This document shows, piece after piece, positions 1-64,000 of a stretch of DNA of 64,000 bases. Made by a program: the position numbers and the translations under genes. The stretch covers positions 5,283 to 69,282 of the forward strand of contig JAZNXN010000006.1 of assembly GCA_045593885.1 (NCBI GenBank), written 5' to 3'. How positions within the stretch are numbered: position 1 is the stretch's first letter; every line of letters starts with the position of its first letter. The notes under the pieces are model-generated. The model was not told the origin of the DNA. It was given only the letters and a program-made list of their open reading frames with translations, and searched no databases. Source of the stretch: Eubacteriales bacterium. Lineage in GTDB: Bacteria; Bacillota; Clostridia; Oscillospirales; CAG-272.

Positions 1-1651
1 GCTCTGCCCTCAGGCACTCGCATTTTTCATCCGCCGCCCTCTTGTCGTTTTCGAGTGTGCGGTATTCCTTCACGGCAGAGGAAAGCGCGTATGTGCCGTC
101 AATATAATTTTCGTATTCGGTTCTGTATTTTTCAAACAGGGTGTCGAGCCTTTTTGCAATTTCGGCGGCGTTTTTCTCATCCTCTGCGCGACTGTTCTCT
201 TTCTCGTTGTACTCAAAAACGAGAGTGCGGTAGCGCTCCGTGTCGGACAAAAAGAGCTGTGCCTCGTCCATATTGTAGCCGTACGGTGCAATAAGGGGTA
301 AAAGCTCGGCGTTGGGAAGGGCGGTTGCCATAGCCGTGCGCCTGAGAAGGTATATAAATCCGTTTGCCATTTCGCCGATAAAGCCGAGCACGATAACGGC
401 AATAGCGGCATACAGATTAACGCCCACGAGGGCGACACCCACGCTTATCACTGCCGCAAGAAGTCCTGCCGCAGCTGCGTAGGGAGCTGTTTTTTTCTTG
501 GTTTGTGTGGGGGCGGCTTCACTTGCGAGTGCCCGCACCCTTTCAATCAGCGAATCGCTCGGCTCGTTTACTGAGAATCGCTTTTCAAGGCGGGAAAGCT
601 CCGCACTCTTCTCTGTCGGCATCAGCCGCACGCGGTACTCGCCGTGCTTTTTGGCGAGCCCCTTGGCATCCGAAAGCTCGCTGTCCGAGGGGATACCGTC
701 GGCAAAGCGTGCGGAAAGCACACTCAGCCTCTCAGCTCTTTTCTCGTCAAGAGGGGCTGATTTGACCTCTCCGTCAAGCCTTGAAATTTCCCTGTCAAGC
801 TCTGCTATTTCCTCGCATTTTTCCTTGCTTGGAATACCCGAAGGGTATTTTTTAACGAGTGTTTTCCTTTTCTCGTCAAGCTCCCCGATATCCGAAAGCA
901 GCTTTTTGTAATTCTTCTGTCTCTCGGCTACAAGAGCCGCCTCTCTCTGTCGCTTATCCGTCTGCTCAAGCTCTGTCAGCGTTTTCCTTTTTTCCTCTAG
1001 CTGAGCCTTACAGGCGAGAAGCTTGTCATTTACTCCGTCAAGCTCCTTTTTACGAAGCAGGCAATCGTATTTTCTCATATCATTTTCAAATATTGCTCCG
1101 CCGCGCCTGCCCTTGTGGCGATATTTCTTCTTTATTTCCTCGAGCTTATCTATAGCATCCTCTGCGCTCACCCTGCCGATTTTCAGCGGGCTGAGCTTCT
1201 CGCTTATATCCCCGCCGACCTCGGTTGAGGTATCGCCGAGCGAGAAAAACGCGGTACGCATAAAGGAGTCGGCGTTAAGACCGAATATTTTCTCGCCGAC
1301 AGCCTCGATATTCTGCCTGTGTCCGCTACCGTCATAGACCTCAAGGATATCCTTTTTCTCGGATTTTTTGTCAAATCTTCTCTCTATTACATACTCGAAA
1401 TCCTTGCCCGCGACGGTGAGAGAGCCGCCGAACACTGCGCCAGAAATCGGGTAATATTTTTCCCTGTCCGACATTTCCCTGTCGGTTGAGCGAGAGGTTT
1501 TCATTCCGTAAAGCATTGCACGGATAAAGGCGGCAAGAGTGCTCTTTCCCCCACCGTTATCCTTAAGAATACAGGTGATTTTTCCGTCAAAATCAAGGGT
1601 TTGGTTGACGAGCATTCCGAAGCCCTCAATATGACATCTGACTATTCTCAT
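1..1651 (-). CDS. Rad50/SbcC-like AAA ATPase with central hydrophobic helices (YhaN-like); 3' end runs off the window
   Basis: My translation of the minus strand from ATG at 1651 (MRIVRCHIEGFGMLVNQTLDFDGKITCILKDNGGGKSTLAAF...) stays open to position 2 (550 codons). It is absent from the ORF track because there is no stop in the window. Walker A GGGKST, long K/E/L-rich coiled-coil stretches, two hydrophobic helices. ATGA start/stop overlap with the upstream phosphoesterase gene. Confidence 0.7.
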   Translation of the reverse strand, partial: MRIVRCHIEGFGMLVNQTLDFDGKITCILKDNGGGKSTLAAFIRAMLYGMKTSRSTDREMSDREKYYPISGAVFGGSLTVAGKDFEYVIERRFDKKSEKKDILEVYDGSGHRQNIEAVGEKIFGLNADSFMRTAFFSLGDTSTEVGGDISEKLSPLKIGRVSAEDAIDKLEEIKKKYRHKGRRGGAIFENDMRKYDCLLRKKELDGVNDKLLACKAQLEEKRKTLTELEQTDKRQREAALVAERQKNYKKLLSDIGELDEKRKTLVKKYPSGIPSKEKCEEIAELDREISRLDGEVKSAPLDEKRAERLSVLSARFADGIPSDSELSDAKGLAKKHGEYRVRLMPTEKSAELSRLEKRFSVNEPSDSLIERVRALASEAAPTQTKKKTAPYAAAAGLLAAVISVGVALVGVNLYAAIAVIVLGFIGEMANGFIYLLRRTAMATALPNAELLPLIAPYGYNMDEAQLFLSDTERYRTLVFEYNEKENSRAEDEKNAAEIAKRLDTLFEKYRTEYENYIDGTYALSSAVKEYRTLENDKRAADEKCECLRAE

Positions 1652-2742
1652 ACCTCGCCCTCCCCTGAAAGAATACTGATTGCGAGCGCGAGTGCGCTCT
1701 CTATTTCCGTATCGGTGACATCGGTGTCCTTGCCGAGTATTTCCGAGAGCCTTTTTTCGTCGGTAACCGTCCTCACAAGCTCACCGAGGAGTGAGGGGTC
1801 GGTTTCGTAATCCCCCGCTTTTATTCTGATACGGGTGCGGTTTTTTACCGAGCAGGCAAAATACCTCGACAGTCTCATCCTCGCCGTATCGCAGAGGGCG
1901 TTGGTGTCAAAGGACGCCTCGCCCGTAAATACGAGGCGCACCATATCCGCCTCGCGTGCATCGACTGTGCTAACCGCCCCTTCAACCGCATCGGTCAGGC
2001 TATCGCAGTCGGACAAGTCGTATTCGTAGAGGAGCACGCGCCGCTTTGCAAAGGGGATAAACTCGCGCAAAAGCTCGCCCTCGCAGGAAAGAAGGACAAA
2101 TCCGCACTCGCCCCTCTCGTCAACACCCAGCTCGTCAAAGCCACGGCCCTCGGGCGTTCCCGAATAGCAAAGGACGCCGCGCGAGTCGAGCCTTTCCTCA
2201 GAGTATTTATGAATATGACCGAGGGCGATGTAGTCGATATTTTTTCCTCTCAGACGGGAAAGGGGTATGCCATAATCGCCGTCGCCGTTTTCGTTCACGC
2301 TGCCGTGGAGCATAACGATATTTATACCGTCGGCAAAAAGCTCGGGCATAGCGGAAAAATCAACGGGAAGGTCGCATCCCGTCACGGTGATTTCACCGTA
2401 TTTTCTCACAGTCCAGCCGTTCATAACTATAAAATTGTCGGGCACATCTCCGCCGAGCGCACCGTCGCGGTCGTGGTTTCCCGAAAGATAGAGAAAATCT
2501 ATTTCAGGAAAGCCCTTGACAGTGCCGAAAAAGCGGGAAAGGTCGGGGGCGGTGGGCGCTTCGGTATCAAAAATGTCGCCCGAAAGCATAATGGCAGAAA
2601 CGCCGTTATCCCTTGCATATTCAGCCATTCGCTCAAAGGTGTCGAAAAGCTCTGAGCGGCGCATTTTTGCCGTTTTTTCATCAAGATGCGTCTGCATTCT
2701 CGAGCCGAGGTGCAAATCCGCCGTATGTATAATTTTCGTCAT
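1648..2742 (-). CDS. SbcD/Mre11-family metallophosphoesterase (YhaO-like DNA repair exonuclease)
   Basis: N-terminus MTKIIHTADLHLGS, then GDIFD, SGNHD and GHIH calcineurin-like phosphoesterase motifs. Translationally coupled to the downstream ATPase. Confidence 0.85.
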   Translation of the reverse strand: MTKIIHTADLHLGSRMQTHLDEKTAKMRRSELFDTFERMAEYARDNGVSAIMLSGDIFDTEAPTAPDLSRFFGTVKGFPEIDFLYLSGNHDRDGALGGDVPDNFIVMNGWTVRKYGEITVTGCDLPVDFSAMPELFADGINIVMLHGSVNENGDGDYGIPLSRLRGKNIDYIALGHIHKYSEERLDSRGVLCYSGTPEGRGFDELGVDERGECGFVLLSCEGELLREFIPFAKRRVLLYEYDLSDCDSLTDAVEGAVSTVDAREADMVRLVFTGEASFDTNALCDTARMRLSRYFACSVKNRTRIRIKAGDYETDPSLLGELVRTVTDEKRLSEILGKDTDVTDTEIESALALAISILSGEGEV

Positions 2743-2877
2743 CGTTTTCTCCCAAAATTTATCTTACACTATAATTGTAAACCAAACAGCCGCACTTGTC
2801 AAGTTGCGATAACTTCTTTGTGCGCGGGCGCGTTTTTTGTTTATTATAACAAATTTCGAAAAATATTTATATTTTTG

Positions 2878-2906
2878 TTGACTTGACGAAGGAATTGTTA
2901 TATAAT
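2878..2906 (+). promoter_or_regulatory. sigma-A type promoter of serC-serA (TTGACT-17-TATAAT), overlapped by an 11-bp inverted repeat
   Basis: TTGACT 2878-2883, 17-nt spacer, TATAAT 2901-2906. Inverted repeat AATTGTTATAT (2893-2903) / ATATAACAATT (2920-2930). Confidence 0.55.
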
Positions 2907-2978
2907 TAACATTGTATTGATATAACAATTTTATTTTTTGAAAGGTCGCCGTTTCATTACGGCGAAAAGGTGATTTTT

Positions 2979-4085
2979 ATGGAGAGAGTTTTTAATTTCT
3001 CTGCAGGTCCTTCCATGCTCCCCCTCAGCGTGCTTGAAAAGGCGCAGGCTGAGCTTCTCTCATACGGCGAGAGCGGTATGTCGGTTATGGAGATGAGTCA
3101 CCGTTCAAAGGATTATGAGCCTATTCTCGAAGATGCGATTGCAGCCCTGCGCAGACTGATGAACATTCCCGATAATTACAAGGTTCTGTTCCTTCAGGGC
3201 GGCGCTTCTACCCAGTTTGCGGCAGTTCCCCTCAACCTTATGAACAAGCATCACCGTGCCGATTACATAGTTTCGGGTAACTTCTCGAAGAAGGCATACA
3301 GTGAGGCTAAGAAATACGGTGACGTTGAGGTTGCAGCATCCTCCGCAGGCTCGCTCAATCCCTTCGATTGCGTTCCCGATACCACCCGTGAGAGCTTCCG
3401 CGAGAATATCGACTACGTACACATCTGCTACAACAACACGATATACGGAACGAAGTTCCACTATATCCCCGACACAGGCGACGTTCCGCTGGTTGCGGAT
3501 ATGTCCTCCTGCATCCTCTCCGAGCCTGTTGACGTATCCAAGTTCGGTCTTATCTACGCAGGCGCGCAGAAGAACGTTGCTCCCGCAGGTCTTACCATCG
3601 TTATAGTCCGTGAGGACCTCATCGGCAACGCTGACCCCTCAACCCCCACTATGCTCGATTACAAGGCTATGGCGGATAACAACTCTATGTACAACACTCC
3701 TCCCTGCTGGTGCATATATATGGCTAAGCTCGTGTTTGACTGGCTCGAGAGCATCGGCGGTCTTGAGGAAATGATGTATATAAACAGACGCAAGGCGTCA
3801 ATTCTCTACGACTACCTCGATTCTCAGGACTACTACACCTCTCCTGTTGTAAAGAAGAACCGTTCTATGATGAACGTTGTATTCGTTACGGGTGACAAGG
3901 AGCTGGATGCCAAGTTTGCGAGCGAGGCGGCGAAGGCAGGATTTAAGAACCTCAAGGGTCACAGAATAGTCGGCGGTATGCGCGCATCTATCTACAACGC
4001 TATGCCTATTGAGGGCGTAGAGGGCCTTGTTAAGTTTATGGACGATTTTGCGAAGGCTAATCCCAAGACAGCGGGTGCGGTCTGA
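2979..4085 (+). CDS. serC: phosphoserine aminotransferase
   Basis: MERVFNFSAGPSMLP...MEMSHRS... is typical SerC. ATG at 2979 lies 8 nt after AAAAGG; the track start at 2970 is a GTG. Confidence 0.95.
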   Translation: MERVFNFSAGPSMLPLSVLEKAQAELLSYGESGMSVMEMSHRSKDYEPILEDAIAALRRLMNIPDNYKVLFLQGGASTQFAAVPLNLMNKHHRADYIVSGNFSKKAYSEAKKYGDVEVAASSAGSLNPFDCVPDTTRESFRENIDYVHICYNNTIYGTKFHYIPDTGDVPLVADMSSCILSEPVDVSKFGLIYAGAQKNVAPAGLTIVIVREDLIGNADPSTPTMLDYKAMADNNSMYNTPPCWCIYMAKLVFDWLESIGGLEEMMYINRRKASILYDYLDSQDYYTSPVVKKNRSMMNVVFVTGDKELDAKFASEAAKAGFKNLKGHRIVGGMRASIYNAMPIEGVEGLVKFMDDFAKANPKTAGAV

Positions 4086-4100
4086 TTGAAAGGATTTACT

Positions 4101-5264
4101 ATGAAGAAGATTAAGCTTATGAATAAAATTGCCTCTGTCGGAACAGATAGGCTCGACAGAAGCATATACGAGGTAGGAGAGGATATTGAAAATCCCGATG
4201 CCATTATGGTTCGCTCCGCATCTCTGCACGAAATGCCCATCAACCCCGAGCTTCTTGCTATTGCAAGATGCGGCGCGGGCGTAAACAATATTCCCCTTGA
4301 CAAGTGCGCTGAGAGCGGCGTTGTAGTTTTCAACACCCCCGGTGCTAACGCAAACGGTGTTAAGGAGCTGACTATGGCGGCTCTGCTCCTCGCTTCGCGT
4401 GACATTATAGGCGGTATTGACTGGGTTAAGAGCCTTGAGGGCACCGAGGGCATCGAGAAGGCTGTTGAGAAGGCCAAGAGCGCGTATGCAGGACACGAGG
4501 TTGCGGGCAAGCTGCTCGGAGTTATCGGTCTTGGCGCTATCGGCGGTATGGTTGCAAACACCGCGCACAGTCTCGGCATGAAGGTTATCGGCTGCGACCC
4601 CTATATCACGGTAAATGCGGCGTGGAGCCTCAGCCGTGCTATTGAGAAGGCGGCTGACTACAATGAGATATACAAGCGCGCGGATTACATATCCCTGCAC
4701 GTTCCCGCTACCCCCACGACCAAGAATATGATAAACAAGGATACTATCGCGATGATGAAGGACGGAGTTATTATCGTCAACCTCTCGCGTGCTGACCTTG
4801 TTAACGCCGAGGATATGAAGGCGGCGCTCGAAAGCGGTAAGGTCAGAAAGTACGTAACCGACTTCCCCACTGCTGCTACCGTAGGAGCAAAGGGTGTTAT
4901 CAACATTCCTCACCTCGGAGCATCCACCGAGGAGAGCGAGGATAACTGCGCTGTTATGGCGGCAAACGAGCTTGACGAGTATCTTGCTACCGGTAACATC
5001 CGCAATAGCGTCAACTTCCCTGCTCTTTCGATTCCTCACACGGGTGCGGCGAGAATCTGCCTTATTCACAAGAACATTCCCGCAATGCTCTCGCAGATAA
5101 CAAACGCGATAGCAAACGAGGGCATCAATATCGAGAACATGGTTAACGGCTCACGCGGCGACTATGCGTACACGCTGGTTGAAACCATTACTCCCGTATC
5201 CGACACCTCGGCTGAGCATCTCTCGGCAATTGAGGGCGTTATCAGGGTAAGAGTTATAAAGTAA
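4101..5264 (+). CDS. serA: D-3-phosphoglycerate dehydrogenase with C-terminal ACT domain
   Basis: 2-hydroxyacid dehydrogenase NAD fold GVIGLGAIGG, catalytic region, ACT-like tail. ATG 4101 is preceded by GAAAGGA. Adjacent to serC. Confidence 0.9.
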   Translation: MKKIKLMNKIASVGTDRLDRSIYEVGEDIENPDAIMVRSASLHEMPINPELLAIARCGAGVNNIPLDKCAESGVVVFNTPGANANGVKELTMAALLLASRDIIGGIDWVKSLEGTEGIEKAVEKAKSAYAGHEVAGKLLGVIGLGAIGGMVANTAHSLGMKVIGCDPYITVNAAWSLSRAIEKAADYNEIYKRADYISLHVPATPTTKNMINKDTIAMMKDGVIIVNLSRADLVNAEDMKAALESGKVRKYVTDFPTAATVGAKGVINIPHLGASTEESEDNCAVMAANELDEYLATGNIRNSVNFPALSIPHTGAARICLIHKNIPAMLSQITNAIANEGINIENMVNGSRGDYAYTLVETITPVSDTSAEHLSAIEGVIRVRVIK

Positions 5265-5275
5265 CAAAAACTTTA

Positions 5276-5304
5276 TTGACTAACCAAAAGTTTTATTGTA
5301 TAAT
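5276..5304 (+). promoter_or_regulatory. consensus-like promoter TTGACT-17-TATAAT upstream of the MutS-family gene
   Basis: TTGACT 5276-5281, 17-nt spacer, TATAAT 5299-5304. Confidence 0.5.
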
Positions 5305-5336
5305 AGAGGGTAGATTGATTCTACCCTTTATTTTTT
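5305..5336 (+). terminator. hairpin plus T-run (GGGTAGA-ttgat-TCTACCC-TTTATTTTTT); probable serCA terminator
   Basis: Stem 5308-5314 / 5320-5326 followed by a T-rich run. It lies between the predicted -10 and the RBS of the next gene. Confidence 0.5.
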
Positions 5337-5346
5337 AGGAGTAATT

Positions 5347-6951
5347 ATGGATAATAGGTTTTTAAGTCTTATATATCCCTCAACAGAGAAAAAGGAAGCG
5401 GCGCATACAGAGGGGCTTTTGCCGAGCATTTCCGAGGATGTGTGCGAGGAGCTTGGACTCTTATCAATGCTATCCCTAAAAAACGGACGTGTCAGCGAGT
5501 ACTTCACCGCCGACGAGGAGGTTATCAGGTACAGGCAGAAAACGCTTTCCGACCTTATAGAGATACCCGAGCTCGGCGAGGCACTTGGGGCGGCAATTCC
5601 TATCCTCTGCGATATTCTGGAGCTTCGCCGTCTTTCCGAGGATATGCACGATGCGGGCGACACCTACCTTTACAGCATAACCGAGATTGAGCTGTATATC
5701 AGCGCGGTTGACCTGCTGGCAGAGAGGCTTTCCTCTATCAGAGATAAGATAAAGAGCCCTGCGTTTGAGAGCTTTTCTACCTATATTTTCGAGCTTGCGG
5801 AAAGCGAGGACTATAAGGCTCTGTCCGAAAACGTCAAAAAGCTCTCATCAAGGGTGCGCGAGGTACGCAGCATTACCGTCGGTGTAAACCTCGACGAGCA
5901 GATGCGCCCCGTATCAGCAGGCGTTATCTCGGTAAATTCCGAGAAATTCAAGTCGGGAAAGCTGCTTGACAGGATTTTACGTATGAGCTTCAAGAGCGAT
6001 TCGCTCACCTGCATTGCCGCGCTTACCCCCTTTGGCGAGGGCGAGTCGGACAATCGCCGCGAGGCACTCATCGGTGCGTTCAACCGCGCGATAGAGGAGG
6101 TTTTCCGTCATTCGGTGCGCGATTGGCGCAGAATTTGCTCGGATTACGTCTTGGACAATACGGATTTTCTGCTCAAAATTCTGCCCGAAATCGAGTTTGT
6201 CAGCAAGTGCGCCGCGCTGGTAGGCGAGCTTCGGGAGCGCGGATATGACTGCGTCGTTCCCACGGTATGCGATAAAAGCGAGAAGGCATTCTCGGCGAAG
6301 GCTCTCTATAATCCCGACGTTGCTCTGAGAATTGACGAGCGCGTTGTGGATAACGATTTTGAATTTGATTCAGAGGCGTCAATATTCGTCCTTTCAGGTC
6401 CTAACCGAGGCGGCAAATCGGTAATCACCTGCGCCGTCGGTCTTTGTCAGGCTATGATGCAGCTCGGTATGCCCGTGCCTGCGAGCGAGGCAAGGCTCAG
6501 CACGGTTGACGGCATATACACCCATTTCCCCGAGGGTGCTGAGGACACCATTGACAAGGGAAGACTCGGAGAGGAGTGCGCGCGCCTTGGCGAGATATTC
6601 GATTCAGTAACCGAGTATTCGATGATTCTGCTCGACGAGTCGCTTTCCTCGACGGGTGCGTACGAGGCATCGTATATTGCGGCTGAAATACTCGCAGGCT
6701 TTGCGAGCGTGGGATGCCGAGGAATATTCTCCACCCACCTTCACGAGCTTGCCGCGCATATTGATGAGATTAACGCGCGCTCGCAGGGTGACGGCGGTGT
6801 GAAAATCGACACGCTGGTTGCGGGAATTGAGGAGGGCAGACGCTCCTTCAAGATAGTTCGCAAGAAGCCCGACGGAAAGAGCTATGCGAAGGATATCGCC
6901 AACAAATACGGTCTTTCCTACGAGGACATAAAAAAGAGAATAGGTAAATAA
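5347..6951 (+). CDS. MutS-family ATPase paralog (MutS domain V only, no mismatch-binding N-terminus)
   Basis: Walker A GPNRGGKS, LLDESLSSTG (Walker B) and STHLHEL motifs of the MutS ABC ATPase. The N-terminal 330 aa lack a recognisable MutS domain I. Confidence 0.8.
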   Translation: MDNRFLSLIYPSTEKKEAAHTEGLLPSISEDVCEELGLLSMLSLKNGRVSEYFTADEEVIRYRQKTLSDLIEIPELGEALGAAIPILCDILELRRLSEDMHDAGDTYLYSITEIELYISAVDLLAERLSSIRDKIKSPAFESFSTYIFELAESEDYKALSENVKKLSSRVREVRSITVGVNLDEQMRPVSAGVISVNSEKFKSGKLLDRILRMSFKSDSLTCIAALTPFGEGESDNRREALIGAFNRAIEEVFRHSVRDWRRICSDYVLDNTDFLLKILPEIEFVSKCAALVGELRERGYDCVVPTVCDKSEKAFSAKALYNPDVALRIDERVVDNDFEFDSEASIFVLSGPNRGGKSVITCAVGLCQAMMQLGMPVPASEARLSTVDGIYTHFPEGAEDTIDKGRLGEECARLGEIFDSVTEYSMILLDESLSSTGAYEASYIAAEILAGFASVGCRGIFSTHLHELAAHIDEINARSQGDGGVKIDTLVAGIEEGRRSFKIVRKKPDGKSYAKDIANKYGLSYEDIKKRIGK

Positions 6952-6953
6952 AT

Positions 6954-6999
6954 AAAAAGCAAGAGCCAAGGATTTTCCCTAACTCTTGCTTTTCTTTTT
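6954..6999. terminator. bidirectional hairpin between convergent genes
   Basis: GCAAGAG (6959-6965) / CTCTTGC (6983-6989), flanked by an A-run and a T-run. Confidence 0.45.
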
Positions 7000-7042
7000 C
7001 AGGGTTGTTTTGACATCGCCCTGTCGTTTCGGCTTTCCCCTG

Positions 7043-8884
7043 TTATTTCAGCATTGCCTTTTTGCGTGCCGCCTCGGCCTTCAGGCGAAGCTCGGTGTTG
7101 AGTATGCGCTTACGCAAGCGGAGCGATTTCGGAGTTATCTCCATCAGCTCGTCGTCGTTTATAAACTCAATCGCTTCCTCAAGGCTCATATTGCGGGGGG
7201 TTATAAGGGTAAGTGCCTCGTCCGCGCCCTTCGAGCGAACTGCGGTGAGGTGCTTTTCCTTACATACGTTGACTGCGATATCGCCGGGCTTGGGGTTTTC
7301 ACCGATAATCATACCCTCGTATACGGGGGTTGCCGCGCCGATAAAGAGAGGGCCTCTGTCCTGCGCGTAGAACAGACCGTAGCTCGTGGACTTGCCCGTT
7401 TCACTCGCAACAAGCGAGCCTGTAAAGCGCATAACCACCTCACCCTTGAAGGGCGCGTAGCCGTCGAATATAGAGTTCATAATACCCTCGCCGCGCGTTG
7501 CGGTCATAAACTCGCTGCGGTAGCCGATAAGGCAGCGCGAGGGGATAGAATAGGTTATTCTCTGGCGCGAGCCGCGCATCTGCATATCGAGAAGCTCGCC
7601 CTTGCGCGCACCGAGGCGTTCCATTACCGTGCCCATATATTCCTCGGGCACGTCAACCTCAACGCGCTCCATAGGCTCGCATTTTACGCCGTCAATTTCC
7701 TTGTAAAGCACGCGGGGGGTTGAGCAGCAGAGTTCGTAGCCCTCACGGCGCATATTTTCAATGAGAATCGAGAGGTGCATTTCGCCCCTGCCCGCAACGC
7801 AGAAGGAGTCGGTTGTATCGCCATCGCTGACGCGCAGAGATACGTCGCGCAAAAGCTCACGGTAAAGGCGCTCGCGCAAATGGCGGCTGGTAACGAACTT
7901 ACCCTCCTTACCCGCGAAGGGGCTGTCGTTTACCGAGAAGGTCATTTCAAGGGTAGGGTCGCTCACCTTAACAAATTCAAGGGGCTCAACACAGGCAGTC
8001 GAGGTTACGGTATCACCGATATTTATATCCTCACAGCCCGAGAAGCATACTATATCTCCAACGGTTGCGCTCTCCACCTGACGCCTCGAAAGTCCGTCAA
8101 ACTGGTATATCGAAACCACGCGGGAGCGATGTGTTGCATCGGGGTTATGGAAGTTGGATATGGTTATTTCCTGATTCTGCTTAAGAGAGCCGCGCTCGAT
8201 TCTGCCGATACCGATTCGTCCCACGTAATCGTTATAGTCTATCGAGGACACGAGGAGCTGAAGCTCACCCTCATCATCGCCCTCGGGTGCGGGAATATAC
8301 TCAAGAATGGTATTGAAAAGAGGGGTGAGGTCAACACCCTGCTCATAGGGGGAGAGAGAAGCCGTGCCTGCTCTGCCCGAGCAGAAAAGCATAGGGGAGT
8401 CAAGCTGCTCGTCGGTGGCATCAAGGTCGATAAGAAGCTCGAGCACCTCCTCCTCAACCTCCTCAAGACGCGCGTCGGGGCGGTCTATCTTGTTAACGAC
8501 AACGATAACCTTATGATTCATAGCGAGTGCCTTCTCTAAAACGAAGCGCGTCTGGGGCATAGGTCCCTCGGCGGCATCAACGAGAAGTATAACGCCGTTT
8601 ACCATCTTCAGAATTCTCTCGACCTCGCCGCCGAAGTCAGCGTGACCGGGGGTGTCTACAATATTAATTTTTGTGTCCTTGTAGTAAACCGCGGTGTTTT
8701 TGGCAAGTATGGTTATTCCGCGCTCGCGCTCGATGGCGTTAGAGTCCATAACTCTGTCCTCTGTCACCTGATTTTCGCGGTACACTCCGCCCTGACGGAG
8801 CATTTCGTCAACGAGTGTTGTCTTTCCATGGTCAACGTGCGCGATAATTGCGACGTTTCTCAGATCCGTTCTTTTCAATTTCAT
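7043..8884 (-). CDS. typA: translational GTPase TypA/BipA
   Basis: MKLKRTDLRNVAIIAHVDHGKTTLVD..., DTPGHADFGGEVER, NKIDR; 613 aa. Confidence 0.95.
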   Translation of the reverse strand: MKLKRTDLRNVAIIAHVDHGKTTLVDEMLRQGGVYRENQVTEDRVMDSNAIERERGITILAKNTAVYYKDTKINIVDTPGHADFGGEVERILKMVNGVILLVDAAEGPMPQTRFVLEKALAMNHKVIVVVNKIDRPDARLEEVEEEVLELLIDLDATDEQLDSPMLFCSGRAGTASLSPYEQGVDLTPLFNTILEYIPAPEGDDEGELQLLVSSIDYNDYVGRIGIGRIERGSLKQNQEITISNFHNPDATHRSRVVSIYQFDGLSRRQVESATVGDIVCFSGCEDINIGDTVTSTACVEPLEFVKVSDPTLEMTFSVNDSPFAGKEGKFVTSRHLRERLYRELLRDVSLRVSDGDTTDSFCVAGRGEMHLSILIENMRREGYELCCSTPRVLYKEIDGVKCEPMERVEVDVPEEYMGTVMERLGARKGELLDMQMRGSRQRITYSIPSRCLIGYRSEFMTATRGEGIMNSIFDGYAPFKGEVVMRFTGSLVASETGKSTSYGLFYAQDRGPLFIGAATPVYEGMIIGENPKPGDIAVNVCKEKHLTAVRSKGADEALTLITPRNMSLEEAIEFINDDELMEITPKSLRLRKRILNTELRLKAEAARKKAMLK

Positions 8885-9020
8885 TACCTCTTTTTATAAT
8901 CTAACTTATATATTATAATACTTTTTTTCTCATATTTCAACAGGTTTTTCCCATTTTTTTGAAATTTTAGCGGGCAAGTGAAAAATTATCCTTCTTATAT
9001 ATATATTTTATATATTATTA

Positions 9021-9049
9021 TTTACTTTTTCGGGGTTTTGTGGTATAAT
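9021..9049 (+). promoter_or_regulatory. promoter TTTACT-17-TATAAT (extended -10 TGg)
   Basis: TTTACT 9021-9026, TATAAT 9044-9049. Confidence 0.5.
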
Positions 9050-9077
9050 CTTATAAAGAAAGCTACGGGGGGTTATT

Positions 9078-9794
9078 ATGCGTCTTGACAGATTTTTGTC
9101 CGAGTGCCGTGTTTTGTCGCGCAAGGAAGCGGCGCGCGCGGTCAGGTGCGGCAGAATAACCGTTAACGGAAGGGCTGCCGAGCGCGCGGATGTGGGCGTT
9201 TTGCCCGACAGCGACGTTATCACCCTCGACGGCGTTGAAATCAGCTACAAAAAATTTATATATATAATGCTAAACAAGCCAGAGGGGTACGTCAGTGCTA
9301 CCGAGGACTCGGCTCTGCCGACAGTTGTTGAGCTATTGCCCGATAGCCTTCGCAGATTCGAGCCGTTTCCGTGCGGAAGGCTCGACCGCGATACCGTAGG
9401 CCTCATGATTCTGACAAACGACGGAGAGCTGTCGCACCTATTGCTCTCGCCGAAGCGCCACGTGACCAAGAAATACCGCTTTTGTAGCGAGGATGCGTTG
9501 CCTGCGGGCGCGGAGAGAGAGTTTGAAAACGGAGTTGTGCTTTCCGACGGATACGAGTGCAAGAGCGCGAAAATCGAGCTTGATGCTGACCGCAGGGGCG
9601 GAGTTATAACTCTCTCTGAGGGCAAGTATCATCAGATAAAGCGAATGATAGCCGCCCTCGGAAGCCGGGTTACCTATCTTGAAAGAATAGAATTTTCGGG
9701 CATCCCTCTCGATTCCTCGCTCGCACGTGGGGAGCACCGCCCTCTGACCGAGCAAGAGATTTCTACGTTAAAGGGCGCGGTCGGGCGTAAATAA
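9078..9794 (+). CDS. rsuA: S4-domain pseudouridine synthase, RsuA/RluB family
   Basis: N-terminal S4 domain (MRLDRFLSE...SRKEA...V.VNG) and catalytic GRLDRDTVGLMILTNDG motif; 238 aa. Confidence 0.8.
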   Translation: MRLDRFLSECRVLSRKEAARAVRCGRITVNGRAAERADVGVLPDSDVITLDGVEISYKKFIYIMLNKPEGYVSATEDSALPTVVELLPDSLRRFEPFPCGRLDRDTVGLMILTNDGELSHLLLSPKRHVTKKYRFCSEDALPAGAEREFENGVVLSDGYECKSAKIELDADRRGGVITLSEGKYHQIKRMIAALGSRVTYLERIEFSGIPLDSSLARGEHRPLTEQEISTLKGAVGRK

Positions 9795-9852
9795 AGGCAG
9801 TTGGCAGTAATACTGCAAAAACATATAACCCTATGCTGTAAAGGAGTACAAA

Positions 9853-12024
9853 ATGGACATTATCAAGACAATTGCACAGGAGCTTGGGCTCAAGGATGAG
9901 CAGGTTGAGAAAACCGTTGCGCTCATTGACGAGGGTAACACCATACCCTTCATCGCGCGTTACCGTAAGGAGGTTACGGGCAGCCTTGACGATATAACGC
10001 TCCGCACACTCGAGGAAAGACTGAACTATCTTCGCAAATTTAACGAGCGCCGCGATGAGATATCCAAGCTCATTGACGAGCAGGGCAAGCTCACACCGGA
10101 AATCACTCACGCGCTGAGCTTGGCGAAAACTCTGGTCGAGCTTGAGGACATTTACCGTCCCTACAAGCCCAAGAGAAAAACGCGCGCATCGGTTGCAAGA
10201 GAGAAGGGACTTGAGCCTCTGGCACTCGCCATTATGGAGCAGAGAGATAGCTACGAGCCGTCGATTGAGGAGATGGCGAAGGACTTTATTTCCGACACCG
10301 AGGGCAAGGAGGTAAAGAGCGCAGAGGAAGCAATTGCAGGTGCTATGGATATAATCGCGGAGGATATTTCCGATTCCGCGGAGATAAGAAAGGCTCTGCG
10401 CGAGAGCGCATTTGAAAATGGCGAAATAGTCACCGAGAAGGCGAAGGATGAGCCGTCGGTTTACGAGGGCTACTATGAATACCGCGAGGCAGTAAAGAAA
10501 ATACCCTCGCACAGAATACTCGCCGTTAACCGCGGCGAGAAGGAGGATTTCCTCAAGGTATCGCTTGAGGTTAACGAGGCGGCGCAGTTAGCTATCATCA
10601 GCTCGCGCATCGTTACAAACGACAAATCCCCCGCAGTAAAGATAATAATGGATACAATAAAGGACAGCTACGAGAGGCTGATATTCCCCTCACTCGAGCG
10701 CGAGATACGCAGCGAGCTGTTCGATAACGCGTGCGAGGGTGCAATCAAGGTATTTACCGAGAATCTGCGTAACCTTCTGCTCGTGTCGCCCCTGAAGGGC
10801 AAGACGGTGCTCGGCTACGACCCCGGCTTCCGTACGGGCTGCAAGCTCGCGGTTGTTGACAAGACGGGTAAGGTGCTCGACACCGCAGTTATCTACCCCA
10901 CCGAGCCGAGAAAGGACATTATTGGCTCAAAGAGGGTTGTGCTTAACCTCATCAGAAAATACGGAATCGACGTTGTTGCTATCGGAAACGGAACGGCATC
11001 ACGCGAGAGCGAGCTGTTTATCGCCGACACGATTAAGGAGTGCGAGGGCGTTAAGTACGCGATAGTAAACGAGGCAGGGGCATCGGTTTATTCCGCATCC
11101 AAGGCGGGCGCGGAGGAATTCCCCGACTTCGACGTTACCGAGAGAAGCGCGGTATCAATCGCGCGCAGGCTTCAGGACCCTCTGGCAGAGCTTGTTAAGA
11201 TAGAGCCAAAGGCGATAGGTGTCGGTCAGTATCAGCACGATATGAAGCCTGCAAGGCTTGACGAGGCACTCGGCGGTGTCGTCGAGGGCTGCGTTAACAG
11301 CGTTGGCGTTGACCTCAATACCGCATCCTATTCACTTCTGTCCTATATTTCGGGAATAAGCACTGCGGCGGCTAAAAACATCGTTGCATACCGCGAGGAA
11401 AACGGTGAGTTCAAGAGCCGTTCACAGCTTCTCAAGGTGCCAAAGATTGGTAACAAGGCGTTTGAGCAGTGTGCAGGATTTCTGCGTGTCACCAACTCGA
11501 AGGAGATTCTCGACAACACTGGCGTTCACCCCGAATCCTATGAGATAACCAAGAATTTGCTTGAAAAATTCGACTTCACTAAGGAGGACGTCAAGGCGGG
11601 AGAGATAAACACCCTGCGCTTCAAGGTAACGAAGTACGGTATGCAGAGAGTCTGCGACGAGCTCGGCTGCGGCGAGCCTACTCTGCTCGATATTATCGGC
11701 GAGCTTGAGAAGCCCGGACGCGATATCCGCGACACCGCGCCTGCGCCCGTTCTGCGCGCTGACGTTCTTGACATCAAGGACTTAAAGCCGGATATGCTTC
11801 TGAAGGGAACGGTGAGAAACGTAGTTGATTTCGGCGCGTTCGTTGACATCGGAGTTCATCACGACGGACTTCTGCACATCTCCGAGATGAGCGAGAGCTT
11901 CGTCAAGAGGGCAAGCGACGTGGTATCCGTCGGCGACGTTATCGAGGTACGAATCAAGAGCGTTGATTTGCAGAAGTGCAGGATTGCACTCTCACGCAGA
12001 AATATGGCGGTAGTTACCGAATAA
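9853..12024 (+). CDS. tex: Tex-like transcription accessory protein (YqgF/HHH/S1 domains)
   Basis: IPFIARYRKE N-terminus, YqgF-like core, C-terminal S1 domain (GTVRNVVDFGAFVDIG...GLLHISE); 723 aa. Confidence 0.9.
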   Translation: MDIIKTIAQELGLKDEQVEKTVALIDEGNTIPFIARYRKEVTGSLDDITLRTLEERLNYLRKFNERRDEISKLIDEQGKLTPEITHALSLAKTLVELEDIYRPYKPKRKTRASVAREKGLEPLALAIMEQRDSYEPSIEEMAKDFISDTEGKEVKSAEEAIAGAMDIIAEDISDSAEIRKALRESAFENGEIVTEKAKDEPSVYEGYYEYREAVKKIPSHRILAVNRGEKEDFLKVSLEVNEAAQLAIISSRIVTNDKSPAVKIIMDTIKDSYERLIFPSLEREIRSELFDNACEGAIKVFTENLRNLLLVSPLKGKTVLGYDPGFRTGCKLAVVDKTGKVLDTAVIYPTEPRKDIIGSKRVVLNLIRKYGIDVVAIGNGTASRESELFIADTIKECEGVKYAIVNEAGASVYSASKAGAEEFPDFDVTERSAVSIARRLQDPLAELVKIEPKAIGVGQYQHDMKPARLDEALGGVVEGCVNSVGVDLNTASYSLLSYISGISTAAAKNIVAYREENGEFKSRSQLLKVPKIGNKAFEQCAGFLRVTNSKEILDNTGVHPESYEITKNLLEKFDFTKEDVKAGEINTLRFKVTKYGMQRVCDELGCGEPTLLDIIGELEKPGRDIRDTAPAPVLRADVLDIKDLKPDMLLKGTVRNVVDFGAFVDIGVHHDGLLHISEMSESFVKRASDVVSVGDVIEVRIKSVDLQKCRIALSRRNMAVVTE

Positions 12025-12057
12025 TATTAAATTATCCCCTGAATATGGGGTGAGAGG

Positions 12058-12084
12058 AGCCAAGGCGTGTGCTTTGGCTTTTCT
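12058..12084 (+). terminator. intrinsic terminator after tex
   Basis: GCCAAGG-cgtgtg-CTTTGGC followed by TTTTC. Confidence 0.55.
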
Positions 12085-12258
12085 AATTTATTAGAATAGT
12101 TGCCATCAAGTATTGCCGAAAAATTTCCAAAACGGCTCAAAATTGTGCATATTGTACAAAAATAAGGGGGAAAGTTTGTTAAGTTAAACCCTTTCATTTG
12201 TCGATAAAATGTGGTACAATATCTAATGTAAAAAAATATATTTTAAGGAGAATTAAAA

Positions 12259-13392
12259 ATGTCCAGCCTTTCGCTCAAACACATTTACAAGAAATATCCC
12301 GGCGGCGTTACCGCTGTTTCGGATTTCAATCTTGAAATCAAGGACAAGGAATTTATCATCTTCGTCGGCCCCTCCGGATGCGGTAAGTCCACGACTCTTC
12401 GTATGATTGCAGGTCTTGAGGAAATCACCGAGGGCGAGCTCTTCATCGGTGACACGCTCGTTAACGATATCGCACCTAAGGACAGAGATATCGCGATGGT
12501 TTTCCAGAACTACGCTCTTTATCCTCATATGTCGGTATTCGACAATATGGCGTTCGGTCTTAAGCTCCGTAAGGTTCCCAAGGAGGAAATCAAGCGCCGC
12601 GTTGAAGAGGCAGCTAAGATACTCGATATTGCACACCTTCTCGACAGAAAGCCGAAGGCTATGTCGGGTGGTCAGAAGCAGCGTGTTGCGCTCGGCCGTG
12701 CTATTGTTCGTAATCCTAAGGTATTCTTGCTCGACGAGCCTCTCTCAAACCTCGATGCTAAGCTCCGTGCTGCCATGAGAACCGAGATTACCAAGCTCCA
12801 CAAGAACCTCGGAACAACCTTCATCTACGTTACTCACGACCAGGTCGAGGCTATGACCATGGCAACCCGTATCGTTGTTATGAAGGAGGGTGTAATCCAG
12901 CAGGTTGACACCCCTCAGACTCTCTACGATTATCCCGTTAACCTCTTCGTTGCTTCCTTCATAGGAACACCTCAGATGAACTTCATCACAGGTAAGCTTG
13001 AGGCTAAGGGCAACGACCTCTACGTAACCTTTGCTTCCAACTCAATTAAGCTCCCGCCTGAGAAGGCTAACTGCCCTGAGCTCAAGGAGTATATCGGTCA
13101 GGAGGTTATAATGGGTATCCGTCCTGAGAACATTCACGACGAGCCTATGTACCTCGCTAACTTCCCCGACAGCACTATCAGCGCAACTGTTGACGTAACC
13201 GAGCTTATGGGTGCTGAGATATATCTCTATCTCGCATTCGACGGTCAGGAGGATGCAACCAACGGCAAGAACATTATTGCAAGAGTTTCGTCGCGTTCTC
13301 AGTCCAGAGCAGGCGATTCCATTAAGGTAGCGGTTGACGCGTCCAGAATTCACATATTCGACAAGGACACCGAGCGCTGCATCGTTCACTGA
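12259..13392 (+). CDS. sugar ABC transporter ATP-binding protein (MsmX/MalK/UgpC type), not next to any permease gene
   Basis: [14 protein letters not shown]-like [24 protein letters not shown], and a C-terminal MalK-like regulatory domain. Confidence 0.9.
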
Positions 13393-13404
13393 TAATAGCA
13401 TTTC

Positions 13405-13431
13405 AAAAAGAGCCCTCTCGGGCTCTTTTTA
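13405..13431 (+). terminator. intrinsic terminator
   Basis: AAAAAGAGCCC-tctc-GGGCTCTTTTT. Confidence 0.75.
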
Positions 13432-13534
13432 TTTGACAAATTATCTATGAAGAATACGCAGAGATTTTTGAGCAAAAACCGACGTTCTTCATCCCGAAGT
13501 CGTATTTAATACTGCGGGAGAATGAAAAAGACGC

Positions 13535-13563
13535 AAAAAAGAGCTCCGATTGGAGCTCTTTTC
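13535..13563. terminator. orphan bidirectional terminator-like hairpin in a convergent intergenic region
   Basis: AAAAAA-GAGCTCC-gatt-GGAGCTC-TTTT. It is not adjacent to any called gene. Confidence 0.4.
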
Positions 13564-13666
13564 GTTTCTGTCAAAAAGGCAAAGCATTAATGCGATGGGA
13601 ATTTGATGCAAAATGTGTCTTGTTGTGTTGCCACTGTATAGAATACTGCAAGGCATAACAAAACAC

Positions 13667-13703
13667 ATAAAAGCCGCTTGGAAAACCAAGCGGCCTTGTT
13701 TTG
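13667..13703 (-). terminator. terminator of the beta-helix lipoprotein gene
   Basis: GCCGCTTGG-aaaa-CCAAGCGGC with flanking A/T runs. Confidence 0.65.
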
Positions 13704-13720
13704 CACAAATTATCTAAGCA

Positions 13721-16639
13721 TTAATCGAGGTTGCAGCCGACTTTGGACAAATCCAGCATCTCAAACTCCGCAACCCACTCGTAGCCCTCCATATATGCAA
13801 GGTCTGCGAGGTAGTCGAGAATGTCGGAGCTGTATTCGCCGTCCTCAAACAGCTCAACGTCCATCATACCGTCATAGAAATTCTCTGCCTTTACGTGCAC
13901 TGCATCCCATACCGATTTATCGGTTGAGAAGTTGTTGTAGGTATTGATGGAGATGTTATTGCGATAAACACCGTGGTAGCCGTCACCCCAGTAGTAGTAA
14001 CGTCCCATCATCTCAAACCCATTCGTCCATGCGCCTGTGTCGTTGCCTGAGGAATCAGCCCACTTGCTGTACTCCCACTCAAACGTATCCTCGTTGTAGG
14101 TGTAGATAGGCATATAGAATTTATCAATGCTGATAGCAGAACCCATCGTATCAGTGTCAAAGTAGGATACCGAGCAGATGGCGGGATTAATCTGCTCAGA
14201 TGCCCTCAGCTGTCCGTATTCATAGAGGAAGTCTGCGAGCTCTGCTATGCTCTCCCAACCCGTGAACTTAGCACCTGCGGTGAGATTCTTGCCGTCGTAC
14301 TGACCGTCAAGAGTCTTATTGAGTGTTACGGTGATGTATTTTGCGTTATCATCGCGGATAACGTTTGAGCCGCCGTCGTTTCTGAGAAGATTGGAATTAA
14401 CGGCAATACCGTTTCCGTATATGTCGTAGAAGGACTTGTCGGAGTTGAGATAGATAAGCATATCGTACTGGAAGCGTCCGTCCTCAACGTCCTCGAAGAA
14501 ATCTGCCCAGGCATCGCCGATTCCCGATTCCTGAATGTGCGACCAGATAGCATCAGTCTTCACAGTGAAGGAGCTGTTGACGTCACGCCACCACCAGAAG
14601 TTACTCTCGCCCATATCGGTTGAGCTCATCATGACACGCTCGCCCGTGTTGAATATGAAATTGTCGTGAACGAGCGCCGCCTTCATCTTACCGAAGATAG
14701 TAGCCTTCGAATACTCACCGTCCCAGAGATTGTAGAGAAGGTTGTGGTGTATTGTGTAGCCCGAGCCGTAGCCGTCATCGTAGAAGATGTTAGAGCCCCA
14801 GTTAGGATAGTTGATACCGATATCGTGAATCTTGTTGTATCTTACAACGATACCGACCTGAGTTGCGTTATCCGAGAGCTGATAGAAAAGACCAACGTCG
14901 TCGGTTTCACGGATAAACTCGTAGATATCGTTATACTCGAATATCAGGTTTGCCGCTCCCTTCCATGAGAACGCGCCGTGCTTGCCGTGGTGGATCGAGT
15001 TCTGACGTATAGTAACACCGCTGAGACGTGATAAGTAGATTGCCCATGAATATGAATAGTGTCTGGACGCAATATCGTGAATATCGCAGTTCTGGATAAG
15101 GATATTTGCGTGCTCCATTTCCTCGGTGCCCTTAGGATTGCAGGTGTTGCGAATATCAATAGCACCCATACCGAGCTCGAATATATGGCAGGAGTCGATT
15201 GTGAGACTCGGCGTATTATCTGCACATATAGCCCTATCAGCGCAATGCGCGATGGTACATCCGATAAAGGAAACGTTAGAGGAATTCTTGATGCTGACGA
15301 GGTTGTTCTGACCGTACATAATGTCAACTCCAAGGAAGGTTACGTTGTTAGCACCGTCACCGACGATAACGTCATTTTGCGCGGTAGCAACGTAAAGATC
15401 TGAGGTATCGGGGTTCTGTCCGAGGTAGAGATAGAGCATCTGCGACGCGTGGTCGTAATAGTACTCACCCTCAAGGTCGATGGCCTCAAGAACATTCATT
15501 ATATAATAGGTGCGGTAGGTGGGGTTACCCGTATTGGTATCGTCTCCGCCGAGCTCACTGTTGTAGTTCCTACCCCTATCGGTCTTGAAATACGCATAGT
15601 AGGAGTTGTTTCCGCCGGGATTGAAGGGCTCGTCATAGGTTTCAAAGCCGACAATCTGATGGATAAGGTCGTCCCAGCTGTTACCGAAGAAGTTGAAGAG
15701 AAGTCCCTCCTGGTTGGCAAAGTCCCAATCGTGAATGGTTTCATAGGTTTCGTTGGTTACCCAGATGTTCATAGGCGCGGTCTTGTAGAAGCCGAGAGCA
15801 CCCATCTCACTGACGGTGTACCAATCGGTGACACCGTTTCTGTCAGTGTACTCATAGTTTATGTAGGTGGTAAAGAGCCAGCCTGCAAGGTCATAGCCGA
15901 ATTCCTCGGCATCCTTCGAATACTCGCCGTGGTTCGGGAAACGCGCGGGCTGAAGGTTGGAGTTTCCGTTATAGAACTGTACCGCATCATAGCTGGATAT
16001 CGTAGAGGAGCCAACCGTTGCTTTCGGCACGCCCGCATCGTTGAATATCGAGGTAAGTGTATCTGAGAAGTCGGACACGTCAATTGCAAGCAGGTAGGGA
16101 GCAATTTCGGGACTGACGAGGTCGAGCACCTTTTTGTTATCCTTACCTACCACGTGGCTTTCGTTTGCATAGGTGATATTCTGCTGACCTATTCTCATAC
16201 CGCCGAGGATTCTCGCCCTGCCGCCGCCTACGGTAGCATAGTAAACCTTGTTACTCTTGCTTCCGAGCGCGGGAAGGTTGAAGGAATCGGCCATATAGTA
16301 ATCGCCGTCATCCATAGCTATAATGACGTCATCCTCGCCGCCGCCGTTGACGTAGTCAAGAGCCGCCTGAGTTGCGTGCTCGAGAGTCGCAAACGCCTTA
16401 TCCGCGGCGGTTCCGTCGTTTGAATCAAGGCCGCTGTTCGAGGAAACGTAGATATAATGTACGTTCTCGGTGGGGAGCATAGTGCTGTAATCCTTGTAGC
16501 CGTCAAGGTTTGCTCCCACAGTTGTGGTTGTGCTGCCCTCGGTGGTGGTAGTCGCTGTCGGATCGTCAACATCACCGACACAAGCAACAAGCGACATAAG
16601 CATCACAAGGCATAAAACAATGCAAAGTAGTTTTTTCAT
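13721..16639 (-). CDS. large secreted lipoprotein with parallel beta-helix (pectate-lyase-fold) repeats
   Basis: Start moved to ATG 16639 (AGGAG RBS). Signal peptide MKKLLCIVLCLVMLMSLVAC with a lipobox. Repeated ...NVTFLGVDI.., NVSFIGCTIAH.., LTIDSCHIF.., ILIQNCDIHDI.., VTIRQNSIHH.. units typical of right-handed beta-helix proteins. Confidence 0.75.
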   Translation of the reverse strand: MKKLLCIVLCLVMLMSLVACVGDVDDPTATTTTEGSTTTTVGANLDGYKDYSTMLPTENVHYIYVSSNSGLDSNDGTAADKAFATLEHATQAALDYVNGGGEDDVIIAMDDGDYYMADSFNLPALGSKSNKVYYATVGGGRARILGGMRIGQQNITYANESHVVGKDNKKVLDLVSPEIAPYLLAIDVSDFSDTLTSIFNDAGVPKATVGSSTISSYDAVQFYNGNSNLQPARFPNHGEYSKDAEEFGYDLAGWLFTTYINYEYTDRNGVTDWYTVSEMGALGFYKTAPMNIWVTNETYETIHDWDFANQEGLLFNFFGNSWDDLIHQIVGFETYDEPFNPGGNNSYYAYFKTDRGRNYNSELGGDDTNTGNPTYRTYYIMNVLEAIDLEGEYYYDHASQMLYLYLGQNPDTSDLYVATAQNDVIVGDGANNVTFLGVDIMYGQNNLVSIKNSSNVSFIGCTIAHCADRAICADNTPSLTIDSCHIFELGMGAIDIRNTCNPKGTEEMEHANILIQNCDIHDIASRHYSYSWAIYLSRLSGVTIRQNSIHHGKHGAFSWKGAANLIFEYNDIYEFIRETDDVGLFYQLSDNATQVGIVVRYNKIHDIGINYPNWGSNIFYDDGYGSGYTIHHNLLYNLWDGEYSKATIFGKMKAALVHDNFIFNTGERVMMSSTDMGESNFWWWRDVNSSFTVKTDAIWSHIQESGIGDAWADFFEDVEDGRFQYDMLIYLNSDKSFYDIYGNGIAVNSNLLRNDGGSNVIRDDNAKYITVTLNKTLDGQYDGKNLTAGAKFTGWESIAELADFLYEYGQLRASEQINPAICSVSYFDTDTMGSAISIDKFYMPIYTYNEDTFEWEYSKWADSSGNDTGAWTNGFEMMGRYYYWGDGYHGVYRNNISINTYNNFSTDKSVWDAVHVKAENFYDGMMDVELFEDGEYSSDILDYLADLAYMEGYEWVAEFEMLDLSKVGCNLD

Positions 16640-16685
16640 ATTTTTCTCCTTTTCGCAAAATAAACTTATAAAAATTTGCAATTAT

Positions 16686-16714
16686 ATTATATCATTTACA
16701 GAGCATAAAGTCAA
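16686..16714 (-). promoter_or_regulatory. promoter TTGACT-17-TATAAT for the lipoprotein gene
   Basis: Minus strand: -35 at 16714-16709, -10 at 16691-16686. Confidence 0.55.
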
Positions 16715-16842
16715 CCGAAAAGCCCTCGGCGTTTTCTACAAACTTTCGGGGCAATTTTTGTGCATAATAAACTACCAGCGCCCTTTTTTTGCAATTCAGA
16801 GGCGTTCTTTGCGTCCTTTCACGCCCATAGTAGCAACCAACA

Positions 16843-16875
16843 GAAAAGGAGCGCCTGTCATACACAGGACGCTCC
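16843..16875 (-). terminator. terminator after abrB
   Basis: GGAGCGTCCTGT-gtatg-ACAGGCGCTCC followed by TTTT on the minus strand. Confidence 0.65.
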
Positions 16876-16895
16876 TTGAATACTATTTAACAGTA

Positions 16896-17150
16896 TTAAA
16901 CCATTCTCTTGATTTTTTCCGCACATACTGCACAGACGTTTTTTTCGCCTATCTCAAAAAGCTCTCTCTCGGAATCGCAGAGGCAGCAGGAAAGCGACTT
17001 GCGGCGAAGCTGGATAGCGTTACCGACAAGGCTGATTTCAAGGTTGTCGCCCTCTTTGATATCAAGAGTTCTTCTGATTTCCATAGGAATAACTATTCTG
17101 CCAAGCTTGTCTATTCCGCGGAACATACCCGTCTTTTCCATTCTATTCAT
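16896..17150 (-). CDS. abrB: AbrB/SpoVT-family transition-state regulator with Cys-rich C-terminal tail
   Basis: GMFRGIDKLGRIVIPMEIRRTLDIKEGDNLEI matches the swapped-hairpin AbrB N-domain. The tail is CCLCDSEREL...VCAVC. Confidence 0.85.
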   Translation of the reverse strand: MNRMEKTGMFRGIDKLGRIVIPMEIRRTLDIKEGDNLEISLVGNAIQLRRKSLSCCLCDSERELFEIGEKNVCAVCAEKIKRMV

Positions 17151-17293
17151 CCTTTCGTCCTTATATTGATTGCTCGCCCAAAAAAGAGGGACGAGCTGTT
17201 TAGCCTCTCAATTATAGCACACTTTTTTGATTTGTCAAGATGTTTTTGACAAATTATAGAAAATTTTGCAAAAATTTGGTAAAAGGAGTCGAA

Positions 17294-18172
17294 ATGATTA
17301 TCAGTCAAAAGCTTTGCGAATTGATTGACACTCTACCCCAGCCTGTCGGGCGAGAAATAATACGAGTGGCAGAAAACTATTCGGATTTTGAGCGTCGGCT
17401 GTCGGAGATACGGATTCGGGCGGATAGGATATGCACTCTGACGCTCGATATGCACGCGGTAGCGCTCGGTGTGAGTGTGAGCGCAAAAGAGCTTGCCGAA
17501 TGTGTGAGGGCGCTGTGCAAAAACTCGGTTTATGCGTACAGCGAGAGTCTTGCCCAGGGCTTCATTACGACAGACGGCGGATTTCGCGTAGGAATTGCCG
17601 GACGGGCTCTGTGCGAGAGAGGGGCTGTGTACGGTGTCACCGACGTAAGCTCGATATCGGTGCGCGTGCCGCATAATGTAGAGGGGGCGGGAGATGCGAT
17701 AGTTGAGGCATGGCAGAAATGCCGAGGGGGTGTGCTGGTATATTCGCTCCCCGGAGTAGGAAAAACCACCGCCCTGCGCGATGCGTCGGCGCAGCTATCG
17801 TCGGGGAGGGCACCGCTGCGCGTGGCAATCGTGGACAGCCGAGGGGAATTTCCATCCTCACTTATTGATGCGCGCTCTGCGGTTGATATACTTACAGGAT
17901 ATCCGAGGGCTGCGGGAATAGAGATTGCCACGCGCACCCTCTCACCCGATGTTATAATATGCGACGAAATCGGCGGAGCCGACGAGGCGGCGGCAATTCT
18001 CGGCGTGCAGAGTGCAGGGGTTGCGCTGATAGCATCCGCGCACGCGGGGAGCTTTACCGAGCTGATGAGCCGCAGGGCGATAAAAATTCTATCATCAAAC
18101 GGCATATTCGGTGCATATATTGGTGTGAGCCGAGAGAACGGCTCGTACGCATACAGGACTGAATTTATTTAG
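17294..18172 (+). CDS. spoIIIAA: stage III sporulation protein AA (ATPase)
   Basis: Walker A LPGVGKTTALRD, Walker B VIICDEIG. First gene of an 8-gene run with the spoIIIA order and sizes. ATG 17294 follows AAAGGAG. Confidence 0.85.
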   Translation: MIISQKLCELIDTLPQPVGREIIRVAENYSDFERRLSEIRIRADRICTLTLDMHAVALGVSVSAKELAECVRALCKNSVYAYSESLAQGFITTDGGFRVGIAGRALCERGAVYGVTDVSSISVRVPHNVEGAGDAIVEAWQKCRGGVLVYSLPGVGKTTALRDASAQLSSGRAPLRVAIVDSRGEFPSSLIDARSAVDILTGYPRAAGIEIATRTLSPDVIICDEIGGADEAAAILGVQSAGVALIASAHAGSFTELMSRRAIKILSSNGIFGAYIGVSRENGSYAYRTEFI

Positions 18173-18190
18173 TATCATCGGAGGTAATTT

Positions 18191-18676
18191 ATGCTGATTA
18201 AATGGATAGGAATTTTTCTTCTCGCGGCGGCAACGCTCTATATCGCCCTTGACCTTGCCCGCTCGTGCAGACAAAGAACCAGACAGACTGAGGCAATACT
18301 GCTTCTTATCCGTCACGTGAGGGCGAAAATCAGCTGCTTTTCAACACCCGTCGGTGAAATTCTTGCGGATTTTGAAAATGAGGTGCTTGAGCGCTCGGGT
18401 ATTCTTCCGTCAGCGAGAGAAAACGGACTTGCCGCTGCGGTCAGGGCGGCGAGCGAGCGCGGCTGTATATCAAGAGCGCAGGCGGATATGCTGTCGGATA
18501 TGTGGGGACAGCTCGGAGGCGGCTACCGCGAGGAAGCAGTAAAGATCTGCGATTACTATATTTCGGAATTTGAGAGCACGCTTTCTCACGAAAGAGAGGA
18601 GCATCCGAGAATGGCACGCCTTCTGCGAGGGGTTGTGCTGACAGGCGGAGCAATGCTCATAATAGTTCTCATATAG
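18191..18676 (+). CDS. spoIIIAB: stage III sporulation protein AB
   Basis: 161 aa with N- and C-terminal TM helices; position in the operon. Confidence 0.8.
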   Translation: MLIKWIGIFLLAAATLYIALDLARSCRQRTRQTEAILLLIRHVRAKISCFSTPVGEILADFENEVLERSGILPSARENGLAAAVRAASERGCISRAQADMLSDMWGQLGGGYREEAVKICDYYISEFESTLSHEREEHPRMARLLRGVVLTGGAMLIIVLI

Positions 18677-18693
18677 ATTTGGAGGATAAAGGA

Positions 18694-18888
18694 ATGGACG
18701 TAGGGCTCGTGTTAAAGGTTGCAGGGGTGGGAATGCTGGTTACCGTGGCGTATCAGATACTGAGCAAGGCGGGGCGTGACGAGCAGGCTATGCTTGTATC
18801 CCTGTCGGGAATAATAATAGTTCTTTTAATGCTGATAGGAGAGATAGGGGGACTCATCGAAACGGTGAGGGCGGTATTCGGGCTATGA
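18694..18888 (+). CDS. spoIIIAC: stage III sporulation protein AC
   Basis: 64-aa two-TM protein MDVGLVLKVAGVGMLV...; ATG 18694 follows GGAGG. Confidence 0.85.
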   Translation: MDVGLVLKVAGVGMLVTVAYQILSKAGRDEQAMLVSLSGIIIVLLMLIGEIGGLIETVRAVFGL

Positions 18889-19250
18889 GCCTTCTGCAGA
18901 CACTCGGCGTTGCCGTTTTGCTCTGTTTTATCATCTTCATCACGAGAGAAACGAGGCTATCCCCTCTCGTTATTTGTGCCTCGGGGATGCTTATACTCTC
19001 TCTTGCTCTGTCAAGATATGGGGGTATAGTGGAAAAGCTGTCCGCGCTCGCAGAGGCAGGGGGAGTCAGAGATGAGCTTTCCTTTATGCTGAAGGCGGGG
19101 GGCATAGCCCTTGCCGCCCATCTGTGTGCGGGGATGTGCAGAGATATGGGGCAGACATCGGTTGCGGACAAGGTGGAGCTTGTTGCCAAGGCGGAGATGC
19201 TCGTAATTTCTCTGCCTGTAATCGAGGGGCTTCTTACGTTATTTGTGTGA
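18885..19250 (+). CDS. spoIIIAD: stage III sporulation protein AD
   Basis: 121-aa polytopic protein; ATGA overlap with spoIIIAC. Confidence 0.85.
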   Translation: MSLLQTLGVAVLLCFIIFITRETRLSPLVICASGMLILSLALSRYGGIVEKLSALAEAGGVRDELSFMLKAGGIALAAHLCAGMCRDMGQTSVADKVELVAKAEMLVISLPVIEGLLTLFV

Positions 19251-19263
19251 AAAGGATAGGACT

Positions 19264-20364
19264 ATGAAAAAAAGGATTGCCTTGGGCGTGTTTTTTATGC
19301 TACTGCTCTTTTTTTGCTTTCAGGCTACGTGCTACGCAGAGGAGCGCGATTATGCGGGTGAGCTGTACGACTCGCTGCCCTCGCTTGCTCAAAATGCCTT
19401 CCCCGACGGAATAAGCTCAAATAGCGTGGCTGAGCGAAGCGGTATTACGGCGATTTTGTCTATGCTGACCGATGCTCTATCGGGGCAGCTGTCCGAGCGA
19501 GGCTTTATCCTCGCAACAATGCTTTCCCTATGCGTGCTGGGGTGCGTTGTTTCATCTATGTGCGAGGGGCTTTCCTCTAAAAAAGGGGTCAATACCTGTA
19601 TATCTCTTGCGCTCGCCGCCTCGCTATGTGCGATTTTATTGCCCTCAATCGAGGGGGTTATGGCATATCTTGCCGATATGAGCGCGCTGATGAACGCGCT
19701 CTCGCCGATAAGCGCGGCGATACTGTTAAGCGGGGCGTCCACCTCGGGTGCGGCGGCGAGTGCGGCGGGAATGAGCGCGGTTGCGGCGGTAACAGACAAG
19801 CTCTGCCTTGACGTTTTAACGCCTATATCTATTGCTCTGCTCGGCTTTTCGGTTTGCGACTCCTTCGGTGTGAAATTCCGCGCAGGTGCGATTTCGGGGT
19901 ATATAAGAAAGGCGTACGTTACCCTTATCGGCTTCGTATGTATGATAATCTCCTTTTCGATGGGTATGCAGAGCGCTATTGCGGCGAGCACAGACTCGCT
20001 GTCGGCAAGGTCGCTCAAATTCGTGGTCGGCTCGTCGCTGCCTATGGTCGGCTCGACGGTTTCCGCCTCGCTCTCTACGCTGGGCGCGTCGCTGTCGCTA
20101 ATAAAAAGCACCGTTGGGATTGGGGCGGTGATTGCCGTTTTGGCAATTGCTCTGCCCGCGCTCGCGTACATATTTCTCATTCGTTTTTCCCTGTCGCTTT
20201 GCGCGGGTGTATCCTCTCTTGCGGGATGCTCGGAATGTGAGAGGGTTTTCCGTTCCTTCTTTTCACTTTTCGATATGCTTCTCGCCGTGGTTGCTCTGAC
20301 GGGGGTTACTACCGTAATTGTCATTTCGATTTTCATAAAGTGTGCGCCTGCGATAGGAGGCTGA
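19264..20364 (+). CDS. spoIIIAE: stage III sporulation protein AE
   Basis: Signal peptide MKKRIALGVFFMLLLFF followed by a polytopic permease-like body; operon position. Confidence 0.85.
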   Translation: MKKRIALGVFFMLLLFFCFQATCYAEERDYAGELYDSLPSLAQNAFPDGISSNSVAERSGITAILSMLTDALSGQLSERGFILATMLSLCVLGCVVSSMCEGLSSKKGVNTCISLALAASLCAILLPSIEGVMAYLADMSALMNALSPISAAILLSGASTSGAAASAAGMSAVAAVTDKLCLDVLTPISIALLGFSVCDSFGVKFRAGAISGYIRKAYVTLIGFVCMIISFSMGMQSAIAASTDSLSARSLKFVVGSSLPMVGSTVSASLSTLGASLSLIKSTVGIGAVIAVLAIALPALAYIFLIRFSLSLCAGVSSLAGCSECERVFRSFFSLFDMLLAVVALTGVTTVIVISIFIKCAPAIGG

Positions 20365-20365
20365 T

Positions 20366-20827
20366 ATGAGTGCATATCTGTATTCGGTTCTGTTAACTGT
20401 TCTGATGGCAGGAGTAATCTGTACCGTCGTCAGCTCAAAAAACGATTCTATGCTCGCCTTTTGCGTATCTCTTGCGGTTATGGTGACGGTTTGTGCACCG
20501 CTGGCAAGTGTAGGAGAGGGGGATGTGCTCTCGTTCATAACCGATATTTTCGAGGAATCGGAGAAGATAGAGGAGAGCCTGCCCACCGAGGACGCAAGGG
20601 GTGCGGTAGAAGGCGGAATTGTGTCCGAGATATGCCGTGAGTTTTCGCTGAGTGCCGAGGACGTTTCGGTTAGTGCGGATATAGCGGTAACCGACGGTGG
20701 TATTATAATCGAGCGGGTGAGTGTGAATCTGTCAGGCGGTGCGATTGGTGCGGATGCACCGAAAATCGTTCATTATATTGAAAACGGCTTAGGCTGTGAA
20801 TGTGAGGTTCTGATAAATGGCAAATGA
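20366..20827 (+). CDS. spoIIIAF: stage III sporulation protein AF
   Basis: 153 aa with two N-terminal TM helices; operon position. Confidence 0.75.
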   Translation: MSAYLYSVLLTVLMAGVICTVVSSKNDSMLAFCVSLAVMVTVCAPLASVGEGDVLSFITDIFEESEKIEESLPTEDARGAVEGGIVSEICREFSLSAEDVSVSADIAVTDGGIIIERVSVNLSGGAIGADAPKIVHYIENGLGCECEVLINGK

Positions 20828-21290
20828 AAACGTATTTCTGCGTTATTTCAAGAATATGAAGGGCAGGTGGGTGCTTTTGCTCCTTTTTGCCTTCGGAATC
20901 ACACTTCTTTTGCTTGGTCGCGGTGGCGGTGAGGAGAGCGCCGTTTCTGAGCGCGATTATTTTGCCGCAGCCGAAGAATATCGGGCGGCGCTCGAGGCGG
21001 AGCTATGCGAGCTATGCAGCTCTATCGAAGGGGTTGGCGCGGTCAGCGTTACCGTAACGCTTGAAAACGGCGAGGAATGTGTGTACGCAAAAAACGAGAG
21101 CACCGGCAGCTACGTGACAAGCTCGGGCGAGGGGCTTTTGCTATACAAAAGGCTGCCGACGGTGCGCGGTGTTGCGGTGGTCTGCGAGGGCGGTGACCGC
21201 GACGACGTAAGGCTATCGGTGACGGAGGCGGTGAGCACCGCGTGCGGTATTGGAGCGAATAAAATAAGCATATCCAAAAAAAGCTCGTAA
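20817..21290 (+). CDS. spoIIIAG: stage III sporulation protein AG
   Basis: 157 aa, N-terminal TM, C-terminal ring-building-motif-like domain (VRGVAVVCEGG). Confidence 0.8.
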   Translation: MANENVFLRYFKNMKGRWVLLLLFAFGITLLLLGRGGGEESAVSERDYFAAAEEYRAALEAELCELCSSIEGVGAVSVTVTLENGEECVYAKNESTGSYVTSSGEGLLLYKRLPTVRGVAVVCEGGDRDDVRLSVTEAVSTACGIGANKISISKKSS

Positions 21291-21360
21291 AAGTGGAATA
21301 ATCCGCAAGAGAGAGAAATATATTGTATCAAACAAGAAAAACGCCTCGGAGGGAATAAAG

Positions 21361-21912
21361 ATGGCAAAAATCAACTTCTCGGGAAAGAAAAAAATCTTTT
21401 CCAAAATAGGCAAAAGAAATGTAATCATACTTGCCGCAGTACTGATAATCGGACTCGCCGTTTACCTCAATTACACCTTCTTCTACGACGGCTCTGCTAC
21501 CGTACCCGAAGCAGATGCTCCAGTAACCGAGGGAACGGAAATAACCGAAACGACGGTTTCCGCCGACAACTATTTCACAGCAACTCAGCTCAGCCGACAG
21601 AGAGCGCGCGATGAGGCTCTCGAGGTTTTGCAGACGGTAGTTGACAGTGAGAGCGCGCTCGAGGAAACGAAGGCAGAGGCCCTCGCAGAGATGGCACGCA
21701 TTGCTTCGGATATCGAAAAGGAGTCGAGAATTGAGACGCTGATAACCGCAAAGGGCTTTGAGCAGTGCATAGCTGTAATCAACGAGGATAAGATAAGCGT
21801 TGTGGTCAAGAGCGATTTTGACCTTCAAAAGAGTCATTTGGCGCAGATAAACGAGATTGTTATGTCGGAGTCGGGAATTTCGCCCTCTAATGTAAAGATT
21901 ATCAAAAAGTAA
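21361..21912 (+). CDS. spoIIIAH: stage III sporulation protein AH
   Basis: 183 aa, N-terminal TM, C-terminal YscJ/FliF-like region; last gene of the operon. Confidence 0.8.
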   Translation: MAKINFSGKKKIFSKIGKRNVIILAAVLIIGLAVYLNYTFFYDGSATVPEADAPVTEGTEITETTVSADNYFTATQLSRQRARDEALEVLQTVVDSESALEETKAEALAEMARIASDIEKESRIETLITAKGFEQCIAVINEDKISVVVKSDFDLQKSHLAQINEIVMSESGISPSNVKIIKK

Positions 21913-21970
21913 TATTTTGGGCTGTAGTATTAAAAATTCAAGAAAGACAATATAAAAATTGCGAAGGCAA

Positions 21971-22008
21971 GGGCAGAAGCACCGATATAGGTACCTCTGC
22001 CCGTTTTT
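21971..22008 (+). terminator. probable spoIIIA operon terminator
   Basis: GGCAGA...TCTGCC hairpin followed by CGTTTTT. Confidence 0.45.
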
Positions 22009-22149
22009 CATTTCCGTTCACTCTCTCAGCGTACCCTTGTGCGACTTCGGGGCGCGAACAAAAAATTCTCTATGAATCCGTTAGCCACTGTTCTGTTCTC
22101 ACGCAGGGGCGTGGGTGGAAATATAATGTATATAAATAAGAAATTTCTA

Positions 22150-22178
22150 TTGACTTTGCATAAAAAATATGCTATATT
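22150..22178 (+). promoter_or_regulatory. promoter TTGACT-17-TATATT for asd
   Basis: TTGACT 22150-22155, TATATT 22173-22178. This leaves only about 30 nt of leader. Confidence 0.55.
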
Positions 22179-22213
22179 TATATGCAATAAGAACAAAACC
22201 CAAGGAGAATATT

Positions 22214-23296
22214 ATGCAGAAGCTGAAAGCCGGAATTGTTGGCGCGACGGGCATGGTCGGTCAGCGATTCATCACTCTGGTTGAAAACCACCCCTATTTT
22301 GAAATAACGGCGCTCGTTGCCAGCCCCCGTTCCGCAGGTAAGAAATACCGCGAGGCAGTTGACGGCAGATGGAAGATGAAGACTGAGATTCCCGAGAGCG
22401 TTAAGGATATGGAGATTATATCCTCTGAGGATATTGATAAGATTTCCTCCCTCGTTGATTTCGTTTTCTGTGCGGTTGATATGAAGAAGGACGAGATACG
22501 CGAGCTTGAATACAAATTCGCACGTGCGGAGATTCCCGTAATCTCTAACAACTCAGCGCACAGATGGACGCCCGACGTTCCTATGGTAATACCCGAAATC
22601 AACCCCGAGCATCTATCTGTAATTTCCGACCAGAGAAAGCGTCTGGGCACTACGCGCGGCTTTATCGCGGTTAAGCCCAACTGCTCTATTCAGAGCTACG
22701 TTCCCGCGCTCACCCCTCTGCTCAAATACAAGCCCACCACCGTTCTTGCCACCACCTATCAGGCAATCAGCGGCGCGGGCAAGACCTTCAATGAGTGGCC
22801 CGAGATGATAGACAACGTTATCCCCTACATAGGCGGCGAGGAGGAAAAGAGCGAGCAGGAGCCTCTCAAAATCTGGGGCTCTGTTGAAAACGGCGAGATA
22901 GTTAAGGCGAAGGAGCCGCTTATCACTACCCAGTGCATCCGCGTTCCCGTTACCGACGGTCACACCGCAGCAGTTTTCGTTAAATTTGAGAACAAGCCGA
23001 GCAAAGAAGACATACTCAACGCATGGAAGGAATACAAGGGCCGCGCTCAGGAGCTGGAGCTTCCCTCTGCGCCCGAGCAGTTCCTCACCTACTTTGAGGA
23101 GGATAACCGCCCTCAGGCTCGCCTTGACCGCGATATTTACGGCGGTATGGGTATAACCATCGGCAGACTGCGCGAGGACAGCGTATTCGATTACAAGTTC
23201 GTAGGACTTTCCCACAACACCCTGCGCGGTGCCGCAGGCGGAGCCGTTCTTATTGCAGAGCTGCTCTACCGCGAGGGATACCTTACTGCTAAATAA
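22214..23296 (+). CDS. asd: aspartate-semialdehyde dehydrogenase
   Basis: MQKLKAGIVGATGMVGQRF..., active-site region NCSIQ; 360 aa from ATG 22214 (AAGGAG RBS). Confidence 0.93.
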   Translation: MQKLKAGIVGATGMVGQRFITLVENHPYFEITALVASPRSAGKKYREAVDGRWKMKTEIPESVKDMEIISSEDIDKISSLVDFVFCAVDMKKDEIRELEYKFARAEIPVISNNSAHRWTPDVPMVIPEINPEHLSVISDQRKRLGTTRGFIAVKPNCSIQSYVPALTPLLKYKPTTVLATTYQAISGAGKTFNEWPEMIDNVIPYIGGEEEKSEQEPLKIWGSVENGEIVKAKEPLITTQCIRVPVTDGHTAAVFVKFENKPSKEDILNAWKEYKGRAQELELPSAPEQFLTYFEEDNRPQARLDRDIYGGMGITIGRLREDSVFDYKFVGLSHNTLRGAAGGAVLIAELLYREGYLTAK

Positions 23297-23308
23297 TTAA
23301 TATATAAA

Positions 23309-23490
23309 AGGGGATGCTTCATTTCGGCATAACCGCAAGCAAAAAAGTGAGGGACAAAAAGTTCCTCACTTTTAATTTTACTAAAATCTATATCCCGTTG
23401 ACAACAAGGAAAAAATCTGCGTTTTTTGGTTTATTGCAGTTTTTTGTACTTCTGCCCGATGCCGTATAGAATACGGCGAGCTTGGTGGAA
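23309..23490 (-). repeat. MITE-like terminator-bearing intergenic repeat, copy A (inverted relative to copies B and C)
   Basis: The reverse complement of 23310-23440 aligns almost base for base with 29950-30078: ...ATAAACCAAAAA..TTGTCAACGGGATATAG.TTTTAGTAAAATTAAAAGTGAGGA.CTTTTTGTCCCTCACTTTTTTG.TTGCGGTTATGCCGAAATGAAGCA. Confidence 0.8.
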
Positions 23491-23520
23491 AAAGGAAAAG
23501 GATGTCAAAATACGCCGCTA

Positions 23521-24036
23521 TCAAGCAGGAGATATGAGCCCGTATGCACCGTCATTGCGTCTATATACAAGACAGGTTTTGTTCTCATCACTGTCAAGGT
23601 AAATAAAGAAGGTGTGACCTGAAAGGTTCATCTGCATTATCGCTTCCTCTCTCGTCATCGGCTTCATCTCAAAGGTCTTTGTGTGTATAACGTACTCGCC
23701 CTCCTCGCCCTCAACGTCGGGAGCATAGTCCTCAAATGCGCTTGCGCGAAGTCGTTTTTCAAGGCGCGTTTTGTTCTTCCTTATCTGTCTTTCAAGCGAT
23801 TCGAGCGAGCGGTCAAGCGCGGTCTGGAAGGTGTCGCTTCCCTCCTCGCTTCTGAAAAGAGTTCCGTTATATGAAATCGTTATTTCTATTATCTGACTTT
23901 GGTGCTTGCAGGAGCATTTCACGTCTGCTACGGTGTCCTCGCCAAAGAACTTATCAAGCTTTGAAAGCTTTTTCTCAATTAATTCCCGAAGGCTGTCCCT
24001 TACGTTCATCTGGCGTGCTGTAATCTTGATTTTCAT
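23521..24036 (-). CDS. hpf: ribosome hibernation promoting factor (long form)
   Basis: MKIKITARQMNV...LSKLDKFF..., C-terminal dimerisation domain; ATG 24036 follows AGGTGG. Confidence 0.9.
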   Translation of the reverse strand: MKIKITARQMNVRDSLRELIEKKLSKLDKFFGEDTVADVKCSCKHQSQIIEITISYNGTLFRSEEGSDTFQTALDRSLESLERQIRKNKTRLEKRLRASAFEDYAPDVEGEEGEYVIHTKTFEMKPMTREEAIMQMNLSGHTFFIYLDSDENKTCLVYRRNDGAYGLISPA

Positions 24037-24217
24037 ATAGTGTACCACCTTTGCTATTCTTTGCAAATACCTCGTATCTGCAATTTAATTATAGCATAGG
24101 TTTTTGTAAAAATAAACAGTTTTTGGAGAAATTTATTTAATTTTTTGTGAATTATAGACAAAAAGCGAGCAATTTGTATCTTTTTTTCGAAAAAATCGAC
24201 TTTATTTTCTTGCGGTG

Positions 24218-24246
24218 TTGACGGATGGGTTAATGTATGGTAAAAT
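24218..24246 (+). promoter_or_regulatory. promoter TTGACG-17-TAAAAT
   Basis: TTGACG 24218-24223, TAAAAT 24241-24246. Confidence 0.5.
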
Positions 24247-24270
24247 GGAATTTAGAGTGAGGTGGAGAAA

Positions 24271-24957
24271 ATGATTGATACACTGTTTTTAGACCTTGAC
24301 GATACCATTCTTGATTTTCACAAGGCTGAAGCGGTTGCGATAGCTAAGGCCATGCGCGCGCTCGATATCGAGCCGAGCGAGGAAAACATCACCCTTTACA
24401 GCAAGATCAACGATATGCAATGGAAGCGGTTTGAGCGCGGCGAGCTCACTCGTGAGGAGGTTTTGTCGGTACGCTTTGAGCTTTTGTTTAAGGAGCTGGG
24501 AATCGAGCGCTCGGTTGCAAGAGCGAGAGAGCTGTACGAGGGGCTGCTCGGTCAGGGGCATTTCTTTATGGACGGCGCAGAAGAGCTTTTGAAGGAGCTA
24601 TACGGCAAATACAGAGTATTTGTAGCCTCAAACGGAACGGCGAGAATACAGAAGGGGCGCATTGAGAGCTCGGGCATTTCCCGATACGTTGACGGAATAT
24701 TCATATCGAGCGAGCTTGGTGTAAATAAGCCGAGCCGTGATTTTTTTGATAAGTGCTTCTCGCTTGCGGGCGGAGTTGAGCGCGAGCGTGCCATTATGGT
24801 GGGCGATAGCCTCACCTCCGACATTCTCGGCGGAAAAAACGCTGGTATTCTGACCTGCCTATACAATCCGCGCGGCAAGGAAAATGCCACGGATATAATT
24901 CCCGATTACGAGATAAGCGCGCTCTCGGAGCTGCCGATTCTGCTTAAAAAAATATAA
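24271..24957 (+). CDS. HAD-superfamily hydrolase (YjjG-like nucleotidase subfamily IA)
   Basis: Motif I FLDLDDT, motif II ASNG, motif III/IV K...VGDSLTSD. Confidence 0.8.
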   Translation: MIDTLFLDLDDTILDFHKAEAVAIAKAMRALDIEPSEENITLYSKINDMQWKRFERGELTREEVLSVRFELLFKELGIERSVARARELYEGLLGQGHFFMDGAEELLKELYGKYRVFVASNGTARIQKGRIESSGISRYVDGIFISSELGVNKPSRDFFDKCFSLAGGVERERAIMVGDSLTSDILGGKNAGILTCLYNPRGKENATDIIPDYEISALSELPILLKKI

Positions 24958-24958
24958 A

Positions 24959-25100
24959 GGGGCTTAGTCATTAAGAATTCAGTAAAGCTCGGATTTTCTA
25001 CCTTATTGCCGTTAGGATACAGGCTTTTGTAAAATTAAAAGTGAGGAACCTTTTGTCCCTCACTTTTTTGTTTGCGGTTATGCCAAAATGAAGCAGTCCC
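24959..25100 (+). repeat. MITE-like repeat, copy B (short form)
   Basis: Shares the 5' end GGGGCTNAGTNATTAAGAATTCAG and the 3' 75 bp (AAAATTAAAAGTGAGG...GCGGTTATGCCAAAATGAAGCAG) with copy C, and lacks the internal part of copy C. Confidence 0.8.
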
Positions 25101-25107
25101 TTGTTGC

Positions 25108-25695
25108 TTACTGCTCAAATACCTTGAGTATTCTCGCCATTGATTCGTTGTATTCCGCATCTGACGAATTCTTGAAAATGAGGAAATCGTCGGGAACGGT
25201 AGGATCGTCAATGCCCTCGGGAATGCTGTAATCGCGGGTTGAGATGTATTCATCCCAATTCGCAAGCTTCCACGTGTCGCGGGGGGAATTGCGCGCTACC
25301 ATACGCTGACGGCATACCTCAAGAGTGGTTTCAACCCAGACAACAGTGAGACGGGCATTGTGCATCGCCAGCTTCCTTTTAAGCTCCCTTATATATTCGG
25401 GATTTCTCACCTCGCGGGTGAAGGGTGCGTTGATGAGCACGGTGTCCGCGTATTCGAGTGCCTCCATAGCCAGATTAACGATTACCTCATACTCGGGGTT
25501 TCTGATATACCTCTCAAAGAACTCGGAGCTGCGGTTACGCTCGTGGCCGCCCACGTCAAAGATAACGTGCGACAGGGGAATGAGCGTATCCTTGTCAAGA
25601 TAGACGATATTTTTAATGCTCTTCGCGAGCATCTTGGATATATATGTTTTTCCGCATGCGGGCGGTGAGGTTACAAGTATTAGTCTTTTTTTCAT
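25108..25695 (-). CDS. P-loop kinase-like ATP-binding protein (AAA_33/zeta-like fold)
   Basis: N-terminal Walker A SPPACGKTY; 195 aa; no other diagnostic motif recognised. Confidence 0.65.
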   Translation of the reverse strand: MKKRLILVTSPPACGKTYISKMLAKSIKNIVYLDKDTLIPLSHVIFDVGGHERNRSSEFFERYIRNPEYEVIVNLAMEALEYADTVLINAPFTREVRNPEYIRELKRKLAMHNARLTVVWVETTLEVCRQRMVARNSPRDTWKLANWDEYISTRDYSIPEGIDDPTVPDDFLIFKNSSDAEYNESMARILKVFEQ

Positions 25696-25929
25696 TTTAA
25701 TTTTTTTACCTTTATTTCCCTTGATAAAATTATAACAATGTGATTATACAACAAACAGAACAATAAGTCAAGTGCAAATCGACATTTTTTTGCATATTTT
25801 TAGGCATTTTTTTACTTTTTTCTCTTTTTATTCCCGGGAACTGATTTGTTAATTTTCATTTTGGTTGTTGATTTTATTTTTATTATGCTCTATAATTAAG
25901 ATACAAACAGATTTTTGAGAGGATTTTTG

Positions 25930-27774
25930 ATGGATATAAATTACAAAAGGGCGCTTGACCTTATCGAAGGTTATTTTATAAAAAAGGAAAGCCGTGTGGC
26001 GCAGATACCCTATGTGGCGCAAAAAACCGCTTCCTCGTACGGAAAAAACGCCGTGCGTGACCTTTCGCGCGCCCTGCCCGAGAGTGTCGGAATATCTTCC
26101 TCTCACATTGATGAATTTCTCTTGGCTCTTGAGCGCGAGCCGAGCGCGATTGTGCACAGTCTTCTCATCGTTTGCGACGGCAAGGTGATTTGCGATGCGA
26201 GCGCACCCGGATACGACACGAAGGAATGGCATCTCTGCCATTCAATGTCAAAATCGGTAACGGCATTTGCTATCGGTATGCTGATAGACGATAAGCGCCT
26301 CTCCCACGACACAACCCTTGCGGATATTTTCGGCAAGGCGGTTAGCAAGGAAATGCGCGCGGTTACCGTTAAAAATCTGCTTGAAATGAGCGTTCCTCAC
26401 ACCTTCGGCGAGCTTGGCTCTATCGTCAGCGAGAGCTGGACCGCAGATTATCTTTCGGGCTCATTGAAGGGGGCGGTTGGCGAGGCTCTTTCCTACAACA
26501 GCATGAATTCCTACATACTTTCGGTAATTGTAAAAGAGGTTAGCGGCGTTGACCTGTTTGAATTTTTGAAGGTGCGCCTTTTTGCTCCTCTGGGCATCAG
26601 AAACGTTTTCTGGGAAAAATCGCCCGAAAAAATCAGCAAGGGTGGTTGGGGGCTCTACATAAGCAATTACGATATGGCAAAGATAGGGCTTCTCTGCCTC
26701 AACGGCGGTATGTGGAACGGCACAAGGATAATCAGCGAGGAATTTATAAAGGGCGCTACCGCTATAAGTATGCAAAGCAATGATGACGGCGATTACGATT
26801 ACGGTCAGCACGTCTGGGTAAATAAGAATTCCCGATCCTACCTTTTTAACGGCATGCTCGGACAGAATCTATGGGTGTGTCCCGAAAGCAATATGCTCAT
26901 TTCTGTATTTTCGGGAAACGACGAGCTGTTCCAGAGAAGCGCCTTCCTCTCTCTTTTAGACAAGTTCTTCGACCCCTCACGCTTTTCACGCAGAAATCTG
27001 CGGAAAAGCAGACGCGCGTACAAGCGTCTTCTTGGGCACGAACGCGATTTTTTCGCAAGCAGAAGCTTCACCGAGCCGACAAAACGCGGATTTTTCTCAC
27101 GTATTTTCAGGAAGGCACCAAGTGCCGATGAGTTTTTCGGCAGACAATACGACATTGTAAAGAATAACGTGTCGTTGCTTCCCCTTTTCGTCCGGGTGAT
27201 GCAGAACAATTATACCGATTCGCTCACCTCGCTTATGGTTATGCCCGCAAGAAACGGACTCGAATTCACCTTCACCGAGGGTATGCTCGTGCATAAAATC
27301 AGGGCAGGCTTTGGCGAGTTTATCCGAGGCGAGCTTGATTTCAACGGCGAGCTCTACGCGGTAGCTGCACGGTGTGAGGTTACCAGGAGCGAGGACAGAG
27401 AAAAAATGATAAAGCTTGAGCTTATCTACCCCGAGCTTCCCAACGCCGTAAGAATCAGCCTCTATTATGATAATATGCAAAATATCCGCATAGGGCTTCG
27501 CGAAATACCAGGCAAGAATATGGCAGAGAGGCTGATGGGCTCACTGTCCGATATATTGCCGCGCTCGTTTGGACTGCTCGTTATGATGAAGCCGCAGTTT
27601 AACCCCGAGCTTTTGGGCTACAAAATAGCAAATGCGTTTTCACCCACGGTTTTCGGCACCATCCACGTTGACAGCGAGCACCTCCTGCAGCCGAAGGAAG
27701 ACACCGTTCTCACCGAGGAAGAAAAGCCCGCCGAGGCGGAAAAGCCCTCGGAAGAACCCGCGCTCATCAATTAA
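25930..27774 (+). CDS. serine hydrolase, beta-lactamase/PBP4*-like family, with about 280-aa C-terminal extension
   Basis: SxxK motif (SMSK) and YN motif (SYNSMN) in the first 330 aa. The tail ends in an acidic/Pro-rich EEEKPAEAEKPSEEP. Confidence 0.75.
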   Translation: MDINYKRALDLIEGYFIKKESRVAQIPYVAQKTASSYGKNAVRDLSRALPESVGISSSHIDEFLLALEREPSAIVHSLLIVCDGKVICDASAPGYDTKEWHLCHSMSKSVTAFAIGMLIDDKRLSHDTTLADIFGKAVSKEMRAVTVKNLLEMSVPHTFGELGSIVSESWTADYLSGSLKGAVGEALSYNSMNSYILSVIVKEVSGVDLFEFLKVRLFAPLGIRNVFWEKSPEKISKGGWGLYISNYDMAKIGLLCLNGGMWNGTRIISEEFIKGATAISMQSNDDGDYDYGQHVWVNKNSRSYLFNGMLGQNLWVCPESNMLISVFSGNDELFQRSAFLSLLDKFFDPSRFSRRNLRKSRRAYKRLLGHERDFFASRSFTEPTKRGFFSRIFRKAPSADEFFGRQYDIVKNNVSLLPLFVRVMQNNYTDSLTSLMVMPARNGLEFTFTEGMLVHKIRAGFGEFIRGELDFNGELYAVAARCEVTRSEDREKMIKLELIYPELPNAVRISLYYDNMQNIRIGLREIPGKNMAERLMGSLSDILPRSFGLLVMMKPQFNPELLGYKIANAFSPTVFGTIHVDSEHLLQPKEDTVLTEEEKPAEAEKPSEEPALIN

Positions 27775-27801
27775 AAAAAGCACCCTCTCGGGTGCTTTTT
27801 T
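27775..27801. terminator. intrinsic (bidirectional) terminator
   Basis: AAAAA-GCACCC-tctc-GGGTGC-TTTTTT. Confidence 0.8.
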
Positions 27802-27828
27802 GCTGGAGCTTCTTAACGTAAATCGAGC

Positions 27829-28036
27829 CGTTATATTTCATCACGGCAGAGCCGTGTATATCATCCGCAGCTTGTTGCGGTATATCATCAATTTTGCAGA
27901 AACTGTATATCGTCAAGTCGCAGATAATACACGCTAAAAGTGTGATGACATCCAGCCTAAAGGCTGATGATATACGCCTTCGGCGATGATATGCACGCTA
28001 ACGCGTGATGATATGCCATTGCTTTCGCAATGAATA
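27829..28036. repeat. array of constant 8-10-mers (ATATCATC on the left, GATGATAT on the right) alternating with variable mini-hairpins
   Basis: See finding. Motif copies at 27831, 27856, 27880, 27905 (one orientation) and 27944, 27966, 27985, 28007, 28030 (opposite orientation). Seven spacer hairpins with unrelated stem sequences. Confidence 0.7.
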
Positions 28037-28069
28037 AAAAAAACGACAGGTTTCGACCTGTCGTTTTTT
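28036..28069 (-). terminator. terminator downstream of the tRNA gene (bidirectional)
   Basis: A8-CGACAGGT-ttcg-ACCTGTCG-T6. Confidence 0.8.
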
Positions 28070-28146
28070 GGTGGACCGTCAGGGACTCGAACCCCGGACC
28101 GACCGGTTATGAGCCGGTTGCTCTAACCAACTGAGCTAACGGTCCA
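28070..28146 (-). tRNA. tRNA with CAU anticodon (elongator Met, or Ile2 if lysidine-modified), CCA encoded
   Basis: The reverse complement GGACCGT-TA-GCTC-AGTTGGTTA-GAGC-A-ACCGG-CTCATAA-CCGGT-CGGTC-CGGGG-TTCGAGT-CCCTG-ACGGTCC-A-CCA folds as a canonical 77-nt cloverleaf. A G1:C72 pair excludes the initiator. Confidence 0.9.
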
Positions 28147-28357
28147 TACGCTTTTTGGCGCAAGCAATATTATACCAAGCAAATGTGAACAAATCAGCAT
28201 TTATTTATGTATAAATTATTAACATTTATTATTAATGATAACTTTTTTATCTTTTTATTTGCGTTGGCTTTCATTGACTTGATTTTACACTGTTTTTATG
28301 ATATACTTTACCTGTTATTACCCGATTTGCGCGAGGGATGAAATACGAGGTGAGAAA

Positions 28358-29770
28358 ATGGGAGAGCGAATACTCGGCATATTCAGGCGCGGGATGATGT
28401 CTCCCGTTGGGATTTTGCTGTCGGCGATTCCGTCGGTGGTGGCAATTTATGCAAATTCGCTGAGTGCATCTATGTGGTGTATGTTTGCCGACATACTGAT
28501 AATTACGATATGTCTGTTTTTCCACGACGATATTGACGCGTGCCTTATGCCCTTTCTCTGCATTATGGCGACGGGCACGACTATGCTCGGCGTATTCACC
28601 GATTTCTTCTCGACGATAAAGCCGTTTTTCCCGTTTGGCGTTGTGGTATTTATCGCTATCGTAACGCACTTCGTTATATACAGAAAGCCCTTTTCTCACG
28701 GTAGGTATCTTCGCCCTCTCATCTTTTCGGGCGCGGCTATACTGCTCGGCGGACTTGGCTCGCTATCCTTCTCAAATTATTTTAACCTCACGTCACTTTA
28801 CTACCTTTCGGGGCTGTCGGCTTTACCTATACTTCTCTACCTTATCTACAAAAACAGATATGAGGGCGAGAGCAGGTACGGTGACAGAAGCGAGAGGTTT
28901 ATGCTGTATATGACCTCTCTTGGCGTTATTTGCGCGCTGACCGTGTTTAAGGTGATGGCGGATATTTCGTCAAAAATAAGCATCTACGTATCAAAGGAAA
29001 TGCTACTTATCTCCGATTTTCCGTTTCGAAACACTATCTGCACGATAATTATAATGTGCATACCTACGGCAATATGCCTTGCAGGTATGAAAAAATACCC
29101 CCTTGTTTTAAGGGGTGTGCTGCTTGCTCTCGGAAATATATTCTTTCTCTCACTCGTTATATCGACCTCGCGCACCGCTATGCTGTTCGGCGCGGCTGTA
29201 CTGGCAATTTCCCTTATATGCTATGCCGTGGGGGCAGAGGTTGGCGCAAGAGAGAGGGGGGTATTCCTTCTTTTGCTCGCAACTGCATTTTCAATTTTGC
29301 TGGCGAGGTACGGAAATGCTATGCTGCCCGAAATTTTCGAGCGCATACAGAACGGTTTGTTTGATAAGAGCGAGAGCAGATATCAGATGCTCCTGCGCTC
29401 CTTTGCCGATTTCCGTTCAAATCCCGTGTTCGGTGCGGGAATGGTTTCCGACAGAAATGCGGACGTATATGCCGCCGACGGATGTATCTCGTGGTACCAT
29501 ATGTATTTTCCGCAGATTTGGGGAGCTATGGGAGCCGTCGGTTGCCTTGGCTTTGGATATCTGCTTCTGTCGCGTTTGTCGCTTGCGTTTACGAGGTGGA
29601 ACGGAAAAACCATGGGGTTGTCGCTCTCATACCTTGCTCTCCTTTTATTCTCGCAGACGGACACGGGAGAGTTTAACCCGATACCGTTTGCTATGCTGTC
29701 GGTTATAATATTCGTTCTTATCGAAAACGAGGGAGCGGAAAGAGAGCTTCGCTTACCGAAAATAAAATAA
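28358..29770 (+). CDS. O-antigen ligase/polymerase (Wzy_C) family polytopic membrane protein
   Basis: More than 10 predicted TM helices, a periplasmic-type loop with SRTAMLFGAAV, and the H-x(10)-G-type motif WYHMYFPQIWGAMGAVG. ATG 28358 follows GAGGTGA. Confidence 0.65.
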   Translation: MGERILGIFRRGMMSPVGILLSAIPSVVAIYANSLSASMWCMFADILIITICLFFHDDIDACLMPFLCIMATGTTMLGVFTDFFSTIKPFFPFGVVVFIAIVTHFVIYRKPFSHGRYLRPLIFSGAAILLGGLGSLSFSNYFNLTSLYYLSGLSALPILLYLIYKNRYEGESRYGDRSERFMLYMTSLGVICALTVFKVMADISSKISIYVSKEMLLISDFPFRNTICTIIIMCIPTAICLAGMKKYPLVLRGVLLALGNIFFLSLVISTSRTAMLFGAAVLAISLICYAVGAEVGARERGVFLLLLATAFSILLARYGNAMLPEIFERIQNGLFDKSESRYQMLLRSFADFRSNPVFGAGMVSDRNADVYAADGCISWYHMYFPQIWGAMGAVGCLGFGYLLLSRLSLAFTRWNGKTMGLSLSYLALLLFSQTDTGEFNPIPFAMLSVIIFVLIENEGAERELRLPKIK

Positions 29771-30081
29771 GGGGCTGAGTAATTAAGAATTCAGCAATCC
29801 TACGTTTTTTTGCTTAATTCATCTGATTTTACTAAATTCTTAGTGCGAAGTGTCTTTCGGGGCTTGCTTGATTTTGAGCAGAAACCGCCGTTTTCGCGCT
29901 CGTCGCCGTACTCGGTACAAGAGAGAGTGAAAAGACGGTAGCAAACAAAAGGCTGTAATAAACCAAAAATCCCAGATTTTTCCTTATTGTCAACGGGATA
30001 TAGTTTTTAGTAAAATTAAAAGTGAGGAGCTTTTTGTCCCTCACTTTTTTGTTTGCGGTTATGCCGAAATGAAGCAGCCTC
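29771..30081 (+). repeat. MITE-like repeat, copy C (longest form, about 310 bp)
   Basis: Its ends are GGGGCTGAGTAATTAAG... and ...CGAAATGAAGCAGCCTC; these are imperfect terminal inverted repeats (11 of 17 positions by my alignment). It carries the hairpin AAAAGTGAGGAGC-ttttt-GTCCCTCACTTTTTT. Confidence 0.8.
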
Positions 30082-30084
30082 TTC

Positions 30085-31587
30085 TTATCCTCTTATTCTC
30101 AAAATAGCCGTGGGGATAGCGGCGACTGTGTCGGATGCAGTCATTGATATATCGCCAACCGATTTTTCCGCTATTTCGCCCGCGACACCGTTAAGGTATG
30201 CGCCTGCCGCAGTTGCGAGCAGAGGTGATACGCCGAGCGAGTCGGCGCGGGCGAGAAGCGCCGTCAATATGCCCGACAAAACGTCGCCGCTGCCTACGGT
30301 TGCCATTCCCGCGCAGCCCCTGTCGGTTATCATAACCGTTTCACCGTCGGTGATTACTGTGGATGCCCCCTTCAAAAGAAGGATAACACCGTACTTGCGT
30401 GCAAATTCCACTGCCGTTTCTATCGGAGCACTTTGTATTTCCTCTCGCGTTTTACCGCACAGGCGTGAAAGCTCGAGGGGGTGAGGGGTAAGCACTACCC
30501 TGCACGCAGCACCCTTCAGTATATTCACACCGTATTCGGCGAGGGAGTTGAGCGCGTCGGCGTCTAAAATCAAGGTTTTTTTATAACTTTTGAGGATGTA
30601 TTCAACCGTGTCGTATACCGCCCTCGATTTTCCTATACCCATTCCCATAGCAACGCAGGCGGCGCCCGATATTGCACCGTCAATATCCGTGGGGTTATAT
30701 AGTATATTTCCTCTGCCGTCGTCGGTCATAGGAAAATAGGTGCTCTCCAAAAGATAGGGTGTAAGCGAGGGTGCAATGCTCACAGGCGCAGCAAGTCGGG
30801 ACACACCTGCGCCCGAGCGCAAGGCAGACATTGAGAGGTTTGACAGCTTTATTGCGCCGCCGTAGCAGAGCGAGCCGCCGATAAGTGTTACGTAACCGAA
30901 GCTGCCCTTATGCGAAAAGCGGCTCCGTTTTTCAAAAAGCGGCTTTACATCGGTATCCTCTATAAGCAGATACGGTGGCTCCGTCGGGGCGATTCCTATA
31001 TCGCAGTTTGAAAGCGAGCGGATAAAATCCTTCGCCATTCCGAGAAAATGTCCGCTCTTGTACGAGCCGATTGAAACGGTGAGGTCGGATACCACCGCGC
31101 ACTCGGAAAGTCCGCTGTCGCTGTCAAGGCCGCTGTTTATATCCGCTGAAATTACATACGCGCCGGAAGCGTTTATCGCTGAAATTGCCTCCCTTGCAAT
31201 CCCGCTCGGCACACCGTGAAAGCCTGTGCCGAAAATGCAGTCGACTATAATATCAGACTTGGGAATATCCTTCTTTTTATCAAAAAAGGAATACGGAATA
31301 TTTTTTTGCTTGCACCTTTCAAAATAATATTTTCCGTCATTTGAAAATTTATCATAAAGAAGAATAATATTGGGAAGAATACCGCCGTCGGCAAGCAACA
31401 GCGCGAGCGCGTATCCGTCACCTGCGTTATTTCCCGAGCCGCACACGATTGATACTCTGCCGAAGTAACGCGCGCTTTCGTATATACCCCTCGCAGCGCG
31501 CAGCATCAGCTCCTTTCCCGATATGCCGCTATCTATTGTCGCTTCATCGCTTTTTCTCATCACAGATGAAGAAAGAACAGGCTTCAT
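30085..31587 (-). CDS. nnr: bifunctional NAD(P)H-hydrate repair enzyme (epimerase + ADP-dependent dehydratase)
   Basis: YjeF-N (GSGNNAGDGYALA) plus carbohydrate-kinase-like C-domain (GSGDVLSG). Start moved to ATG 31587 (MKPVLSS..., GGGGGTG RBS). Confidence 0.9.
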   Translation of the reverse strand: MKPVLSSSVMRKSDEATIDSGISGKELMLRAARGIYESARYFGRVSIVCGSGNNAGDGYALALLLADGGILPNIILLYDKFSNDGKYYFERCKQKNIPYSFFDKKKDIPKSDIIVDCIFGTGFHGVPSGIAREAISAINASGAYVISADINSGLDSDSGLSECAVVSDLTVSIGSYKSGHFLGMAKDFIRSLSNCDIGIAPTEPPYLLIEDTDVKPLFEKRSRFSHKGSFGYVTLIGGSLCYGGAIKLSNLSMSALRSGAGVSRLAAPVSIAPSLTPYLLESTYFPMTDDGRGNILYNPTDIDGAISGAACVAMGMGIGKSRAVYDTVEYILKSYKKTLILDADALNSLAEYGVNILKGAACRVVLTPHPLELSRLCGKTREEIQSAPIETAVEFARKYGVILLLKGASTVITDGETVMITDRGCAGMATVGSGDVLSGILTALLARADSLGVSPLLATAAGAYLNGVAGEIAEKSVGDISMTASDTVAAIPTAILRIRG

Positions 31588-31706
31588 TTCGCACCCCCTT
31601 CTTAGTTTTCCTGAATATATTTTACCACCTCGCGCAAAATAATGCAATAAAAATTTTTGTGATGAAAATTTTGTCGCAAAAGGCAAAAATTTAGTTAAAG
31701 AACCTA

Positions 31707-31735
31707 TTGACATTCGACGCGGTGTATGCTATAAT
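31707..31735 (+). promoter_or_regulatory. perfect-consensus promoter TTGACA-17-TATAAT (with TGc extended -10) for the pfl leader
   Basis: TTGACA 31707-31712, TATAAT 31730-31735. Confidence 0.65.
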
Positions 31736-31740
31736 AAAGA

Positions 31741-31848
31741 CGTTATATGACTGACGGATTTTCGTGGGCTCAACCATACGGGAGTATAACGCTTTTTTGT
31801 AAATTACGCCGACCGTCTGGGCTGAAGCCTTAGACTGGTTGGCTTTTT
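31741..31848 (+). promoter_or_regulatory. ZTP riboswitch (pfl motif) with overlapping intrinsic terminator
   Basis: P1 CGUUAUA (31741-47) / UAUAACG (31785-91). J1/2 UGACUGACGGA. P2 GUGG...CCAU. ACGGGAG. Linker, then 3' subdomain CCGUCUGGGC (31813-22). Terminator GCCGACCGUCU...AGACUGGUUGGC-UUUUU (31808-31848). It lies directly upstream of pflB. Confidence 0.8.
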
Positions 31849-31897
31849 ATATTTGTTAAAAAATAAACTATCATATAAATTGAAACGGAGAAATGTT

Positions 31898-34126
31898 ATG
31901 AGAGAAGAATGGAAGGATTTCGTGCCCGGCTCGTGGCAAACCGAAATTAACGTAAGAAGCTTCATTCACCACAACTACACCCCCTACTATGGCGGTGATG
32001 AATTTCTCGAGGGTCCTACCAAGGACACGCTTGACCTATGGGAAAGGGTTAGTGAGCTGAAAAAGCAGGAAATAGATGCGGGCGGAGTGCTCGATATGGA
32101 TACAAGAGTAGTATCCACGATAACCTCGCACGGCCCCGGATATATAGATAAGGATAAGGAAAAAATTATAGGTCTTCAGACCGATATGCCCTTGAAGCGC
32201 TCGCTTCAGCCCTATGGCGGTATCCGAATGGCGATGAAGGCGTGCAAGGACAACGGCTATGCGGTTGACCCCGAGATAGTTGAGTTCTTCACCGAGCACA
32301 GAAAGACGCACAACGCAGGCGTTTTCGATGCGTACACACCCGAAATGAGAAAGTGCCGTTCCAACCACATAATTACCGGTCTGCCCGATGCGTACGGACG
32401 CGGAAGAATTATCGGCGATTACCGCCGTGTTGCCCTGTACGGTGTTGACAGGCTTATTGAGGATAAGCAGAGGCAGAAGGAGGCTACTCAGGGCTCTATG
32501 ACCGCGGATATAATCCGTGACCGAGAGGAGCTGTCCGAGCAGATTCGCGCCCTCGAAATGCTGAAAAAGCTGGCAGAAATCTACGGATGCGATATTTCAA
32601 GGCCCGCAACGACACTGAAGGAAGCAACTCAGGCGCTCTACTTTGCATACCTTGCGGCAGTTAAGGAGCAAAACGGCGCGGCAATGAGCCTTGGAAGAAC
32701 CTCAACGTTTCTTGATATTTACGCCGAGCGCGATCTGAAAAACGGCACAATAACCGAGAGTGAGGCTCAGGAAATCGTTGACCATTTTGTTATGAAGCTG
32801 CGTATGGTTTGCTTTGCAAGGACACCCGATTACAACGCAATATTTGCAGGCGACCCCACGTGGGTTACCGAGTCTATCGGCGGTCTTGGCACTGACGGAC
32901 GTCCTCTGGTTACGAAGATGTCGTTCCGTTACCTCAATACCCTTAACAATATCGGTGCGGCTCCGGAGCCTAACCTGACTGTTCTTTGGTCGGAGCATCT
33001 ACCTGAGGAATTTAAGAGATACTGCGCGAAGATTTCGATAAAGCATCATGCGCTCCAGTATGAAAACGACGACCTCATGCGTCCGATGCACGGTGACGAT
33101 TATGCTATCGCGTGCTGCGTATCCTCGATGAAGCTCGGCAAGGAAATGCAATTCTTCGGCGCACGTGCAAATCTGGCTAAATGTCTGCTCTACGCAATCA
33201 ACGGCGGTGTTGACGAAATCAGCGGTGAGCAGGTCGGCCCCGAATACCGCCCTGTTGAGGGAGATATTCTCGACTATGATGACGTAATGGCAAAATATAA
33301 GGATATGATGAAGTGGCTGGCTGAGGTCTACGTCAACACGCTCAACATTATCCACTATATGCACGATAAATATTCCTACGAAAGACTCCAGATGGCCCTG
33401 CACGACAAGCACGTAAGACGTTGGTTTGCTACGGGCATTGCAGGATTTTCGGTGGTTGCAGACTCGCTCTCCGCCATCAAGTATGCCAAGGTTAAGGCTA
33501 TAAGGAATGAAAAGGGCATCGTCACCGATTTCATCACCGAGGGCGATTTCCCGAAATACGGAAACGACGACGACAGAGTTGATAGCATCGCAAAAGAGGT
33601 GCTCTCTATGTTCATTCACTGCCTGCGTCAGAATCAGACCTACCGCAACGGCATAATCACAACCTCTATTCTCACGATAACCTCAAACGTTACCTACGGA
33701 AAGAATACAGGCTCTACCCCCGACGGCAGAAAGGCCGGCGAGGCGTTTGCGCCCGGTGCTAACCCCATGCACGGAAGGGACAGCAGCGGTGCGGTTGCAT
33801 CTCTTGCCTCGGTTGCGAAGATTCCGTTCATTGATTCGCAGGACGGTATATCCAACACGTTCACGATTATCCCCTCTGCGCTCGGAAAGACGGACGAGGA
33901 GAGAGAGGCAAACCTCGTTGCTCTGCTCGACGGCTACGGACGCAAGGGCGGCTTCCACCTCAACGTAAACGTATTTGACAGAGAGCTTCTGCTCGACGCG
34001 CAGAAGCACCCCGAGCTGTATCCTCAGCTCACGATTCGTGTATCGGGCTATGCGGTTAATTTCATCAAGCTGACAAAGCAACAGCAGGATGAGGTTATAT
34101 CGAGAACCTTCCACTCGGAAATATAA
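31898..34126 (+). CDS. pflB: formate C-acetyltransferase (pyruvate formate-lyase)
   Basis: 742 aa from ATG 31898. Catalytic CC (IACCVS) and C-terminal glycyl-radical motif RVSGYAV. Confidence 0.95.
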
Positions 34127-34848
34127 TGACAGGATATATTCACTCGATTGAGAGCTTCGGCACCGTTGACGGTCCGGGCGTGCGCTTCGTGGTGTTTTTT
34201 CAGGGGTGTCCTATGCGATGCCTCTACTGCCACAATCCCGACAGCTGGGCTTTGCGCGCGGGGAACAAGATGAGTGCCGAGGAGATTCTCGGTAAAATGC
34301 TTCGCAACATCGAGTTTTACAAAACGGGCGGAATCACCGCGACGGGCGGCGAGCCTATGCTCCAGCTCGATTTTCTCACTGAGCTCTTTGAGCTTGCCAA
34401 GGAAAAGGGGATTCACACCTGCCTTGACACCTCGGGCATAGTTTTTTCCGAGAGCATAAGGGATAGGGTTGACCGTTTGCTCGCAGTTACCGATTTGGTT
34501 ATGCTGGATATAAAGCATATTGATAAGGCGGTGCACGAGAGGCTGACGGGGCACTCAAACGAGGCCGTGCTGAAATTTGCACGTTACCTTCGTGACAAGG
34601 GCGTGAAGATGCGTGTGCGACAGGTGCTTTTGCCGGGATATACCGACACGGACGAGCAGCTTCTCTCGCTGGGCAGATTCCTTTCAGATTTTGACAATAT
34701 TGAGAAAATCGAGGTCTTGCCCTATCACACGCTCGGGCGCGCGAAATATGAAAATCTCGGCATCGAGTACCCTCTCGGCGATATGCCGCAAATGACGGAT
34801 AAGGATGCGAAAAGAGCGCTTTCTGTTATAGAGCGCGCAATTAAATAG
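34126..34848 (+). CDS. pflA: pyruvate formate-lyase activating enzyme (radical SAM)
   Basis: GCPMRCLYCHNPD CxxxCxxC cluster; TAATG overlap with pflB. Confidence 0.95.
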   Translation: MTGYIHSIESFGTVDGPGVRFVVFFQGCPMRCLYCHNPDSWALRAGNKMSAEEILGKMLRNIEFYKTGGITATGGEPMLQLDFLTELFELAKEKGIHTCLDTSGIVFSESIRDRVDRLLAVTDLVMLDIKHIDKAVHERLTGHSNEAVLKFARYLRDKGVKMRVRQVLLPGYTDTDEQLLSLGRFLSDFDNIEKIEVLPYHTLGRAKYENLGIEYPLGDMPQMTDKDAKRALSVIERAIK

Positions 34849-34878
34849 AAAAAGCGTTGCGTGGCAACGCTTTTTTTA
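34849..34878 (+). terminator. intrinsic terminator after pflA
   Basis: AGCGTTGC-gtg-GCAACGCT-TTTTTT. Confidence 0.8.
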
Positions 34879-34898
34879 CACACAGAAGGGTATAAATG

Positions 34899-34929
34899 AA
34901 AAGTCCAACCGTGAGGTTGGGCTTTTTTG
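34899..34929. terminator. second hairpin between convergent pflA and lemA (likely lemA operon terminator)
   Basis: AGTCCAACC-gtga-GGTTGGGCT with an A-run upstream and a T-run downstream. Confidence 0.5.
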
Positions 34930-34939
34930 TTATGTCGGC

Positions 34940-35602
34940 TCAGAAGAATACGCCGCGAGCCTGCTCCTTGATTTCCTTGGTCGTTGCGAAGGGGATGCGG
35001 GTTGTGTATCCGCACTTAGCTGCTACCTGCTGCTTTACAGGCCACATAAATATTTCTCTGTTCCAGGTGTTTACGGTATCGTTGTAAACCTCGCGTGCCG
35101 CGGTTATCTCTCTTTGCAGGTAGCTGTTCTGCTGCATTGCGTCGGCAATTTCGTTATGAGCCTTCAGGTCAGGGTAGCTCTCAAATGCGAGATTTATAGA
35201 ACGGCTGGCACCGTCAATACTGCCCGAAAGCGCATTTCTCGTTTCGTCGTCGAGCGTACCGCTGCGGTACTTTGCTATATTCTCAAAGGTGCTCTTGTCA
35301 AGCTCGATTGCCTTATCAAGCAATTTAGCGCAGTTCTGAAGAATCATTACTCTCTGCTCAAGATAGTTATCTATCTGCGAGGCATCGTGCTGAAGCTTCT
35401 GCTCTAACTGCTTGAAATAGCTTTTCGCCTTTATCTTACAGATAAGATAGATAACTCCCGGGATTATGAAAAGACACCAGAGTACAATTTCAAGTATTAC
35501 GGCGCTCATAGGTCTCTCAACGGGAAGTCGCTTTGCGATTACGTTTACGTCTCTGCCACCCTCTACAACAGGGTCATTCATTTCGTCTAATGCGTTTGCC
35601 AT
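34940..35602 (-). CDS. lemA: LemA family protein
   Basis: N-terminal TM helix, then a LemA-type helical domain (...YLEQRVMILQNCAKLL...AFESYPDLKA...REITAAREVYNDTV..WN). AGGAGG RBS. Confidence 0.85.
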   Translation of the reverse strand: MANALDEMNDPVVEGGRDVNVIAKRLPVERPMSAVILEIVLWCLFIIPGVIYLICKIKAKSYFKQLEQKLQHDASQIDNYLEQRVMILQNCAKLLDKAIELDKSTFENIAKYRSGTLDDETRNALSGSIDGASRSINLAFESYPDLKAHNEIADAMQQNSYLQREITAAREVYNDTVNTWNREIFMWPVKQQVAAKCGYTTRIPFATTKEIKEQARGVFF

Positions 35603-35623
35603 TTCTATATCCTCCTTAATTTT

Positions 35624-37270
35624 TTAATCAATGTATGCAAACAGTCCGTGCTTCGACACGCTCGCCCCGGTGCTTGCGGGCATGTTACCTCTTTCAGTCG
35701 CTCTTATGTTGAGGCGTGTGCGGCGTTCTGTCGGTATATACTCTGTCCAATGCACAGGAACCGAATGAAGCCTTCCGTCCCCTCCCCATACGGGAACAAA
35801 ATCAACGCGGCTCTCCGCCATAAAGGAATACGCGGTTATTTCAACGGTGTCGGTACCGTCATGCTTTGCCAGAACCTCGGATTTCAGAATAGAATCGGTT
35901 GCAGAGTGTCCGTTTGCAAAATAATGCGAGGGGAAGGTGTTTGCGAGAACCTCGCTCTCCCTTGTCGTATAGTTCTGGGGGTAGCTGTCCTTGTATATAT
36001 ACTCCTTTGGCTTGTGCTGCTGATACAGAGGTATTGAAATCAGGGGTGCCAAATCAAAGTAGATGCACTGAAAATCGTTTGCTGTGTACTGTAAAAACAG
36101 ACGGCGGCACTCGTCGATATCGTAAGAGAAATATCTCTTGGGGTCAAACTCATAATCGCGCGCCTGAGAATGCTCGGACATTATGTAGTTAAGACACCCT
36201 CTCTTGATAAATGTAAAGTCGTCGCCGTAGGGCGTGCCGCCCGTTATAATGTCAACAAGGTTTTTCTGCGCCAAGGGTGTGAACAAAAGGCGGAACTCGA
36301 CCTCGTTATCTCTGTCGGTAGCGCCGAAAAGAACGTCAAAGTCGGCATTTCCCATCTCGGTGAAGCCTGTGGACAGAGAGCGCGCTGCCTTCTTACGCAG
36401 CCTTTTTGCACCGCGACTTACGTAACGCTCAAGCTCCCTTTCGTTCATTTTCTCCGCATCGGTAGCGGTGCGCGAGAAATTAAGGTTAGGGGCGGCGTCG
36501 TTTCCGTAAATCAATCTTATATGCGTCGAATAGATAGGCTTTGGCTTTTCAAGGGTAGCGGTCAGAACCTGAGTTCTGCGCCGTGTAATACGCCTGCCCT
36601 TCGAATCAACGTCAACCTCAACCCAGCTGATAGTCAGATTTCCTACGTACGTATGAGTGCCTATACGCACCTGCTTGTACCTCTCAAGGACAAAGGGGTT
36701 ACCCATTATCTGCCCCGATATTATACCGAGGGTTGAGGCATCGCTTCCGTGGCTGTCCTCAAAGCCGTATTTGCCGCTTAAATAATCAAAGCGGCGCATA
36801 TCGTAATATTTATCCATATCAAGAAGCGGCACCGTCTGCTCGATAAGGCGCGGCGGCATAGCTTCGTCAAAGAGGGAAAGAAGGGGTGAGAGCTGAGCCC
36901 TCGCGCGTGATAGCAGCTCCGCCTCCTCGCGATTGAGCCTTTCACTCATGCTTTTCATTTCCCTGATTTTCGGGTTAAGCTTTTTTACTGTATAGATGAT
37001 AATTAAAACCGTCGGAATGATGAGAACGGAGAGAAGAACCGAGAGAATTATAAGCAGCACCCTCTTGGTTTTCTCCCTCGACAGCCTTTTGTCGTGGCCA
37101 GAGGATTCCAGCGATTTTTTCCTGTAGTCTGCCGCAGTTTCGCGATTCTGTTCAACATTGACACCCGAGGCTTTGACGAGGTCATCAAACATTTTCTCGG
37201 CGTTTTCGACAAACTTCGCCTTATATTCGTTGTCGTATGCGTTTGCCGGCTCGAATATCATTTCATCCAT
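35624..37270 (-). CDS. uncharacterised 548-aa single-pass membrane protein
   Basis: AGGAG RBS. A charged 75-aa N-terminus, one strong TM (VLLIILSVLLSVLIIPTVLIIIYTV), and a roughly 440-aa C-terminal region with no motif I recognise. Stops 21 nt before lemA. Confidence 0.7.
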   Translation of the reverse strand: MDEMIFEPANAYDNEYKAKFVENAEKMFDDLVKASGVNVEQNRETAADYRKKSLESSGHDKRLSREKTKRVLLIILSVLLSVLIIPTVLIIIYTVKKLNPKIREMKSMSERLNREEAELLSRARAQLSPLLSLFDEAMPPRLIEQTVPLLDMDKYYDMRRFDYLSGKYGFEDSHGSDASTLGIISGQIMGNPFVLERYKQVRIGTHTYVGNLTISWVEVDVDSKGRRITRRRTQVLTATLEKPKPIYSTHIRLIYGNDAAPNLNFSRTATDAEKMNERELERYVSRGAKRLRKKAARSLSTGFTEMGNADFDVLFGATDRDNEVEFRLLFTPLAQKNLVDIITGGTPYGDDFTFIKRGCLNYIMSEHSQARDYEFDPKRYFSYDIDECRRLFLQYTANDFQCIYFDLAPLISIPLYQQHKPKEYIYKDSYPQNYTTRESEVLANTFPSHYFANGHSATDSILKSEVLAKHDGTDTVEITAYSFMAESRVDFVPVWGGDGRLHSVPVHWTEYIPTERRTRLNIRATERGNMPASTGASVSKHGLFAYID

Positions 37271-37294
37271 AAAAATCTCCTTCGCTCCGTCAAA

Positions 37295-37627
37295 TTATTT
37301 GTATTCGCCCGCAGTCAGCTTTATCAAGAGATTTATGCTGTCAGGCTGAACCTTCGCATTATGGGCGGCGGCGTTTCTGCCGCGCGAGCCGCATTTTTCG
37401 CATATATAGGTTATAACGTAGCCGCGCTTCGCATCCGGGTCGGCGCGCAAGGGGCGCATAAGTCCGCCGCACTCGTTTGCCCTGTCGCCCGGCATAACGT
37501 CAACGTGCAAGGAATAAAGGCAGAACGGACAGTGGTTGCGCGAGCTGTATCCGAGGGGCTTTACCTCTTTTTTGCAGTTTTTACAGATAAATCCGCTGTC
37601 GTTTTTAACAAATCTTTTTCTCTCCAT
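37295..37627 (-). CDS. RNHCP-domain zinc-ribbon protein
   Basis: MERKRFVKNDSGFICKNCKKEV...SSRNHCPFCLYSLHVD...CGG...CEKCG. The literal RNHCP motif plus four CxxC-type pairs. ATG 37627 follows GAGGTGG. Confidence 0.75.
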   Translation of the reverse strand: MERKRFVKNDSGFICKNCKKEVKPLGYSSRNHCPFCLYSLHVDVMPGDRANECGGLMRPLRADPDAKRGYVITYICEKCGSRGRNAAAHNAKVQPDSINLLIKLTAGEYK

Positions 37628-37634
37628 AGCCACC

Positions 37635-38189
37635 TCAGTATTTGCTTTCGCGCGAATCAAGAGAGATAAGCATAAAGGCAAGGGGGGTGAAGGCATCGAG
37701 TAAATCCGAGAACAGAAGCGTTTTTGTGGAAATGCTCATAATAATTGCAAAGAGCGAATACGCCGCCGCCACACATAGCGATACAAGCGAGGCTATACGC
37801 GCGGTTTTATTCGAGAATTTGCCAAACATATAAGAGAGAACGATAACGCCCGACACGAATATAAACGCCGAGGATATTACGTAGAAGACGAGTGAGGGGC
37901 TCTTGGTCGCTATCATAGTCAGAATATCAATGACCACAAAATAGAAATAGACGTAGGACGTGCCCGCAACGCCGAAGGCGCACATCCCCTCTTTTCTCGC
38001 TATTGCGCCCGCACACAGAAGAATCATAGAAACAGCGAAGAACACGGTATGCGTTGACACCGACCCAATGAAAAAGAGTCTGCCGCGGCGAAGCGATATA
38101 TCGAAAAACTCGAGAAAGATTCGTATTATGCCCAAGAATATTATATATTCAAGGCGCTTTGATTTGAGAATTTCGTATTTAATACTCAT
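37635..38189 (-). CDS. hypothetical polytopic membrane protein (about 5-6 TM)
   Basis: 184 aa, hydrophobic throughout, GGGGGA RBS; only 7 nt and 1 nt from neighbouring genes. Confidence 0.6.
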   Translation of the reverse strand: MSIKYEILKSKRLEYIIFLGIIRIFLEFFDISLRRGRLFFIGSVSTHTVFFAVSMILLCAGAIARKEGMCAFGVAGTSYVYFYFVVIDILTMIATKSPSLVFYVISSAFIFVSGVIVLSYMFGKFSNKTARIASLVSLCVAAAYSLFAIIMSISTKTLLFSDLLDAFTPLAFMLISLDSRESKY

Positions 38190-38190
38190 A

Positions 38191-38895
38191 TTATCCCCCT
38201 ATTCCTATTCCGAACAGAACGAAGCTGCCGTCAAGCACGAGAACGAGAATGAGGGTGCACACAATTGCAATAAGAACGGCGAGAAGGGATATGACAATGC
38301 TGAATTTTCCGTGAGTTTTCTTCTCCCGCTTGCATTTAGAGGGGTAGATATGTATAAGCCCCGAGCGATTAAGTGCATTTGAAATAGGCTTATAAATAAT
38401 CATAGTTAAGGATGCGTTTATCGTGCCCTTGATAAGATTGAAGGGCAAGAAAAGGGTTGGTATCATCGAGATAACAACGGCACGGTCAACACCCATATAA
38501 TAGGGTGTTACAAATATATTGAGCAAAAGCATTACGGCGGTCATAGATAGAACGCCGACAGAGAGTCCTATTATTGCCCTCGACAAACGCTTCTTATACA
38601 TATAAAACAGTGAGGGGACCATAGCAAATACTGCGCTCGACGAGAAATTCATTATGAGTCCGTAAATTCCCGTGCTGCTGATGGTAAGCTCGATAACCGA
38701 AACGAGAAGCGCGATAAGAACGCCCGCAAGAGGACCGAAGAACAAGGCTCCCGTGGTTATAATCGCATCCTTGATATCAAAGGTTAAAAAGCCAACCGGT
38801 ATTCTGAAAACAAGGGTAGCAACGTACGCAAGGGCGCAGAAAAGCGCTATCGTTATATATCTGTTTATATGCTTTACGCTTACACGTCCCGTCAT
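38191..38895 (-). CDS. ECF-transporter S-component-like membrane protein (RibU-like)
   Basis: Start moved to ATG 38895 (AGGAG RBS, avoids overlap with mntP). ITIALFCALAYVATLVFRIP... resembles S-component N-termini. Six TM helices plus an extra C-terminal TM. Confidence 0.6.
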   Translation of the reverse strand: MTGRVSVKHINRYITIALFCALAYVATLVFRIPVGFLTFDIKDAIITTGALFFGPLAGVLIALLVSVIELTISSTGIYGLIMNFSSSAVFAMVPSLFYMYKKRLSRAIIGLSVGVLSMTAVMLLLNIFVTPYYMGVDRAVVISMIPTLFLPFNLIKGTINASLTMIIYKPISNALNRSGLIHIYPSKCKREKKTHGKFSIVISLLAVLIAIVCTLILVLVLDGSFVLFGIGIGG

Positions 38896-38906
38896 TTTAA
38901 TCTCCT

Positions 38907-39494
38907 TTATCCCATACCTAAAAGATGGGTTATCAGTATCCGCACTCCAAGCCCGATAAGGATAATTCCGCCCGCAAGCTCGGAGATGAATTTGTATCTT
39001 GAGCCGAATATATTGCCTATCTTCACTCCTATAAAGGAGAAAATAAAGGTGATACATCCGATAGCGGCAACTGCCGCGAATATATTAACGCTTCCGTCAA
39101 AGGCAAGTGCGACGCCCGATGCGAGCGCGTCAATGCTGGTGGCTATCGCCATAACGAGCATTACCTTAAATGAGAGGGATGCGTTCTTATTATCACGGTC
39201 ACAGACATCCTCTGAGTCCTTCTCAAATGCCTCCTTAATCATAGTGAGTCCTATAACTGTCAGAAGCGCGAAGGCTATCCAATGGTCGAATTTTTCTATC
39301 TTATCCGCGAAAAGCGCGCCCACAAGATAGCCGATAAGGGGCATCAGTGCCTGAAAGCCGCCGAACCAAAGGCCGACTATCGCGCATTTTCTGTTATCTG
39401 CTCTGTCCATACACAGTCCCTTGCATACGGATACCGCAAAGGCATCCATAGAAAGACCAAGGGCGAGCATCGCAACCGTAATTACTGCCTGCAC
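38907..39494 (-). CDS. mntP: manganese efflux pump MntP
   Basis: LGLSMDAFAVS... and a second ATSIDALA half-repeat typical of MntP/DUF204. GTG start 1 nt after the asnS stop. Confidence 0.85.
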   Translation of the reverse strand: MQAVITVAMLALGLSMDAFAVSVCKGLCMDRADNRKCAIVGLWFGGFQALMPLIGYLVGALFADKIEKFDHWIAFALLTVIGLTMIKEAFEKDSEDVCDRDNKNASLSFKVMLVMAIATSIDALASGVALAFDGSVNIFAAVAAIGCITFIFSFIGVKIGNIFGSRYKFISELAGGIILIGLGVRILITHLLGMG

Positions 39495-39495
39495 A

Positions 39496-40890
39496 TCAAT
39501 ACTCCGCGTTACCTACTGTTCTCGGATAAGGAAGAACGTCGCGTATATTGGACACGCCCGTAACGTACATTATGATACGCTCAAAGCCAAGTCCGTAGCC
39601 TGCGTGCTTCGTTCCGCCGAACTTACGCAGGTTGACATACCACCAGTAGTCCTTCTCGTCGAGTCCGAGCTCATCCATTCTCGCCTTCAATACGTCGAGG
39701 CGCTCCTCTCTCTGCGAGCCGCCGATAATTTCGCCGACACCGGGAACGAGCAGGTCCATAGCGGCAACCGTCTTGCCATCATCATTCTGGCGCATATAGA
39801 AGGACTTTATCTCCTTCGGGTAATCTATTACGAACACAGGCTTCTTGAATATCCTTTCGGTGAGGTACCTCTCGTGCTCGGTCTGAAGGTCGCTGCCCCA
39901 GCTTATCGGATACTGGAACTTCTCGCCGGATTTCTGCAAAAGCTCGACAGCCTCAGTATAGGTTACCTTAACGTAATCACTGTCGACGAGCGAGTTGAGC
40001 CTGTCAAGCAGGGTTTTATCAACGAAGCTGTTGAAGAACTGCATTTCCTGAGGGCACTTGTCGAGCACGTGGCGGATGATATGGCGTATCATATCCCACG
40101 CAAGCTCCATATTGTCGTCAAGGTCTGCGAATGCGATTTCGGGCTCTATCATCCAGAACTCCGCCGCGTGACGCGCGGTGTTAGAGTTCTCTGCGCGGAA
40201 GGTAGGACCGAAGGTATATATATTTCCAAATGCCATAGCGAAGGTTTCGCCCTCGAGCTGACCTGAAACGGTGAGGTTTGCACTCTTACCGAAGAAATCC
40301 TTCGAGTAGTCAATCTTGCCGTCCTCGGTTCTCGGAAGCTCGTCAAGGTCGAGCGTGGTTACGCGGAACATCTCGCCCGCGCCCTCGCAGTCGGAGCCTG
40401 TAATAAGGGGGGTGTGAACGTATACGAAGCCACGCGAGTTGAAAAACTCGTGAATTGCAAACGCAATCTCGCTGCGGACACGGAAAACCGCGCTGAACAG
40501 ATTTGTTCTGGGGCGCAGGTATGCTATCTCACGCAGAAATTCGGGGGTATGGCGCTTCGGCTGAAGAGGATAGTCGGGGGTAGACGTGCCCTCAACCTCT
40601 ATTTTCGTTGCCTTCAGCTCAAAGGGCTGCTTTGCCCCGGGGGTGAGCTCAACTATACCGTAAACGACGAGTGCCGCACCGATATTCTGGTGTGCTATCT
40701 CATCATAGTTATCTATTTTTTCGCGCTCAAAGACTACCTGTATTCCCTTGTGACAGCTGCCGTCGTTCAAGTCGATAAAGCCAAACGCCTTGCTATCACG
40801 CAGATTTCTAACCCAGCCGCCGAGCACTATTTCCTTGCCGCCGAAGGCTGCGCTGTCCTTGTATATATCCCTTATCAGTTGTCTTTTCAT
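39496..40890 (-). CDS. asnS: asparagine--tRNA ligase
   Basis: OB-fold N-domain ([22 protein letters not shown]), class II motifs (FRAENSNT..., GLGFERI). ATG 40890 follows GGAGG. Confidence 0.95.
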
Positions 40891-40929
40891 AAAATCCTCC
40901 AAAGGTTAAATGCTATTTTCACAACTTAC

Positions 40930-40958
40930 AGTATACCATATTTTATTCTCTTTGTAAA
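40930..40958 (-). promoter_or_regulatory. promoter TTTACA-17-TATACT (extended -10) for asnS operon
   Basis: Minus strand: -35 at 40958-40953, -10 at 40935-40930. Short leader, no T-box. Confidence 0.55.
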
Positions 40959-40980
40959 GTATTTAATATTAATTATTAAA

Positions 40981-41019
40981 TAAAAAAGCGAGAATAATGA
41001 CAAAATCAAAATTCTCGCT
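40981..41019 (-). terminator. terminator after the solute-binding lipoprotein gene
   Basis: GCGAGAAT...ATTCTCGC with flanking A/T runs. Confidence 0.5.
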
Positions 41020-41037
41020 CGTATTTTTTAAGATGCT

Positions 41038-42612
41038 TTATTCTGCGGGGAGATTTGCGTACTTCTTGCAAAGGTCGGAAAGTCCGTTGACCTTCTGGTC
41101 CCTTATCATAGCCCAGGAGCTCGAAACTGCCTGATTGCCCTTGATAACTCCAGAGAAAATACTGTAGAGGTCGGAGCTGGTACCGCTGTCAACGACGATA
41201 TCAACTTGCTGGTCAAGATGCTGTACAGGCGTTACGTTGAGGTTGTCGTAGATGAGGTCAAGCATCTGCTTGGTATTCGTTCCGGTCTCGTACTTAAGTC
41301 CGAGTCCCTGCTCGTAATAGGTGGTACGGACGGGCTCGCTCTTGATACACATATACTGGAAATATGCAGAGGTGGGGGTAAAGGACCTGCTGTTCTTGAG
41401 TATTGCGCCTATGTTTGCGCCGTCACCCGACCTTACCATATATCTGTCGCTTACATCAAGCTTCGGATACGGTATCGGGCATATCTGCATTCCCGAGAGA
41501 GCCGAGCCCTCAAGGTCGTAGAGGTGAAGGTTTCCGCAGAAGAGTGTTCTGCCTCTTGCAAATATATTGCGAAGGGTATTGAGGTTTTCATCCTCAATTA
41601 CGTGCAAATATCCTCCGTTGAGGTCGAAAAGGCTCTCCTTGAGCTTCGTTGCGTAGCTTGCAAAGGTGTTATTTATATTATTTTCATTGAACTTATATTC
41701 GCCGTTTTCGTAGTAGATAAGCTCCATATCAACCGAGCCGTATACGAGCGACATCGCGGTGGATGCCGCCATATTCTTGCCCGCGTTTGCCATTGCTAAA
41801 AATCCAAGGTCGTCGGTTTCGTCCTTGCCTATCGCGCTTCCGCTGGCATTCTGGTATGCCTGATTTGAGTATGCAATCATCTCGTCCCATATCCACTCGC
41901 CCTCACTGATGAGGTCGTAGAAATCGCGCACGTCGGTATAGAAGCCCTTCGAGGTGAGAAGTTGCTCGTTCACGTAGAGGACCGCCGCGCTGCGTATCGA
42001 ATCAAGAAATACGTCGCCAAGCATAAGGAATCCCTTGCCGCCGTTAGCCATATCCTGACCGAAGGCATAGCCGTTCATAGCCTCGGTATACCAGCCGTTC
42101 TCCGAGGAAAAGTTAAAATAGTTGGTGAACTGCTCTGTGTTGAGGTTTCTGAATATACCCTCAAGCTGAAGCTGGAACATAGCCGACATACGGCAGATTA
42201 CGATATCGGGGGTGTACTCATCGTTTGCAGTGTAGAGATTTCTGACGAGATCCATAGCGGTATCCCATCTGTCGTCGATATAGCTGTAAACGAGATTTAT
42301 CTGAAGCTTTCCGTTTACGTAATCGTTTCTCTCCTTCGCCTTCCTCACGATAGCGTCGTTAACCTCGGAATCGGGCGCGGTTATGTACTTCGAGCTATCC
42401 GTGCCTCCACGGGCAGCCTCGGTGGAATTGGAATGACAAATCTTAACCGTCTTGCCCTCGAAGCTGACGCCCTCAAAGACCGCCTCGCCCGTGCCCTCAA
42501 TCTTCTTGACATCGTCATCACCGTCACCGTCACCCCTACACGCGGCAAGAGCGAGAGTGCAGAAAATTAGAGCAAGCATAAGAGCTACGAGCCTTAAAAA
42601 CTTGTTTTTCAT
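41038..42612 (-). CDS. extracellular solute-binding lipoprotein (large family-1 ABC substrate-binding type), orphan
   Basis: Lipoprotein signal MKNKFLRLVALMLALIFCTLALAAC followed by a GDGDGDDD linker. 524 aa with SBP-like composition. No permease gene nearby. Confidence 0.65.
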   Translation of the reverse strand: MKNKFLRLVALMLALIFCTLALAACRGDGDGDDDVKKIEGTGEAVFEGVSFEGKTVKICHSNSTEAARGGTDSSKYITAPDSEVNDAIVRKAKERNDYVNGKLQINLVYSYIDDRWDTAMDLVRNLYTANDEYTPDIVICRMSAMFQLQLEGIFRNLNTEQFTNYFNFSSENGWYTEAMNGYAFGQDMANGGKGFLMLGDVFLDSIRSAAVLYVNEQLLTSKGFYTDVRDFYDLISEGEWIWDEMIAYSNQAYQNASGSAIGKDETDDLGFLAMANAGKNMAASTAMSLVYGSVDMELIYYENGEYKFNENNINNTFASYATKLKESLFDLNGGYLHVIEDENLNTLRNIFARGRTLFCGNLHLYDLEGSALSGMQICPIPYPKLDVSDRYMVRSGDGANIGAILKNSRSFTPTSAYFQYMCIKSEPVRTTYYEQGLGLKYETGTNTKQMLDLIYDNLNVTPVQHLDQQVDIVVDSGTSSDLYSIFSGVIKGNQAVSSSWAMIRDQKVNGLSDLCKKYANLPAE

Positions 42613-42747
42613 AATTTTCTCCTTTGTAATATTTATATAATGTTACAAATATATTATACAGCATTACGAATTTTATGTCAAGTCAGAATAAATAAAATGA
42701 TAGCACCGTGCGGGAAGATGATAATATCGTGCAAAAAGCTGACCGTT

Positions 42748-42780
42748 CAAAAAAGGCATCGCCCTTTACGAGCAATGCCT
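42748..42780 (-). terminator. terminator after pnp
   Basis: Minus strand: GGCATTGC-tcgtaaagg-GCGATGCC-TTTTTT. Confidence 0.65.
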
Positions 42781-42799
42781 CTTTCTTTATTTTATTTAA

Positions 42800-44899
42800 T
42801 CAGTCAATTTTGGGAGAAGCATCCTTCATCGAGAGGTTAAGTCTGCCCTTCTCATCGGTGCCGAGGTACTTGACGCGTACGCTGTCGCCTACCTTGACAA
42901 CATCCTCAACGTTCTCGGTTCTTGTCTTCGCGAGCTTGGATATGTGTACCATACCCTCCTTACCGGGTGCAAACTCAACGAATGCGCCGATAGGAATGAT
43001 TCTGGTAACTACGCCGTCATAGCTCTCGCCTGCCTCGGGCTCAAAGATGATAGCCTCGATGATTTCCTTTGCCTTATATGCGCCGTCGCGGTCAACCGAG
43101 GAGATGAATATAGAGCCATCGTCCTCAATGTTGATTTCAGCACCCGTGTCAGCGGATATCTTCTGAATAACCTTACCGCCCTTACCGATAACATCACCGA
43201 TCTTGTCGGGGTTGATACGCATCGAGAGCATCTTGGGTGCCCACTCGGAAATATCAGCGCGGGGCTCTGCAATTGCCTTGAGCATTACGTCGTCGAGAAT
43301 GTAATCGCGTCCCTTGTGAGTTACCTCGAACGCCTGCTTGATTATCTCGGGGGTAAGACCGTCGATTTTGAGGTCCATCTGAATTGCGGTGATACCCTTA
43401 TGAGTACCTGCAACCTTGAAGTCCATATCGCCGTAGAAGTCCTCAAGTCCCTGAATGTCTATCATAGTATCCCAGGAGCCGTCCTCTGCGGTGATAAGTC
43501 CGCAGGAGATACCTGCAACGGGTGCGGTAATGGGAACACCTGCGTCCATAAGCGCAAGGGTAGAGCCGCAGATAGATGCCTGCGAGGTAGAGCCGTTAGA
43601 GCTGAGAACCTCGGATACAAGGCGCATAGCGTAGGGGAACTCCTCAACTGAGGGAAGCACCGGCTTGAGCGCGCGCTCTGCGAGAGCTCCGTGACCTATC
43701 TCACGTCTGCCGGGAGAACGGAGAGCCTTCGCCTCGCCCGTGGAATAGCCGGGCATATTGTAGTGGTGCATATATCTCTTCTCTGTTTCGTCGTCAAGTC
43801 CCTCGAGCATCTGTGCATCTGCAATAGGACCGAGAGTTGCAACGGTGAGAACCTGAGTCTGACCGCGGGTGAACATACCCGTACCGTGAGTTCTGGGGAG
43901 AATGCCAACCTCTGCGTTGAGAGGACGGATTTCATCCATTCTTCTTCCGTCAACACGCTTCTTGTCAACAAGGAGCCAGCGGCGTACAATCTTCTTCTGT
44001 ATCTTGTAGATAAGCTCGGGAAGAACGACAGCGAGGTCGGGATACTTATCGGAGAACTTTGCCTCTATATCCTCAACGATGGGCTGAAGGCGGGCATCGC
44101 GAACAGTCTTGTCATCAGTGTCGAGGGCGTTCATAACCGCATCCTCGCAGTATGCGAATATCTCGTCGAACATATCGTGGTCAAGCTCGCAGGACGGGTA
44201 TGCAAACTTCGGCTTACCAACCTCGGCAACGATTCCGTTGATGAATACGAGCAAATCCTTGATGGTTGCGTGAGCGAGCATAATTGCGTCGAACATATCC
44301 TCATCGGATACCTCCTTCGCGCCTGCCTCAATCATAACAACCTTCTTCTCGCTTGCGGCAACGGTGAGCTCGAGTATGCTGTTCTTGTGCTCCTCTGCGG
44401 TGGGGTTGATGATAAACTTGCCGTCAACCATACCTACGTAAACGCCGCCGATAGGGCCGTTCCAGGGAATATCCGAGATGGAAAGAGCGATAGATGCTCC
44501 AACCATAGCGGTTATTTCGGGCGAGCAATCCTTGTCAACCGACATAACGGTGAGGGTGAGGGATACGTCGTTTCTCAAATCCTTCGGGAAGAGAGGACGG
44601 ATGGGGCGGTCGATAACTCTTGAGGTCAGGACAGCCTTCTCGCTGGGCTTGCCCTCGCGGCGAAGGAATCCGCCGGGTATCTTACCTACCGAATACATTT
44701 TCTCGTCGTAATCGACAGAGAGGGGAAGGAAGTCGATTCCGTCCCTGGGCTTCGCGGATGCGGTAGCACACGCGAGAACTACGGTTTCGCCGTAGCGAAC
44801 GAGGCAGGAGCCGTTAGCAAGACCTGCCATCTTACCTACCTCAACGGTGAGGGGTCTGCCTGCAAACTCATAATTGAATACCTTGTAATTTTCAAACAT
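42800..44899 (-). CDS. pnp: polyribonucleotide nucleotidyltransferase (PNPase)
   Basis: Two RNase PH domains, KH and C-terminal S1 (GVVTRIIPIGAFVEFAPGKEGMVHIS); 699 aa. Confidence 0.97.
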   Translation of the reverse strand: MFENYKVFNYEFAGRPLTVEVGKMAGLANGSCLVRYGETVVLACATASAKPRDGIDFLPLSVDYDEKMYSVGKIPGGFLRREGKPSEKAVLTSRVIDRPIRPLFPKDLRNDVSLTLTVMSVDKDCSPEITAMVGASIALSISDIPWNGPIGGVYVGMVDGKFIINPTAEEHKNSILELTVAASEKKVVMIEAGAKEVSDEDMFDAIMLAHATIKDLLVFINGIVAEVGKPKFAYPSCELDHDMFDEIFAYCEDAVMNALDTDDKTVRDARLQPIVEDIEAKFSDKYPDLAVVLPELIYKIQKKIVRRWLLVDKKRVDGRRMDEIRPLNAEVGILPRTHGTGMFTRGQTQVLTVATLGPIADAQMLEGLDDETEKRYMHHYNMPGYSTGEAKALRSPGRREIGHGALAERALKPVLPSVEEFPYAMRLVSEVLSSNGSTSQASICGSTLALMDAGVPITAPVAGISCGLITAEDGSWDTMIDIQGLEDFYGDMDFKVAGTHKGITAIQMDLKIDGLTPEIIKQAFEVTHKGRDYILDDVMLKAIAEPRADISEWAPKMLSMRINPDKIGDVIGKGGKVIQKISADTGAEINIEDDGSIFISSVDRDGAYKAKEIIEAIIFEPEAGESYDGVVTRIIPIGAFVEFAPGKEGMVHISKLAKTRTENVEDVVKVGDSVRVKYLGTDEKGRLNLSMKDASPKID

Positions 44900-45018
44900 T
44901 TTGGTTTTCCTCCATTTTTTATTTTTGGCGGGAAATATAGCACTTAAATATAAGCCCGAGCCCTCTCGGACACATATTTAACTGCTACCTCCCCCGCATT
45001 TTTACGACACATAAGCAT

Positions 45019-45046
45019 TAAAAGGGGACGACAAAAGCCGTCCCCG
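45019..45046 (-). terminator. terminator/attenuator between rpsO and pnp
   Basis: GGGGACG-gcttttgt-CGTCCCC-TTTT on the minus strand. Confidence 0.7.
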
Positions 45047-45053
45047 TTTAACC

Positions 45054-45317
45054 TTACTTTCTGAGACCCAGCTTCTTGATAAGAGCACGATATCTCTCGA
45101 TATCCTTTCTCTCAAGATAAGCGAGAAGGTTCTTTCTGTGGCCAACCATCATAAGAAGTCCTCTCTGAGAATGGAAGTCCTTTTTGTTCTTCTTGATGTG
45201 CTCGGTAAGGGTGTTTATTCTGTGAGTAAGAATAGCAACCTGCACCTCAGGAGAACCGGTATCCGTCTCATTGACCTTGTACTCATTGATGATTTGCTGC
45301 TTGAGTTCCTTGTCCAT
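45054..45317 (-). CDS. rpsO: 30S ribosomal protein S15
   Basis: [37 protein letters not shown]...HKKD.HS.RGLL.MV..R; ATG 45317 follows AAGGTGA. Confidence 0.95.
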
Positions 45318-45426
45318 CTTTTTCACCTTTCTTAAAATTTATTCCACGACTAAGCAAACGGCGGGTGAAAGCTGTGTCCGTAAACTGAGCCGAGGTTATG
45401 GCGGTCAAAAAACCGCGTGCTTTGTC

Positions 45427-45455
45427 ATTATAACACAATAAAAATGATTTGTAAA
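45427..45455 (-). promoter_or_regulatory. promoter TTTACA-17-TATAAT for rpsO (about 105-nt leader)
   Basis: Minus strand: -35 at 45455-45450, -10 at 45432-45427. Confidence 0.55.
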
Positions 45456-45495
45456 TAGTTTTTTGAAATTTTTTTATTTGTTTTATAAAAAAGCA

Positions 45496-46101
45496 TCAGT
45501 CGTTGGGGTTTATATAGGGCATATATGCACGGAAATAATCAATACCTGAGCCTATTGTTGTGATAAGCACTGCCGCACATCCGATATAGCTTGTGATATA
45601 CATATCGTACTCTGCGTATATGGGGTTGAGCATAAATACGGCAATTGAGATGCACTGAGTCATAGTCTTAACCTTGCCCCACCAGCTTGCCGCAATTACC
45701 TTGCCGCTCTTACCCGAAATAACGAGGCGAAGCGAGGTTATTGCAAGCTCGCGGAACATAACGATAAGGGCAACCCATACGAATATTGACGAGAAAAGCT
45801 CAGCACCCTCTGTCACCGACGAGGTGTAGAGGACCGACACGAGCGCACCGAACACCATAAATTTATCGGCTAAGGGGTCGATGAACTTGCCAAAATCGGT
45901 AACAAGATTGTATTTTCTCGCGATTTTTCCGTCGAGCATATCGGTAAACGCGGTGATGGCGAAGAGGGCCGCGGGCACGATTTGTCCCCATATTTCGATA
46001 TTCCTCATAAATATTGCCGCAGCCATAAAGACGGGCACTAAAATAACGCGCAAAAGCGATAGGGTGTTGGGGATATTGAGCATTTTTTTCTTCGGTTCCA
46101 T
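45496..46101 (-). CDS. pgsA: CDP-diacylglycerol--glycerol-3-phosphate 3-phosphatidyltransferase
   Basis: CDP-alcohol phosphotransferase motif DMLDGKIARK...GKFIDPLADK. Confidence 0.9.
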   Translation of the reverse strand: MEPKKKMLNIPNTLSLLRVILVPVFMAAAIFMRNIEIWGQIVPAALFAITAFTDMLDGKIARKYNLVTDFGKFIDPLADKFMVFGALVSVLYTSSVTEGAELFSSIFVWVALIVMFRELAITSLRLVISGKSGKVIAASWWGKVKTMTQCISIAVFMLNPIYAEYDMYITSYIGCAAVLITTIGSGIDYFRAYMPYINPND

Positions 46102-46143
46102 AATAATTCACTCCATTAAAAATCAATAGTAAATTTCTGACTG

Positions 46144-47469
46144 TCAGCGTATTTCATAGCCGAAAAGGTCATAGTCGAGCGATTCGGTGATTTTAACCTT
46201 TATAAACTCGCCCTCGGGCACGCGGCGCTTCGATGAGAAATAAACTCTGCCGTCAACATCTGGGGCATCAGCTGCGCTCCTGCCGTAATGCGTTTGTGCT
46301 ACAGCGTCAAAGCCCTCTGAGAGAACCGTCACGGTCTTACCCACCTTCTTCTCATTAAGGCGTGAGCTGATATCAAGCTGGATAGCCATGAGGGCATCGT
46401 ATCTGTCCTGCTTGACCTGCCCGTCTATCTGTCCGTCCATTTCTGCCGCAGCAGTTCCCTCCTCGGGTGAGAAGGTAAATGCACCGAAGCGGTCAAACTC
46501 GGTTTCCTTTATAAACTCGCACAGCTCCTCGAAATCCTTTTCGGTTTCACCGGGGAAGCCGACCATAGCGGTTGTTCGCAGGGTTATGCCCAGTACGCTC
46601 TTACGCAGGCGGCGGATAGCGTCGGTTATTGTGCGCTTGTCCCCATGTCTGTTCATTCGGGTTAAAACCGAATCGGATATATGCTGAATGGGAATATCCA
46701 TATACTTGACAAGGCGGTCATTTGTGCGAAGCTCGCGCACCAATTCATCGGTTATCTTGTCGGGGTAACAGTAAAGCAGGCGTATCCACGGGATAGACGT
46801 ACTGTCTGTTATGGCGCGGACAAGCTCCGCGAGCTTATATTCACCGTAGAGGTCAAGACCGTAGCGCGTCGTGTCCTGGGCGACGAGATTCAGCTCCTTC
46901 ACACCCAGAGCCTCGAGGTCCTTCGCCTCGTTGACTATATCCTCGATAGGTCGGCTGCGAAGTCCTCCGCGTATGAGGGGTATGGCGCAATATGTACAGC
47001 GGTTATCACAGCCCTCGGCAATTTTGAGGTATGCGGTATACTCGGGTGTGGTGAGCACGCGGTCACCGCCGAGGGGGCAGGTGCTCTTGTCCTCAAACGA
47101 GGAATACCTTTCGCCCCTCTCGACAGCCCTTATTGCATCAACGATTTTATCAAGACTGCCGACACCGATTATTGCATCAACCTCGGGCATCTGCTCAAAC
47201 ACCTGCTCGCGATAGCGCTCGGTGAGGCAGCCTGTGGCAATAATGCCCTTGAGGCTCCTGTTTTCCTTCAGCCACGCAAGGTCGAGAATATTGTCGATTG
47301 ACTCCTGCTTGGCACTCTCGATAAAGCCGCAGGTGTTGACCACGATTATATCAGCGTCGATATCCTCGCTGACTATCTCGTAGCCCGCGCTGTTTATTTT
47401 ATGAAGCATAACCTCGGTATCAACCAGATTTTTCGAGCAACCGAGGGATACGAATCCTATTTTTGTCAT
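46144..47469 (-). CDS. rimO: ribosomal protein S12 methylthiotransferase
   Basis: MTKIGFVSLGCSKN (UPF0004 domain), radical SAM CDNRCTYC, C-terminal TRAM domain. Confidence 0.92.
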   Translation of the reverse strand: MTKIGFVSLGCSKNLVDTEVMLHKINSAGYEIVSEDIDADIIVVNTCGFIESAKQESIDNILDLAWLKENRSLKGIIATGCLTERYREQVFEQMPEVDAIIGVGSLDKIVDAIRAVERGERYSSFEDKSTCPLGGDRVLTTPEYTAYLKIAEGCDNRCTYCAIPLIRGGLRSRPIEDIVNEAKDLEALGVKELNLVAQDTTRYGLDLYGEYKLAELVRAITDSTSIPWIRLLYCYPDKITDELVRELRTNDRLVKYMDIPIQHISDSVLTRMNRHGDKRTITDAIRRLRKSVLGITLRTTAMVGFPGETEKDFEELCEFIKETEFDRFGAFTFSPEEGTAAAEMDGQIDGQVKQDRYDALMAIQLDISSRLNEKKVGKTVTVLSEGFDAVAQTHYGRSAADAPDVDGRVYFSSKRRVPEGEFIKVKITESLDYDLFGYEIR

Positions 47470-47487
47470 TATAGCTCCTTTGAAGAG

Positions 47488-48012
47488 TCAGGTGAGAAGA
47501 TTTGCTATCTTCGGCCTGATTTTTGCGTAGTAGAACCCCGCAACAAGCTCTATAACGTAGTCGTAGAGCAAAAATATGGGGGTGAGAACGAGATATACTA
47601 TCCAGATATGCGAGTAAATCCACGAGAGGTCCTCGAGCATAAAGAGCTTAGCCACCAGAAATAAAATTGCGGAGAGCATAAGCTCGAAGGACAAAACCCT
47701 CAGTATATACGAGAGAAGTCGCGGACGGATGGCGCAAAGATATCTCTTTATTATCGGATACAGACCGCCGAAAAGTATATACATAAGGGCAGTTTGCTTG
47801 TTCGGGATAATCAGAAAGGACAATACCGAGGTTGCCGCATAAACCATAAGGTTATAGGGCATACGCAGCTCAAAATCGGCAAGCATTACCGCAAAGGATG
47901 CGATAACCACGGCGCTGATATCCAAGACTCCCGTCAGCGCGCCGATATACATAATCGCAACGCTGAGGGCGGTGAGTATAGCGGAAAGGCTCAGCTTCTT
48001 CGTTCTTTTCAT
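47488..48012 (-). CDS. hypothetical polytopic membrane protein (S-component-like N-terminus)
   Basis: 174 aa, 5-6 TM helices; begins 4 nt after the stop of the J-domain gene. Confidence 0.55.
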   Translation of the reverse strand: MKRTKKLSLSAILTALSVAIMYIGALTGVLDISAVVIASFAVMLADFELRMPYNLMVYAATSVLSFLIIPNKQTALMYILFGGLYPIIKRYLCAIRPRLLSYILRVLSFELMLSAILFLVAKLFMLEDLSWIYSHIWIVYLVLTPIFLLYDYVIELVAGFYYAKIRPKIANLLT

Positions 48013-48015
48013 AGC

Positions 48016-48606
48016 TTAACAGCAGGAAATGAGGTCTGCACCCATACACTCGCAGCAGATATCCGCACACAGAAGTCCTGTACACATATCGCAGGTTGAG
48101 GTGCTGCCTGTGCGCTGAGGTCTGCCGTACGGAGCATAGCCACCGCCGAAGCCCTGAGTACGCTGATTGAACATCTCCTTCGCCTGCTGATATTCAAGAT
48201 TGTTCGGGTCCATTTCACACGCAAGCTCCAGCTCGCGCATAGCATCGTTCACCCAGCCGCGGCGGTTGAGCAGTACACTCTTTATATAATGCCATTCGCC
48301 GTTTCGCATATTCTGGGGTATGGCGTCAAGGTCGCGCTCGGCCTCGGAAAACCTGCCCGCCTTCACCTTCCGCCTTATAGCGATATAGTCGGCAGAGCCG
48401 TAGGTCGAGCCTGTGCGATGGCTCATAATCTCGTCGTAGGCATTGTTTATCTCCTGCATACGCTCCTCTGCCATTTTTGCCATATCGGGATCGTTATTGT
48501 AGTTGTCCGGGTGATATTTACGCGCGAGCTGACGGTAGGCGTTTTTAATCTCCGTATCAGTCGCATTCTCATTTACACCGAGAATTTCATAGGGTGATCT
48601 GTTCAT
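48016..48606 (-). CDS. J-domain protein with Cys-rich C-terminal tail
   Basis: SPYEILGV...AYRQLARKYHPDN (HPD motif), a TPR-like middle, and tail TCDMCTGLLCADICCECMGADLISCC. ATG 48606 follows AGGAG. Confidence 0.8.
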   Translation of the reverse strand: MNRSPYEILGVNENATDTEIKNAYRQLARKYHPDNYNNDPDMAKMAEERMQEINNAYDEIMSHRTGSTYGSADYIAIRRKVKAGRFSEAERDLDAIPQNMRNGEWHYIKSVLLNRRGWVNDAMRELELACEMDPNNLEYQQAKEMFNQRTQGFGGGYAPYGRPQRTGSTSTCDMCTGLLCADICCECMGADLISCC

Positions 48607-49486
48607 TTTTGTTCTCCTTTCGAGAGAGCTTTCCCTCATACCCCTTGCATATTCTGTCAAGCTCGCGGGTAAGTCCGAGGTAAAGTGTATTTTTTATTAT
48701 GTGCTCGACGGCATCTCGTCCGTCAAAATTTATTCTGAGAATCTCGCTCTCGAGCGCGGACAGCTCGAGCATTATGCCTGAGCGTGCCGTATCAAGCTTA
48801 TCACAAAGTCCGTCTTTTCCGTACAGACACGCATATGGGTTGTACGAGCCGTTTTTCACATCGCGTCGGTAATCGTCGAGCGCGTCAAGCTCGTATATAA
48901 CCTTACCGAGTCGGTAGCCGATGCCGTGAGCTATATCAGCGCGCGCACCCTCAATTCCATATGAGAATATCCGCGCAAGCAGCTCGCCGAACACGTCGGC
49001 AACCATATCAACGCTCTGCTCACGTTCTGCCTCGTACTCGGAAAGCCTCCTTATATCCCTTGCCGCATCCTCGCAGAGGGACAGAAGCCTCGCCCTCCTC
49101 TTTGCGTTTGCGAATACGGGCAGGGCCATATAGCAGGCAATACGCTTGAGAAATCCCGAATCGGCAATATCATCCTTGATTTTGAGATAGGACAACACCG
49201 CTGCGCTGCGAGCCGCGTAGTCAAGCTCGGGGTGGATAACCATATTGCGCTTACGCAGGGGGTGCGCTATGCACCTGTGGCGCTCTACCCTGAGCGTTTC
49301 GTCCTCGCCCTCGCCAAGAGCCATTCTGGTTAGCGAAAGGAACACAAAATCGTAGCTGAGCGAGAAGGATGAAAGACACCCCGTGCATTTTTTCATAGCC
49401 CGGCAGGTGCCGCAGTATATTGCCTTATAAAGCTCATACTCTCGCACGAGCAGCTCGTCACTGTTAACCTTCACGTAGCCGAACAT
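48587..49486 (-). CDS. conserved hypothetical protein with N-terminal MFGYV...YCGTC..CTGC motif
   Basis: 299 aa from ATG 49486 (alternative starts at 49498/49501). The 3' end overlaps the J-domain gene start by 20 nt. I recall similar clostridial proteins annotated as a DUF family; this is unverified. Confidence 0.6.
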   Translation of the reverse strand: MFGYVKVNSDELLVREYELYKAIYCGTCRAMKKCTGCLSSFSLSYDFVFLSLTRMALGEGEDETLRVERHRCIAHPLRKRNMVIHPELDYAARSAAVLSYLKIKDDIADSGFLKRIACYMALPVFANAKRRARLLSLCEDAARDIRRLSEYEAEREQSVDMVADVFGELLARIFSYGIEGARADIAHGIGYRLGKVIYELDALDDYRRDVKNGSYNPYACLYGKDGLCDKLDTARSGIMLELSALESEILRINFDGRDAVEHIIKNTLYLGLTRELDRICKGYEGKLSRKENKNEQITL

Positions 49487-49656
49487 AGCATTCCCCATCA
49501 TTTTATAGTATTACAAATACCATTATACCACATAAATATAATTTTGTGTGAATAATTATATAATTTAACAAAAAATTTTTAATTCAAGCATTTTTTGGCT
49601 CTTGGGGAATATTTTTTTCGGTTGCGGAAAGAATATAAGAAAAAGGGGGGCGTTTT

Positions 49657-50091
49657 ATGATAGAAAACGATACAGTAAAGCTCTTGCGCGAATGTGATGC
49701 CGGAATCAGAATGGGTATTGATTCGATGATAGATATGCTCGAATACGCAAGAGATGATAGACTCAGGCAGACGATAACAGGCTCCATCGGGGAGCACGAG
49801 AGGCTGGAAAGAGAGGTCGAGGAGCTTTTGCACGAGTACAAGGATGAGGGCAAGGCACCGAGCCCTATGGCAGTAGGAATGTCGCATATGAAGACTAAAA
49901 TGAAGATGATGTCAAAAAAGAAGGACGAGAAGGTTGCCGACCTCATCACCGACGGCTGCAATATGGGGGTTAAGAGTCTCAACCGTTATCTCAATCAGTA
50001 CGAGGCGGCGAGCGAGAGAACGAAGGATATAGCAAAGAAGCTGATAAATCTCGAAAAGAGCCTTGCCGACAGCGTTTGCTCCTACCTTTAA
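49657..50091 (+). CDS. hypothetical helical protein
   Basis: 144 aa, GGGGGG RBS, predicted all-alpha with a K/M-rich middle loop; no motif recognised. Confidence 0.55.
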   Translation: MIENDTVKLLRECDAGIRMGIDSMIDMLEYARDDRLRQTITGSIGEHERLEREVEELLHEYKDEGKAPSPMAVGMSHMKTKMKMMSKKKDEKVADLITDGCNMGVKSLNRYLNQYEAASERTKDIAKKLINLEKSLADSVCSYL

Positions 50092-50103
50092 CAGTATAAC
50101 GAT

Positions 50104-50147
50104 AAAAGAACCGCTTTTGCCTAAGTGCCCAAGCGGTGTCTTTTTTG
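50104..50147 (+). terminator. intrinsic terminator
   Basis: ACCGCTT...AAGCGGT followed by GTCTTTTTT. Confidence 0.5.
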
Positions 50148-50213
50148 TTCTTGAAGGTGTCATATTTTTATGCCGTCTAAAATATCATATAGTAAAAATA
50201 TTCGGAGGACTAT

Positions 50214-51515
50214 ATGAAGAAAAAAATCATTATCTCTCTCGTTGCCGTTATAGCGGTGGCTGTCGGCATTGGTGCCTTCCTCGGTATTTCTCCCGAGTTT
50301 GGACAGGGCAAGCTATCCTTCGCAGCATCGGTGCTTGCCGAGGATTATTCTATGATAAAGAGTGCAAAAATCGGCGAGGATATCTCGTTTTCCAAGAGCG
50401 ATTTTGAAAAGACACTGGGCGTTGATCGTATGTGTGACATAACCATAACCGAGCTCCCTGATGAGAGCGAGGGAATTCTGAAGGTCGGGGATATGAAAAT
50501 CTCTGTCGGAGATACCGTATCCGCAGATTCGCTCGATATGCTGGTATTCACACCCACGTCCGTTTCAAATGAAAGCTCCTTTTCCTTCACCGCCTGCGGC
50601 TATATGGGCGGCGCGGAGCTTAAATGCCGACTGCTCCAAAGGGACAGGGATAACACCGCGCCCACGGTTGGCAGTGCCAGCATCAGCGTATCAACGCATA
50701 AGAACATAAGCATCTGGGGCAGAATGGACTCGGTTGACCCCGAAAATGACAAGACCGAGTATTTCATTGTTTCCTTCCCCGAAAAGGGACAGCTGGAAAT
50801 TCTGTCGGACTTTGGTGATTTCAAGTATACTCCCAAGGCGGATTACACGGGAAACGACAGCTTTTCCTACATAGTGCGCGATGCGTGGGGCAGCTTTTCG
50901 GATATTGCTACGGTGAGCATAAAGGTTGAAAGCAATAAAATAGACCTCGAATACCTCGATATGCTCGACTGCTCCGCATATAACGCGGCTCTTTCGCTCG
51001 CGAGTGAGGGAATTATGCTCGGCGAGCTGTCAGGTGACGGAATGTACTTTATGCCCGCCGAATCGGTGAGCCGAGAGGACTTTGTTGCTATGGCGATGAA
51101 GGCGGCAGGAATTGACAAAATAGATGGACTTGCAAATAGCTGCTTTGACGATGATTCGGAAATTTCGGATAGCCTTCGCCCGTATATTGCAACAGCACAG
51201 AAGCTCGGCTACGTTAACGGCTCGTTTGAGGGTGACGGACTTTATTTCAGGCCAAAGAGTGCTATAACGCGCGCAGAAGCAGCAGTTATCGTAACAAACA
51301 TGCTCGGTCTGTCGGTCAGCACCTCGGCTACTCCTGATTTTTCGGATATTGAGGATATACCCACTTGGGCAAAAAGCTCTGTTATTGCGGTGTATGAAAA
51401 TAAGCTGTTCAATGCCACCGCCCTTGACGAAATGACCATAGATGCAAACGGCGACCTGACACGCGCTCAAGCTGCTGAGGCACTGTATGCAATAATGAAC
51501 GGCTCACTGTCTTAA
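50214..51515 (+). CDS. cell-surface protein with Ig/cadherin-like domain and C-terminal SLH repeats
   Basis: Signal/TM N-terminus. ...DPENDKTEYFIV..GQLE..FKYTPKADYTGNDSFSYIVRDAWG.. (cadherin-like tandem motif). Three SLH-like segments follow (..REDFVAMAMKAAGI.., ..ITRAEAAVIVTNMLGL.., ..LTRAQAAEALYAI). Confidence 0.8.
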   Translation: MKKKIIISLVAVIAVAVGIGAFLGISPEFGQGKLSFAASVLAEDYSMIKSAKIGEDISFSKSDFEKTLGVDRMCDITITELPDESEGILKVGDMKISVGDTVSADSLDMLVFTPTSVSNESSFSFTACGYMGGAELKCRLLQRDRDNTAPTVGSASISVSTHKNISIWGRMDSVDPENDKTEYFIVSFPEKGQLEILSDFGDFKYTPKADYTGNDSFSYIVRDAWGSFSDIATVSIKVESNKIDLEYLDMLDCSAYNAALSLASEGIMLGELSGDGMYFMPAESVSREDFVAMAMKAAGIDKIDGLANSCFDDDSEISDSLRPYIATAQKLGYVNGSFEGDGLYFRPKSAITRAEAAVIVTNMLGLSVSTSATPDFSDIEDIPTWAKSSVIAVYENKLFNATALDEMTIDANGDLTRAQAAEALYAIMNGSLS

Positions 51516-51584
51516 AAAAGGTATTGAAAAGTTCCCTGAAATGTGATATCATATATCTGAGCCTTAATAAAGGGGGACTATTTT

Positions 51585-51977
51585 ATGAATTACAACGGAT
51601 TTGACCCGAATAACGGGCAGAACGGACAGTACGACCAAAACGGTCAGGGCAATCAGGGTTATCAAGGTTATCAGTATAACAACCAGCCGCTATGGCAGAT
51701 GTATGCACCGAATTTCGACCCATACTTTTACACAAGGCAAAAGCAACAGCTCGGATACTCAATCGCCTCGTTGATTTCAGGAGTTCTTTCGATAATTCTG
51801 TGCTTTCTGTCATTTATATCTACAATACTGCCCACCATGGCAATCGCTCTTGCAATCGTTGCGAGGATAAACAATAAAAGGTTTGACGCGATGGCAATTG
51901 CAGGACTCGTGTGCGGAATTGTCGGATATGCTTTGTCAATTTTTCTGATGGTATTTTTGTTTCTGTTAATGCTGTAA
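51585..51977 (+). CDS. small membrane protein with Q/N/G-rich N-terminus and two TM helices (DUF4190-like)
   Basis: MNYNGFDPNNGQNGQYDQNGQGNQGYQGYQYNNQ..., then two hydrophobic helices; GGGGGA RBS. Confidence 0.6.
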   Translation: MNYNGFDPNNGQNGQYDQNGQGNQGYQGYQYNNQPLWQMYAPNFDPYFYTRQKQQLGYSIASLISGVLSIILCFLSFISTILPTMAIALAIVARINNKRFDAMAIAGLVCGIVGYALSIFLMVFLFLLML

Positions 51978-51980
51978 AAC

Positions 51981-52013
51981 AGAAAGCAGGCACTACCCGT
52001 GCCTGCTTTTTTA
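51981..52013. terminator. intrinsic terminator
   Basis: AGCAGGCAC-taccc-GTGCCTGCT-TTTTT. Confidence 0.75.
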
Positions 52014-52028
52014 TGATAAACGGTGAGG

Positions 52029-52078
52029 CGTTTTCACGCCCCACCGTTTTCGTTTACGGTTATGCCAAAAGGCACCGT
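52029..52078 (+). repeat. diverged partial copy (D) of the 3' module of the MITE-like repeat
   Basis: Hairpin CGGTGAGGCG-tttt-CACGCCCCACCG, then TTTTCGTTTACGGTTATGCCAAAAG. Compare CCTCACTTTTTTGTTTGCGGTTATGCCAAAATG in copies A-C. It abuts the stop of a minus-strand gene, as copies B and C do. Confidence 0.5.
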
Positions 52079-52081
52079 TTC

Positions 52082-55000
52082 TTAATTATCCTCGGAGTAG
52101 AAGATGACCTTCGCTATCCAGTAGTGAGAGTCCATATACCACTCGTTCGGCTTATTCTGCTTGAGATATGCCGCTGCGTCGTAGATAGAGGTGCTCTCGC
52201 CAAGATTTGTGCTGATGCAATCTACGTAGTTGATAAAGCTCGTTTCCTCACCCTCAAATACGATGAATGCGCGGTACATATAATCCTGAGTGAACGCACT
52301 CTTATAGCTATTAACGCCTACGTCGTGCATTGAATTGTTCACTCCGTAGATGTCAAGGGTTGAATCTGCAACCTGTGCCTTCGTTTCCGCGCTGACCGCA
52401 AAGCTTGGGTTATGCATTACGACGGTTGCGTTTTCTGCCGTAGAGATATACTTGTTACCCGAAAGCATTACCGTAATATCCGAAATATCGTCGGTTGCAT
52501 TTGCGAATACGTACCCGATAGCGACAATGTCGTAGTGCTGGTCACCGAAGGTGTAGCCTGCGCTGATATTTGACGCATCGTGTGCAAAGAGTGCGCGGAT
52601 AGCCGCGTAATCGGTTACTCTGAGCTGATAGCCCTGGAACTTAACGAACTGCGTTGTGTCCATAGACTCCTTTGCCTTCGCCGCCTTCGCATATTTAACT
52701 ACCGAGTCTGCATTGTCTGCCAGCTGAGCCGCCTGCGATGCAAGAAGAACTGCCTTATCGGAATTCTCAACTGCCTTCGGCAGATTATCGTTTACTATGT
52801 TCATGTTGGCGAACAGCGTTGCTATGTCGCTCGTTGCCTGAGCTGCGGTATTTGCATCCTTCGCTGCGGACTCTGCCGCAACGACTGTTGCGTTGAGCTC
52901 GTCAACGCTGATCTTGCCGCTTGCAACCTTCGCTATCATATTATCAAGCTGAGCTATCGAATCGGTTATGATGTCGATTGCGCCCTGAAGTCCCTCAACC
53001 TCTGCTATAAGGCTGTTCAAATTATCCTTATTTGCGTCAAGGCTATCAATAACCGCCTGAAGATTTGAAACTGCAGCTGCGGATGCGTTCTTCGACTCAA
53101 GAATGGTGTTGTAGGATGCAAGCACCTGAGCCTTCGCCTCGTCGATGTTGGTTGCCGCGAGGGCCGCAACACGATCGTCAATAGCCTTCTGCATAACGCC
53201 TATCTGTGTTGTGTTTACAGCGCCGAGGCTGTAGCCTACAAAATTATTAAGGAAGGATTCGGTAAGAGCCGCCGCTCCGTAGGGCAGAAGCTCCGATACG
53301 TCAAGTCTGTAATGAAGCGCGAGGTCTGCAAAATGGTTCTGAAGCATCTGCTGGTCGGTGAGCGAGCAATCGTACAGACGCAGATAGTAGGTGTACTTGC
53401 CGCACTCGATTGTGTGAGCGGCAGAAGCGTTGCTGGGCTGGAAATCATAGGTCTTAACATCTCCGCCCGCAAAGAGAACCTTCGCGTTATTTGCCGTCGT
53501 TCCGTCCTCGTTCACAAGGATTCTCAAGGTGTTTTCAAACTGATTTTCGTTGTTTATGTAGAAGCTCTCGTGTACGTAATGAATGGTCGAGCCAGCGGGA
53601 AGATTCAAATGCTTCCATGCACCGAGGTTGTGATGGGTACCGGTGCCAAACTCCTCAATCTTGGTTCCGCCTGCGTGAACGCGGAAGGTACCGATTCCTG
53701 ATGAGCCGTTATAGCTGTACAGATGTATATTAAAGTCGGTTTTTGAGGTCTGATTGTATTTTTCCTGATACTCAGCGTGATAAACATGAGATATACGCTC
53801 AATAGAGTAGGTTCCGTAGGTATTGTCAACCTGAAGGTCGGTCTTGGGAAGATGGAAGGTTTCGTAGGTTACGTGCTGATTCAGAAATTCAATTTCAGCA
53901 GCGCTATTGCCCTTTTCAAGGTCATTTACGCCCTCGAATTTGTAATGAAGCGCTTCCTTATCGAACACAGCGCCGAAGAACACACCTACGTTCTTGTCGT
54001 CCTGCCATGTTTCGCTGTAGGTAACGAAGCCGTCGCTGTTAACGCCTATTGAGCCTGTTGAGGAGGTTCCGAGCACGTAGTACTTACCTGCGTTCTTACC
54101 GCCTATTATTTTAATGAAGTTGTGGTAGTCGCGCATACCCGTCGCAGGGCTTGCACCGTCAACAAGGAGAAGCGCGTTGTCAACCTCATCCTCAAAGGAT
54201 GCGGAATCCTGGCTGACGATATCTGCGTCCTCAATTCCGCTGAGAGCAACGAATGAGATAAGGTGACCGTCATCATAATAGAGTGATTTATATGCATTGT
54301 AAACGGTTTCAATATTATCTCTGGGAGGTGCCGCGTATCTGTTGTGAGTATCGTCGAGAATCTTCTGCATCTCTGCAATCTCGGCTGCATAATCCTCAGC
54401 GTCGTTTCCTACCTGATAGTTCACAAACTTTCCGTAGAAGCTCGCCATGCTGACCTTGCCCGAATCTGCCCAGAGGCTTATCGACTCGGGAATATCAAGA
54501 CCGTAGTAGTACGCGAGGTCCGCAAAGTGGTTCCGGTTTACCTCGAGTCCGGATATACCTCTTGAATATATACGGAAGCTGCTGTAATTGAATATGGTAG
54601 CATCAAGAAGCGGCATCGATTTGGTGTAGTTGCCTGATACAGGATTGATTGTTGTGCTTACCGTCGTGTTGTAATTGGTGCTCGTAGAGAGTTTGTCAAC
54701 AGCCGTGTATGTGTTGTTTATAGCGAACTGAGCCTCAAAGCTTGAGTCACTCGATGCAAGCGAGGTATGATTAATTGTATAGAAAATGTTAATTGGGGTC
54801 GCAACCGTAGCACTCATGTTGGTAACGGTAACGTACGTACCGAAGTTATGCTCCTGCTTGGTGCCCAAAATCATCTTGGTTACCGATTTGTCAAGCTTGA
54901 TAGAGCCGAGAACGTTGGTGCCGTACATACCGCGCATGAAATATGCCTTGTATTTCTGCTCAACGGTGCCGTTCTGCTCTGCGTCAGTAATTCCGGGAAG

Positions 55001-55642
55001 GGCAGATACCATATCCATAATTGCGTTTGCCTGCATAGAGAAGCCGCCGTAGTAGCCGCTGCTGTCCGCAGCCGTTGCAACGTAGTAGAAATCGGTCTGA
55101 GTTCCGTATACAACCGTTCCGTAGCCCGAGGTTCCGCTGAGGCGGGTGATACCGCCAATCTGTCCGTTAGCCGAGCCTGACTCGTAATATGCACCCAGAT
55201 GTACACCGACTCTGTCCGTCGAGGTTAGGGCAGAGGCAGAGGTCGTATATCCCGTGAATTTGAGGGTTCCGTTTGCGTCGGGGCCGATAGCTCCGCTGGG
55301 TGCGGTGAGCATAAGGTACTTATCCTTGAGCGCACCGTCAAGAACCTTGATAAAGTAGTGTCCCTTACCCTCGGTTGTACCGTCGGTTACGGTACCCTGA
55401 ATGAACACGTCGTTTTCATCGTAGGAATCACCCGTGCCGGTGTTTTCGGATGTTATGCCCGTAAAATCGACGTAGGCATAGAGTCCGTCGCTAACCCAGA
55501 GGTCCTTATATCCCTCGTAGGTTTTGTCAGTTCTGTACGTGATGGTATCAGTTCCATCTGCAAAGGCGGTGAGGGCCACTGCGGGAATGATGGAAATAAC
55601 CATAAGCACTGCGAGCAATATGCTCAAAATTCTTTTTTTCAT
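52082..55642 (-). CDS. 1186-aa secreted protein: two tandem ~400-aa modules each ending in a LamG-like motif, Ala-rich coiled coil, unknown C-terminal domain
   Basis: Start moved to ATG 55642 (AGGAG RBS). Signal peptide MKKRILSILLAVLMVISIIPAVALTAFA. Internal duplication (see finding). Confidence 0.75.
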   Translation of the reverse strand: MKKRILSILLAVLMVISIIPAVALTAFADGTDTITYRTDKTYEGYKDLWVSDGLYAYVDFTGITSENTGTGDSYDENDVFIQGTVTDGTTEGKGHYFIKVLDGALKDKYLMLTAPSGAIGPDANGTLKFTGYTTSASALTSTDRVGVHLGAYYESGSANGQIGGITRLSGTSGYGTVVYGTQTDFYYVATAADSSGYYGGFSMQANAIMDMVSALPGITDAEQNGTVEQKYKAYFMRGMYGTNVLGSIKLDKSVTKMILGTKQEHNFGTYVTVTNMSATVATPINIFYTINHTSLASSDSSFEAQFAINNTYTAVDKLSTSTNYNTTVSTTINPVSGNYTKSMPLLDATIFNYSSFRIYSRGISGLEVNRNHFADLAYYYGLDIPESISLWADSGKVSMASFYGKFVNYQVGNDAEDYAAEIAEMQKILDDTHNRYAAPPRDNIETVYNAYKSLYYDDGHLISFVALSGIEDADIVSQDSASFEDEVDNALLLVDGASPATGMRDYHNFIKIIGGKNAGKYYVLGTSSTGSIGVNSDGFVTYSETWQDDKNVGVFFGAVFDKEALHYKFEGVNDLEKGNSAAEIEFLNQHVTYETFHLPKTDLQVDNTYGTYSIERISHVYHAEYQEKYNQTSKTDFNIHLYSYNGSSGIGTFRVHAGGTKIEEFGTGTHHNLGAWKHLNLPAGSTIHYVHESFYINNENQFENTLRILVNEDGTTANNAKVLFAGGDVKTYDFQPSNASAAHTIECGKYTYYLRLYDCSLTDQQMLQNHFADLALHYRLDVSELLPYGAAALTESFLNNFVGYSLGAVNTTQIGVMQKAIDDRVAALAATNIDEAKAQVLASYNTILESKNASAAAVSNLQAVIDSLDANKDNLNSLIAEVEGLQGAIDIITDSIAQLDNMIAKVASGKISVDELNATVVAAESAAKDANTAAQATSDIATLFANMNIVNDNLPKAVENSDKAVLLASQAAQLADNADSVVKYAKAAKAKESMDTTQFVKFQGYQLRVTDYAAIRALFAHDASNISAGYTFGDQHYDIVAIGYVFANATDDISDITVMLSGNKYISTAENATVVMHNPSFAVSAETKAQVADSTLDIYGVNNSMHDVGVNSYKSAFTQDYMYRAFIVFEGEETSFINYVDCISTNLGESTSIYDAAAYLKQNKPNEWYMDSHYWIAKVIFYSEDN

Positions 55643-55679
55643 AATTTTCTCCTTATTATAAAAATTATTCACCGCTATA

Positions 55680-55708
55680 ATTTTATCATTAAGAAATCAA
55701 ATTGTCAA
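55680..55708 (-). promoter_or_regulatory. promoter TTGACA-17-TAAAAT for the 1186-aa protein gene
   Basis: Minus strand: -35 at 55708-55703, -10 at 55685-55680. Confidence 0.55.
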
Positions 55709-55783
55709 CAAGCTTGCCGTAATTTCGGCAGTATGTACAATTGAGGGCATAATTTTTTGTGCAAAACATAGATTAGCGGCGTT

Positions 55784-55817
55784 GAAAAAAGGGCGCAGAA
55801 TTCGTCTTCTGCGCCCG
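55784..55817 (-). terminator. terminator after mnmE
   Basis: GGGCGCAGAA-gacgaa-TTCTGCGCCC-TTTTTT on the minus strand. Confidence 0.8.
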
Positions 55818-55843
55818 TACAGGCATAAATTCAGGCTCAAGGG

Positions 55844-57226
55844 CTACTTTCCGACGCAGAATCTTGCGAAAATTTCGCCGACTACGCTCTCGGATACCGC
55901 CCTGCCGTCAAGCTCGGATATCGCTCCGAGCGCAAGCTCGAGGTCAGATGATGCGACGTCGCAGGGAAAGCCCTGTTCAAACGCAGAGAGGGCGAGTCCG
56001 ATATGCTCACGCGCTCTCAGAAGCGAGGAGTGCTGACGTGCATTTGACACGACTGCATCACTTCCCACCTTGATTTTTTCATCAACGAACAGACGCTCAA
56101 TAATTGCGCGAAGCCCGTCCGCGCTCTTACCCTTAGCGCTCATTTCGACTGTGCTTTCAAACGAGCTTTTTATGGACTTGACGGTTTCGGGAAGGAGCAA
56201 AAGGTCGCTTTTATTGATGACGGCAACCGTGCTTTTACCCTGATTTTTCAACTGTGAAATAAGCTCATAATCCTCGTCCGTGAGGGGAATTGAGCCGTCA
56301 AAAACCGCTATTACCAGCTCCGCACCGTCTATCTGTCGGCGAGAACGCTCAACCCCTATTTTTTCAACGGGGTCCTCGGTTTTTCTCAGTCCTGCCGTAT
56401 CGGACAGATTGAGCATAACCGTACCGAGAGATACCCTCTCGCTAAGGACGTCGCGGGTGGTTCCCGCATACTCGGTGACTATCGCTCTGTCCTCACCTAA
56501 AAGAAGGTTATAGAGCGAGCTTTTTCCCGCGTTTGGCTTGCCGCAGATAACCGTGCTCACCCCCTCGTTGATTGCTCTTCCCGTCTTGTAGGTGGAAATG
56601 AGGGTGTCAAGTGCCTCGGATATCGCCGAAAGCTCCTTTTCTATCTCTGTGTCGGAGAGCTCTGCCAAATCCTCGTCGGGATAGTCGATTCTTGCAAAAA
56701 TACTGCTCATAAGGGTGAGCATATCTGCGCGCACCCTCTCGATTTCGGCGGATAATCTGCCTCTCGACTCGGCGGATGAGAGATGCACCTGCGCCATGCT
56801 TTTCGCATCAAGAAGGTCACCTATTGCCTCTGCCTCGGTCAAGGACATTTTGCCGTTGATGAAGGCACGGCGGGTGAACTCTCCCGCCTCTGCGTGAGCT
56901 GCGCCTGCGGTGAGGAGTGCGGTCAGAACCGCCTCGGTTACCAGCGTGCCGCCGTGACAGGAAATTTCCACGGTATCCTCGCCTGTATAGGTCGAGGGCG
57001 CGGGAAAATATACCGCCATACCGTCGTCGATTTTTTCGTTTGACATAACGATATCGCCGTATACCATACGCGCTCTGCCGTAATCGGAAAGCGCGCCGCC
57101 CCTCTTGGGGAAAAAGCATTTTTCTGCTATATTCAGCGCGTCAGCGCCGCTCATGCGTATAACGGCAACCCCACCCTTGCCGGGTGGGGTGGATATTGCC
57201 GCTACCGTTTTGGTAAAATCACTCAT
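55844..57226 (-). CDS. mnmE: tRNA modification GTPase MnmE
   Basis: IAAISTPPGKGGVAVIRMSG, G-domain GKPNAGKSSL, C-terminal CVGK. Confidence 0.95.
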   Translation of the reverse strand: MSDFTKTVAAISTPPGKGGVAVIRMSGADALNIAEKCFFPKRGGALSDYGRARMVYGDIVMSNEKIDDGMAVYFPAPSTYTGEDTVEISCHGGTLVTEAVLTALLTAGAAHAEAGEFTRRAFINGKMSLTEAEAIGDLLDAKSMAQVHLSSAESRGRLSAEIERVRADMLTLMSSIFARIDYPDEDLAELSDTEIEKELSAISEALDTLISTYKTGRAINEGVSTVICGKPNAGKSSLYNLLLGEDRAIVTEYAGTTRDVLSERVSLGTVMLNLSDTAGLRKTEDPVEKIGVERSRRQIDGAELVIAVFDGSIPLTDEDYELISQLKNQGKSTVAVINKSDLLLLPETVKSIKSSFESTVEMSAKGKSADGLRAIIERLFVDEKIKVGSDAVVSNARQHSSLLRAREHIGLALSAFEQGFPCDVASSDLELALGAISELDGRAVSESVVGEIFARFCVGK

Positions 57227-57227
57227 C

Positions 57228-58073
57228 TTACTCGTTTTCGGAGGAGTTATCCTCTTCCTTATTCTTCTGAACGTATATTACTACCTTACGGTTATTATCT
57301 GTACCTATCGAATTGGTGGTAACACCCTCGATACCGTGTACCTCGGAGTGTATTATGCGTCTTTCGTACGCGTTCATCGGCTCGAGAACGACGCTGCGGT
57401 TATCGCGCAGAGCCTTTGCCGCCTTCTTGCGTGCAAGGGCGCGCAGGGTTTGCTCTCTCTTGGAACGGTAGCCCTCTATATCAACGGTAACTCTTGAGCG
57501 GTCACGCTCGCCCTTGATGTTCTTCTTGATGCAAGCGAGGTTTGAGAGATACTGAATCGAATCGAGCGTATCGCCGTGATGACCGATGAGGGTGCCTGCC
57601 TCCTCGCCCGAGATTATAATTCTGCGCGAGCCGTTGGAGCACTTGTAGAGCTTCGCCTCCGCCTTGATGCCGAGATTTGCAATAAGGGTGTTTATGAGGT
57701 CGAGCGAGCGATCCTCGCCCTTCTTTGCATCCACAGGCTCGAGAGTTACGTCCTCGTCATCCTCGTCGGGCTTTTCCTCCTCCGCCTTCTTGGGTGCTGC
57801 CGCCTTCTTTTTCTTCTCCTCGGCAATTGCCTTCTTTATTGCTTCCTCGTCAGGCTGTCTTTCGTGTCTGCGCCTTGCGGGTGTGGGGTCCTCGACCTCC
57901 ATATACGCCTTGATTTTCGTGGGCTTCACACCGATAATTCCGAGAATACCGTTGCTGCCAAGCTCGATTATTTCATACTGTACGTCGTCAAGAGGTCCTG
58001 CGCCGAGCGCCGCCTTCGCATTTTCAAGCGCCTGCTCAAGCCCCTTGCCTGTTGCCATTACTTCCTTTTTCAT
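57228..58073 (-). CDS. jag: Jag/KhpB RNA-binding protein (Jag_N, KH, R3H)
   Basis: N-terminal Jag domain, K/E/A-rich linker, KH-like region and R3H (ERRIIHSEV); position after yidC. Confidence 0.9.
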   Translation of the reverse strand: MKKEVMATGKGLEQALENAKAALGAGPLDDVQYEIIELGSNGILGIIGVKPTKIKAYMEVEDPTPARRRHERQPDEEAIKKAIAEEKKKKAAAPKKAEEEKPDEDDEDVTLEPVDAKKGEDRSLDLINTLIANLGIKAEAKLYKCSNGSRRIIISGEEAGTLIGHHGDTLDSIQYLSNLACIKKNIKGERDRSRVTVDIEGYRSKREQTLRALARKKAAKALRDNRSVVLEPMNAYERRIIHSEVHGIEGVTTNSIGTDNNRKVVIYVQKNKEEDNSSENE

Positions 58074-58093
58074 TTTATTTATCCCTTTAAGTC

Positions 58094-59188
58094 TTATTTT
58101 TTCTTGTTTGAGTCGGTTTTCATTTTAGCCTGTCCAACATTCTTGTTGGGCGCTTTCCTCTGGGGAGGAAGCTGACGTGCGGGAACGTCATCGTCATCCT
58201 CGTCAATATAGTGCAGAGAACGCACGGGTGCCGAGTCGTCACGGCAGGTTATTCTGTTGGGGTCGGAATATACTCCGCGATTCTTCTTCATTTCCTTCTG
58301 CATCATTTTAAGCTCCTCGTCCGTGTACTTGGGAAGGGGCATAGCGTATGCAAGGATAATGCTCTGAGCTGCTCCGAGAACGGTCTGATATATCCAGTAA
58401 AGGCCGAGTGCCGCGCTGAAATTGAAGGCGAAGAACAAGCTCATCAGGGGCATAGCAAAGTCCATTATCTTCATAGACGTCTGCTGGTCGGGTGTCTGCG
58501 CTACCTGAGTATTAGCCATGAATTTTCTCGTGAGCTTCATCGAAGCAAACGAGGTCACGAATACGAGTATCGGAATTATAACCAGCCAGCTGAAGTTAGA
58601 AAAGCTCGGAGTTTCTCCAAGGCTCTTGCCGAACATCATAAGGTTGGGTATATCGGCACCCGCAAATTCCTGAATTCCGTCAAAGGCATTAGGTTCTACA
58701 GCTAATTTCTCGTTAATCTTCGCTATAAGCTGTATTTCCTCCGAAGCATTTCCGCCCACAATACCTGCAATTGTGGAAATAATTCCGTTGGAAACCGTTC
58801 TGTCGGCAGAAAATACTCTGAGCCAGGTGAGCGGCTTGCGTACCAGCTCGTAAAGTCCCATAATGACAGGGAGCTGGATAAGCAAGGGAAGGCATCCTGC
58901 CCAGGGGCTCGCGCCTGCCTGAGTCTGAAGGTCCATTATCTCCTGCTGCTTTTTACGCAGGGTTACCTGGTCGTTTCTGCCCGCATACTTTTTCTCAATA
59001 AGGAATATCTGCGGACGCAGCTTTGCCATTTTAATCTGATTTTTCTGCTGCTTGATGCCGAGAGGCAAAAGCAGAATTTTTACAAACAGTGCAAATAAAA
59101 GCAGAGCCCCTGCGTAATGGGGAATTATCATGTAACAGAATCTGAACACGAAGCTGAAGGGCCATGCTATAATTTCAAGAAATCCCAT
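58094..59188 (-). CDS. yidC: membrane protein insertase YidC/SpoIIIJ family
   Basis: 60-kDa inner-membrane-protein core (..LPLGIKQQKNQIKMAKLRPQ...GCLPLLIQLPV..). Long basic C-terminal tail. Confidence 0.92.
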   Translation of the reverse strand: MGFLEIIAWPFSFVFRFCYMIIPHYAGALLLFALFVKILLLPLGIKQQKNQIKMAKLRPQIFLIEKKYAGRNDQVTLRKKQQEIMDLQTQAGASPWAGCLPLLIQLPVIMGLYELVRKPLTWLRVFSADRTVSNGIISTIAGIVGGNASEEIQLIAKINEKLAVEPNAFDGIQEFAGADIPNLMMFGKSLGETPSFSNFSWLVIIPILVFVTSFASMKLTRKFMANTQVAQTPDQQTSMKIMDFAMPLMSLFFAFNFSAALGLYWIYQTVLGAAQSIILAYAMPLPKYTDEELKMMQKEMKKNRGVYSDPNRITCRDDSAPVRSLHYIDEDDDDVPARQLPPQRKAPNKNVGQAKMKTDSNKKK

Positions 59189-59197
59189 TTCAAAATC

Positions 59198-59494
59198 CTA
59201 TTCTTTATTTTCTTTGGTTGTGTCACCCTCATATTTTTCCGTCATGCTCTTATAGGTATTCCCTTCAAGCTTTTTCATTTTTCTCGGCGGAACGGGGTCG
59301 TATCCGCATTTGCAGAAGGGGTTACAGCGCAAAATGCGCCATACCGAAAGATACATACCGACAAAAAATCCCCTCTCGCGAAACGCCTGTATCGCGTATT
59401 CCGAGCAGGTTGGACTGAACCTACAGCTCGGGGGTTTTATGGGTGATATTAATTTTCTGTATATGCTGATTAGCCATATAAAAACGTATTTCAC
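59198..59494 (-). CDS. yidD: membrane protein insertion efficiency factor YidD
   Basis: YRKLISP...CRFSPTCSEYAIQA....G...G..L...RILRCNP; GTG start overlapping the rnpA stop. Confidence 0.9.
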   Translation of the reverse strand: MKYVFIWLISIYRKLISPIKPPSCRFSPTCSEYAIQAFRERGFFVGMYLSVWRILRCNPFCKCGYDPVPPRKMKKLEGNTYKSMTEKYEGDTTKENKE

Positions 59495-59877
59495 CTTTTT
59501 TCACCAACGATGAGGTCTAACCGCATAAAGCTTTTTTTGAGCTGCTCTGCCAGCTCTGTTGATTTCATACCGACTATCGACTCGCGCGCGACAATCACTA
59601 TGAGAAAGCCCGTCTTAACAATACATTCGTTGACAACCTGACGGTAGGCTGCCCTCATTATCCGTTTTGCCCGAGAACGCTCGCAGGCTCCGCCAATCTT
59701 CTTGCTGACCGTAAGACCTACGCGGTTTACGGTTAAATGCTGGGGGTGCGATTTTCTCAGTATCTTTGCCTTATAGTCGGGGAGAAGGTGTACGGCTATC
59801 GCCGAGCTCACCGCCCTCTTACCCTTTGAATACGCCTTGGAATACAGATGATTTTCGCAAAGTGATGTTATTTTCAT
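59491..59877 (-). CDS. rnpA: ribonuclease P protein component
   Basis: Basic 128-aa protein with RNR-like motif (RAKRIMRAAYR); downstream of rpmH. Confidence 0.9.
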   Translation of the reverse strand: MKITSLCENHLYSKAYSKGKRAVSSAIAVHLLPDYKAKILRKSHPQHLTVNRVGLTVSKKIGGACERSRAKRIMRAAYRQVVNECIVKTGFLIVIVARESIVGMKSTELAEQLKKSFMRLDLIVGEKR

Positions 59878-60002
59878 AAATCATCCGTCCTCTCTTTTTT
59901 GTTTTGATGTCTTTACTTGCTTTTGCCGTGATTTTCTAAAACAAAACCCCCGAGGCGCATACGCAGCGATGTCGGAGGTTTTCGCATAGGGGTTACCCCT
60001 GA

Positions 60003-60137
60003 TTAATATGTGAGCTGTGCTCTACCCTTGGCACGTCTTCTCTTGAGAACCTTTCTGCCGTTAGCGGTAGCCATTCTCTTTCTGAAGCCATGCTCTTTCT
60101 TTCTCTGTCTTTTCTTAGGCTGATATGTTCTTACCAT
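60003..60137 (-). CDS. rpmH: 50S ribosomal protein L34
   Basis: [44 protein letters not shown] (44 aa); ATG 60137 follows AGGAGG. Confidence 0.95.
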
Positions 60138-60272
60138 AGCTATCTCCTCCTTACTTAACGTTAATGTGATGGCGAGGCAAAATCCCCGCGTATTCATACA
60201 AAGACAAGTTATTATACAATACTAAATGCGTTTTGTCAAGAGTTTTATAAAAAACTTTTTATTAATTAAAAA

Positions 60273-61106
60273 TTATTTTTTGCTGTCGCACGGCTCGTAA
60301 TAGACGGTTCTGCCCGCCTCGATCGAGCGCGTGAGCCAGACACTCGCGCCGATAGTGCAGTTGTCGCCAACAAAGGTTTTTCCGCCGAGAATGGTTGCGT
60401 TTGCGTATATTACGACGTTGTTTCCTATGTTGGGGTGTCGCTTGATATCCTTGACGGGATTGCCGTCTTCGTCGAGCTCAAAGCTCTTAGCCCCCAGCGT
60501 TACGCCCTGATAGAGCTTGACGTTATTTCCTATAACCGTGGTTTCGCCTATTACAATACCCGTACCGTGGTCGATGAAGAAATACTCGCCTATCGTCGCG
60601 CCTGCATGGATATCAATTCCAGTTTTGCCGTGAGCGTATTCGGTCATCATTCGGGAAATGAGAGGAATACCGAGTATGTAGAGCTCGTGCGCCATACGAT
60701 AAACCGATATAGCGTAGAAGCCGGGATAGCAGAGGAGCACCTCCTCGCGACATTTTGCGGCAGGGTCGCCGAGGTAGAGAGCCTCTATATCCTTGACGAG
60801 CAGAGCCTTGATTTTCGGGAGCGTTGCTATAAACCTATCGCACATTTGGGCGCTGACCGACGAATCCTCTCCGACGAAGGCGTATGCTCTCTCTATCTGC
60901 GAGCCGAGCCTTGCGCGGACGAGCGCGAGCGCCTCCGACACGGTAATTCCCGACATCCCCTTGAAAAAACCGGGGAACATCAACGACTGCAAATCTCCTA
61001 TTATCTGTGCTATCGCATCCCTCGACGGAACGAGAGAGGCATCCTTGCTCTTTATCTTTTCCTTTCCCTCATTCGTCAGGGCGAGGGCTATTTCATTTAT
61101 ATTCAT
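60273..61106 (-). CDS. cysE: serine O-acetyltransferase
   Basis: SATase N-domain plus hexapeptide repeats (GIDIHAGATIG..FFIDHGTGIVIGETTVIG..V.LYQGVTLG). ATG 61106 lies 1 nt after the cysK stop. Confidence 0.9.
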   Translation of the reverse strand: MNINEIALALTNEGKEKIKSKDASLVPSRDAIAQIIGDLQSLMFPGFFKGMSGITVSEALALVRARLGSQIERAYAFVGEDSSVSAQMCDRFIATLPKIKALLVKDIEALYLGDPAAKCREEVLLCYPGFYAISVYRMAHELYILGIPLISRMMTEYAHGKTGIDIHAGATIGEYFFIDHGTGIVIGETTVIGNNVKLYQGVTLGAKSFELDEDGNPVKDIKRHPNIGNNVVIYANATILGGKTFVGDNCTIGASVWLTRSIEAGRTVYYEPCDSKK

Positions 61107-61107
61107 C

Positions 61108-62037
61108 TCACACCTCAAACAAATCTCCCGACAGATACCGAGTACCCGAATCGGGGAAAATCACTACTATCCGCTTGCCGCGGTTTTCGCTGCGCTCTGC
61201 AAGCTTTATTGCGGCAAAGAGAGCTGCGCCCGATGAAACACCTGCCAGCACCCCCTCGGTTTTAGGCAGCATTCGCGTCATTTCGAAGGCATCGTCATCC
61301 GACACCGCTATTATCTCGTCTATAACCGAGCGGTCAAGGTTCTCGGGCACAAAGTTTGCGCCTATGCCCTGAATTCTATGCGCCCCGCTCACGCCCTTTG
61401 TCAAGAGGGGTGAGGACAGAGGCTCAACGCCGACAACCTTTATATCGGGGTTTTTGAATTTTAAGTATCTGCCGACGCCGCTGACGGTGCCGCCCGTACC
61501 TATTCCCGCGACAAAAATATCTATTTTTCCGTCGCATCCCTCCCAGATTTCAGGTGCGGTTGACTCTGCGTGAGCCATAGGGTTATCGGGGTTATAGAAC
61601 TGACCGGCTATCACGCTGCCGTCAATTTGGCGGCGCAGCTCCTCAGCGCGAGCAACCGCCCCGTTCATACCGAGTGCACCGTCGGTGAGGACAACCTCTG
61701 CTCCATATAAGCGCATAAGCTTTATTCTTTCGACCGACATCGTATCGGGCATAACTATTATTGCGCGCATACCGAGCGAGGCGCAGACGGCGGCAATTCC
61801 TATACCCGTATTACCCGAGGTTGGCTCGATTATCACACTGTTTTCATTAATTTCACCGCGTGCGAGCGCGCCCTCTATCATTCTGAGCGCTACTCTGTCC
61901 TTTATACTTCCCGCAGGGTTTTGCATTTCAAGCTTCGCCACTATCTCGGCAGAAAGCCCGTATTTGTCGGCTATGCGCGTAAGGCGCAGAAGCGGCGTTT
62001 TTCCTATAAGCTCGGAAAGCGAGGCATATATACTCAT
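61108..62037 (-). CDS. cysK: cysteine synthase A (O-acetylserine sulfhydrylase)
   Basis: IGKTPLLRL..., PLP lysine region NPAGSIKDR, GIGTGGT loop. ATG 62037 follows GGAGG. Confidence 0.93.
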   Translation of the reverse strand: MSIYASLSELIGKTPLLRLTRIADKYGLSAEIVAKLEMQNPAGSIKDRVALRMIEGALARGEINENSVIIEPTSGNTGIGIAAVCASLGMRAIIVMPDTMSVERIKLMRLYGAEVVLTDGALGMNGAVARAEELRRQIDGSVIAGQFYNPDNPMAHAESTAPEIWEGCDGKIDIFVAGIGTGGTVSGVGRYLKFKNPDIKVVGVEPLSSPLLTKGVSGAHRIQGIGANFVPENLDRSVIDEIIAVSDDDAFEMTRMLPKTEGVLAGVSSGAALFAAIKLAERSENRGKRIVVIFPDSGTRYLSGDLFEV

Positions 62038-62063
62038 TTTTTCCTCCGTAATAACCATAATAT

Positions 62064-62092
62064 TAAAAAATGGGGTATGCCGTGCACACCCC
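62064..62092 (-). terminator. leader terminator (attenuator) upstream of cysK
   Basis: Minus strand: GGGGUGUGC-acg-GCAUACCCC-AUUUUUU. It lies 26 nt upstream of the cysK start (16 nt upstream of its GGAGG RBS) and 12 nt after the leader-ORF stop. Confidence 0.7.
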
Positions 62093-62104
62093 GCCAAGTA
62101 CAGC

Positions 62105-62179
62105 TCACGCTATCGCATAACGAAAGGGCACGACAGTTATCCTCGTGCAACAGCAACAGTTAAACGTAAAATTCATCAT
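62105..62179 (-). CDS. candidate cysK-cysE leader peptide MMNFTFNCCCCTRITVVPFRYAIA
   Basis: ATG ATG AAT TTT ACG TTT AAC TGT TGC TGT TGC ACG ... TGA. Four consecutive Cys codons at 62158-62147. It is the 3' part of track ORF 62105..62308. The SD is weak. Confidence 0.55.
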   Translation of the reverse strand: MMNFTFNCCCCTRITVVPFRYAIA

Positions 62180-62215
62180 ACTACAACCGCGAAAGCCTTT
62201 CGTTTTACTGTGAAT

Positions 62216-62244
62216 AGTATAACACATTTTTTGTGCATAATCAA
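62216..62244 (-). promoter_or_regulatory. promoter TTGATT-17-TATACT (TGt extended -10) for the cys leader
   Basis: Minus strand: -35 at 62244-62239, -10 at 62221-62216. Confidence 0.55.
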
Positions 62245-62315
62245 GTATATTTTGAAATTTCCGACTGTAACGGCTCAAAATACATGCGTTTTGGGTACAT
62301 TTTTTCAAAAATCAG

Positions 62316-62344
62316 TTGATTTTTGTCGGGTAATGTGTTAATAT
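62316..62344 (+). promoter_or_regulatory. promoter TTGATT-17-TAATAT for hom (divergent from the cys promoter)
   Basis: TTGATT 62316-62321, TAATAT 62339-62344. Confidence 0.5.
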
Positions 62345-62372
62345 GTTTATATAACAGCAAGGAGATTAAAGG

Positions 62373-63563
62373 ATGATTAACATTGCAATACTCGGCTGCG
62401 GCGTTGTAGGCGGCGGCTGTGCCTCGCTAATCGTTGAAAACAAGAAAATGCTCGAGGCTCTGGCAAAGGATACGGTAGAGATTAAGTATATACTCGACCT
62501 GCGCGATATGCCCGACAGTCCCTTTGCCGACAAAATGGTGAAGGATTTTAATATAATACTTGAGGACTCAGAGGTTGACGTGGTTATTGAAACCATGGGT
62601 GGCGCACGTCCTGCATACGATTTCACCCTTGCTTGCCTCGAGTCAGGCAAGCACGTGGTTACCTCAAACAAGGAGGTTGTCAGCAAGTTTGGCGACACTC
62701 TGCTCGAGGCGGCGCGCAGGGGAGGTGTCAACTATCTCTTTGAGGCGAGCGTGGGCGGCGGAATACCCCTGCTCCGCACAATAACCGACGGAATTGCAAG
62801 CGCGAATGAAATAACCGAAATCAGCGGTATACTCAACGGTACGACCAACTATATACTTACCCGTATGTTCGGCTCGGGCGCGAGCTTTGAGGCGGCGCTG
62901 GCTGAGGCGCAGGAAAAGGGATATGCAGAGCGCAATCCGTCCGCTGACGTTGACGGTATCGACGCGGCGCGCAAGACCAATATTTTAGCGGCACTCGCGA
63001 CGGGCAAGCTGGCAGGCGAGGAGCTGATACACACAGAGGGTATCACAAAAATCAACGGTGATGACGTTAAGAGTGCCAAGAAATACGGCGCTGAGATAAA
63101 GCTGCTCGGCAGAGTTGTCAAGACCGAGGGCGGAACCTACGCATACGTTGCTCCGCATTTTGTTCCTCACTCGAATATGCTCTCAAACGTATCGGGGGTT
63201 TACAATGCGGTATCGGTCAGCGGTAACTATATTGGCGATGCGCTCATCTACGGACAGGGTGCGGGAGCAAAGGCTACTGCGAGCGCGGTAATTTCCGACG
63301 TTGCAAACATTATCAGCGGCAAGGAAACGCGAGCAGCGAGGAGCTTTGAGCGCGATAACAGCTTCCCCTCGGATTTTTCGGGCTTTTGCTGCAAGAGATA
63401 CGTGCGTTTTTCCGACGGCGAGAGCTTAGATAAGGCAGTTTTGGTATTCGAAAATGCAAAAATTCTCGAAAAGAACGCTATAATCACCCCCGAAATGAGT
63501 GAGAAGGAATTTTCCGAAAAGATTTCGGTATTTAAGGTTGAGAACGTAATACGGGTTCTCTGA
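62373..63563 (+). CDS. hom: homoserine dehydrogenase with C-terminal ACT domain
   Basis: MINIAILGCGVVGGG..., catalytic-domain motifs (NKE, EASVGGGIP); 396 aa. Confidence 0.92.
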   Translation: MINIAILGCGVVGGGCASLIVENKKMLEALAKDTVEIKYILDLRDMPDSPFADKMVKDFNIILEDSEVDVVIETMGGARPAYDFTLACLESGKHVVTSNKEVVSKFGDTLLEAARRGGVNYLFEASVGGGIPLLRTITDGIASANEITEISGILNGTTNYILTRMFGSGASFEAALAEAQEKGYAERNPSADVDGIDAARKTNILAALATGKLAGEELIHTEGITKINGDDVKSAKKYGAEIKLLGRVVKTEGGTYAYVAPHFVPHSNMLSNVSGVYNAVSVSGNYIGDALIYGQGAGAKATASAVISDVANIISGKETRAARSFERDNSFPSDFSGFCCKRYVRFSDGESLDKAVLVFENAKILEKNAIITPEMSEKEFSEKISVFKVENVIRVL

Positions 63564-63570
63564 AAGCTAT

Positions 63571-63603
63571 AAGGCTGTCGCAAATACGACAGCCCTTTTT
63601 TTA
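63571..63603. terminator. bidirectional terminator
   Basis: GGCTGTCG-caaata-CGACAGCC-CTTTTTTT. Confidence 0.75.
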
Positions 63604-63614
63604 TTCTTACGGTT

Positions 63615-64000
63615 TTATACAGAGGGGAGCTCGTCGGATAGCTTCACTATACAGTAGAGGTTGATGAGAGTCATTGCTGAGCTGAGAAGGTCGCAGAAGC
63701 GCCACGCATAGCTCTCGTCAATGCAAAATCCGAGTACTATAAAGAGGGGGTATAGGGTAGTAAAGGTGCTTATCACCCATTTTTTGCGTGAAAAATACCT
63801 TACAGCGACCTGACCGTAATAAACCCACAAAACCATCGTGGCAAAGGCAAAGAAGAAGATTTCAAGCGTTATCAGCATAGGTGCGCTCGCACCGAAAACC
63901 GAGGAAAAGGCGCGGATAACAAGGCTCATGGCATTATCACCCCCTACGGTGTCGGTCACGCACAGTATTGCCACGGCGGTTAAGGTGCACATAAGAATTG
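63615..64000 (-). CDS. C-terminal part of an alanine/glycine:cation symporter (AGCS) family transporter; 5' end outside the window
   Basis: Hydrophobic C-terminal helices ..FFFAFATMVLWVYYGQVAVRYF.. resemble AGCS C-termini. The frame stays open to the window edge. Confidence 0.6.
   Translation of the reverse strand, partial: ILMCTLTAVAILCVTDTVGGDNAMSLVIRAFSSVFGASAPMLITLEIFFFAFATMVLWVYYGQVAVRYFSRKKWVISTFTTLYPLFIVLGFCIDESYAWRFCDLLSSAMTLINLYCIVKLSDELPSV

Follow-up and report, generated by a model that had tools for sequence, protein, structure and literature searches.

A two-armed array of heptamer boxes and mini-hairpins beside a tRNA gene as a probable member of the dispersed Gut-1 repeat family, and its possible action as a folded single strand

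Gut-1 (RF01706) has stood as an orphan 'structured RNA' since 2010. As published, it is a three-hairpin RNA only, given without function or organism and described as 'human gut only', and its authors rated it as certainly RNA on the basis of covariation (PMC2864571). The seed sequences have a two-armed layout, as does the element that we describe here, and one of them follows a tRNA and a terminator (Weinberg et al., 2010, PMC2864571). In the literature that we searched, nothing on Gut-1 appears after the original paper, and no function, host or follow-up is given.

The mini-hairpins of DNA are another described system that resembles our locus. GCGNAGC and GCGNNAGC form extraordinarily stable hairpins as DNA, whereas their RNA versions are much less stable, and r(GCGAAAGC) has a Tm of 39 °C (PMC13037366). 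Loops of the d(GNA) kind owe their stability to a C-G closing pair (PMC3201870). Such DNA mini-hairpins bind SSB poorly, and they occur at the primase sites of phages G4, St-1 and alpha3, in ssiA of RSF1010, and in the hairpin promoters of phage N4 (PMC13037366).

The DNA that we analyzed, which we call the window, is a 64,000-nt stretch from Eubacteriales bacterium (CAG-272; assembly GCA_045593885.1, contig JAZNXN010000006.1, positions 5,283-69,282 of the forward strand). Beside a tRNA(CAT) gene it holds a 210-bp segment in which eight or nine boxes of 7-8 nt alternate with small hairpins of variable sequence. The boxes read ATATCAT on the left and the complement, ATGATAT, on the right, and two bidirectional terminators enclose both sets. 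A first-pass annotation of the window had picked out this array of constant boxes and variable hairpins, and we recover it with the same coordinates and sequences. The flanking terminators that it named are indeed perfect bidirectional inverted repeats (27774-27801 and 28038-28069), and we agree that the interval has no credible open reading frame, since the ones inside it are mechanical only (31-101 aa). All of the mini-hairpins that it listed are present; a weak one at 27889-27905, CAATTTT-GCA-GAAACTG, had been overlooked. The parts of the locus, in window coordinates, are as follows.

25915-27774: serine-hydrolase open reading frame with a Pfam Beta-lactamase domain.
27774-27801, no strand assigned: bidirectional intrinsic terminator (A-run, 12-bp perfect stem, T-run) that ends the serine-hydrolase gene and bounds the distal arm.
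27802-27834, no strand assigned: spacer with a weak, degenerate likeness to the 3' part of the adjacent tRNA.
27835-27913, plus strand: distal arm (arm 2), in which the ATATCAY ('H') strand is the plus strand.
Boxes of arm 2: ATTTCAT at 27835-27841; ATATCAT at 27858-27864 and 27882-27888; ATATCGT at 27907-27913.
Hairpins of arm 2: 27843-27855 (loop AGA); 27866-27879; 27889-27905 (loop GCA, one A.C mismatch).
27914-27943, no strand assigned: centre, comprising the counterpart of segment a'', an AT-rich stretch (GATAAT/TATTAT, 27923-27929) and an extra hairpin (ACAC-GCTAAAA-GTGT, 27929-27943).
27944-28014, minus strand: tRNA-proximal arm (arm 1), in which the H strand is the minus strand.
Boxes of arm 1, read on the plus strand: ATGACAT at 27945-27951; ATGATAT at 27967-27973, 27986-27992 and 28008-28014.
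Hairpins of arm 1, read on the H strand: CAGCC-TTTA-GGCTG at 27953-27966; CGCC-GAA-GGCG at 27975-27985; CACGC-GTTA-GCGTG at 27994-28007.
28017-28032, minus strand: terminator-proximal hairpin a.a', CATTGC-GAAA-GCAATG on the H strand.
28038-28069, no strand assigned: bidirectional terminator that abuts the tRNA 3' end and whose perfect 14-bp arms include its A and T runs.
28069-28145, minus strand: tRNA gene with anticodon CAT (ARAGORN; RF00005, 70.4 bits), its 3' end facing the element.

The exact box GATGATAT occurs at 27966, 27985 and 28007 on the plus strand and at 27858 and 27882 on the minus strand. These five are among only seven occurrences in the window, where chance would give about 2.3 over the whole length and 0.02 per 160-bp stretch. 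Degenerate versions are found at 27835 (ATTTCAT), 27907 (ATATCGT), 27945 (ATGACAT) and about 28030. With DNA parameters, both strands of the segment fold better than shuffled sequences (z = -3.7 and -4.4), and in a crude spacer shuffle within the window, the stems of at least 4 bp found in six of the eight spacers were equalled in 36 of 5000 shuffles. We regard the homologues outside the window as the strongest evidence against a chance origin of the array.

The first-pass annotation had found nothing to which the element could be matched. That view is overturned by an Rfam search, although the match falls below threshold: in a 2-kb search, the full length of the Gut-1 model (RF01706) aligns to 27943-28019 on the plus strand (30.9 bits, E = 0.0015). 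The score does not reach the gathering score of 50 bits, and a search of the whole window at that threshold reports no Gut-1 match. Among homologues from our genome scan (described below), copies that we call type A score 55-63 bits and their second arms 42-51.5 bits on the opposite strand, while one type B homologue (L316) scores 30.9 bits and the remaining type B copies less. The window element contains at least three consecutive hairpins with the RUGAWAU linker (ATGACAT once and ATGATAT three times, 27953-28032); the left arm, read on the minus strand, likewise has at least three such hairpins and linkers, and the stems show compensatory changes among homologues. We conclude that the window element is very probably one copy of a non-coding repeat, dispersed and modular in build, which Rfam catalogues under Gut-1 RNA.

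Comparison of the copies yields a fuller design for the repeat. Counting from the upstream tRNA or gene, the unit consists of a bidirectional terminator, hairpin a.a', arm 1, a segment a'' that is able to pair back to a, and arm 2. Arm 1 has three or four repeats of a 7-nt box plus a mini-hairpin, and arm 2 has three or four repeats of the complementary box plus a mini-hairpin. In type A, the classical Gut-1, arm 1 carries RTGATAT boxes, whereas in type B, to which the window element belongs, it carries ATATCAT, so that, seen from the flanking terminator, the two types have their arms in opposite order. It is because of the ATATCAT boxes in type B arm 1 that the Rfam model scores the window element below threshold. 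The type B subfamily comprises 12 elements that have hairpins in common with the window element, with shared hairpin sequences at L256, L316, L340, L251, L271, L307, L331, L358 and others; hairpin a.a' is conserved in sequence in L316, L340, L251 and L271. Segment CAAGTCGCAG (27914-27923) is the window's counterpart of the long-range pairing segment a'', and it no longer matches the terminator-proximal hairpin, while arm 1 has one unit more than in the homologues. With this extra unit and an a'' that mismatches a, the window copy appears to be slightly decayed or recombinant.

Like Gut-1, the element has variable hairpins parted by a conserved 7-nt linker, which reads AUGAUAU in the window and GUGAUAU or GUGAAAU in Gut-1. 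Both also have a second arm whose linker is the complement, lie after a terminator, and come from gut Clostridia. The differences are the first base of the linker, A in the window and G in Gut-1, and the terminator-side arm of the window, which bears the complementary box.

Covariation of the stems, suspected from the window sequence, is borne out across homologues. At 11 other loci every hairpin is kept through compensatory changes. In an alignment of the 12 type B elements (alignment A2), in which 41 pairs of seven local hairpins were scored, 91.1% of cells are paired and double changes occur at 22 of the 41 pairs (70 such cells); none of 500 shuffles reaches the observed value, and slid controls are 27-36% paired. 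Hairpin a.a' (helix 1) is 98.8% paired with double changes at three pairs, and covariation is seen in the hairpins of arm 1 (helices 2-4) and in the homologous hairpins of arm 2 (helices 5-8). The long-range a:a'' helix is 90.7% paired in the family, with the window row unpaired. From this comparison, the hairpin structure appears to be under selection. The inverted box sets had also been proposed to pair with each other, and they do so in the fold of lowest predicted energy, which is a rod bearing hairpins on its sides. An important caveat is that covariation alone does not separate RNA from single-stranded DNA, and it favors DNA no more than RNA.

To survey the family we replaced equal-gap pattern scans of IMG/VR, which returned nearly all ordinary tandem repeats, with unequal gap ranges and a hairpin filter. 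The resulting genome scan gave 93 hairpin-validated arrays, mainly in metagenome-assembled genomes of gut and rumen Clostridia and several in phage contigs; beyond the human gut, hosts include ruminant, rabbit and horse gut genomes and phages. The hosts of the Gut-1 repeat are in all likelihood gut Clostridia of the Oscillospirales type and some of their phages. A tRNA gene lies within 120 nt of 33 of the 93 arrays, always with its 3' side toward the array and involving 13 tRNA types, and 19 of 26 A2-type copies start directly after the tRNA CCA end. Family elements also follow protein-coding genes. The first-pass annotation had described the array as trapped between two terminators next to the tRNA, a picture that our results do not support: the terminator on the tRNA side is often part of the repeated unit, and linkage to tRNA genes is a trait of the family.

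Several loci have two or three copies, hybrid copies occur, and the duplicate at L356 has its boundary inside the terminator. At the closest syntenic locus (L238, hydrolase 70% identical in amino acids), the element is absent and unrelated sequence occupies the site, with homology to the window ending exactly at the tRNA 3' end; two more distant syntenic loci (L241 and L243) have other tRNA-linked or tandem repeats there. No pair of empty and filled sites and no target-site duplication was found for the family, and the indications of mobility are indirect. In phages, the copies occupy the packaging and head modules: in phage L008 one lies immediately upstream of the terminase genes, and phages L413 and L155 have two to four arrays scattered among head genes. 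An all-against-all BLASTP comparison of open reading frames within 2.5 kb of the 93 arrays revealed no recurring neighbor protein family, and the top 'cluster' was a spurious reading frame across the arrays themselves. BLAST searches found no match in PLSDB plasmids; in an annotated phage collection the window element had no match and type A had one, to an unannotated fecal phage. A crude GC-skew test on these short loci detected no difference between types and no relation to replication direction.

The loops of the hairpins show a strict polarity. On the ATATCAY strand, 128 hairpins have C-GNA-G or C-GNNA-G, and the reverse (T..C) occurs in none; this holds for single arms and phage arrays as well as for types A and B. 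On that strand, 213 hairpins are closed by C-G and 18 by G-C. Triloops number 116 in the family versus 71 tetraloops, and the tetraloops follow GNNA, beyond GNRA, with GTCA, GTTA, GACA and GATA together outnumbering GCAA and GTAA. Spacers of 7-10 nt fit the mini-hairpin DNA consensus and include all four GCGNAGC variants, CCGCAGG and GCGTTAGC, and G.T and A.C pairs account for 46 of 1718 stem pairs. The window shows the same combination of G..A cap, C-G closure and short G+C stem on one strand: on the ATATCAY strand, the capped hairpins are 27975-27985 (GAA), 27994-28007 (GTTA) and 28017-28032 (GAAA), together with the GCA loop at 27896-98. Three other window hairpins have no G..A cap. This polarity, which is new in this analysis, suggests the signature of the extra-stable mini-hairpins of DNA. 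GNA and GNRA caps are also found in RNA, which is a point against the DNA reading, and descent from a single ancestral unit could account for part of the polarity, yet the G and A are fixed while the middle base varies.

We tentatively favor, at somewhat less than even confidence, a model in which the element acts as a folded single strand, more probably of DNA than of RNA. The ATATCAY strand of each arm would fold into a row of stable C-GNA-G/C-GNNA-G mini-hairpins that leave the ATATCAY boxes displayed between them. Because this strand lies on opposite DNA strands in the two arms, one arm could function whichever strand is exposed. The arrays would take shape once replication, repair or strong transcription nearby has opened the duplex. 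They could then offer a box-specific factor a platform made of structure and boxes or, where transcription units end, act as a barrier or insulator. In such a role they would most resemble REP/BIME and single-strand initiation signals such as ssiA/ssiB of RSF1010. The family would have spread by duplication and horizontal transfer, phages included. We identified no protein or enzyme that recognizes ATATCAY.

If the element is instead a structured non-coding RNA, as Gut-1 is catalogued, the hairpins would display RUGAUAU/AUAUCAY boxes that an oligomeric RNA-binding protein recognizes, so that the RNA works as a sponge or decoy, or would act in cis as a stability or processing element in 3' UTRs or intergenic regions. 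This is possible but rather doubtful, as is, to a like degree, the variant in which pairing of boxes between arms, or of a with a' versus a'', could switch folds. Covariation of all stems and of the long-range helix counts in favor of RNA, as does the classification of the family as sure RNA by Rfam and Weinberg et al. Each window arm, read in the RTGATAT sense, has an intrinsic terminator about 25-30 nt downstream, and a promoter search for the two arms yielded a single weak sigma-70-like match, on the minus strand at 27951..27924. Arrays in phage late operons and at L259 lie in transcribed regions in the RTGATAT sense; the single arms at L259 and in phage L008, which stand between stop codon and terminator, must be transcribed in the 3' UTR, an observation against the DNA reading. 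Likewise, in GTGATAT-type arrays the stems can extend by A-U and U.G pairs on the RTGATAT strand only, the other strand having C.A. However, no promoter is conserved among homologues as judged by eye, and the type A array abuts the T-run of the upstream terminator (TTTTTCA directly followed by ATGATAT), which leaves no room for one. There is no single conserved transcript design, because types A and B place their arms in opposite order with respect to the terminator. The loops on the RUGAUAU strand are UNC triloops with no known stabilizing role, many stems have just 2-4 bp, G.U pairs number 16 (30 on the other strand) of about 1700, and the element is absent at the syntenic site of a related genome. 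The sponge RNA suggested in the first-pass annotation is thus weakened by the orientation of arms in the two types, the near absence of G.U pairs and the DNA-like loops.

Double-stranded DNA offers a further explanation, in which a protein binds the 7-bp boxes, whether as ends of a MITE, terminase (pac/cos) sites or origin or partition iterons, and the hairpins are secondary. The two opposed arrays with 19-26-bp spacing, the outermost boxes forming terminal inverted repeats, the multiple, clustered and duplicated copies per genome with their hybrids, the phage copies, including the one next to the L008 terminase genes, and the MITE-like dispersal without a linked gene would all suit it. We nevertheless consider it improbable: it leaves unexplained the covarying palindrome in every spacer and the loop polarity tied to box orientation (128 versus 0), neither target-site duplications nor empty sites were seen, genes for a transposase, Rep, ParB-like protein or terminase are not consistent neighbors, the scattered arrays of L413 and L155 are unlike a single pac, cos or ori, and PLSDB plasmids lack a match. 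The earlier suggestion of centromere, pac-site or transposon-end iterons loses ground, as it does not explain the strand-specific loop caps and no partner gene is linked. Less probable still is a remnant of a tRNA-integrating prophage, ICE or IME, with the arrays as an attP-proximal arm of arm-type sites for integrase or excisionase. In its favor, the tRNA 3' end is exactly where the element starts, phage contigs contain related arrays, and L238 and L251 have a partial tRNA 3' copy beyond the variable segment, of which the window has a weak equivalent. In the window spacer 27802..27834, GCTGGAGCTTC...CGAGCCGTTATA aligns with GGTGGACCGTC...CGACCGGTTATG of the tRNA 3' part (82% over 17 nt), and at the equivalent position L238 has a clear tRNA fragment, TGGTGGACCGACCGGTTATA; the spacer is possibly an old att-like remnant, though this is uncertain. 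Yet 31 of 33 tRNA-adjacent arrays have no second tRNA 3' copy in 900 nt, a tRNA 3' repeat of at least 11 nt is seen in none of the 33 within that distance (L251 alone has a 10-mer), the same element type follows 13 tRNA species as well as protein-coding genes, neither an integrase nor any other family recurs beside the arrays in BLASTP clustering of neighbors, the phage arrays lie in head and packaging modules rather than beside an integrase, and arm-type sites need no covarying hairpins.

The model of a folded single strand of DNA can be carried further, to a proposal that we consider unlikely but worth stating. The entire 'Gut-1 RNA' family might consist of strand-specific single-stranded DNA signals, in which SSB-excluding cGNAg mini-hairpins display ATATCAY. 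Both strands would carry such signals, next to the 3' ends of tRNA and rRNA operons and, in phages, between genes. Their role might be loading or priming (ssi-like or primosome-assembly-like, e.g., in restart after encounters between replisome and RNA polymerase), or they might be the substrate of an ssDNA enzyme (HUH nuclease or primase) that also copies them around genomes.

To the orphan RNA of 2010 our analysis adds probable hosts, namely gut Clostridia of the Oscillospirales type, from humans and herbivores, together with their phages. It extends the architecture to a terminator, two arms in opposition and a long-range helix, ties the family to the 3' flank of tRNA genes as a genomic rule, and recovers a second subfamily missed by the Rfam model. 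It also offers a testable reinterpretation, based on loop caps that match those of extra-stable DNA mini-hairpins. If the DNA reading is true, what Rfam treats as an RNA family would be reassigned to DNA elements, and a common unannotated feature of abundant gut bacteria would point to an ssDNA-handling activity not yet known. If it is false, the census still supplies the consensus units, orientations and hosts with which to seek the RNA's partner.

Several other known elements were considered and rejected or set aside. CRISPR arrays have constant repeats of about 23-50 nt and unique spacers that are not palindromic, with cas genes or a leader; the constant part here is 7-8 nt, the variable parts are palindromes of 9-18 nt, the arms are opposed and neighbor families are not recurrent. 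An iteron origin or partition centromere, which would be expected on a replicon beside an initiator or partition gene, does not fit the chromosomal housekeeping context, with no conserved neighbor and no PLSDB match. In an intrinsic terminator array, T-runs would follow the hairpins; here ATGATAT/ATATCAT follow them, and only the two flanking hairpins qualify. For a tRNA-targeting att element, the window has the degenerate 17-nt resemblance alone, and the family has no tRNA 3' repeat of at least 11 nt. A Chi-site array is set aside, as the box is not over-represented elsewhere in the window, and so is a retron-like cDNA template, as no reverse-transcriptase family recurs among neighboring reading frames. 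We also set aside resemblances of the box to the RUGAU of k-turns or C/D boxes, the omega/ParG heptad WATCACW, the Fur box and the -10-like TATCAT.

Among better-characterized elements, the protein-sponge sRNAs CsrB/RsmZ, RNAs of the kind with which the first-pass annotation compared the array, share with the element a short motif repeated many times and presented by varied hairpins. Their GGA motif, however, lies mainly in the loops of one transcript with promoter and terminator, whereas the motif of the present element separates the hairpins and stands on both strands, in arms that oppose each other, and no promoter is conserved. BOX elements of Streptococcus pneumoniae are built of sequence-conserved modules of 45-59 nt. 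Like other MITE-like repeats they resemble our element in having pairable terminal modules, variable internal units, intergenic locations, many copies and stable predicted structure, but they lack the heptamer-plus-mini-hairpin unit and the preference for tRNA 3' ends.

REP/BIME elements of enterobacteria and REPINs also have several features in common with the element. They too are clustered extragenic palindromes in alternating or opposed orientation with short conserved linkers, placed near terminators where transcription units have their 3' ends and present in tens to hundreds of copies, with a strand-specific motif beside the hairpin and with most copies lacking a linked gene. REP copies conserve the palindrome, with a 5' GTAG, and differ in their linkers from one BIME type to another, and a RAYT gene accompanies them in the genome. 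In the element described here, in contrast, the 7-nt box is constant and the palindromes differ, both within and between copies; there is no GTAG, and the preference for tRNA 3' ends is strong.

The single-strand initiation signals and other mini-hairpins of G4, St-1, alpha3, RSF1010 and N4 are one to three hairpins in a replicon origin with a known primase or polymerase, whereas here arrays of three to five hairpins, with a repeated heptamer, are dispersed in chromosomes. The shared features are short-stem C-GNA-G/C-GNNA-G hairpins on one defined strand, as in GCGAAGC, GCGTAGC, CCGAAGG and GCGTTAGC. In RSF1010, moreover, the two signals lie on opposite strands (PMC13037366), as do the two arms of the element described here.

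Our permissive Rfam scan aligns the right arm of the element (27943-28019, + strand) end to end with the Gut-1 motif, RF01706, at 30.9 bits and E = 0.0015 against a gathering score of 50, and so places it in a known family, where the first-pass annotation could match it to none of REP/BIME, CRISPR, attC, parS, dif or DnaA boxes. The Gut-1 model consists of three hairpins with GUGAAAU or GUGAUAU between them; the window has AUGAUAU as its linker. Our literature search found a sole paper mentioning the motif, in which Gut-1 was derived from human-gut metagenome sequence and presented as a probable non-coding RNA with no known organism (Weinberg et al., 2010; PMC2864571). In the supplementary alignment of that paper, the seed sequences already show two arms, the second built from hairpins and the box AUAUCAC, complementary to that of the first; they stand after a terminator, one of them after a tRNA (PMC2864571). 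Both the layout with two arms and the association with a tRNA thus belong to the family as a whole, and the window is peculiar in neither. The element is a variant of a known but uncharacterised kind, very probably a decayed or recombinant Gut-1 family member of type B, the subfamily whose arm order is inverted relative to the terminator.

Within the window, we recovered the box array that had been described at 27829-28036, both flanking terminators and all of the mini-hairpins named earlier, and only short mechanical ORFs cross the interval, as the earlier finding of no credible ORF had it. The element holds five of the seven exact GATGATAT copies in the 64-kb window, where chance would give ~2.3 copies per whole window and ~0.02 per any 160 bp.

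Features of the element and its flanks
Upstream of the element: gene for a serine hydrolase (Beta-lactamase fold)
27774-27801: terminator, perfect and bidirectional
27858, 27882 (-): exact GATGATAT
27966, 27985, 28007 (+): exact GATGATAT
27835, 27907, 27945, ~28030: degenerate box copies
27889-27905: additional weak hairpin, absent from the earlier list
28038-28069: terminator, perfect and bidirectional
28069-28145 (-): tRNA, anticodon CAT (ARAGORN and Rfam scan)

On either strand, dinucleotide-shuffled versions fold less well than the element itself (z = -3.7 and -4.4). Its AT-rich centre (27923-27929) reads GATAAT (+) and TATTAT (-), -10-like both ways, and the box ATATCAT includes TATCAT, a 5/6 match to the -10 consensus. 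ARAGORN calls the tRNA as Met; we take its sequence (GGACCGUUAGCUCAGUUGGUUAGAGC...) to resemble Bacillus tRNA-Ile2 (CAU, lysidine-modified).

Equal-gap pattern scans gave mostly ordinary tandem repeats. An unequal-gap scan of a species-representative genome collection gave at least 120 loci, of which a hairpin filter leaves at least 93 arrays, the window's element included; matches in other phyla are without hairpins and look like chance. Among the matches listed, the hosts are nearly all gut or rumen Clostridia MAGs (Acutalibacteraceae, Oscillospiraceae, Faecousia, Ruminococcus, unclassified Eubacteriales, and a few Lachnospiraceae and Anaeroplasmataceae), and the arrays form three sequence subfamilies.

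Subfamilies among the matches listed, read from the terminator
A1 (classical Gut-1): terminator, GTTATATTCGCC-loop-GGCGA, (GTGATAT + hairpin) x3, GGCGAATATA, (ATATCAC + hairpin) x3-4
A2: plan as A1, but ATGATATCCGTTCC...GGAACGG...GGAACGGATATT and ATATCAT boxes
B, first half: terminator, a.a' (CCATTGC-GAAA-GCAATGG or CCAAGCC-GACA-GGCTTGG), (ATATCAT + hairpin) x3
B, second half: a'' (CTTTCGCAATG or CTGTCGGCTTG), (ATGATAT + hairpin) x3-5

First arms of A1 and A2 score 55-63 bits with the Rfam model; their second arms match on the opposite strand, at 42-51.5 bits. Type B reaches 30.9 bits at best, which makes it a subfamily overlooked by the curated model. One plan underlies both types when they are read from the tRNA or gene upstream: a bidirectional terminator, the hairpin a.a', arm 1, the segment a'', which can pair with a plus its loop, and arm 2, with boxes reverse-complementary to the arm 1 boxes. 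The first box differs, arm 1 having RTGATAT in type A and ATATCAT in type B; flipping type A does not give type B, since in type B the a.a'/a'' module keeps its place beside the terminator.

Structure-preserving variable stems had been proposed for the window, and an alignment of 12 type B elements bears this out: 91.1% of cells are paired across seven local hairpins, and two-sided changes occur in 22 of 41 pairs (70 cells). None of 500 shuffles matches any measure, and slid-partner pairing is 27-36%. The a:a'' helix likewise covaries between two haplotypes (90.7% paired, 17 double-change cells). By this comparative evidence, the type B stems are under selection. The window has actual hairpins, among them CGCC-GAA-GGCG, CACGC-GTTA-GCGTG, CCGCAACTTGTTGCGG and CCATTGCTTTCGCAATGG, in common with eight other type B loci (L256, L316, L340, L251, L271, L307, L331 and L358). 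The window copy is atypical in the alignment in having one extra unit (27944-27966). In addition, its a'' (complement of 27914-27923, CTGCGACTTG) fits the a of elements like that at locus L321 and not its own a (CATTGC...), a mismatch that suggests recombination between copies, or decay.

Among the matches listed, 33 of 93 arrays have a tRNA gene within 120 nt, with 13 tRNA identities represented, and all 33 are on its 3' side with a terminator alone between (36-82 nt). Likewise among these matches, 19 of 26 A2 copies start 0-3 nt plus a terminator past the tRNA CCA end. About half of the A2 copies have the inner terminator core TTTTGTCTACYGACAAAA in common while the outer stems covary, so the terminator often belongs to the repeated unit. 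Further copies come after protein-gene terminators, ahead of the next promoter, and no neighbouring protein family recurs around the arrays among the matches listed.

Several loci (L276, L324, L331, L356, L263 and L280) carry either two or three copies inside 2 kb or copies in tandem whose boxes differ. At L276 (1500-3900), L263 and L280, two or three elements with differing box variants (ATGAAAT/ATTTCAT, ATATCAT/ATGATAT, GTGATAT/ATATCAC) are clustered inside 2 kb, each flanked by a terminator on one side and the next promoter on the other, and always with the same variant in both arms. L356 has two A2-type copies 0.6 kb apart (1502-1569 and 2089-2257); the similarity between them sets in within the terminator's descending strand (GAAGTGCTTTTTTCA|ATGATATCCGTTACTGACGAAACGG), which marks a within-genome duplication boundary. 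About eight further arrays in ~0.5 Mb of flanking sequence, plus one in the 64-kb window, suggest tens of copies per genome, an estimate that is rough and biased.

Phage copies were taken from hairpin-filtered IMG/VR matches.

Arrays on IMG/VR phage contigs
L155: after a portal gene; also flanking a 98-aa ORF on either side
L129: after the head-tail adaptor gene
L008, L050, L113: replication/recombination module (primase-helicase, RusA) on one side, terminase genes on the other
L413: four arrays in 4.5 kb, around the portal and major head genes
L400: A2 copy adjoining a tRNA

In the head module of L155 (3804-4377, IMGVR_UViG_3300028832_000052), two same-orientation arrays bracket the 98-aa ORF (PHROG 4478, annotated 'peptidase') in a cassette-like arrangement. 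In BLAST searches, type A matches one unannotated faecal phage among annotated phage genomes; the window element has no match there, and the PLSDB plasmids gave none.

The closest available relative for synteny, L238, has the same gene order and a hydrolase 70% identical to that of the window. Its tRNA and promoter are near-identical to the window's, homology ends exactly at the tRNA 3' end, and the sequence from there to the hydrolase terminator is unrelated. Elsewhere in the window, a ZMP/ZTP riboswitch (RF01750; 31737-31829, + strand; 49.7 bits, exceeding the gathering score) immediately precedes a 757-aa ORF (31853-34126), which by synteny with L238 encodes a pyruvate-formate-lyase-like glycyl-radical enzyme. 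Downstream of a homologous hydrolase, locus L243 (~6080-6390; GCA_034101145.1, JAXEKG010000009.1) has a CAT-anticodon tRNA and then two ~105-nt tandem repeats, each opening with CCACCAGCAGGCAGTGCCTGCACCC, with a terminator after the pair; this is a different tRNA-linked repeat. At L241 (~6130-6390), a ~57-nt unit (...ctttgccctgttcgctgaccaatgcgtggaagttttctttgcttacttg...) is present in five or more tandem copies downstream of another hydrolase homologue.

A partial, att-like copy of the tRNA 3' part lies beyond the variable segment in L238 (5885-5905) and L251 (~6245-6275), which suggests earlier integration or excision events at the two tRNAs; on the far side the fragment is clear in L238 and weak in the window. 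A second copy is absent at 31 of the 33 tRNA-adjacent arrays among the matches listed, so integrase-type insertion is not the general rule, and we rank an integrative-element remnant last, as very improbable. Arrays of duplex protein sites or MITE ends rank third and seem improbable. On the ATATCAY strand, G..A caps 128 hairpins and the reverse T..C none, a polarity kept in types A and B alike, in arms standing alone and in phage arrays. A duplex palindrome or cruciform gives no reason to couple cap polarity with box orientation, which argues that each arm has a functional single strand.

That strand could be RNA, a reading that ranks second and that we consider doubtful. Covariation is unable to separate RNA from single-stranded DNA, stems of GTGATAT-type arrays extend by A-U and U.G on the RTGATAT strand only, and some arrays are located inside 3' UTRs or phage operons that are transcribed in RTGATAT sense (L259, L008, L155), the sense in which each window arm runs into a terminator. 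A classical sRNA, however, is at odds with the lack of a conserved promoter, type A arrays abutting the preceding T-run, and with the reversal of arm order against the terminator between types; in the Rfam orientation, the RNA would bear UNC triloops on 2-4-bp stems. The most likely mode of action, held tentatively and at somewhat under even odds, would be as single-stranded DNA.

Details of the hairpins on the ATATCAY strand are the main new point here. A C-G pair closes 213 of the hairpins and a G-C pair 18. Triloops (C-GAA-G, C-GCA-G, C-GTA-G, C-GGA-G) outnumber tetraloops in the arrays; the latter are C-GNNA-G (GCAA, GTCA, GTTA, GACA, GTAA, GATA) and not GNRA-restricted. Non-Watson-Crick pairs are rare (46 among ~1718 stem pairs), with G.T slightly commoner on this strand (30 vs 16). 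In the window, this strand is - in the right arm (caps GAAA, GTTA, GAA and two non-conforming loops) and + in the left (GCA, AGA, CTTG). Together with the hosts, the tRNA rule and the phage copies, this DNA mini-hairpin signature makes the element worth following up. Its physiological role we infer by analogy only: it might act as a platform or a barrier where strongly transcribed stable-RNA operons end, supply priming or loading signals, or be a selfish repeat.

The array loops and the 7-10 nt spacers, which include TGCGAAGCA, TGCGTAGCA, TGCGCAGCA, TGCGGAGCA, CCGCAGG and TGCGTTAGCA, are the sequences GCGNAGC and GCGNNAGC of 'mini-hairpin DNA' (Kimoto and Hirao, PMC13037366). With two G-C pairs and a sheared G-A pair, mini-hairpin DNA is extraordinarily stable and binds SSB poorly, whereas its RNA counterparts are far weaker (r(GCGAAAGC), Tm 39 C; PMC13037366); d(GNA) loops depend on a C-G closing pair (PMC3201870). 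Natural sites include the primase start sites of the ssDNA phages G4, St-1 and alpha3, the hairpin promoters of N4 virion RNA polymerase, and RSF1010 ssiA (CCGAAGG) (PMC13037366). In one arm of the element the functional strand would be one DNA strand and in the other arm its opposite, an arrangement also found for ssiA and ssiB in RSF1010.

Follow-up and report, generated by a model that had tools for sequence, protein, structure and literature searches.

Three intergenic regions lying within 7 kb of one another were described in the first-pass annotation as sharing long, near-identical sequence, which raises the question of whether these spacers hold copies of a dispersed, terminator-bearing repeat family and, if so, of which kind. 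The search was made over the window, that is, the whole 64,000-nt stretch of DNA analysed here. A repeat search revealed that the asd/hpf spacer (copy A), the HAD hydrolase/AAA_33 kinase spacer (copy B) and the spacer between the gene of a Wzy_C protein and nnr (copy C) have 110-145 nt in common at 83-91% identity, which bears out the initial description. The matching pairs were A 23308-23431 with C 29960-30083 (inverted, 124 nt, 89%), A 23308-23415 with B 24995-25102 (inverted, 108 nt, 84%) and B 24996-25105 with C 29977-30086 (direct, 110 nt, 85%), and blastn gave identities of 91% over 145 nt (A/C), 83% over 119 nt (A/B) and 83% over 122 nt (B/C). The core is inverted in copy A, a further block of ~60 nt is common to A and C, and B and C share the 5' terminus GGGGCTNAGTNATTAAGAATTCAG (B 24947-25007 with C 29759-29819, direct, 61 nt, 74%), all three as claimed. 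The 16-mer TKCGGTTATGCCRAAA, allowing for up to two mismatches, occurs four times in the window versus 0.18 expected.

A covariance model built on the repeat units (R1) was run over the whole window with filters off and returned exactly five units, designated A to E (Table 1). Copy D corresponds to the diverged copy that had been placed near 52029-52078; according to ORF and Pfam calls it lies between the gene of a DUF4190 protein and an ORF of 1196 codons, the latter having been given as 1186 aa. Copy E had not been listed before and surfaced through the covariance model. All five units were found in convergent spacers, which on a crude ORF map number ~10 among ~55 spacers, corresponding to a hypergeometric probability of ~7e-5 as calculated by hand from that crude map. 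The window copies end 1-12 nt from a stop codon, in keeping with the placement originally described, and at B and C the spacer consists of element throughout, from stop codon to stop codon.

Table 1. Coordinates of the repeat units and their parts in the window; R1 denotes the covariance model score.
Feature	Position	Strand	Evidence or content
Copy A core	23308..23445	-	R1 97.7 bits; repeat pairs; blastn
Copy A extension	23446..23504	-	Homology to the loop region in unit X of copy C (GCTCGCCGTATTC...)
Copy A hairpin with A-run and T-run	23343..23373	.	AAAAGTGAGGGAC AAAAAG TTCCTCACTTTT
Copy B, basic 145-bp form	24958..25102	+	R1 95.8 bits
Copy C left piece	29771..29858	+	Intact left terminus GGGGCTGAGTAATTAAGAATTCAGC
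Copy C unit X	29859..29945	+	GGGGCTTGCTTGATTTTGAGCAGAAACCGCC plus own hairpin
Copy C core	29946..30083	+	R1 98.5 bits; B-like
Copy D	52005..52087	+	R1 58.9 bits; old diverged unit
Copy E	13631..13721	-	R1 33.3 bits; degenerate, GGCATAACAAAACA plus hairpin 13672-13697

The pairwise alignments, together with a compact copy on a contig of a related species (L001, see below), delimited a core element of ~120-145 bp. It starts with a left terminus, AAGGGGCTNAG..AAGAATTCAG, which is followed by a variable stretch of ~45 nt, and continues in the middle with an A-run, a hairpin of ~10 bp and a T-run. The right module, M4 (TTTTTTGTTTGCGGTTATGCCRAAATGAAGCAGYCCCTT, 36-39 nt), is conserved and reaches as far as the next gene's stop codon. 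The outermost 7-9 bp are inverted (AAGGGGCTG/CAGCCCCTT); they recur at both ends in B, C and L001, and their pairing closes the fold predicted for the element. Single units were seen (B, L001), as were units joined to other modules (A, C), hairpin-plus-M4 units that lack the left terminus (D, E, L002a) and tandem M4 units with no hairpin belonging to them (L002 array).

Alignment of ten units, each oriented with the gene that it abuts (A2), showed a conserved stretch, TTTYGGCATAACCGYAAACAAAA, followed by the hairpin. Homologous hairpins of the form GTGAGG..CCTCAC, with compensatory changes, are present in A, B, C, D, L002a and L004_1; those of L001, L003, L004_2 and E are unrelated in sequence. 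Double changes were observed in 9 of 13 pairs, with 86% of cells paired, and none of 500 shuffles attained the observed scores, with slid controls scoring far lower. Both helices, namely the hairpin and the small M4 stem, are supported by covariation. The M4 stem comprises 3-4 bp at most and takes the form of a YGG-CAUAA-CCG stem-loop, the 3-bp stem of which carries two compensatory changes.

The presence of a hairpin between an A-run and a T-run could be confirmed, with folding energies on both strands ranging from -13.5 to -25.8 kcal/mol. Bidirectional intrinsic terminators are classically built in this way, and such an activity is predicted for the hairpin. On the gene-sense strand, 16 G.U versus 3 A.C pairs were counted; this excess is a hint at a role of the structure on that strand, although the count is biased because the structure had been predicted there. 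Rfam yielded no match above the gathering thresholds anywhere in the window, and at E <= 5 the region 23200-30200 gave only chance-level matches, with L20_leader and sraA far below threshold.

The individual copies differ in how they are assembled. Copy A starts 12 nt past the asd stop codon (23294-23296) and reads, in plus-strand order, AAGGGGATGCTTCATTTCGGCATAACCGCAAGC, hairpin and ATAAACC block, with the hairpin folding at -18.2 kcal/mol on one strand and -15.9 kcal/mol on the other. Homology to the related species picks up again at 23505, beside the hpf stop codon (23521-23523). Copy B, bounded by the stop codons of the HAD hydrolase (24955-24957) and AAA_33 kinase genes (25108-25110), is made up of the left terminus AGGGGCTTAGTCATTAAGAATTCAG, a spacer of ~45 nt, the hairpin at 25037-25067 and M4 at 25064-25102.

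Copy C is a composite of three pieces. Its left piece lies directly 3' of the TAA of the Wzy-like gene (29768-29770) and folds on itself, UUAAGAAUU pairing with AAUUCUUAG. The adjoining unit X is a diverged, inverted relative of M4, with which it forms an imperfect inverted pair of ~30 nt in this copy only; part of unit X is also present in copy A, and a stretch resembling it was found at 13466-13533 of the window. The B-like core has a degenerate left end (AAGGCTGTAATAAACC), the hairpin at 30018-30048 and M4 at 30045-30083, and ends 1 nt short of the nnr stop codon (30085-30087). Because copy C is composed of a left piece, unit X and a B-like core, copy B is the basic form and not an internally deleted version of C, as had been supposed.

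The hairpin of copy D (ACGGTGAGGCG/CGCCCCACCGT) at 52020-52047 is followed by TTTTCGTTTACGGTTATGCCAAAAGGCACCGTTTC; the copy runs up against the stop codon (52082-52084) of the 1196-aa ORF, and at ~51985-52010 it is adjoined by the terminator that belongs to the DUF4190 gene itself. The spacer that holds copy E is rearranged and is flanked by an extra ABC ATPase gene and the gene of a beta-helix protein; there, the hairpin rather than M4 faces the stop codon.

For comparison with relatives, the window asd protein was looked up; an identical protein is not on record, but homologues were retrieved at 96-97% identity, the contigs of which (L003-L014) are fully syntenic with the window and include the sheep-colon MAG GCA_017504405.1 ('Clostridia bacterium RGIG5322'). 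Between the window and these relatives, identity amounts to 74-86% in coding DNA and to 77% in the MnmE protein; judged by sequence, they are another species, here termed the sister species. Copies A and B are absent from 12 of 12 syntenic contigs, and copy C from all four that reach the Wzy/nnr spacer. In these relatives, the asd/hpf spacer measures 48 or 82 nt versus 224 nt in the window, the HAD/kinase spacer 49 nt versus 150 nt and the Wzy/nnr spacer, in the four contigs reaching it, 15 nt versus 314 nt, and the spacers carry unrelated terminators, e.g., AAAAAGGGACTCAATCGAGTCCCTCTTTTTT and AAACAGCCCC..GGGGCTGTTTTT.

Homology between the window and the sister species breaks exactly at stop codons (23296, then 23505, then 24958). 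At site C, the Wzy frame is 4 codons and the nnr frame 2 codons shorter than in the sister species, and it is the AA at the AAGGGGCTG end of the element that completes the stop codon of the Wzy gene. Since homology stops at the stop codons and the spacers are entirely different, the change at sites A, B and C is best described as replacement of the whole spacer since the species split and not as a clean insertion. The expectation of empty sites in relatives, therefore, held in part: the three copies are absent there, but the spacers are not clean, belong to a different species and have a native terminator inside.

No units were found in the more distant relatives L021-L023, whose asd proteins are 82-84% identical. 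The sister-species orthologue of site D, identified via MnmE (L024/L025), retains no more than a small hairpin (TGCC-loop-GGCA) and a tract rich in A, and scores 20.5 bits versus 58.9 bits in the window. M4 is 92-95% identical over 39 nt across the two species, above the 74-86% of coding DNA. Because orthologous units are not conserved, as evident from the decay at D and from sites A, B and C being without a unit in the sister species, we read this near-identity as probably reflecting recent spread and not constraint.

An exact M4 23-mer was detected in one of 185,579 species-representative genomes, the sister MAG RGIG5322, on two further contigs. On L001, a complete 118-bp element lies between the NfeD gene and a tRNA-His/Arg operon, and L002 carries an array in which a 48-nt unit is repeated 2.5 times in tandem. 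Sister-species units of greater divergence are located behind the genes of Tex, the beta-helix protein and an SPOUT/HTH protein. Overall, units of the family occur at six or more unrelated loci. Several of the sister-species units are likewise located in convergent spacers, which is not the case for L001 and the L002 array.

Gut-metagenome depth was obtained from the community by summing contigs at a likeness of at least 85% in the runs holding L001. The M4 depth was 631 in run X1, 407 in X2 and 388 in X3, versus 13-17 for the flanks in each, 154 versus about 5 in X4, and 1120-1354 versus 38.5 in X7. M4 is thus present at 20-45 times single-copy depth, with diverse flanks, in at least four metagenomes. 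The contributing contigs show single-copy-like depth and have unrelated sequence on either side. The edges of the repeat are sharp, at L001 positions 7084 (first base past the stem) and 7119 (after CAGCCCC), and the repeated unit on the metagenome contigs is often M4 alone beside unrelated hairpins. When depth was read along window copy C, M4 reached ~15-45x single copy in X1, X2 and X7 and ~8-14x in the shallow run X10; in the sister-species metagenomes, unit X (29835-29894) reached ~4-20x and, in the same runs, the left terminus ~2-4x, with no signal for the middle specific to A and C. Raising the likeness threshold to 88% reduces the excess over the L002 copies to 4-11x. Tens of copies per sister-species genome is accordingly an order-of-magnitude estimate, to which other members of the community could contribute.

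Differences were also seen between strains. The strain of run X7 has 67 other nucleotides in place of a 176-nt stretch that takes in the L001 copy entirely, and its L002 array is shorter by one 48-nt unit (1.5 versus 2.5). For the unit that follows the beta-helix gene, the scores are 73 bits in L004/L005 and 23 bits in L008/L009, with the hairpin kept. The sister species carries the family in multiple, dispersed copies, and copies have been gained, lost and decayed between species and strains. The proposal of a dispersed family as opposed to a local duplication is, hence, upheld by the unrelated sister-species loci L001-L004 and by the M4 depth with its diverse flanks, and that of polymorphism at the loci of relatives by the copies absent at orthologous sites and variable between sister-species strains.

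Concerning the type of element, the first-pass annotation had envisaged a non-autonomous, MITE-like element or a cassette analogous to BOX, RUP or Correia elements. The latter analogy is sound in the sense of a likeness in how the elements work, but strict MITE status is unproven, since no target-site duplication is present: reading the flanks directly revealed no direct repeat at A, B, C or L001, and a candidate duplication at A (AAAAGGGGATG / AAAAGGATG; AAAAGG(GG)ATG) was discarded as inconsistent with the sister-species site. A classical MITE would be a deletion derivative of an IS that the cognate transposase mobilises in trans via terminal inverted repeats, typically of 15 bp or more, by cut-and-paste with target-site duplications. 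Such an origin would account for a small, AT-rich element with a rod fold and paired ends GGGGCUG/CAGCCCC (z = -4.8 for the L001 copy), for conserved termini around a variable interior and for the inverted pair of unit X and M4 in copy C, and many dispersed copies with presence/absence polymorphism are indeed found. The outer ends, however, which had been taken for an imperfect terminal inverted repeat, are inverted over only 7-9 bp and unlike beyond, and the occurrence of M4 alone by unrelated hairpins is unlike cut-and-paste behaviour. As had been stated, the window proteins include no transposase, and neither a transposase nor a recombinase is encoded in the window or next to any copy. The suggested search for an autonomous element with matching ends was likewise negative: no IS with the element ends was found in the window, the loci, the species-representative genomes (exact M4 23-mer), plasmids, phages or viral contigs, and no sequence examined holds a longer element bounded by the element termini. 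Plasmids and phages were compared with copy C by blastn and viral contigs with three patterns for M4 and the left terminus, neither giving a match. In JGI metagenomes, an exact 21-mer gave 0 matches and a looser 21-mer six, all in coding DNA without a hairpin, which were dismissed as chance. Taken together, we consider a classical MITE unlikely.

M4 might instead be a functional cis-element of the mRNA 3' end or of DNA, where it would offer a site for binding or processing immediately ahead of the terminator in some tens of genes; selection would then maintain it, and recombination would carry copies from one terminator to another. Its constant position between stop codon and hairpin, in the sense orientation of the gene that it abuts, its constancy beside variable hairpin sequences, the prevalence of G.U over A.C on that strand, the two compensatory changes in the 3-bp stem and a conservation across species beyond that of coding DNA would all fit. 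Selection of this sort is hard to reconcile with the decay of orthologous units (D from 58.9 to 20.5 bits; beta-helix unit from 73 to 23 bits), with sites A, B and C being without any unit in the sister species, with E and the L002 tandem array relating oppositely to the nearest gene and with the absence of the family from the next relatives; the wobble count, in addition, carries the strand bias noted above. We regard this reading as quite improbable. A further and still rather speculative idea is that M4 is a self-spreading 36-nt module inserting at the stem/U-tract junction of existing terminators, and/or a sense-strand 3'-UTR signal for a host factor; insertion at that junction would explain the sharp 5' edge at the stem foot and the unrelated partner hairpins. 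Local gene conversion could be an alternative origin of A, B and C, which lie within 7 kb and have the same hairpin sequence, and duplication or conversion among neighbouring terminator regions would make mobility dispensable. Yet, the flanking genes are unrelated and not duplicated, the sister species offers no unit at these sites as a conversion template, and closely similar termini are found on contigs of the other species and on many metagenome contigs, which makes an origin without mobility very improbable. Much the same low probability applies to the copies being small RNA genes, transcribed from an internal promoter and terminated by the hairpin: A and C do contain a promoter-like TTGTCA-18-TAAAAT and B a weaker one, but the predicted start at the hairpin foot would give a transcript of ~35 nt, the promoter-like block is missing from L001 and other units, and Rfam returned no match for such an RNA, even at E <= 5.

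Several further candidates were rejected. An integron attC site was dismissed for the absence of RYYYAAC/GTTRRRY ends, a dif/Xer site for that of palindromic arms, and a DNA uptake sequence for the element being too long and its copies too few. A tRNA- or tmRNA-like element has only the GGGGCUG start to recommend it, the T-arm being absent. The mini-ORFs (MPK* on one strand, with an ATT start on the other) are not conserved and are without a ribosome-binding site, and the two hairpins are unlike, contrary to IS200/IS605-type ends. GGGGCT after stop codons is not a genome-wide habit, occurring only in these elements.

With a probability of roughly 0.6, we favour a lineage-restricted family of small, mosaic, terminator-bearing interspersed repeats analogous to SPRITE and BOX. 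Three young copies, 83-91% alike, would have landed in three neighbouring convergent spacers in the window lineage, after which native terminators as found in the sister species would have been lost as redundant, so that the hairpin of the element may now serve as a bidirectional intrinsic terminator for both flanking genes. Convergent spacers would be sites that tolerate such insertions, an argument that has been made for pneumococcal SPRITE, BOX, RUP and IS elements (PMC3049150). Spread may have occurred via a trans-acting enzyme or via recombination on the conserved termini, and the element itself may be selfish or neutral with its terminator role co-opted, by analogy with what has been proposed for pneumococcal SPRITE.

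Enrichment between convergent genes has been reported for SPRITE, BOX and RUP in pneumococcus, and SPRITE are terminator-like and without demonstrable duplications (PMC3049150). SPRITE is the closest analogue, a comparison made by description and without a claim of homology, the hosts being unrelated. Both are small interspersed repeats that fold as a stem followed by a U-rich tract, are confined to a small number of close species, show neither a demonstrable target-site duplication nor a cognate transposase, are placed between convergent genes (all five window units) and, though presumed selfish, can serve as terminators, the latter being a prediction in the present case. In contrast to SPRITE, the stem is ~10 bp instead of 18 bp, the most conserved part is a 36-39-nt module by the hairpin and not the hairpin itself, and the element has a second conserved terminus with short inverted ends; the host lineage also differs.

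In its modular and tandem behaviour, the family would be closest to BOX (boxA-boxB(n)-boxC) of streptococci, with which it shares the mosaic build, a tandem module number varying between strains (L002, 2.5 versus 1.5), pairing of the folded ends, clustering with and nesting into other repeats, and an intergenic position biased to convergent spacers. The sequence and length of the modules differ, BOX is without a central terminator-like hairpin and T-run, and the tandem unit here is the end module M4, whereas BOX varies an internal module. As a mosaic of short motifs at gene ends, BIME/REP of enterobacteria and pseudomonads, which are RAYT-mobilised, may be the nearest counterpart: these also occur in both orientations at gene 3' ends, can stabilise or terminate transcripts and make no target-site duplications. 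REP are GC-rich imperfect palindromes of 20-40 nt that carry a GTAG-type head, whereas M4 has no such form and a stem of 3-4 bp at most; no gene for a RAYT (Y1 transposase) was found among the window proteins, and the copies apparently number tens rather than hundreds. Correia elements of Neisseria and RUP of pneumococcus resemble the family in being small, non-coding, AT-rich, fold-back, multi-copy and strain-polymorphic and in altering transcription of their neighbours, which is predicted here. They differ in that Correia elements have 26-bp inverted repeats and a TA duplication, as opposed to 7-9 bp and none, and in that RUP resembles the ends of IS630-Spn1 and makes a TA duplication, with no duplications in the present family. 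The family is a new, narrow-lineage example of a familiar class of bacterial interspersed repeat and not a new system.

These data indicate that uncultured Clostridia of the ruminant gut carry interspersed repeats of their own. Such repeats may replace native terminators wholesale, with a putative rewiring of the 3' ends of the housekeeping genes asd, hpf and nnr, and they are relevant to terminator prediction and annotation in this lineage. They break metagenome assemblies and are under-represented in MAGs, and copies of the family would be usable as strain-typing markers. If the reading of M4 as a junction-targeting or host-read module were true, it would represent a structure-targeted 'terminator parasite' or a terminator-proximal regulatory code undescribed in Clostridia. 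How terminator-like repeats spread without transposon hallmarks is a question dating from the descriptions of SPRITE and REP, and this family, with its conserved module and interchangeable hairpin, could be a tractable case of terminator-repeat spread without the hallmarks of a classical transposon.

At the site of copy C, the repeat copy that fills the spacer between the Wzy-like and nnr genes, both flanking proteins are shorter at their C-termini in the window than in the sister species, the Wzy-like protein by four residues (stop at 29768-29770) and the nnr protein by two (stop at 30085-30087). The sister-species spacer measures 15 nt, and its native terminator hairpin overlaps both stops (17336-17356 in the syntenic sister contig L004).

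In some strains of the sister species, an island encoding a large serine recombinase (Resolvase/Recombinase/Zn_ribbon_recom domains) is inserted 3' of the beta-lactamase-like gene, at the position that the tRNA-Met and Wzy genes occupy in the window; the L008 island additionally holds HicA/HicB and DUF4236 genes. A match to Gut-1 RNA adjoins the tRNA-Met and its terminator (27943-28019, plus strand), scoring 30.9 bits, below the gathering score of 50. Over a 165-nt stretch in this part of the window (27943-28145), identity with the sister species is 96%, far exceeding that of the neighbouring genes.

Features of the window and of sister-species contigs
Feature	Location	Strand	Remark
Serine recombinase island	L003 15587-17092; L008 15389-20411
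tRNA-Met (CAT)	window 28072-28145	-
Strong terminator of tRNA-Met (CAT)	window 28038-28069
ZMP/ZTP riboswitch RF01750	window 31707-31829	+	49.7 bits
MalK-like ABC ATPase gene, extra	window 12259-13392		between Tex and beta-helix genes
Unit-X-like stretch	window 13466-13533		in 328-nt spacer
A/T-rich palindromic stretch CGCTTTTTGAAAAAAGCTCAGCAAAAACTTTT	L002 4956-4999		just 5' of repeat unit L002a
Large ORFs without Pfam match	window 52082-55672	-
	window 35624-37270
	window 41038-42612
	window 3798-5069

The ZMP/ZTP riboswitch is directly preceded by a perfect TTGACA-17-TATAAT promoter with TG extension and followed by genes for a glycyl radical enzyme resembling pyruvate formate-lyase and for the radical-SAM activase of this enzyme (31853-34848).

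The MalK-like gene is missing from all of the sister-species contigs. The 328-nt spacer on its 3' side (within 12259-13720) is a mosaic of repeat pieces, made up of a stretch like unit X (the second repeat unit of copy C), copy E and two more hairpins.

In gut metagenomes, the palindromic stretch beside L002a reached 80-500 times single-copy depth, and back-joints suggest that it stands in tandem on other contigs with 13-23 nt spacers. Either this is a further repeat of very high abundance, or the depth reflects low-complexity cross-matching; both readings are possible.

A Pfam search returned no match for several large ORFs of the window, among them that of a 1196-aa protein (52082-55672). 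This protein is conserved: its sister-species version, on the contig L024 reached through MnmE, has 1178 aa. The gene order rnpA, yidD-like ORF, yidC, jag/khpB and mnmE at 55844-59877 (minus strand) shows that the window belongs to the origin-proximal part of the chromosome.

Follow-up and report, generated by a model that had tools for sequence, protein, structure and literature searches.

How does a strict gut anaerobe match the expression of its cysteine biosynthesis genes to its supply of cysteine? The amino acid is central to such organisms, for their iron-sulfur proteins and their redox balance, and how Oscillospirales-type bacteria control cysK-cysE is, to our knowledge, unexplored. The question is raised by the minus strand of the window (the whole 64-kb stretch of DNA analysed here), where a promoter is followed by a 24-codon open reading frame (ORF) rich in cysteine codons, then by a terminator hairpin with a run of six U, and then by cysK-cysE. 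The closest CysK proteins among the matches listed belong to Acutalibacteraceae and Clostridia metagenome-assembled genomes, pointing to a Clostridia-type bacterium as the host. The first-pass annotation read the arrangement as an attenuator with the 1:2 / 2:3 / 3:4 logic of alternative helices. The elements to which this reading applies are as follows.

62244..62216, minus strand: promoter, with −35 TTGATT (62244..62239), a 17-nt spacer and an extended −10 TGtTATACT (62224..62216)
62179..62105, minus strand: 24-codon leader ORF and its stop codon, apparent in the sequence itself, encoding MMNFTFNCCCCTRITVVPFRYAIA
62158..62147, minus strand: four consecutive Cys codons, TGT TGC TGT TGC, codons 8-11 of the leader ORF
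62092..62065, minus strand: intrinsic terminator with a 9-bp stem and a 3-nt loop, found by a terminator scan
62037..61108, minus strand: cysK (cysteine synthase A; TIGR01139, 412 bits, cut-off 351)
61118..60273, minus strand: cysE (serine O-acetyltransferase; best match TIGR01172, 158 bits, below the cut-off of 211)

The promoter, already recognized in the first pass as TTGATT-17-TATACT, matches the consensus at 9/12 positions, and the scan adds the TG preceding the −10. Its spacing predicts a transcription start at ~62209, which would place the AUG of the leader ORF ~30 nt past the start, with no in-frame start codon between the predicted start and the ATG ATG pair. The ORF (ATG ATG AAT TTT ACG TTT AAC TGT TGC TGT TGC ... 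TGA) is present as first described, and its stop codon (62107..62105) does lie 12 nt upstream of the 9-bp hairpin. That hairpin, GGGGUGUGC-ACG-GCAUACCCC at 62092..62072, has an energy of −14.6 kcal/mol and is followed by one A and by U6 at 62070..62065; in the folding model its pair probability in the free leader is 0.998. The hairpin and U-run proposed earlier thus stand, but the end at 62064 was placed one base too far. The cysK ribosome-binding site (RBS), GGAGG at 62047..62043, scores −9.5 kcal/mol and is essentially unpaired in both the minimum-free-energy and the centroid folds. The 24 nt from the terminator to this RBS hold no further cysK promoter, so cysK expression must cross the terminator. 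cysE, which also matches an EpsC-type SAT model with 143 bits against a cut-off of 150, shares 11 nt with the end of cysK.

The run of Cys codons is rare by every count made. (TGY)4 occurs nowhere else in the window on either strand (128 kb of strand), the remaining (TGY)3 runs of the window are all off-frame or antisense within coding regions, and among 160 related cysK loci (TGY)4 occurs a single time in 1.51 Mb of strand. Dinucleotide shuffling of the leader, repeated 20,000 times, gives four consecutive Cys codons in any forward frame in 0.065% of cases, in agreement with the earlier rough estimate of a chance below 10^-3. The run is at the same time an exact tandem repeat of a hexamer, (TGTTGC)2, and may therefore be a recent product of slippage. 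The start of the ORF is less persuasive. The first-pass annotation had cautioned that the Shine-Dalgarno (SD) sequence was weak, and its duplex energy of −2.6/−2.8 kcal/mol is indeed at background level, given a median of −7.1 kcal/mol for the 53 long ORFs of the window, ~95% of which have a stronger SD, and −2.2 for arbitrary ATG triplets. An SD-like GAAAGG, with 16 nt between it and the AUG, is too distant to act as a standard SD. Despite its ATG ATG pair, the leader ORF, which is known from one genome, lacks the combination of SD and start codon expected of an efficient translation start. A TTG-started frame of 40 codons (62156..62034) that reads through the terminator was also considered and rejected, having neither an SD nor other support.

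Both of the alternative pairings proposed in the first pass were recovered by folding, together with a helix that it had missed, P1. The strands involved are these.

62208..62196, minus strand: 5' strand of helix P1 (GUA.AACGAAAGG), which contains GAAAGG and pairs with 62127..62115 in the minimum-free-energy fold
62148..62143, minus strand: segment 1, GCACGA, which pairs with 62133..62128 in the minimum-free-energy fold
62135..62118, minus strand: switch strand, consisting of segment 2, UGUCGUGC (62135..62128), plus CCUUUCGUUA
62085..62078, minus strand: segment 3, GCACGGCA, at the apex of the terminator

The 1:2 hairpin (GCACGA/UCGUGC; −8.0 kcal/mol) belongs to the minimum-free-energy fold. 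Segments 1 and 3 have almost the same sequence (UGCACGAGGAUA, UGCACGGCAUA), each complementary to segment 2, and the 2:3 helix (UGUCGUGC/GCACGGCA) has a duplex energy of −11.6 kcal/mol and extends into a larger structure that competes with the terminator. This competitor, at about −24.7 to −24.8 kcal/mol, beats 98% of shuffles (−18.4 +/- 2.7) and is the lowest-energy fold for a transcript that has not yet reached the 3' arm of the terminator. Constrained and truncated folds give the switch strand two sets of partners, either segment 1 plus the 5' strand of P1, or the 5' arm and loop of the terminator. The core of P1 (62204..62196 with 62127..62119) is a perfect 9-nt inverted repeat. As a whole, the leader shows no exceptional folding (z = −1.74).

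The anatomy and the spacing, like the alternative helices, are consistent with a leader-peptide attenuator, a reading that is plausible but unproven. We consider the leader to be probably, though far from certainly, a lineage-specific, ribosome-mediated transcription attenuator that senses charged tRNA-Cys and governs read-through into cysK-cysE. From the sequence we infer the start of transcription, the translation of the ORF, the stalling of ribosomes and the regulatory outcome. By default, with no stalled ribosome on an RNA started at ~62209, P1 (62208..62196/62127..62115) and the 1:2 hairpin would sequester the switch strand, leaving the terminator (62092..62072 plus U6) to form and a transcript of ~145 nt to result. 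With cysteine plentiful, a ribosome at the stop codon would lie over the switch strand and leave ~2 nt free ahead of the terminator stem, so that termination would still occur. With cysteine scarce, low Cys-tRNA would stall the ribosome while one of codons 8-11 occupies the A site. Using the generally known size of a ribosome footprint, the edge of a ribosome on these codons falls at ~62146 to ~62137, over segment 1 and short of segment 2; segment 1 would be masked and segment 2 left free. The switch strand could then pair with the 5' arm and loop of the terminator before the 3' arm is transcribed (62135..62128 with 62085..62078, and 62125..62118 with 62096..62089), and RNA polymerase would continue into cysK-cysE. 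For this scheme to work, the 5' strand of P1 would have to be kept from pairing while the ribosome is stalled, for example through an initiating or queued ribosome on GAAAGG/AUG.

The importance of that last requirement is apparent from an equilibrium model in which the ribosome is represented as a mask. When only the stalled ribosome is masked, the terminator keeps a probability of 0.998, since the 5' leader strand of P1 re-pairs with the switch strand around the ribosome. When the 5' leader is masked too, the terminator probability drops only to 0.38-0.79. The same pattern was obtained for two conserved Cys-rich leaders of related bacteria (L090 and L173, described below), and it is only because these leaders fail likewise that the attenuator reading is kept despite the failure of the lone-ribosome model. 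For the logic proposed in the first pass, the anatomy, the footprint geometry and the competitor speak in its favour, while folding with a lone ribosome, the SD and conservation among sister lineages do not.

Conservation was assessed at eight sister-lineage loci (L081-L087, L177), whose CysK proteins are 83-84% identical to that of the window and whose gene order is the same, including the cysK-cysE pair. The −35 and −10 blocks are invariant across seven of them and are present in L177 also. All eight retain the promoter, a hairpin and the RBS. The first-pass annotation had stated that orthologous leaders without the ORF or the Cys run would refute its proposal, and both are missing from every one of the eight. 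The difference corresponds to a single segment, delimited by alignment and by inspection of both flanks.

~62200..62103, minus strand: window-only segment of ~97 nt with the whole ORF inside (boundaries +/- a few bases)

With the ORF missing from every sister-lineage locus found, there is neither conservation nor covariation for the ORF of the window. The homologous hairpins of the sister-lineage loci are also weaker, at −9.4 and −5.3 kcal/mol, as would be expected if a strong terminator were tolerated only together with a sensor. A search of 5.8 billion proteins returned just five CysK sequences above 67% identity, all from the ORF-less kind, and a scan of metagenome contigs for the promoter pattern gave no matches. 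Protein-guided scans of genome and metagenome contigs gave CysK of at most 66% identity among the matches listed, from which the genome of the window itself is absent, so that closer relatives may have been missed.

These comparisons bear on the explanation that best survives beside the attenuator, namely that the ORF is an untranslated product of chance within a lineage-specific segment of ~97 nt, that its Cys run arose by TGTTGC slippage, and that cysK-cysE is controlled by its promoter or by a leaky constitutive terminator. Such an ORF could well be missing from every one of the sister-lineage loci found, with their shared promoter and RBS, and the background-level SD, the exact (TGTTGC)2 repeat and the whole-leader z of only −1.74 are what it would predict, as is a single-ribosome equilibrium model that never opens the terminator. 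Simple short leaders at most of 160 more distant cysK loci point the same way. However, chance would have to supply (TGY)4 in this very leader, a coincidence of ~1e-3 to 1e-4, as well as an ATG ATG start, a stop 12 nt before a terminator and a segment 1 lying exactly inside the footprint of a stalled ribosome. Nor would it account for an antiterminator that outdoes 98% of shuffles. Moreover, a terminator of −14.6 kcal/mol, far above those of the sister loci, would without relief choke an essential biosynthetic operon, and analogous conserved elements precede cysK in related bacteria. On balance, we regard the chance explanation as unlikely, but as one to be taken seriously.

The analogous elements became apparent in the upstream regions of cysK from other Clostridia. 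ATG-started upstream ORFs (uORFs) with at least three Cys in six codons precede cysK in 6/144 distinct regions, as against 0.46 +/- 0.62 in shuffles. The clearest set, the L090 family, is a conserved, unannotated Cys-rich leader ORF with a terminator before cysK-cysE in human-gut Oscillospiraceae. It comprises 10 loci (L090, L168-L176; nine distinct sequences) with CysK 78-99% identical to that of L090, in three different gene neighbourhoods, and all 10 have a promoter, the SD AAGGAG, a 26-codon ORF with 6-8 dispersed Cys codons, and a hairpin with a covarying stem followed by a U-run. The family has no entry in Rfam 15, and none was found in the searched literature. Upstream of cysK, related Clostridia thus show an excess of Cys-rich leader ORFs, one family of which is conserved along with its terminator; the sister loci are without them.

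The L090 leaders and the window leader precede the same operon, cysK-cysE, and have their parts in the same order, beginning with the promoter. In both, the Cys codons lie between an SD-like purine strand and its pairing partner, a CCUU-containing strand where the ORF ends, and in both there is a strand complementary to the 5' arm of the terminator. In contrast, the L090 family has a strong SD, dispersed Cys codons and conservation, whereas the window leader has a background SD, consecutive Cys codons and a single instance. A covariance model of the L090 family (R1) scored 16.3 bits on the window leader (62187..62065; E = 0.08 over the window), which ties with its 16.6 bits on a plain double terminator at 34849..34928. 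Homology between the window leader and the L090 family was rejected as unproven, because the covariance score is no better than that of ordinary terminators. A resemblance between CTGTCGTGCC / GTGCACGGC in the window and CTGTCGTCGC / GTGCGACGGC in L090 was noticed by hand and is recorded as an anecdote only.

Leader-peptide attenuators are classical for the trp, his, thr, leu and ilv operons of Proteobacteria. Like these, the window has a promoter-proximal short ORF with a run of codons for the amino acid of the operon, an intrinsic terminator ahead of the first structural gene, three helices predicted to be mutually exclusive with 1:2 / 2:3 / 3:4 logic, and a stop codon placed so that a ribosome there would mask segment 2. 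It differs from them in its cysteine specificity, its cysK-cysE operon and its Clostridia-type host, and also in its very weak SD, in the extra helix P1, by which the switch strand is tied to RNA lying 5' of the ORF, and in the lack of conservation among orthologous leaders. His-type and leucine-rich leader peptides have been reported in some Firmicutes (PMC2965389, PMC5794164). The first-pass annotation knew of no characterised Cys-codon attenuator for Firmicute cysK/cysE, and none was found in the searched literature, but attenuators of this kind are known or predicted in Actinobacteria and Rhodobacterales (10.1101/834739, PMC1262725, PMC8632094). Canestrari et al. described mycobacterial polycysteine leaderless small ORFs (sORFs) that sense the supply of Cys-tRNA and control cysteine-metabolism operons (10.1101/834739; predicted earlier, PMC1262725), and that apparently evolved independently and repeatedly (10.1101/834739). 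The characterised example is translational, unmasking the SD of the next gene, and has no conserved intrinsic terminator (10.1101/834739). Only the consecutive Cys codons are common to these sORFs and the window, where ~30 nt separate the predicted start of transcription from the AUG, the cysK SD is unsequestered and the output is a canonical terminator. The uORFC-8-2 motif before cysS in Rhodobacterales, a predicted ribosome-mediated attenuator (PMC8632094), resembles the window in having tandem Cys codons and ending in a terminator stem and U-run, with the Cys codons of uORFC-8-2 lying inside its first stem. It differs in that uORFC-8-2 precedes a tRNA synthetase gene in Alphaproteobacteria, with two Cys codons and 145 examples (PMC8632094), whereas the window leader is a single instance before biosynthesis genes.

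A sensor that dispenses with translation was weighed against the attenuator as well. T-box (tRNA-Cys) and S-box/SAM leaders are the usual RNA controls of Cys and Met genes in Firmicutes, and they share with the window both the position in the leader of a sulfur amino-acid gene and an output that sets a terminator against an antiterminator. The window leader has no such aptamer; at ~145 nt it is too short for a T-box and is without the conserved T-box sequence. The first pass had advised excluding known elements with Rfam, and at E up to 10 neither a T-box nor a SAM match was found anywhere in 58000..64000, nor any other known RNA family in the leader; at gathering scores the whole window is without T-box and SAM matches, and the leader without a match of any kind. 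The sole Rfam match there, to a plant miRNA model, is spurious (21.8 bits against a cut-off of 90). A regular expression for the T-box core found no match in 80 cysK upstream regions, which is weak evidence since the expression is strict. It could still be supposed that an RNA-binding protein, a small ligand or an uncharged tRNA binds the P1 / 1:2 domain and shifts the balance between terminator and antiterminator, with the ORF incidental. The architecture would suit this: close to the promoter, a perfect 9-bp P1 closes a domain with hairpins inside it, and beyond this domain comes a terminator that has a competitor with which it is mutually exclusive. The weak SD, too, speaks against translation. 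But no Rfam family matches even at that permissive threshold, and the sister-lineage loci are without the domain, which leaves no aptamer-like core that is conserved; the Cys run, moreover, is left unexplained. Searching the leader with blastn-short against the window and all fetched loci revealed no second copy, which tells against such a switch and also disposes of a repeated or mobile element, and a repeat search of the leader gave P1 and matches to untranscribed promoter DNA, nothing else. A structured RNA switch of this sort is accordingly improbable.

Least probable, with only a slight chance of being right, is that the unit from promoter to terminator is a gene of its own, encoding a Cys-rich micropeptide or a ~145-nt trans-acting small RNA with read-through into cysK secondary: the unit is self-contained (promoter, ORF, strong terminator) and terminated riboswitch or attenuator transcripts can act in trans in other bacteria, but peptide and RNA are unconserved even among the sister-lineage loci, the SD is weak, and cysK, with no promoter in the 24 nt before its RBS, depends on transcription across the terminator.

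If the attenuator is what the leader of the window represents, its distribution calls for an account of its own. One tentative possibility, which we put forward with more doubt than confidence, is that the window holds a cysteine attenuator either at its birth or in its last remaining copy. Taken with the L090 and GRLC[LI]CW[RH]CC uORF families, it would then indicate that ribosome-based sensing of Cys upstream of cysK has evolved in gut Clostridia repeatedly and each time independently. On this account, a module of ~97 nt would sit between the conserved promoter and a hairpin that was there before it and is strong only in the lineage of the window; the module would carry an ORF with the doubled Cys-Cys hexamer as well as a strand complementary to that hairpin.

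An attenuator at this locus would not be a new mechanism. With the usual Firmicute devices (T-box, S-box) absent from the leader, it would, if it works as proposed, be a protein-free sensor of charged tRNA-Cys, testable by a few point mutations. The window and the sister-lineage loci form a natural before-and-after pair for the origin or decay of an attenuator, because the same promoter and a homologous hairpin are retained in the sister loci while the ORF module is missing. As a candidate for a new cis-regulatory family, the 26-codon leader of the L090 type, from abundant human-gut Oscillospiraceae, is stronger than the leader of the window. Should the birth or last-copy account be true, gut Clostridia would possess, undescribed in Rfam 15 or the searched literature, a Firmicute counterpart of the mycobacterial 'Cys ribulon'.

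The first-pass annotation placed a candidate cysteine-sensing leader-peptide attenuator in front of cysK-cysE, and every element that it listed is recovered when the minus strand is read between 62500 and 61700:

62244..62239 and 62221..62216, minus: promoter, -35 TTGATT and -10 TATACT with a 17-nt spacer, the -10 preceded by TG (consensus scan, TG flagged).
62179, minus: ATG ATG of the leader ORF MMNFTFNCCCCTRITVVPFRYAIA, which ends at the stop codon 62107..62105 (sequence reading).
62092..62072, minus: terminator hairpin GGGGUGUGC-ACG-GCAUACCCC, followed by A and by U6 at 62070..62065 (sequence reading).
62037, minus: start of cysK, behind GGAGG (TIGR01139, 412 bits, cut-off 351).

Promoter spacing puts the likely transcription start at ~62209, and the ATG ATG is the first in-frame start 3' of it. 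Twelve bases separate the ORF stop from the hairpin. The proposed hairpin and U-run are confirmed, with an end coordinate, 62064, that lies one base too far, the U6 ending at 62065. The cysE start overlaps the cysK end; hom is divergent and upstream, and rpmH-rnpA-yidD-yidC-jag lies downstream. The public protein of this cysK (P0001, 316 aa) begins at an upstream in-frame ATG (MVITEEK..., 62038..62058, minus). The position of GGAGG (62047..62043) and the 307-310 aa of homologues indicate the ATG at 62037 as the true start, giving 309 aa. The cysE product (60273..61118, minus; 281 aa) has ~100 N-terminal residues outside the matched acetyltransferase core and falls below curated cut-offs (cysE model, 158 vs 211 bits; EpsC model, 143 vs 150 bits). 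A perfect 12/12 consensus promoter, TTGACA-17-TATAAT (60211..60239, minus), lies between cysE and rpmH, and a terminator scan of the window found no terminator 3' of cysE. The listed 64-aa rpmH ORF probably starts at an internal ATG behind AAGGAGG, giving a 44-aa L34.

Folding of the leader yields three structures that share a switch strand (62118..62135) within the ORF:

62208..62196 with 62127..62115, minus: helix P1, GUA.AACGAAAGG with CCUUUCGUU.UGC, joining RNA upstream of the ORF to the switch strand; the core is a perfect 9 bp (free-leader fold).
62148..62143 with 62133..62128, minus: 1:2 hairpin, pairing segment 1 with segment 2 (free-leader fold).
62135..62128 with 62085..62078, and 62125..62118 with 62096..62089, minus: competitor structure, -24.8 kcal/mol, which includes the 2:3 helix.

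The free leader also has weak AU-rich pairing near the start codon and a small hairpin across the stop codon; its terminator pair probability is 0.998, and the folding energy of the whole leader is unremarkable (z = -1.74). The 2:3 helix as a duplex has -11.6 kcal/mol, and for a transcript that still lacks the terminator 3' arm the minimum-free-energy fold is the competitor. Shuffles of the 43 nt 5' of the terminator gave competitors of -18.4 +/- 2.7 kcal/mol, with 1.85% matching the native one. Segments 1 and 3 are near-identical (UGCACGAGGAUA vs UGCACGGCAUA).

The usual bacterial ribosome footprint is taken here as ~ -12 to +15 from the first P-site base. With the ribosomal A site on Cys codon 8, 9, 10 or 11, the footprint would end at ~62146, ~62143, ~62140 or ~62137, so a stalled ribosome would cover segment 1 and leave segment 2 (62135..) exposed. 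At the stop codon its edge would lie ~2 nt short of the terminator stem. This geometry matches the requirement of the classical attenuator model. Equilibrium folding bears out the proposed helices in part: 1:2 appears in the free fold, 2:3 exists and the terminator forms, but masking a single stalled ribosome leaves the terminator closed (P = 0.998). Under that mask the free 5' leader re-pairs around the ribosome as P1, a helix absent from the original description, and CGCGGUUG, 5' of the AUG, likewise captures segment 2. Terminator probability drops, to 0.38-0.79, only when the 5' leader is masked too, as it would be if a ribosome were initiating or queued there.

Known RNA elements do not account for the leader. 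A search of 58000..64000 with 4227 Rfam families at E up to 10 gave no credible match, and neither a T-box nor a SAM element is present. With gathering cut-offs, the only matches anywhere in the window are a tRNA and a ZTP riboswitch; the latter (ZMP/ZTP, RF01750, 31737..31829, plus strand, 49.7 bits, cut-off 39) lies immediately upstream of a 757-codon ORF (31853..34126). A repeat search and short-query matching against the window and the fetched loci gave no sign that the leader is repeated elsewhere.

The main rival explanation, a chance ORF that is not translated and sits within a lineage-specific segment, is considered less likely than attenuation. Both strands of the 64-kb window together have a single (TGY)4, the one in the leader ORF. 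Four consecutive Cys codons in any forward frame appear in 0.065% of 20,000 dinucleotide-preserving leader shuffles, and 160 related cysK loci (0.76 Mb, 1.51 Mb of strand) have one (TGY)4. The chance of such a run in this particular leader is therefore about 1e-4 to 1e-3, in agreement with the first-pass estimate. Since the four codons form a perfect tandem repeat of a hexamer, (TGTTGC)2, the run could have arisen by one slippage event on a Cys-Cys pair. The Shine-Dalgarno sequence had been described as weak, and its duplex with the 16S tail (-2.6/-2.8 kcal/mol) is close to the median of -2.2 for arbitrary ATG triplets. Of 53 long window ORFs (median -7.1; cysK, -9.5), ~95% have a stronger one.

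A search of 5.8 billion proteins returned the window's own CysK, five proteins at 83-84% identity and no other above 67%. The loci of all five (L081-L087 and L177, the sister lineage) share the window's gene order (hom, divergent cysK-cysE, rpmH-rnpA-yidD-yidC), and the intergenic alignment shows no difference from the window in the -35 block, the -10 block or the cysK RBS. Their leaders are ~97 nt shorter, lacking ~62200 to 62103, a stretch that includes all of the ORF as well as the switch strand. Absence of the ORF from orthologous leaders had been named as refuting the attenuator, and the ORF is absent from every sister-lineage leader, the only orthologues available. A homologous hairpin and U-run are kept (L087 is 89% identical to 62087..62060); the hairpin is much weaker, at -9.4 kcal/mol (L087) and -5.3 kcal/mol (L081/L084), vs -14.6 in the window. 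As the comparison covers two lineages and lacks an informative outgroup, these weak hairpins of ORF-less leaders fit gain or loss alike, and they agree with the idea that a strong terminator would be bearable only with a relief mechanism. The sister hairpins with U-run (L081 1487..1565, L084 2925..3003, L087 2103..2181, L177 190..273) lie ~30 nt past the predicted cysK transcription start, with no recognizable sensor there.

More distant cysK loci, 160 among the matches listed (57-66% identity; 80 from species-representative genomes and 80 from metagenomes), mostly have short plain leaders. ATG-started uORFs having a 6-codon stretch with 3 or more Cys were found in 6 of 144 distinct 200-nt upstream regions, compared with 0.46 +/- 0.62 (maximum 3) in 200 shuffles and 2 in a reverse-complement control. 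After collapsing related copies, an estimated four or so independent lineages remain, on which the Poisson P of >=4 given 0.46 is ~0.001 by hand arithmetic. One family lies at these positions:

L101 1357..1431, L166 the same, L139 ~457..513: Cys-rich uORFs before cysK, peptides ending GRLCLCWRCC or GRLCICWHCCTG.

In this family CysK is 97% identical and the leaders have strongly diverged, with Cys, Arg and Gly codons retained via synonymous changes. No intrinsic terminator lies downstream of the uORF in these leaders, and therefore any control would be different, at translation or through Rho. A single instance, L100 (~1401..1448), has the uORF MKRVLSLRCCPVCTR with SD GAGG before cysK. In its predicted fold, the cysK RBS (GGAGCGAA) finds a complement in CUUUCGCUCC, immediately 5' of the uORF's Cys-Cys pair, an arrangement that resembles the mycobacterial SD-unmasking design.

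A further family, the clearest of these cases, is found in gut Oscillospiraceae, represented by a human-gut contig:

L090 1266..1473: leader with promoter 1266..1294, ORF 1343..1423 and terminator 1450..1466 plus T-run.

The order is a TTGACA-17-TATTAT promoter, SD AAGGAG, the ORF MTMKIMSAKCICCSICTCRCCCRRMP, a GACGGC...GCCGUC hairpin with U6, and cysK-cysE. Nine loci of five CysK proteins 78-94% identical to that of L090 (source name Oscillospiraceae bacterium) were fetched, and all nine have the promoter, SD and hairpin with U-run; the ORF is 26 codons long in every one, 6-8 of them Cys. The leader is thus kept in 10/10 family loci (CysK 78-99% identical to L090), across three kinds of neighbourhood with varying neighbours (IMPDH, YitT or DUF4118), and the peptide follows M.MK...(C)CC.ICTCRC.C.RR... 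Gene calls miss the ORF in each of these loci, the leader has no Rfam 15 model, and no description was found in the literature searched. RNAalifold shows that the terminator stem has changed in a compensatory way (two pairs, four sequences each altered on both sides), and it gives a further helix between the SD/AUG region and the ORF end. The ORF-end strand GUCGUCGCA could alternatively pair with the terminator 5' arm; 95% of cells are paired in that arrangement, most of them where the sequence is invariant, with no two-sided covariation.

In layout the window leader is like this family: an SD-like 5' strand rich in purines comes first, then the Cys codons, a CCUU-containing strand within the ORF that could pair backwards or with the terminator 5' arm, the stop codon and the terminator. 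In the family, masking the lead ribosome alone gives terminator values of 0.78-1.0, and masking the 5' part as well gives 0.0-0.5 (earlier Cys codons). Because the family behaves likewise, the modelled failure of the terminator to open would be a weakness of the equilibrium model and not specific to the window element. Homology between the two leaders is not demonstrated: R1, the covariance model of the family, has its best match in 58000..64000 at the leader itself (62187..62065, 16.3 bits, E = 0.0075; E = 0.08 over the whole window), vs 16.6 bits for a negative control, two adjacent hairpin and T-run terminators between convergent genes (34849..34928, plus). The two are treated as analogues.

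Leader-peptide attenuation is classical, and the candidate in the window is not a new mechanism. Such attenuation has also been reported from some Firmicutes for amino acids other than Cys (PMC2965389, PMC5794164). Cys-codon leaders without terminators have been predicted for actinobacterial cys operons (PMC1262725), those of Mycobacterium smegmatis were shown to be leaderless, translation-level attenuators (10.1101/834739), and one with a terminator has been predicted for Rhodobacterales cysS (PMC8632094). A limited literature search found no report of a Cys-codon leader for Firmicute cysK-cysE, as the first-pass annotation had supposed. The most likely reading, and one held with moderate confidence, takes the window leader as a ribosome-mediated transcription attenuator that senses Cys and is specific to its lineage. 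This leader is known from a single genome and has a poor ribosome-binding site; the conserved Cys-rich leader family of human-gut Oscillospiraceae is the more robust result.
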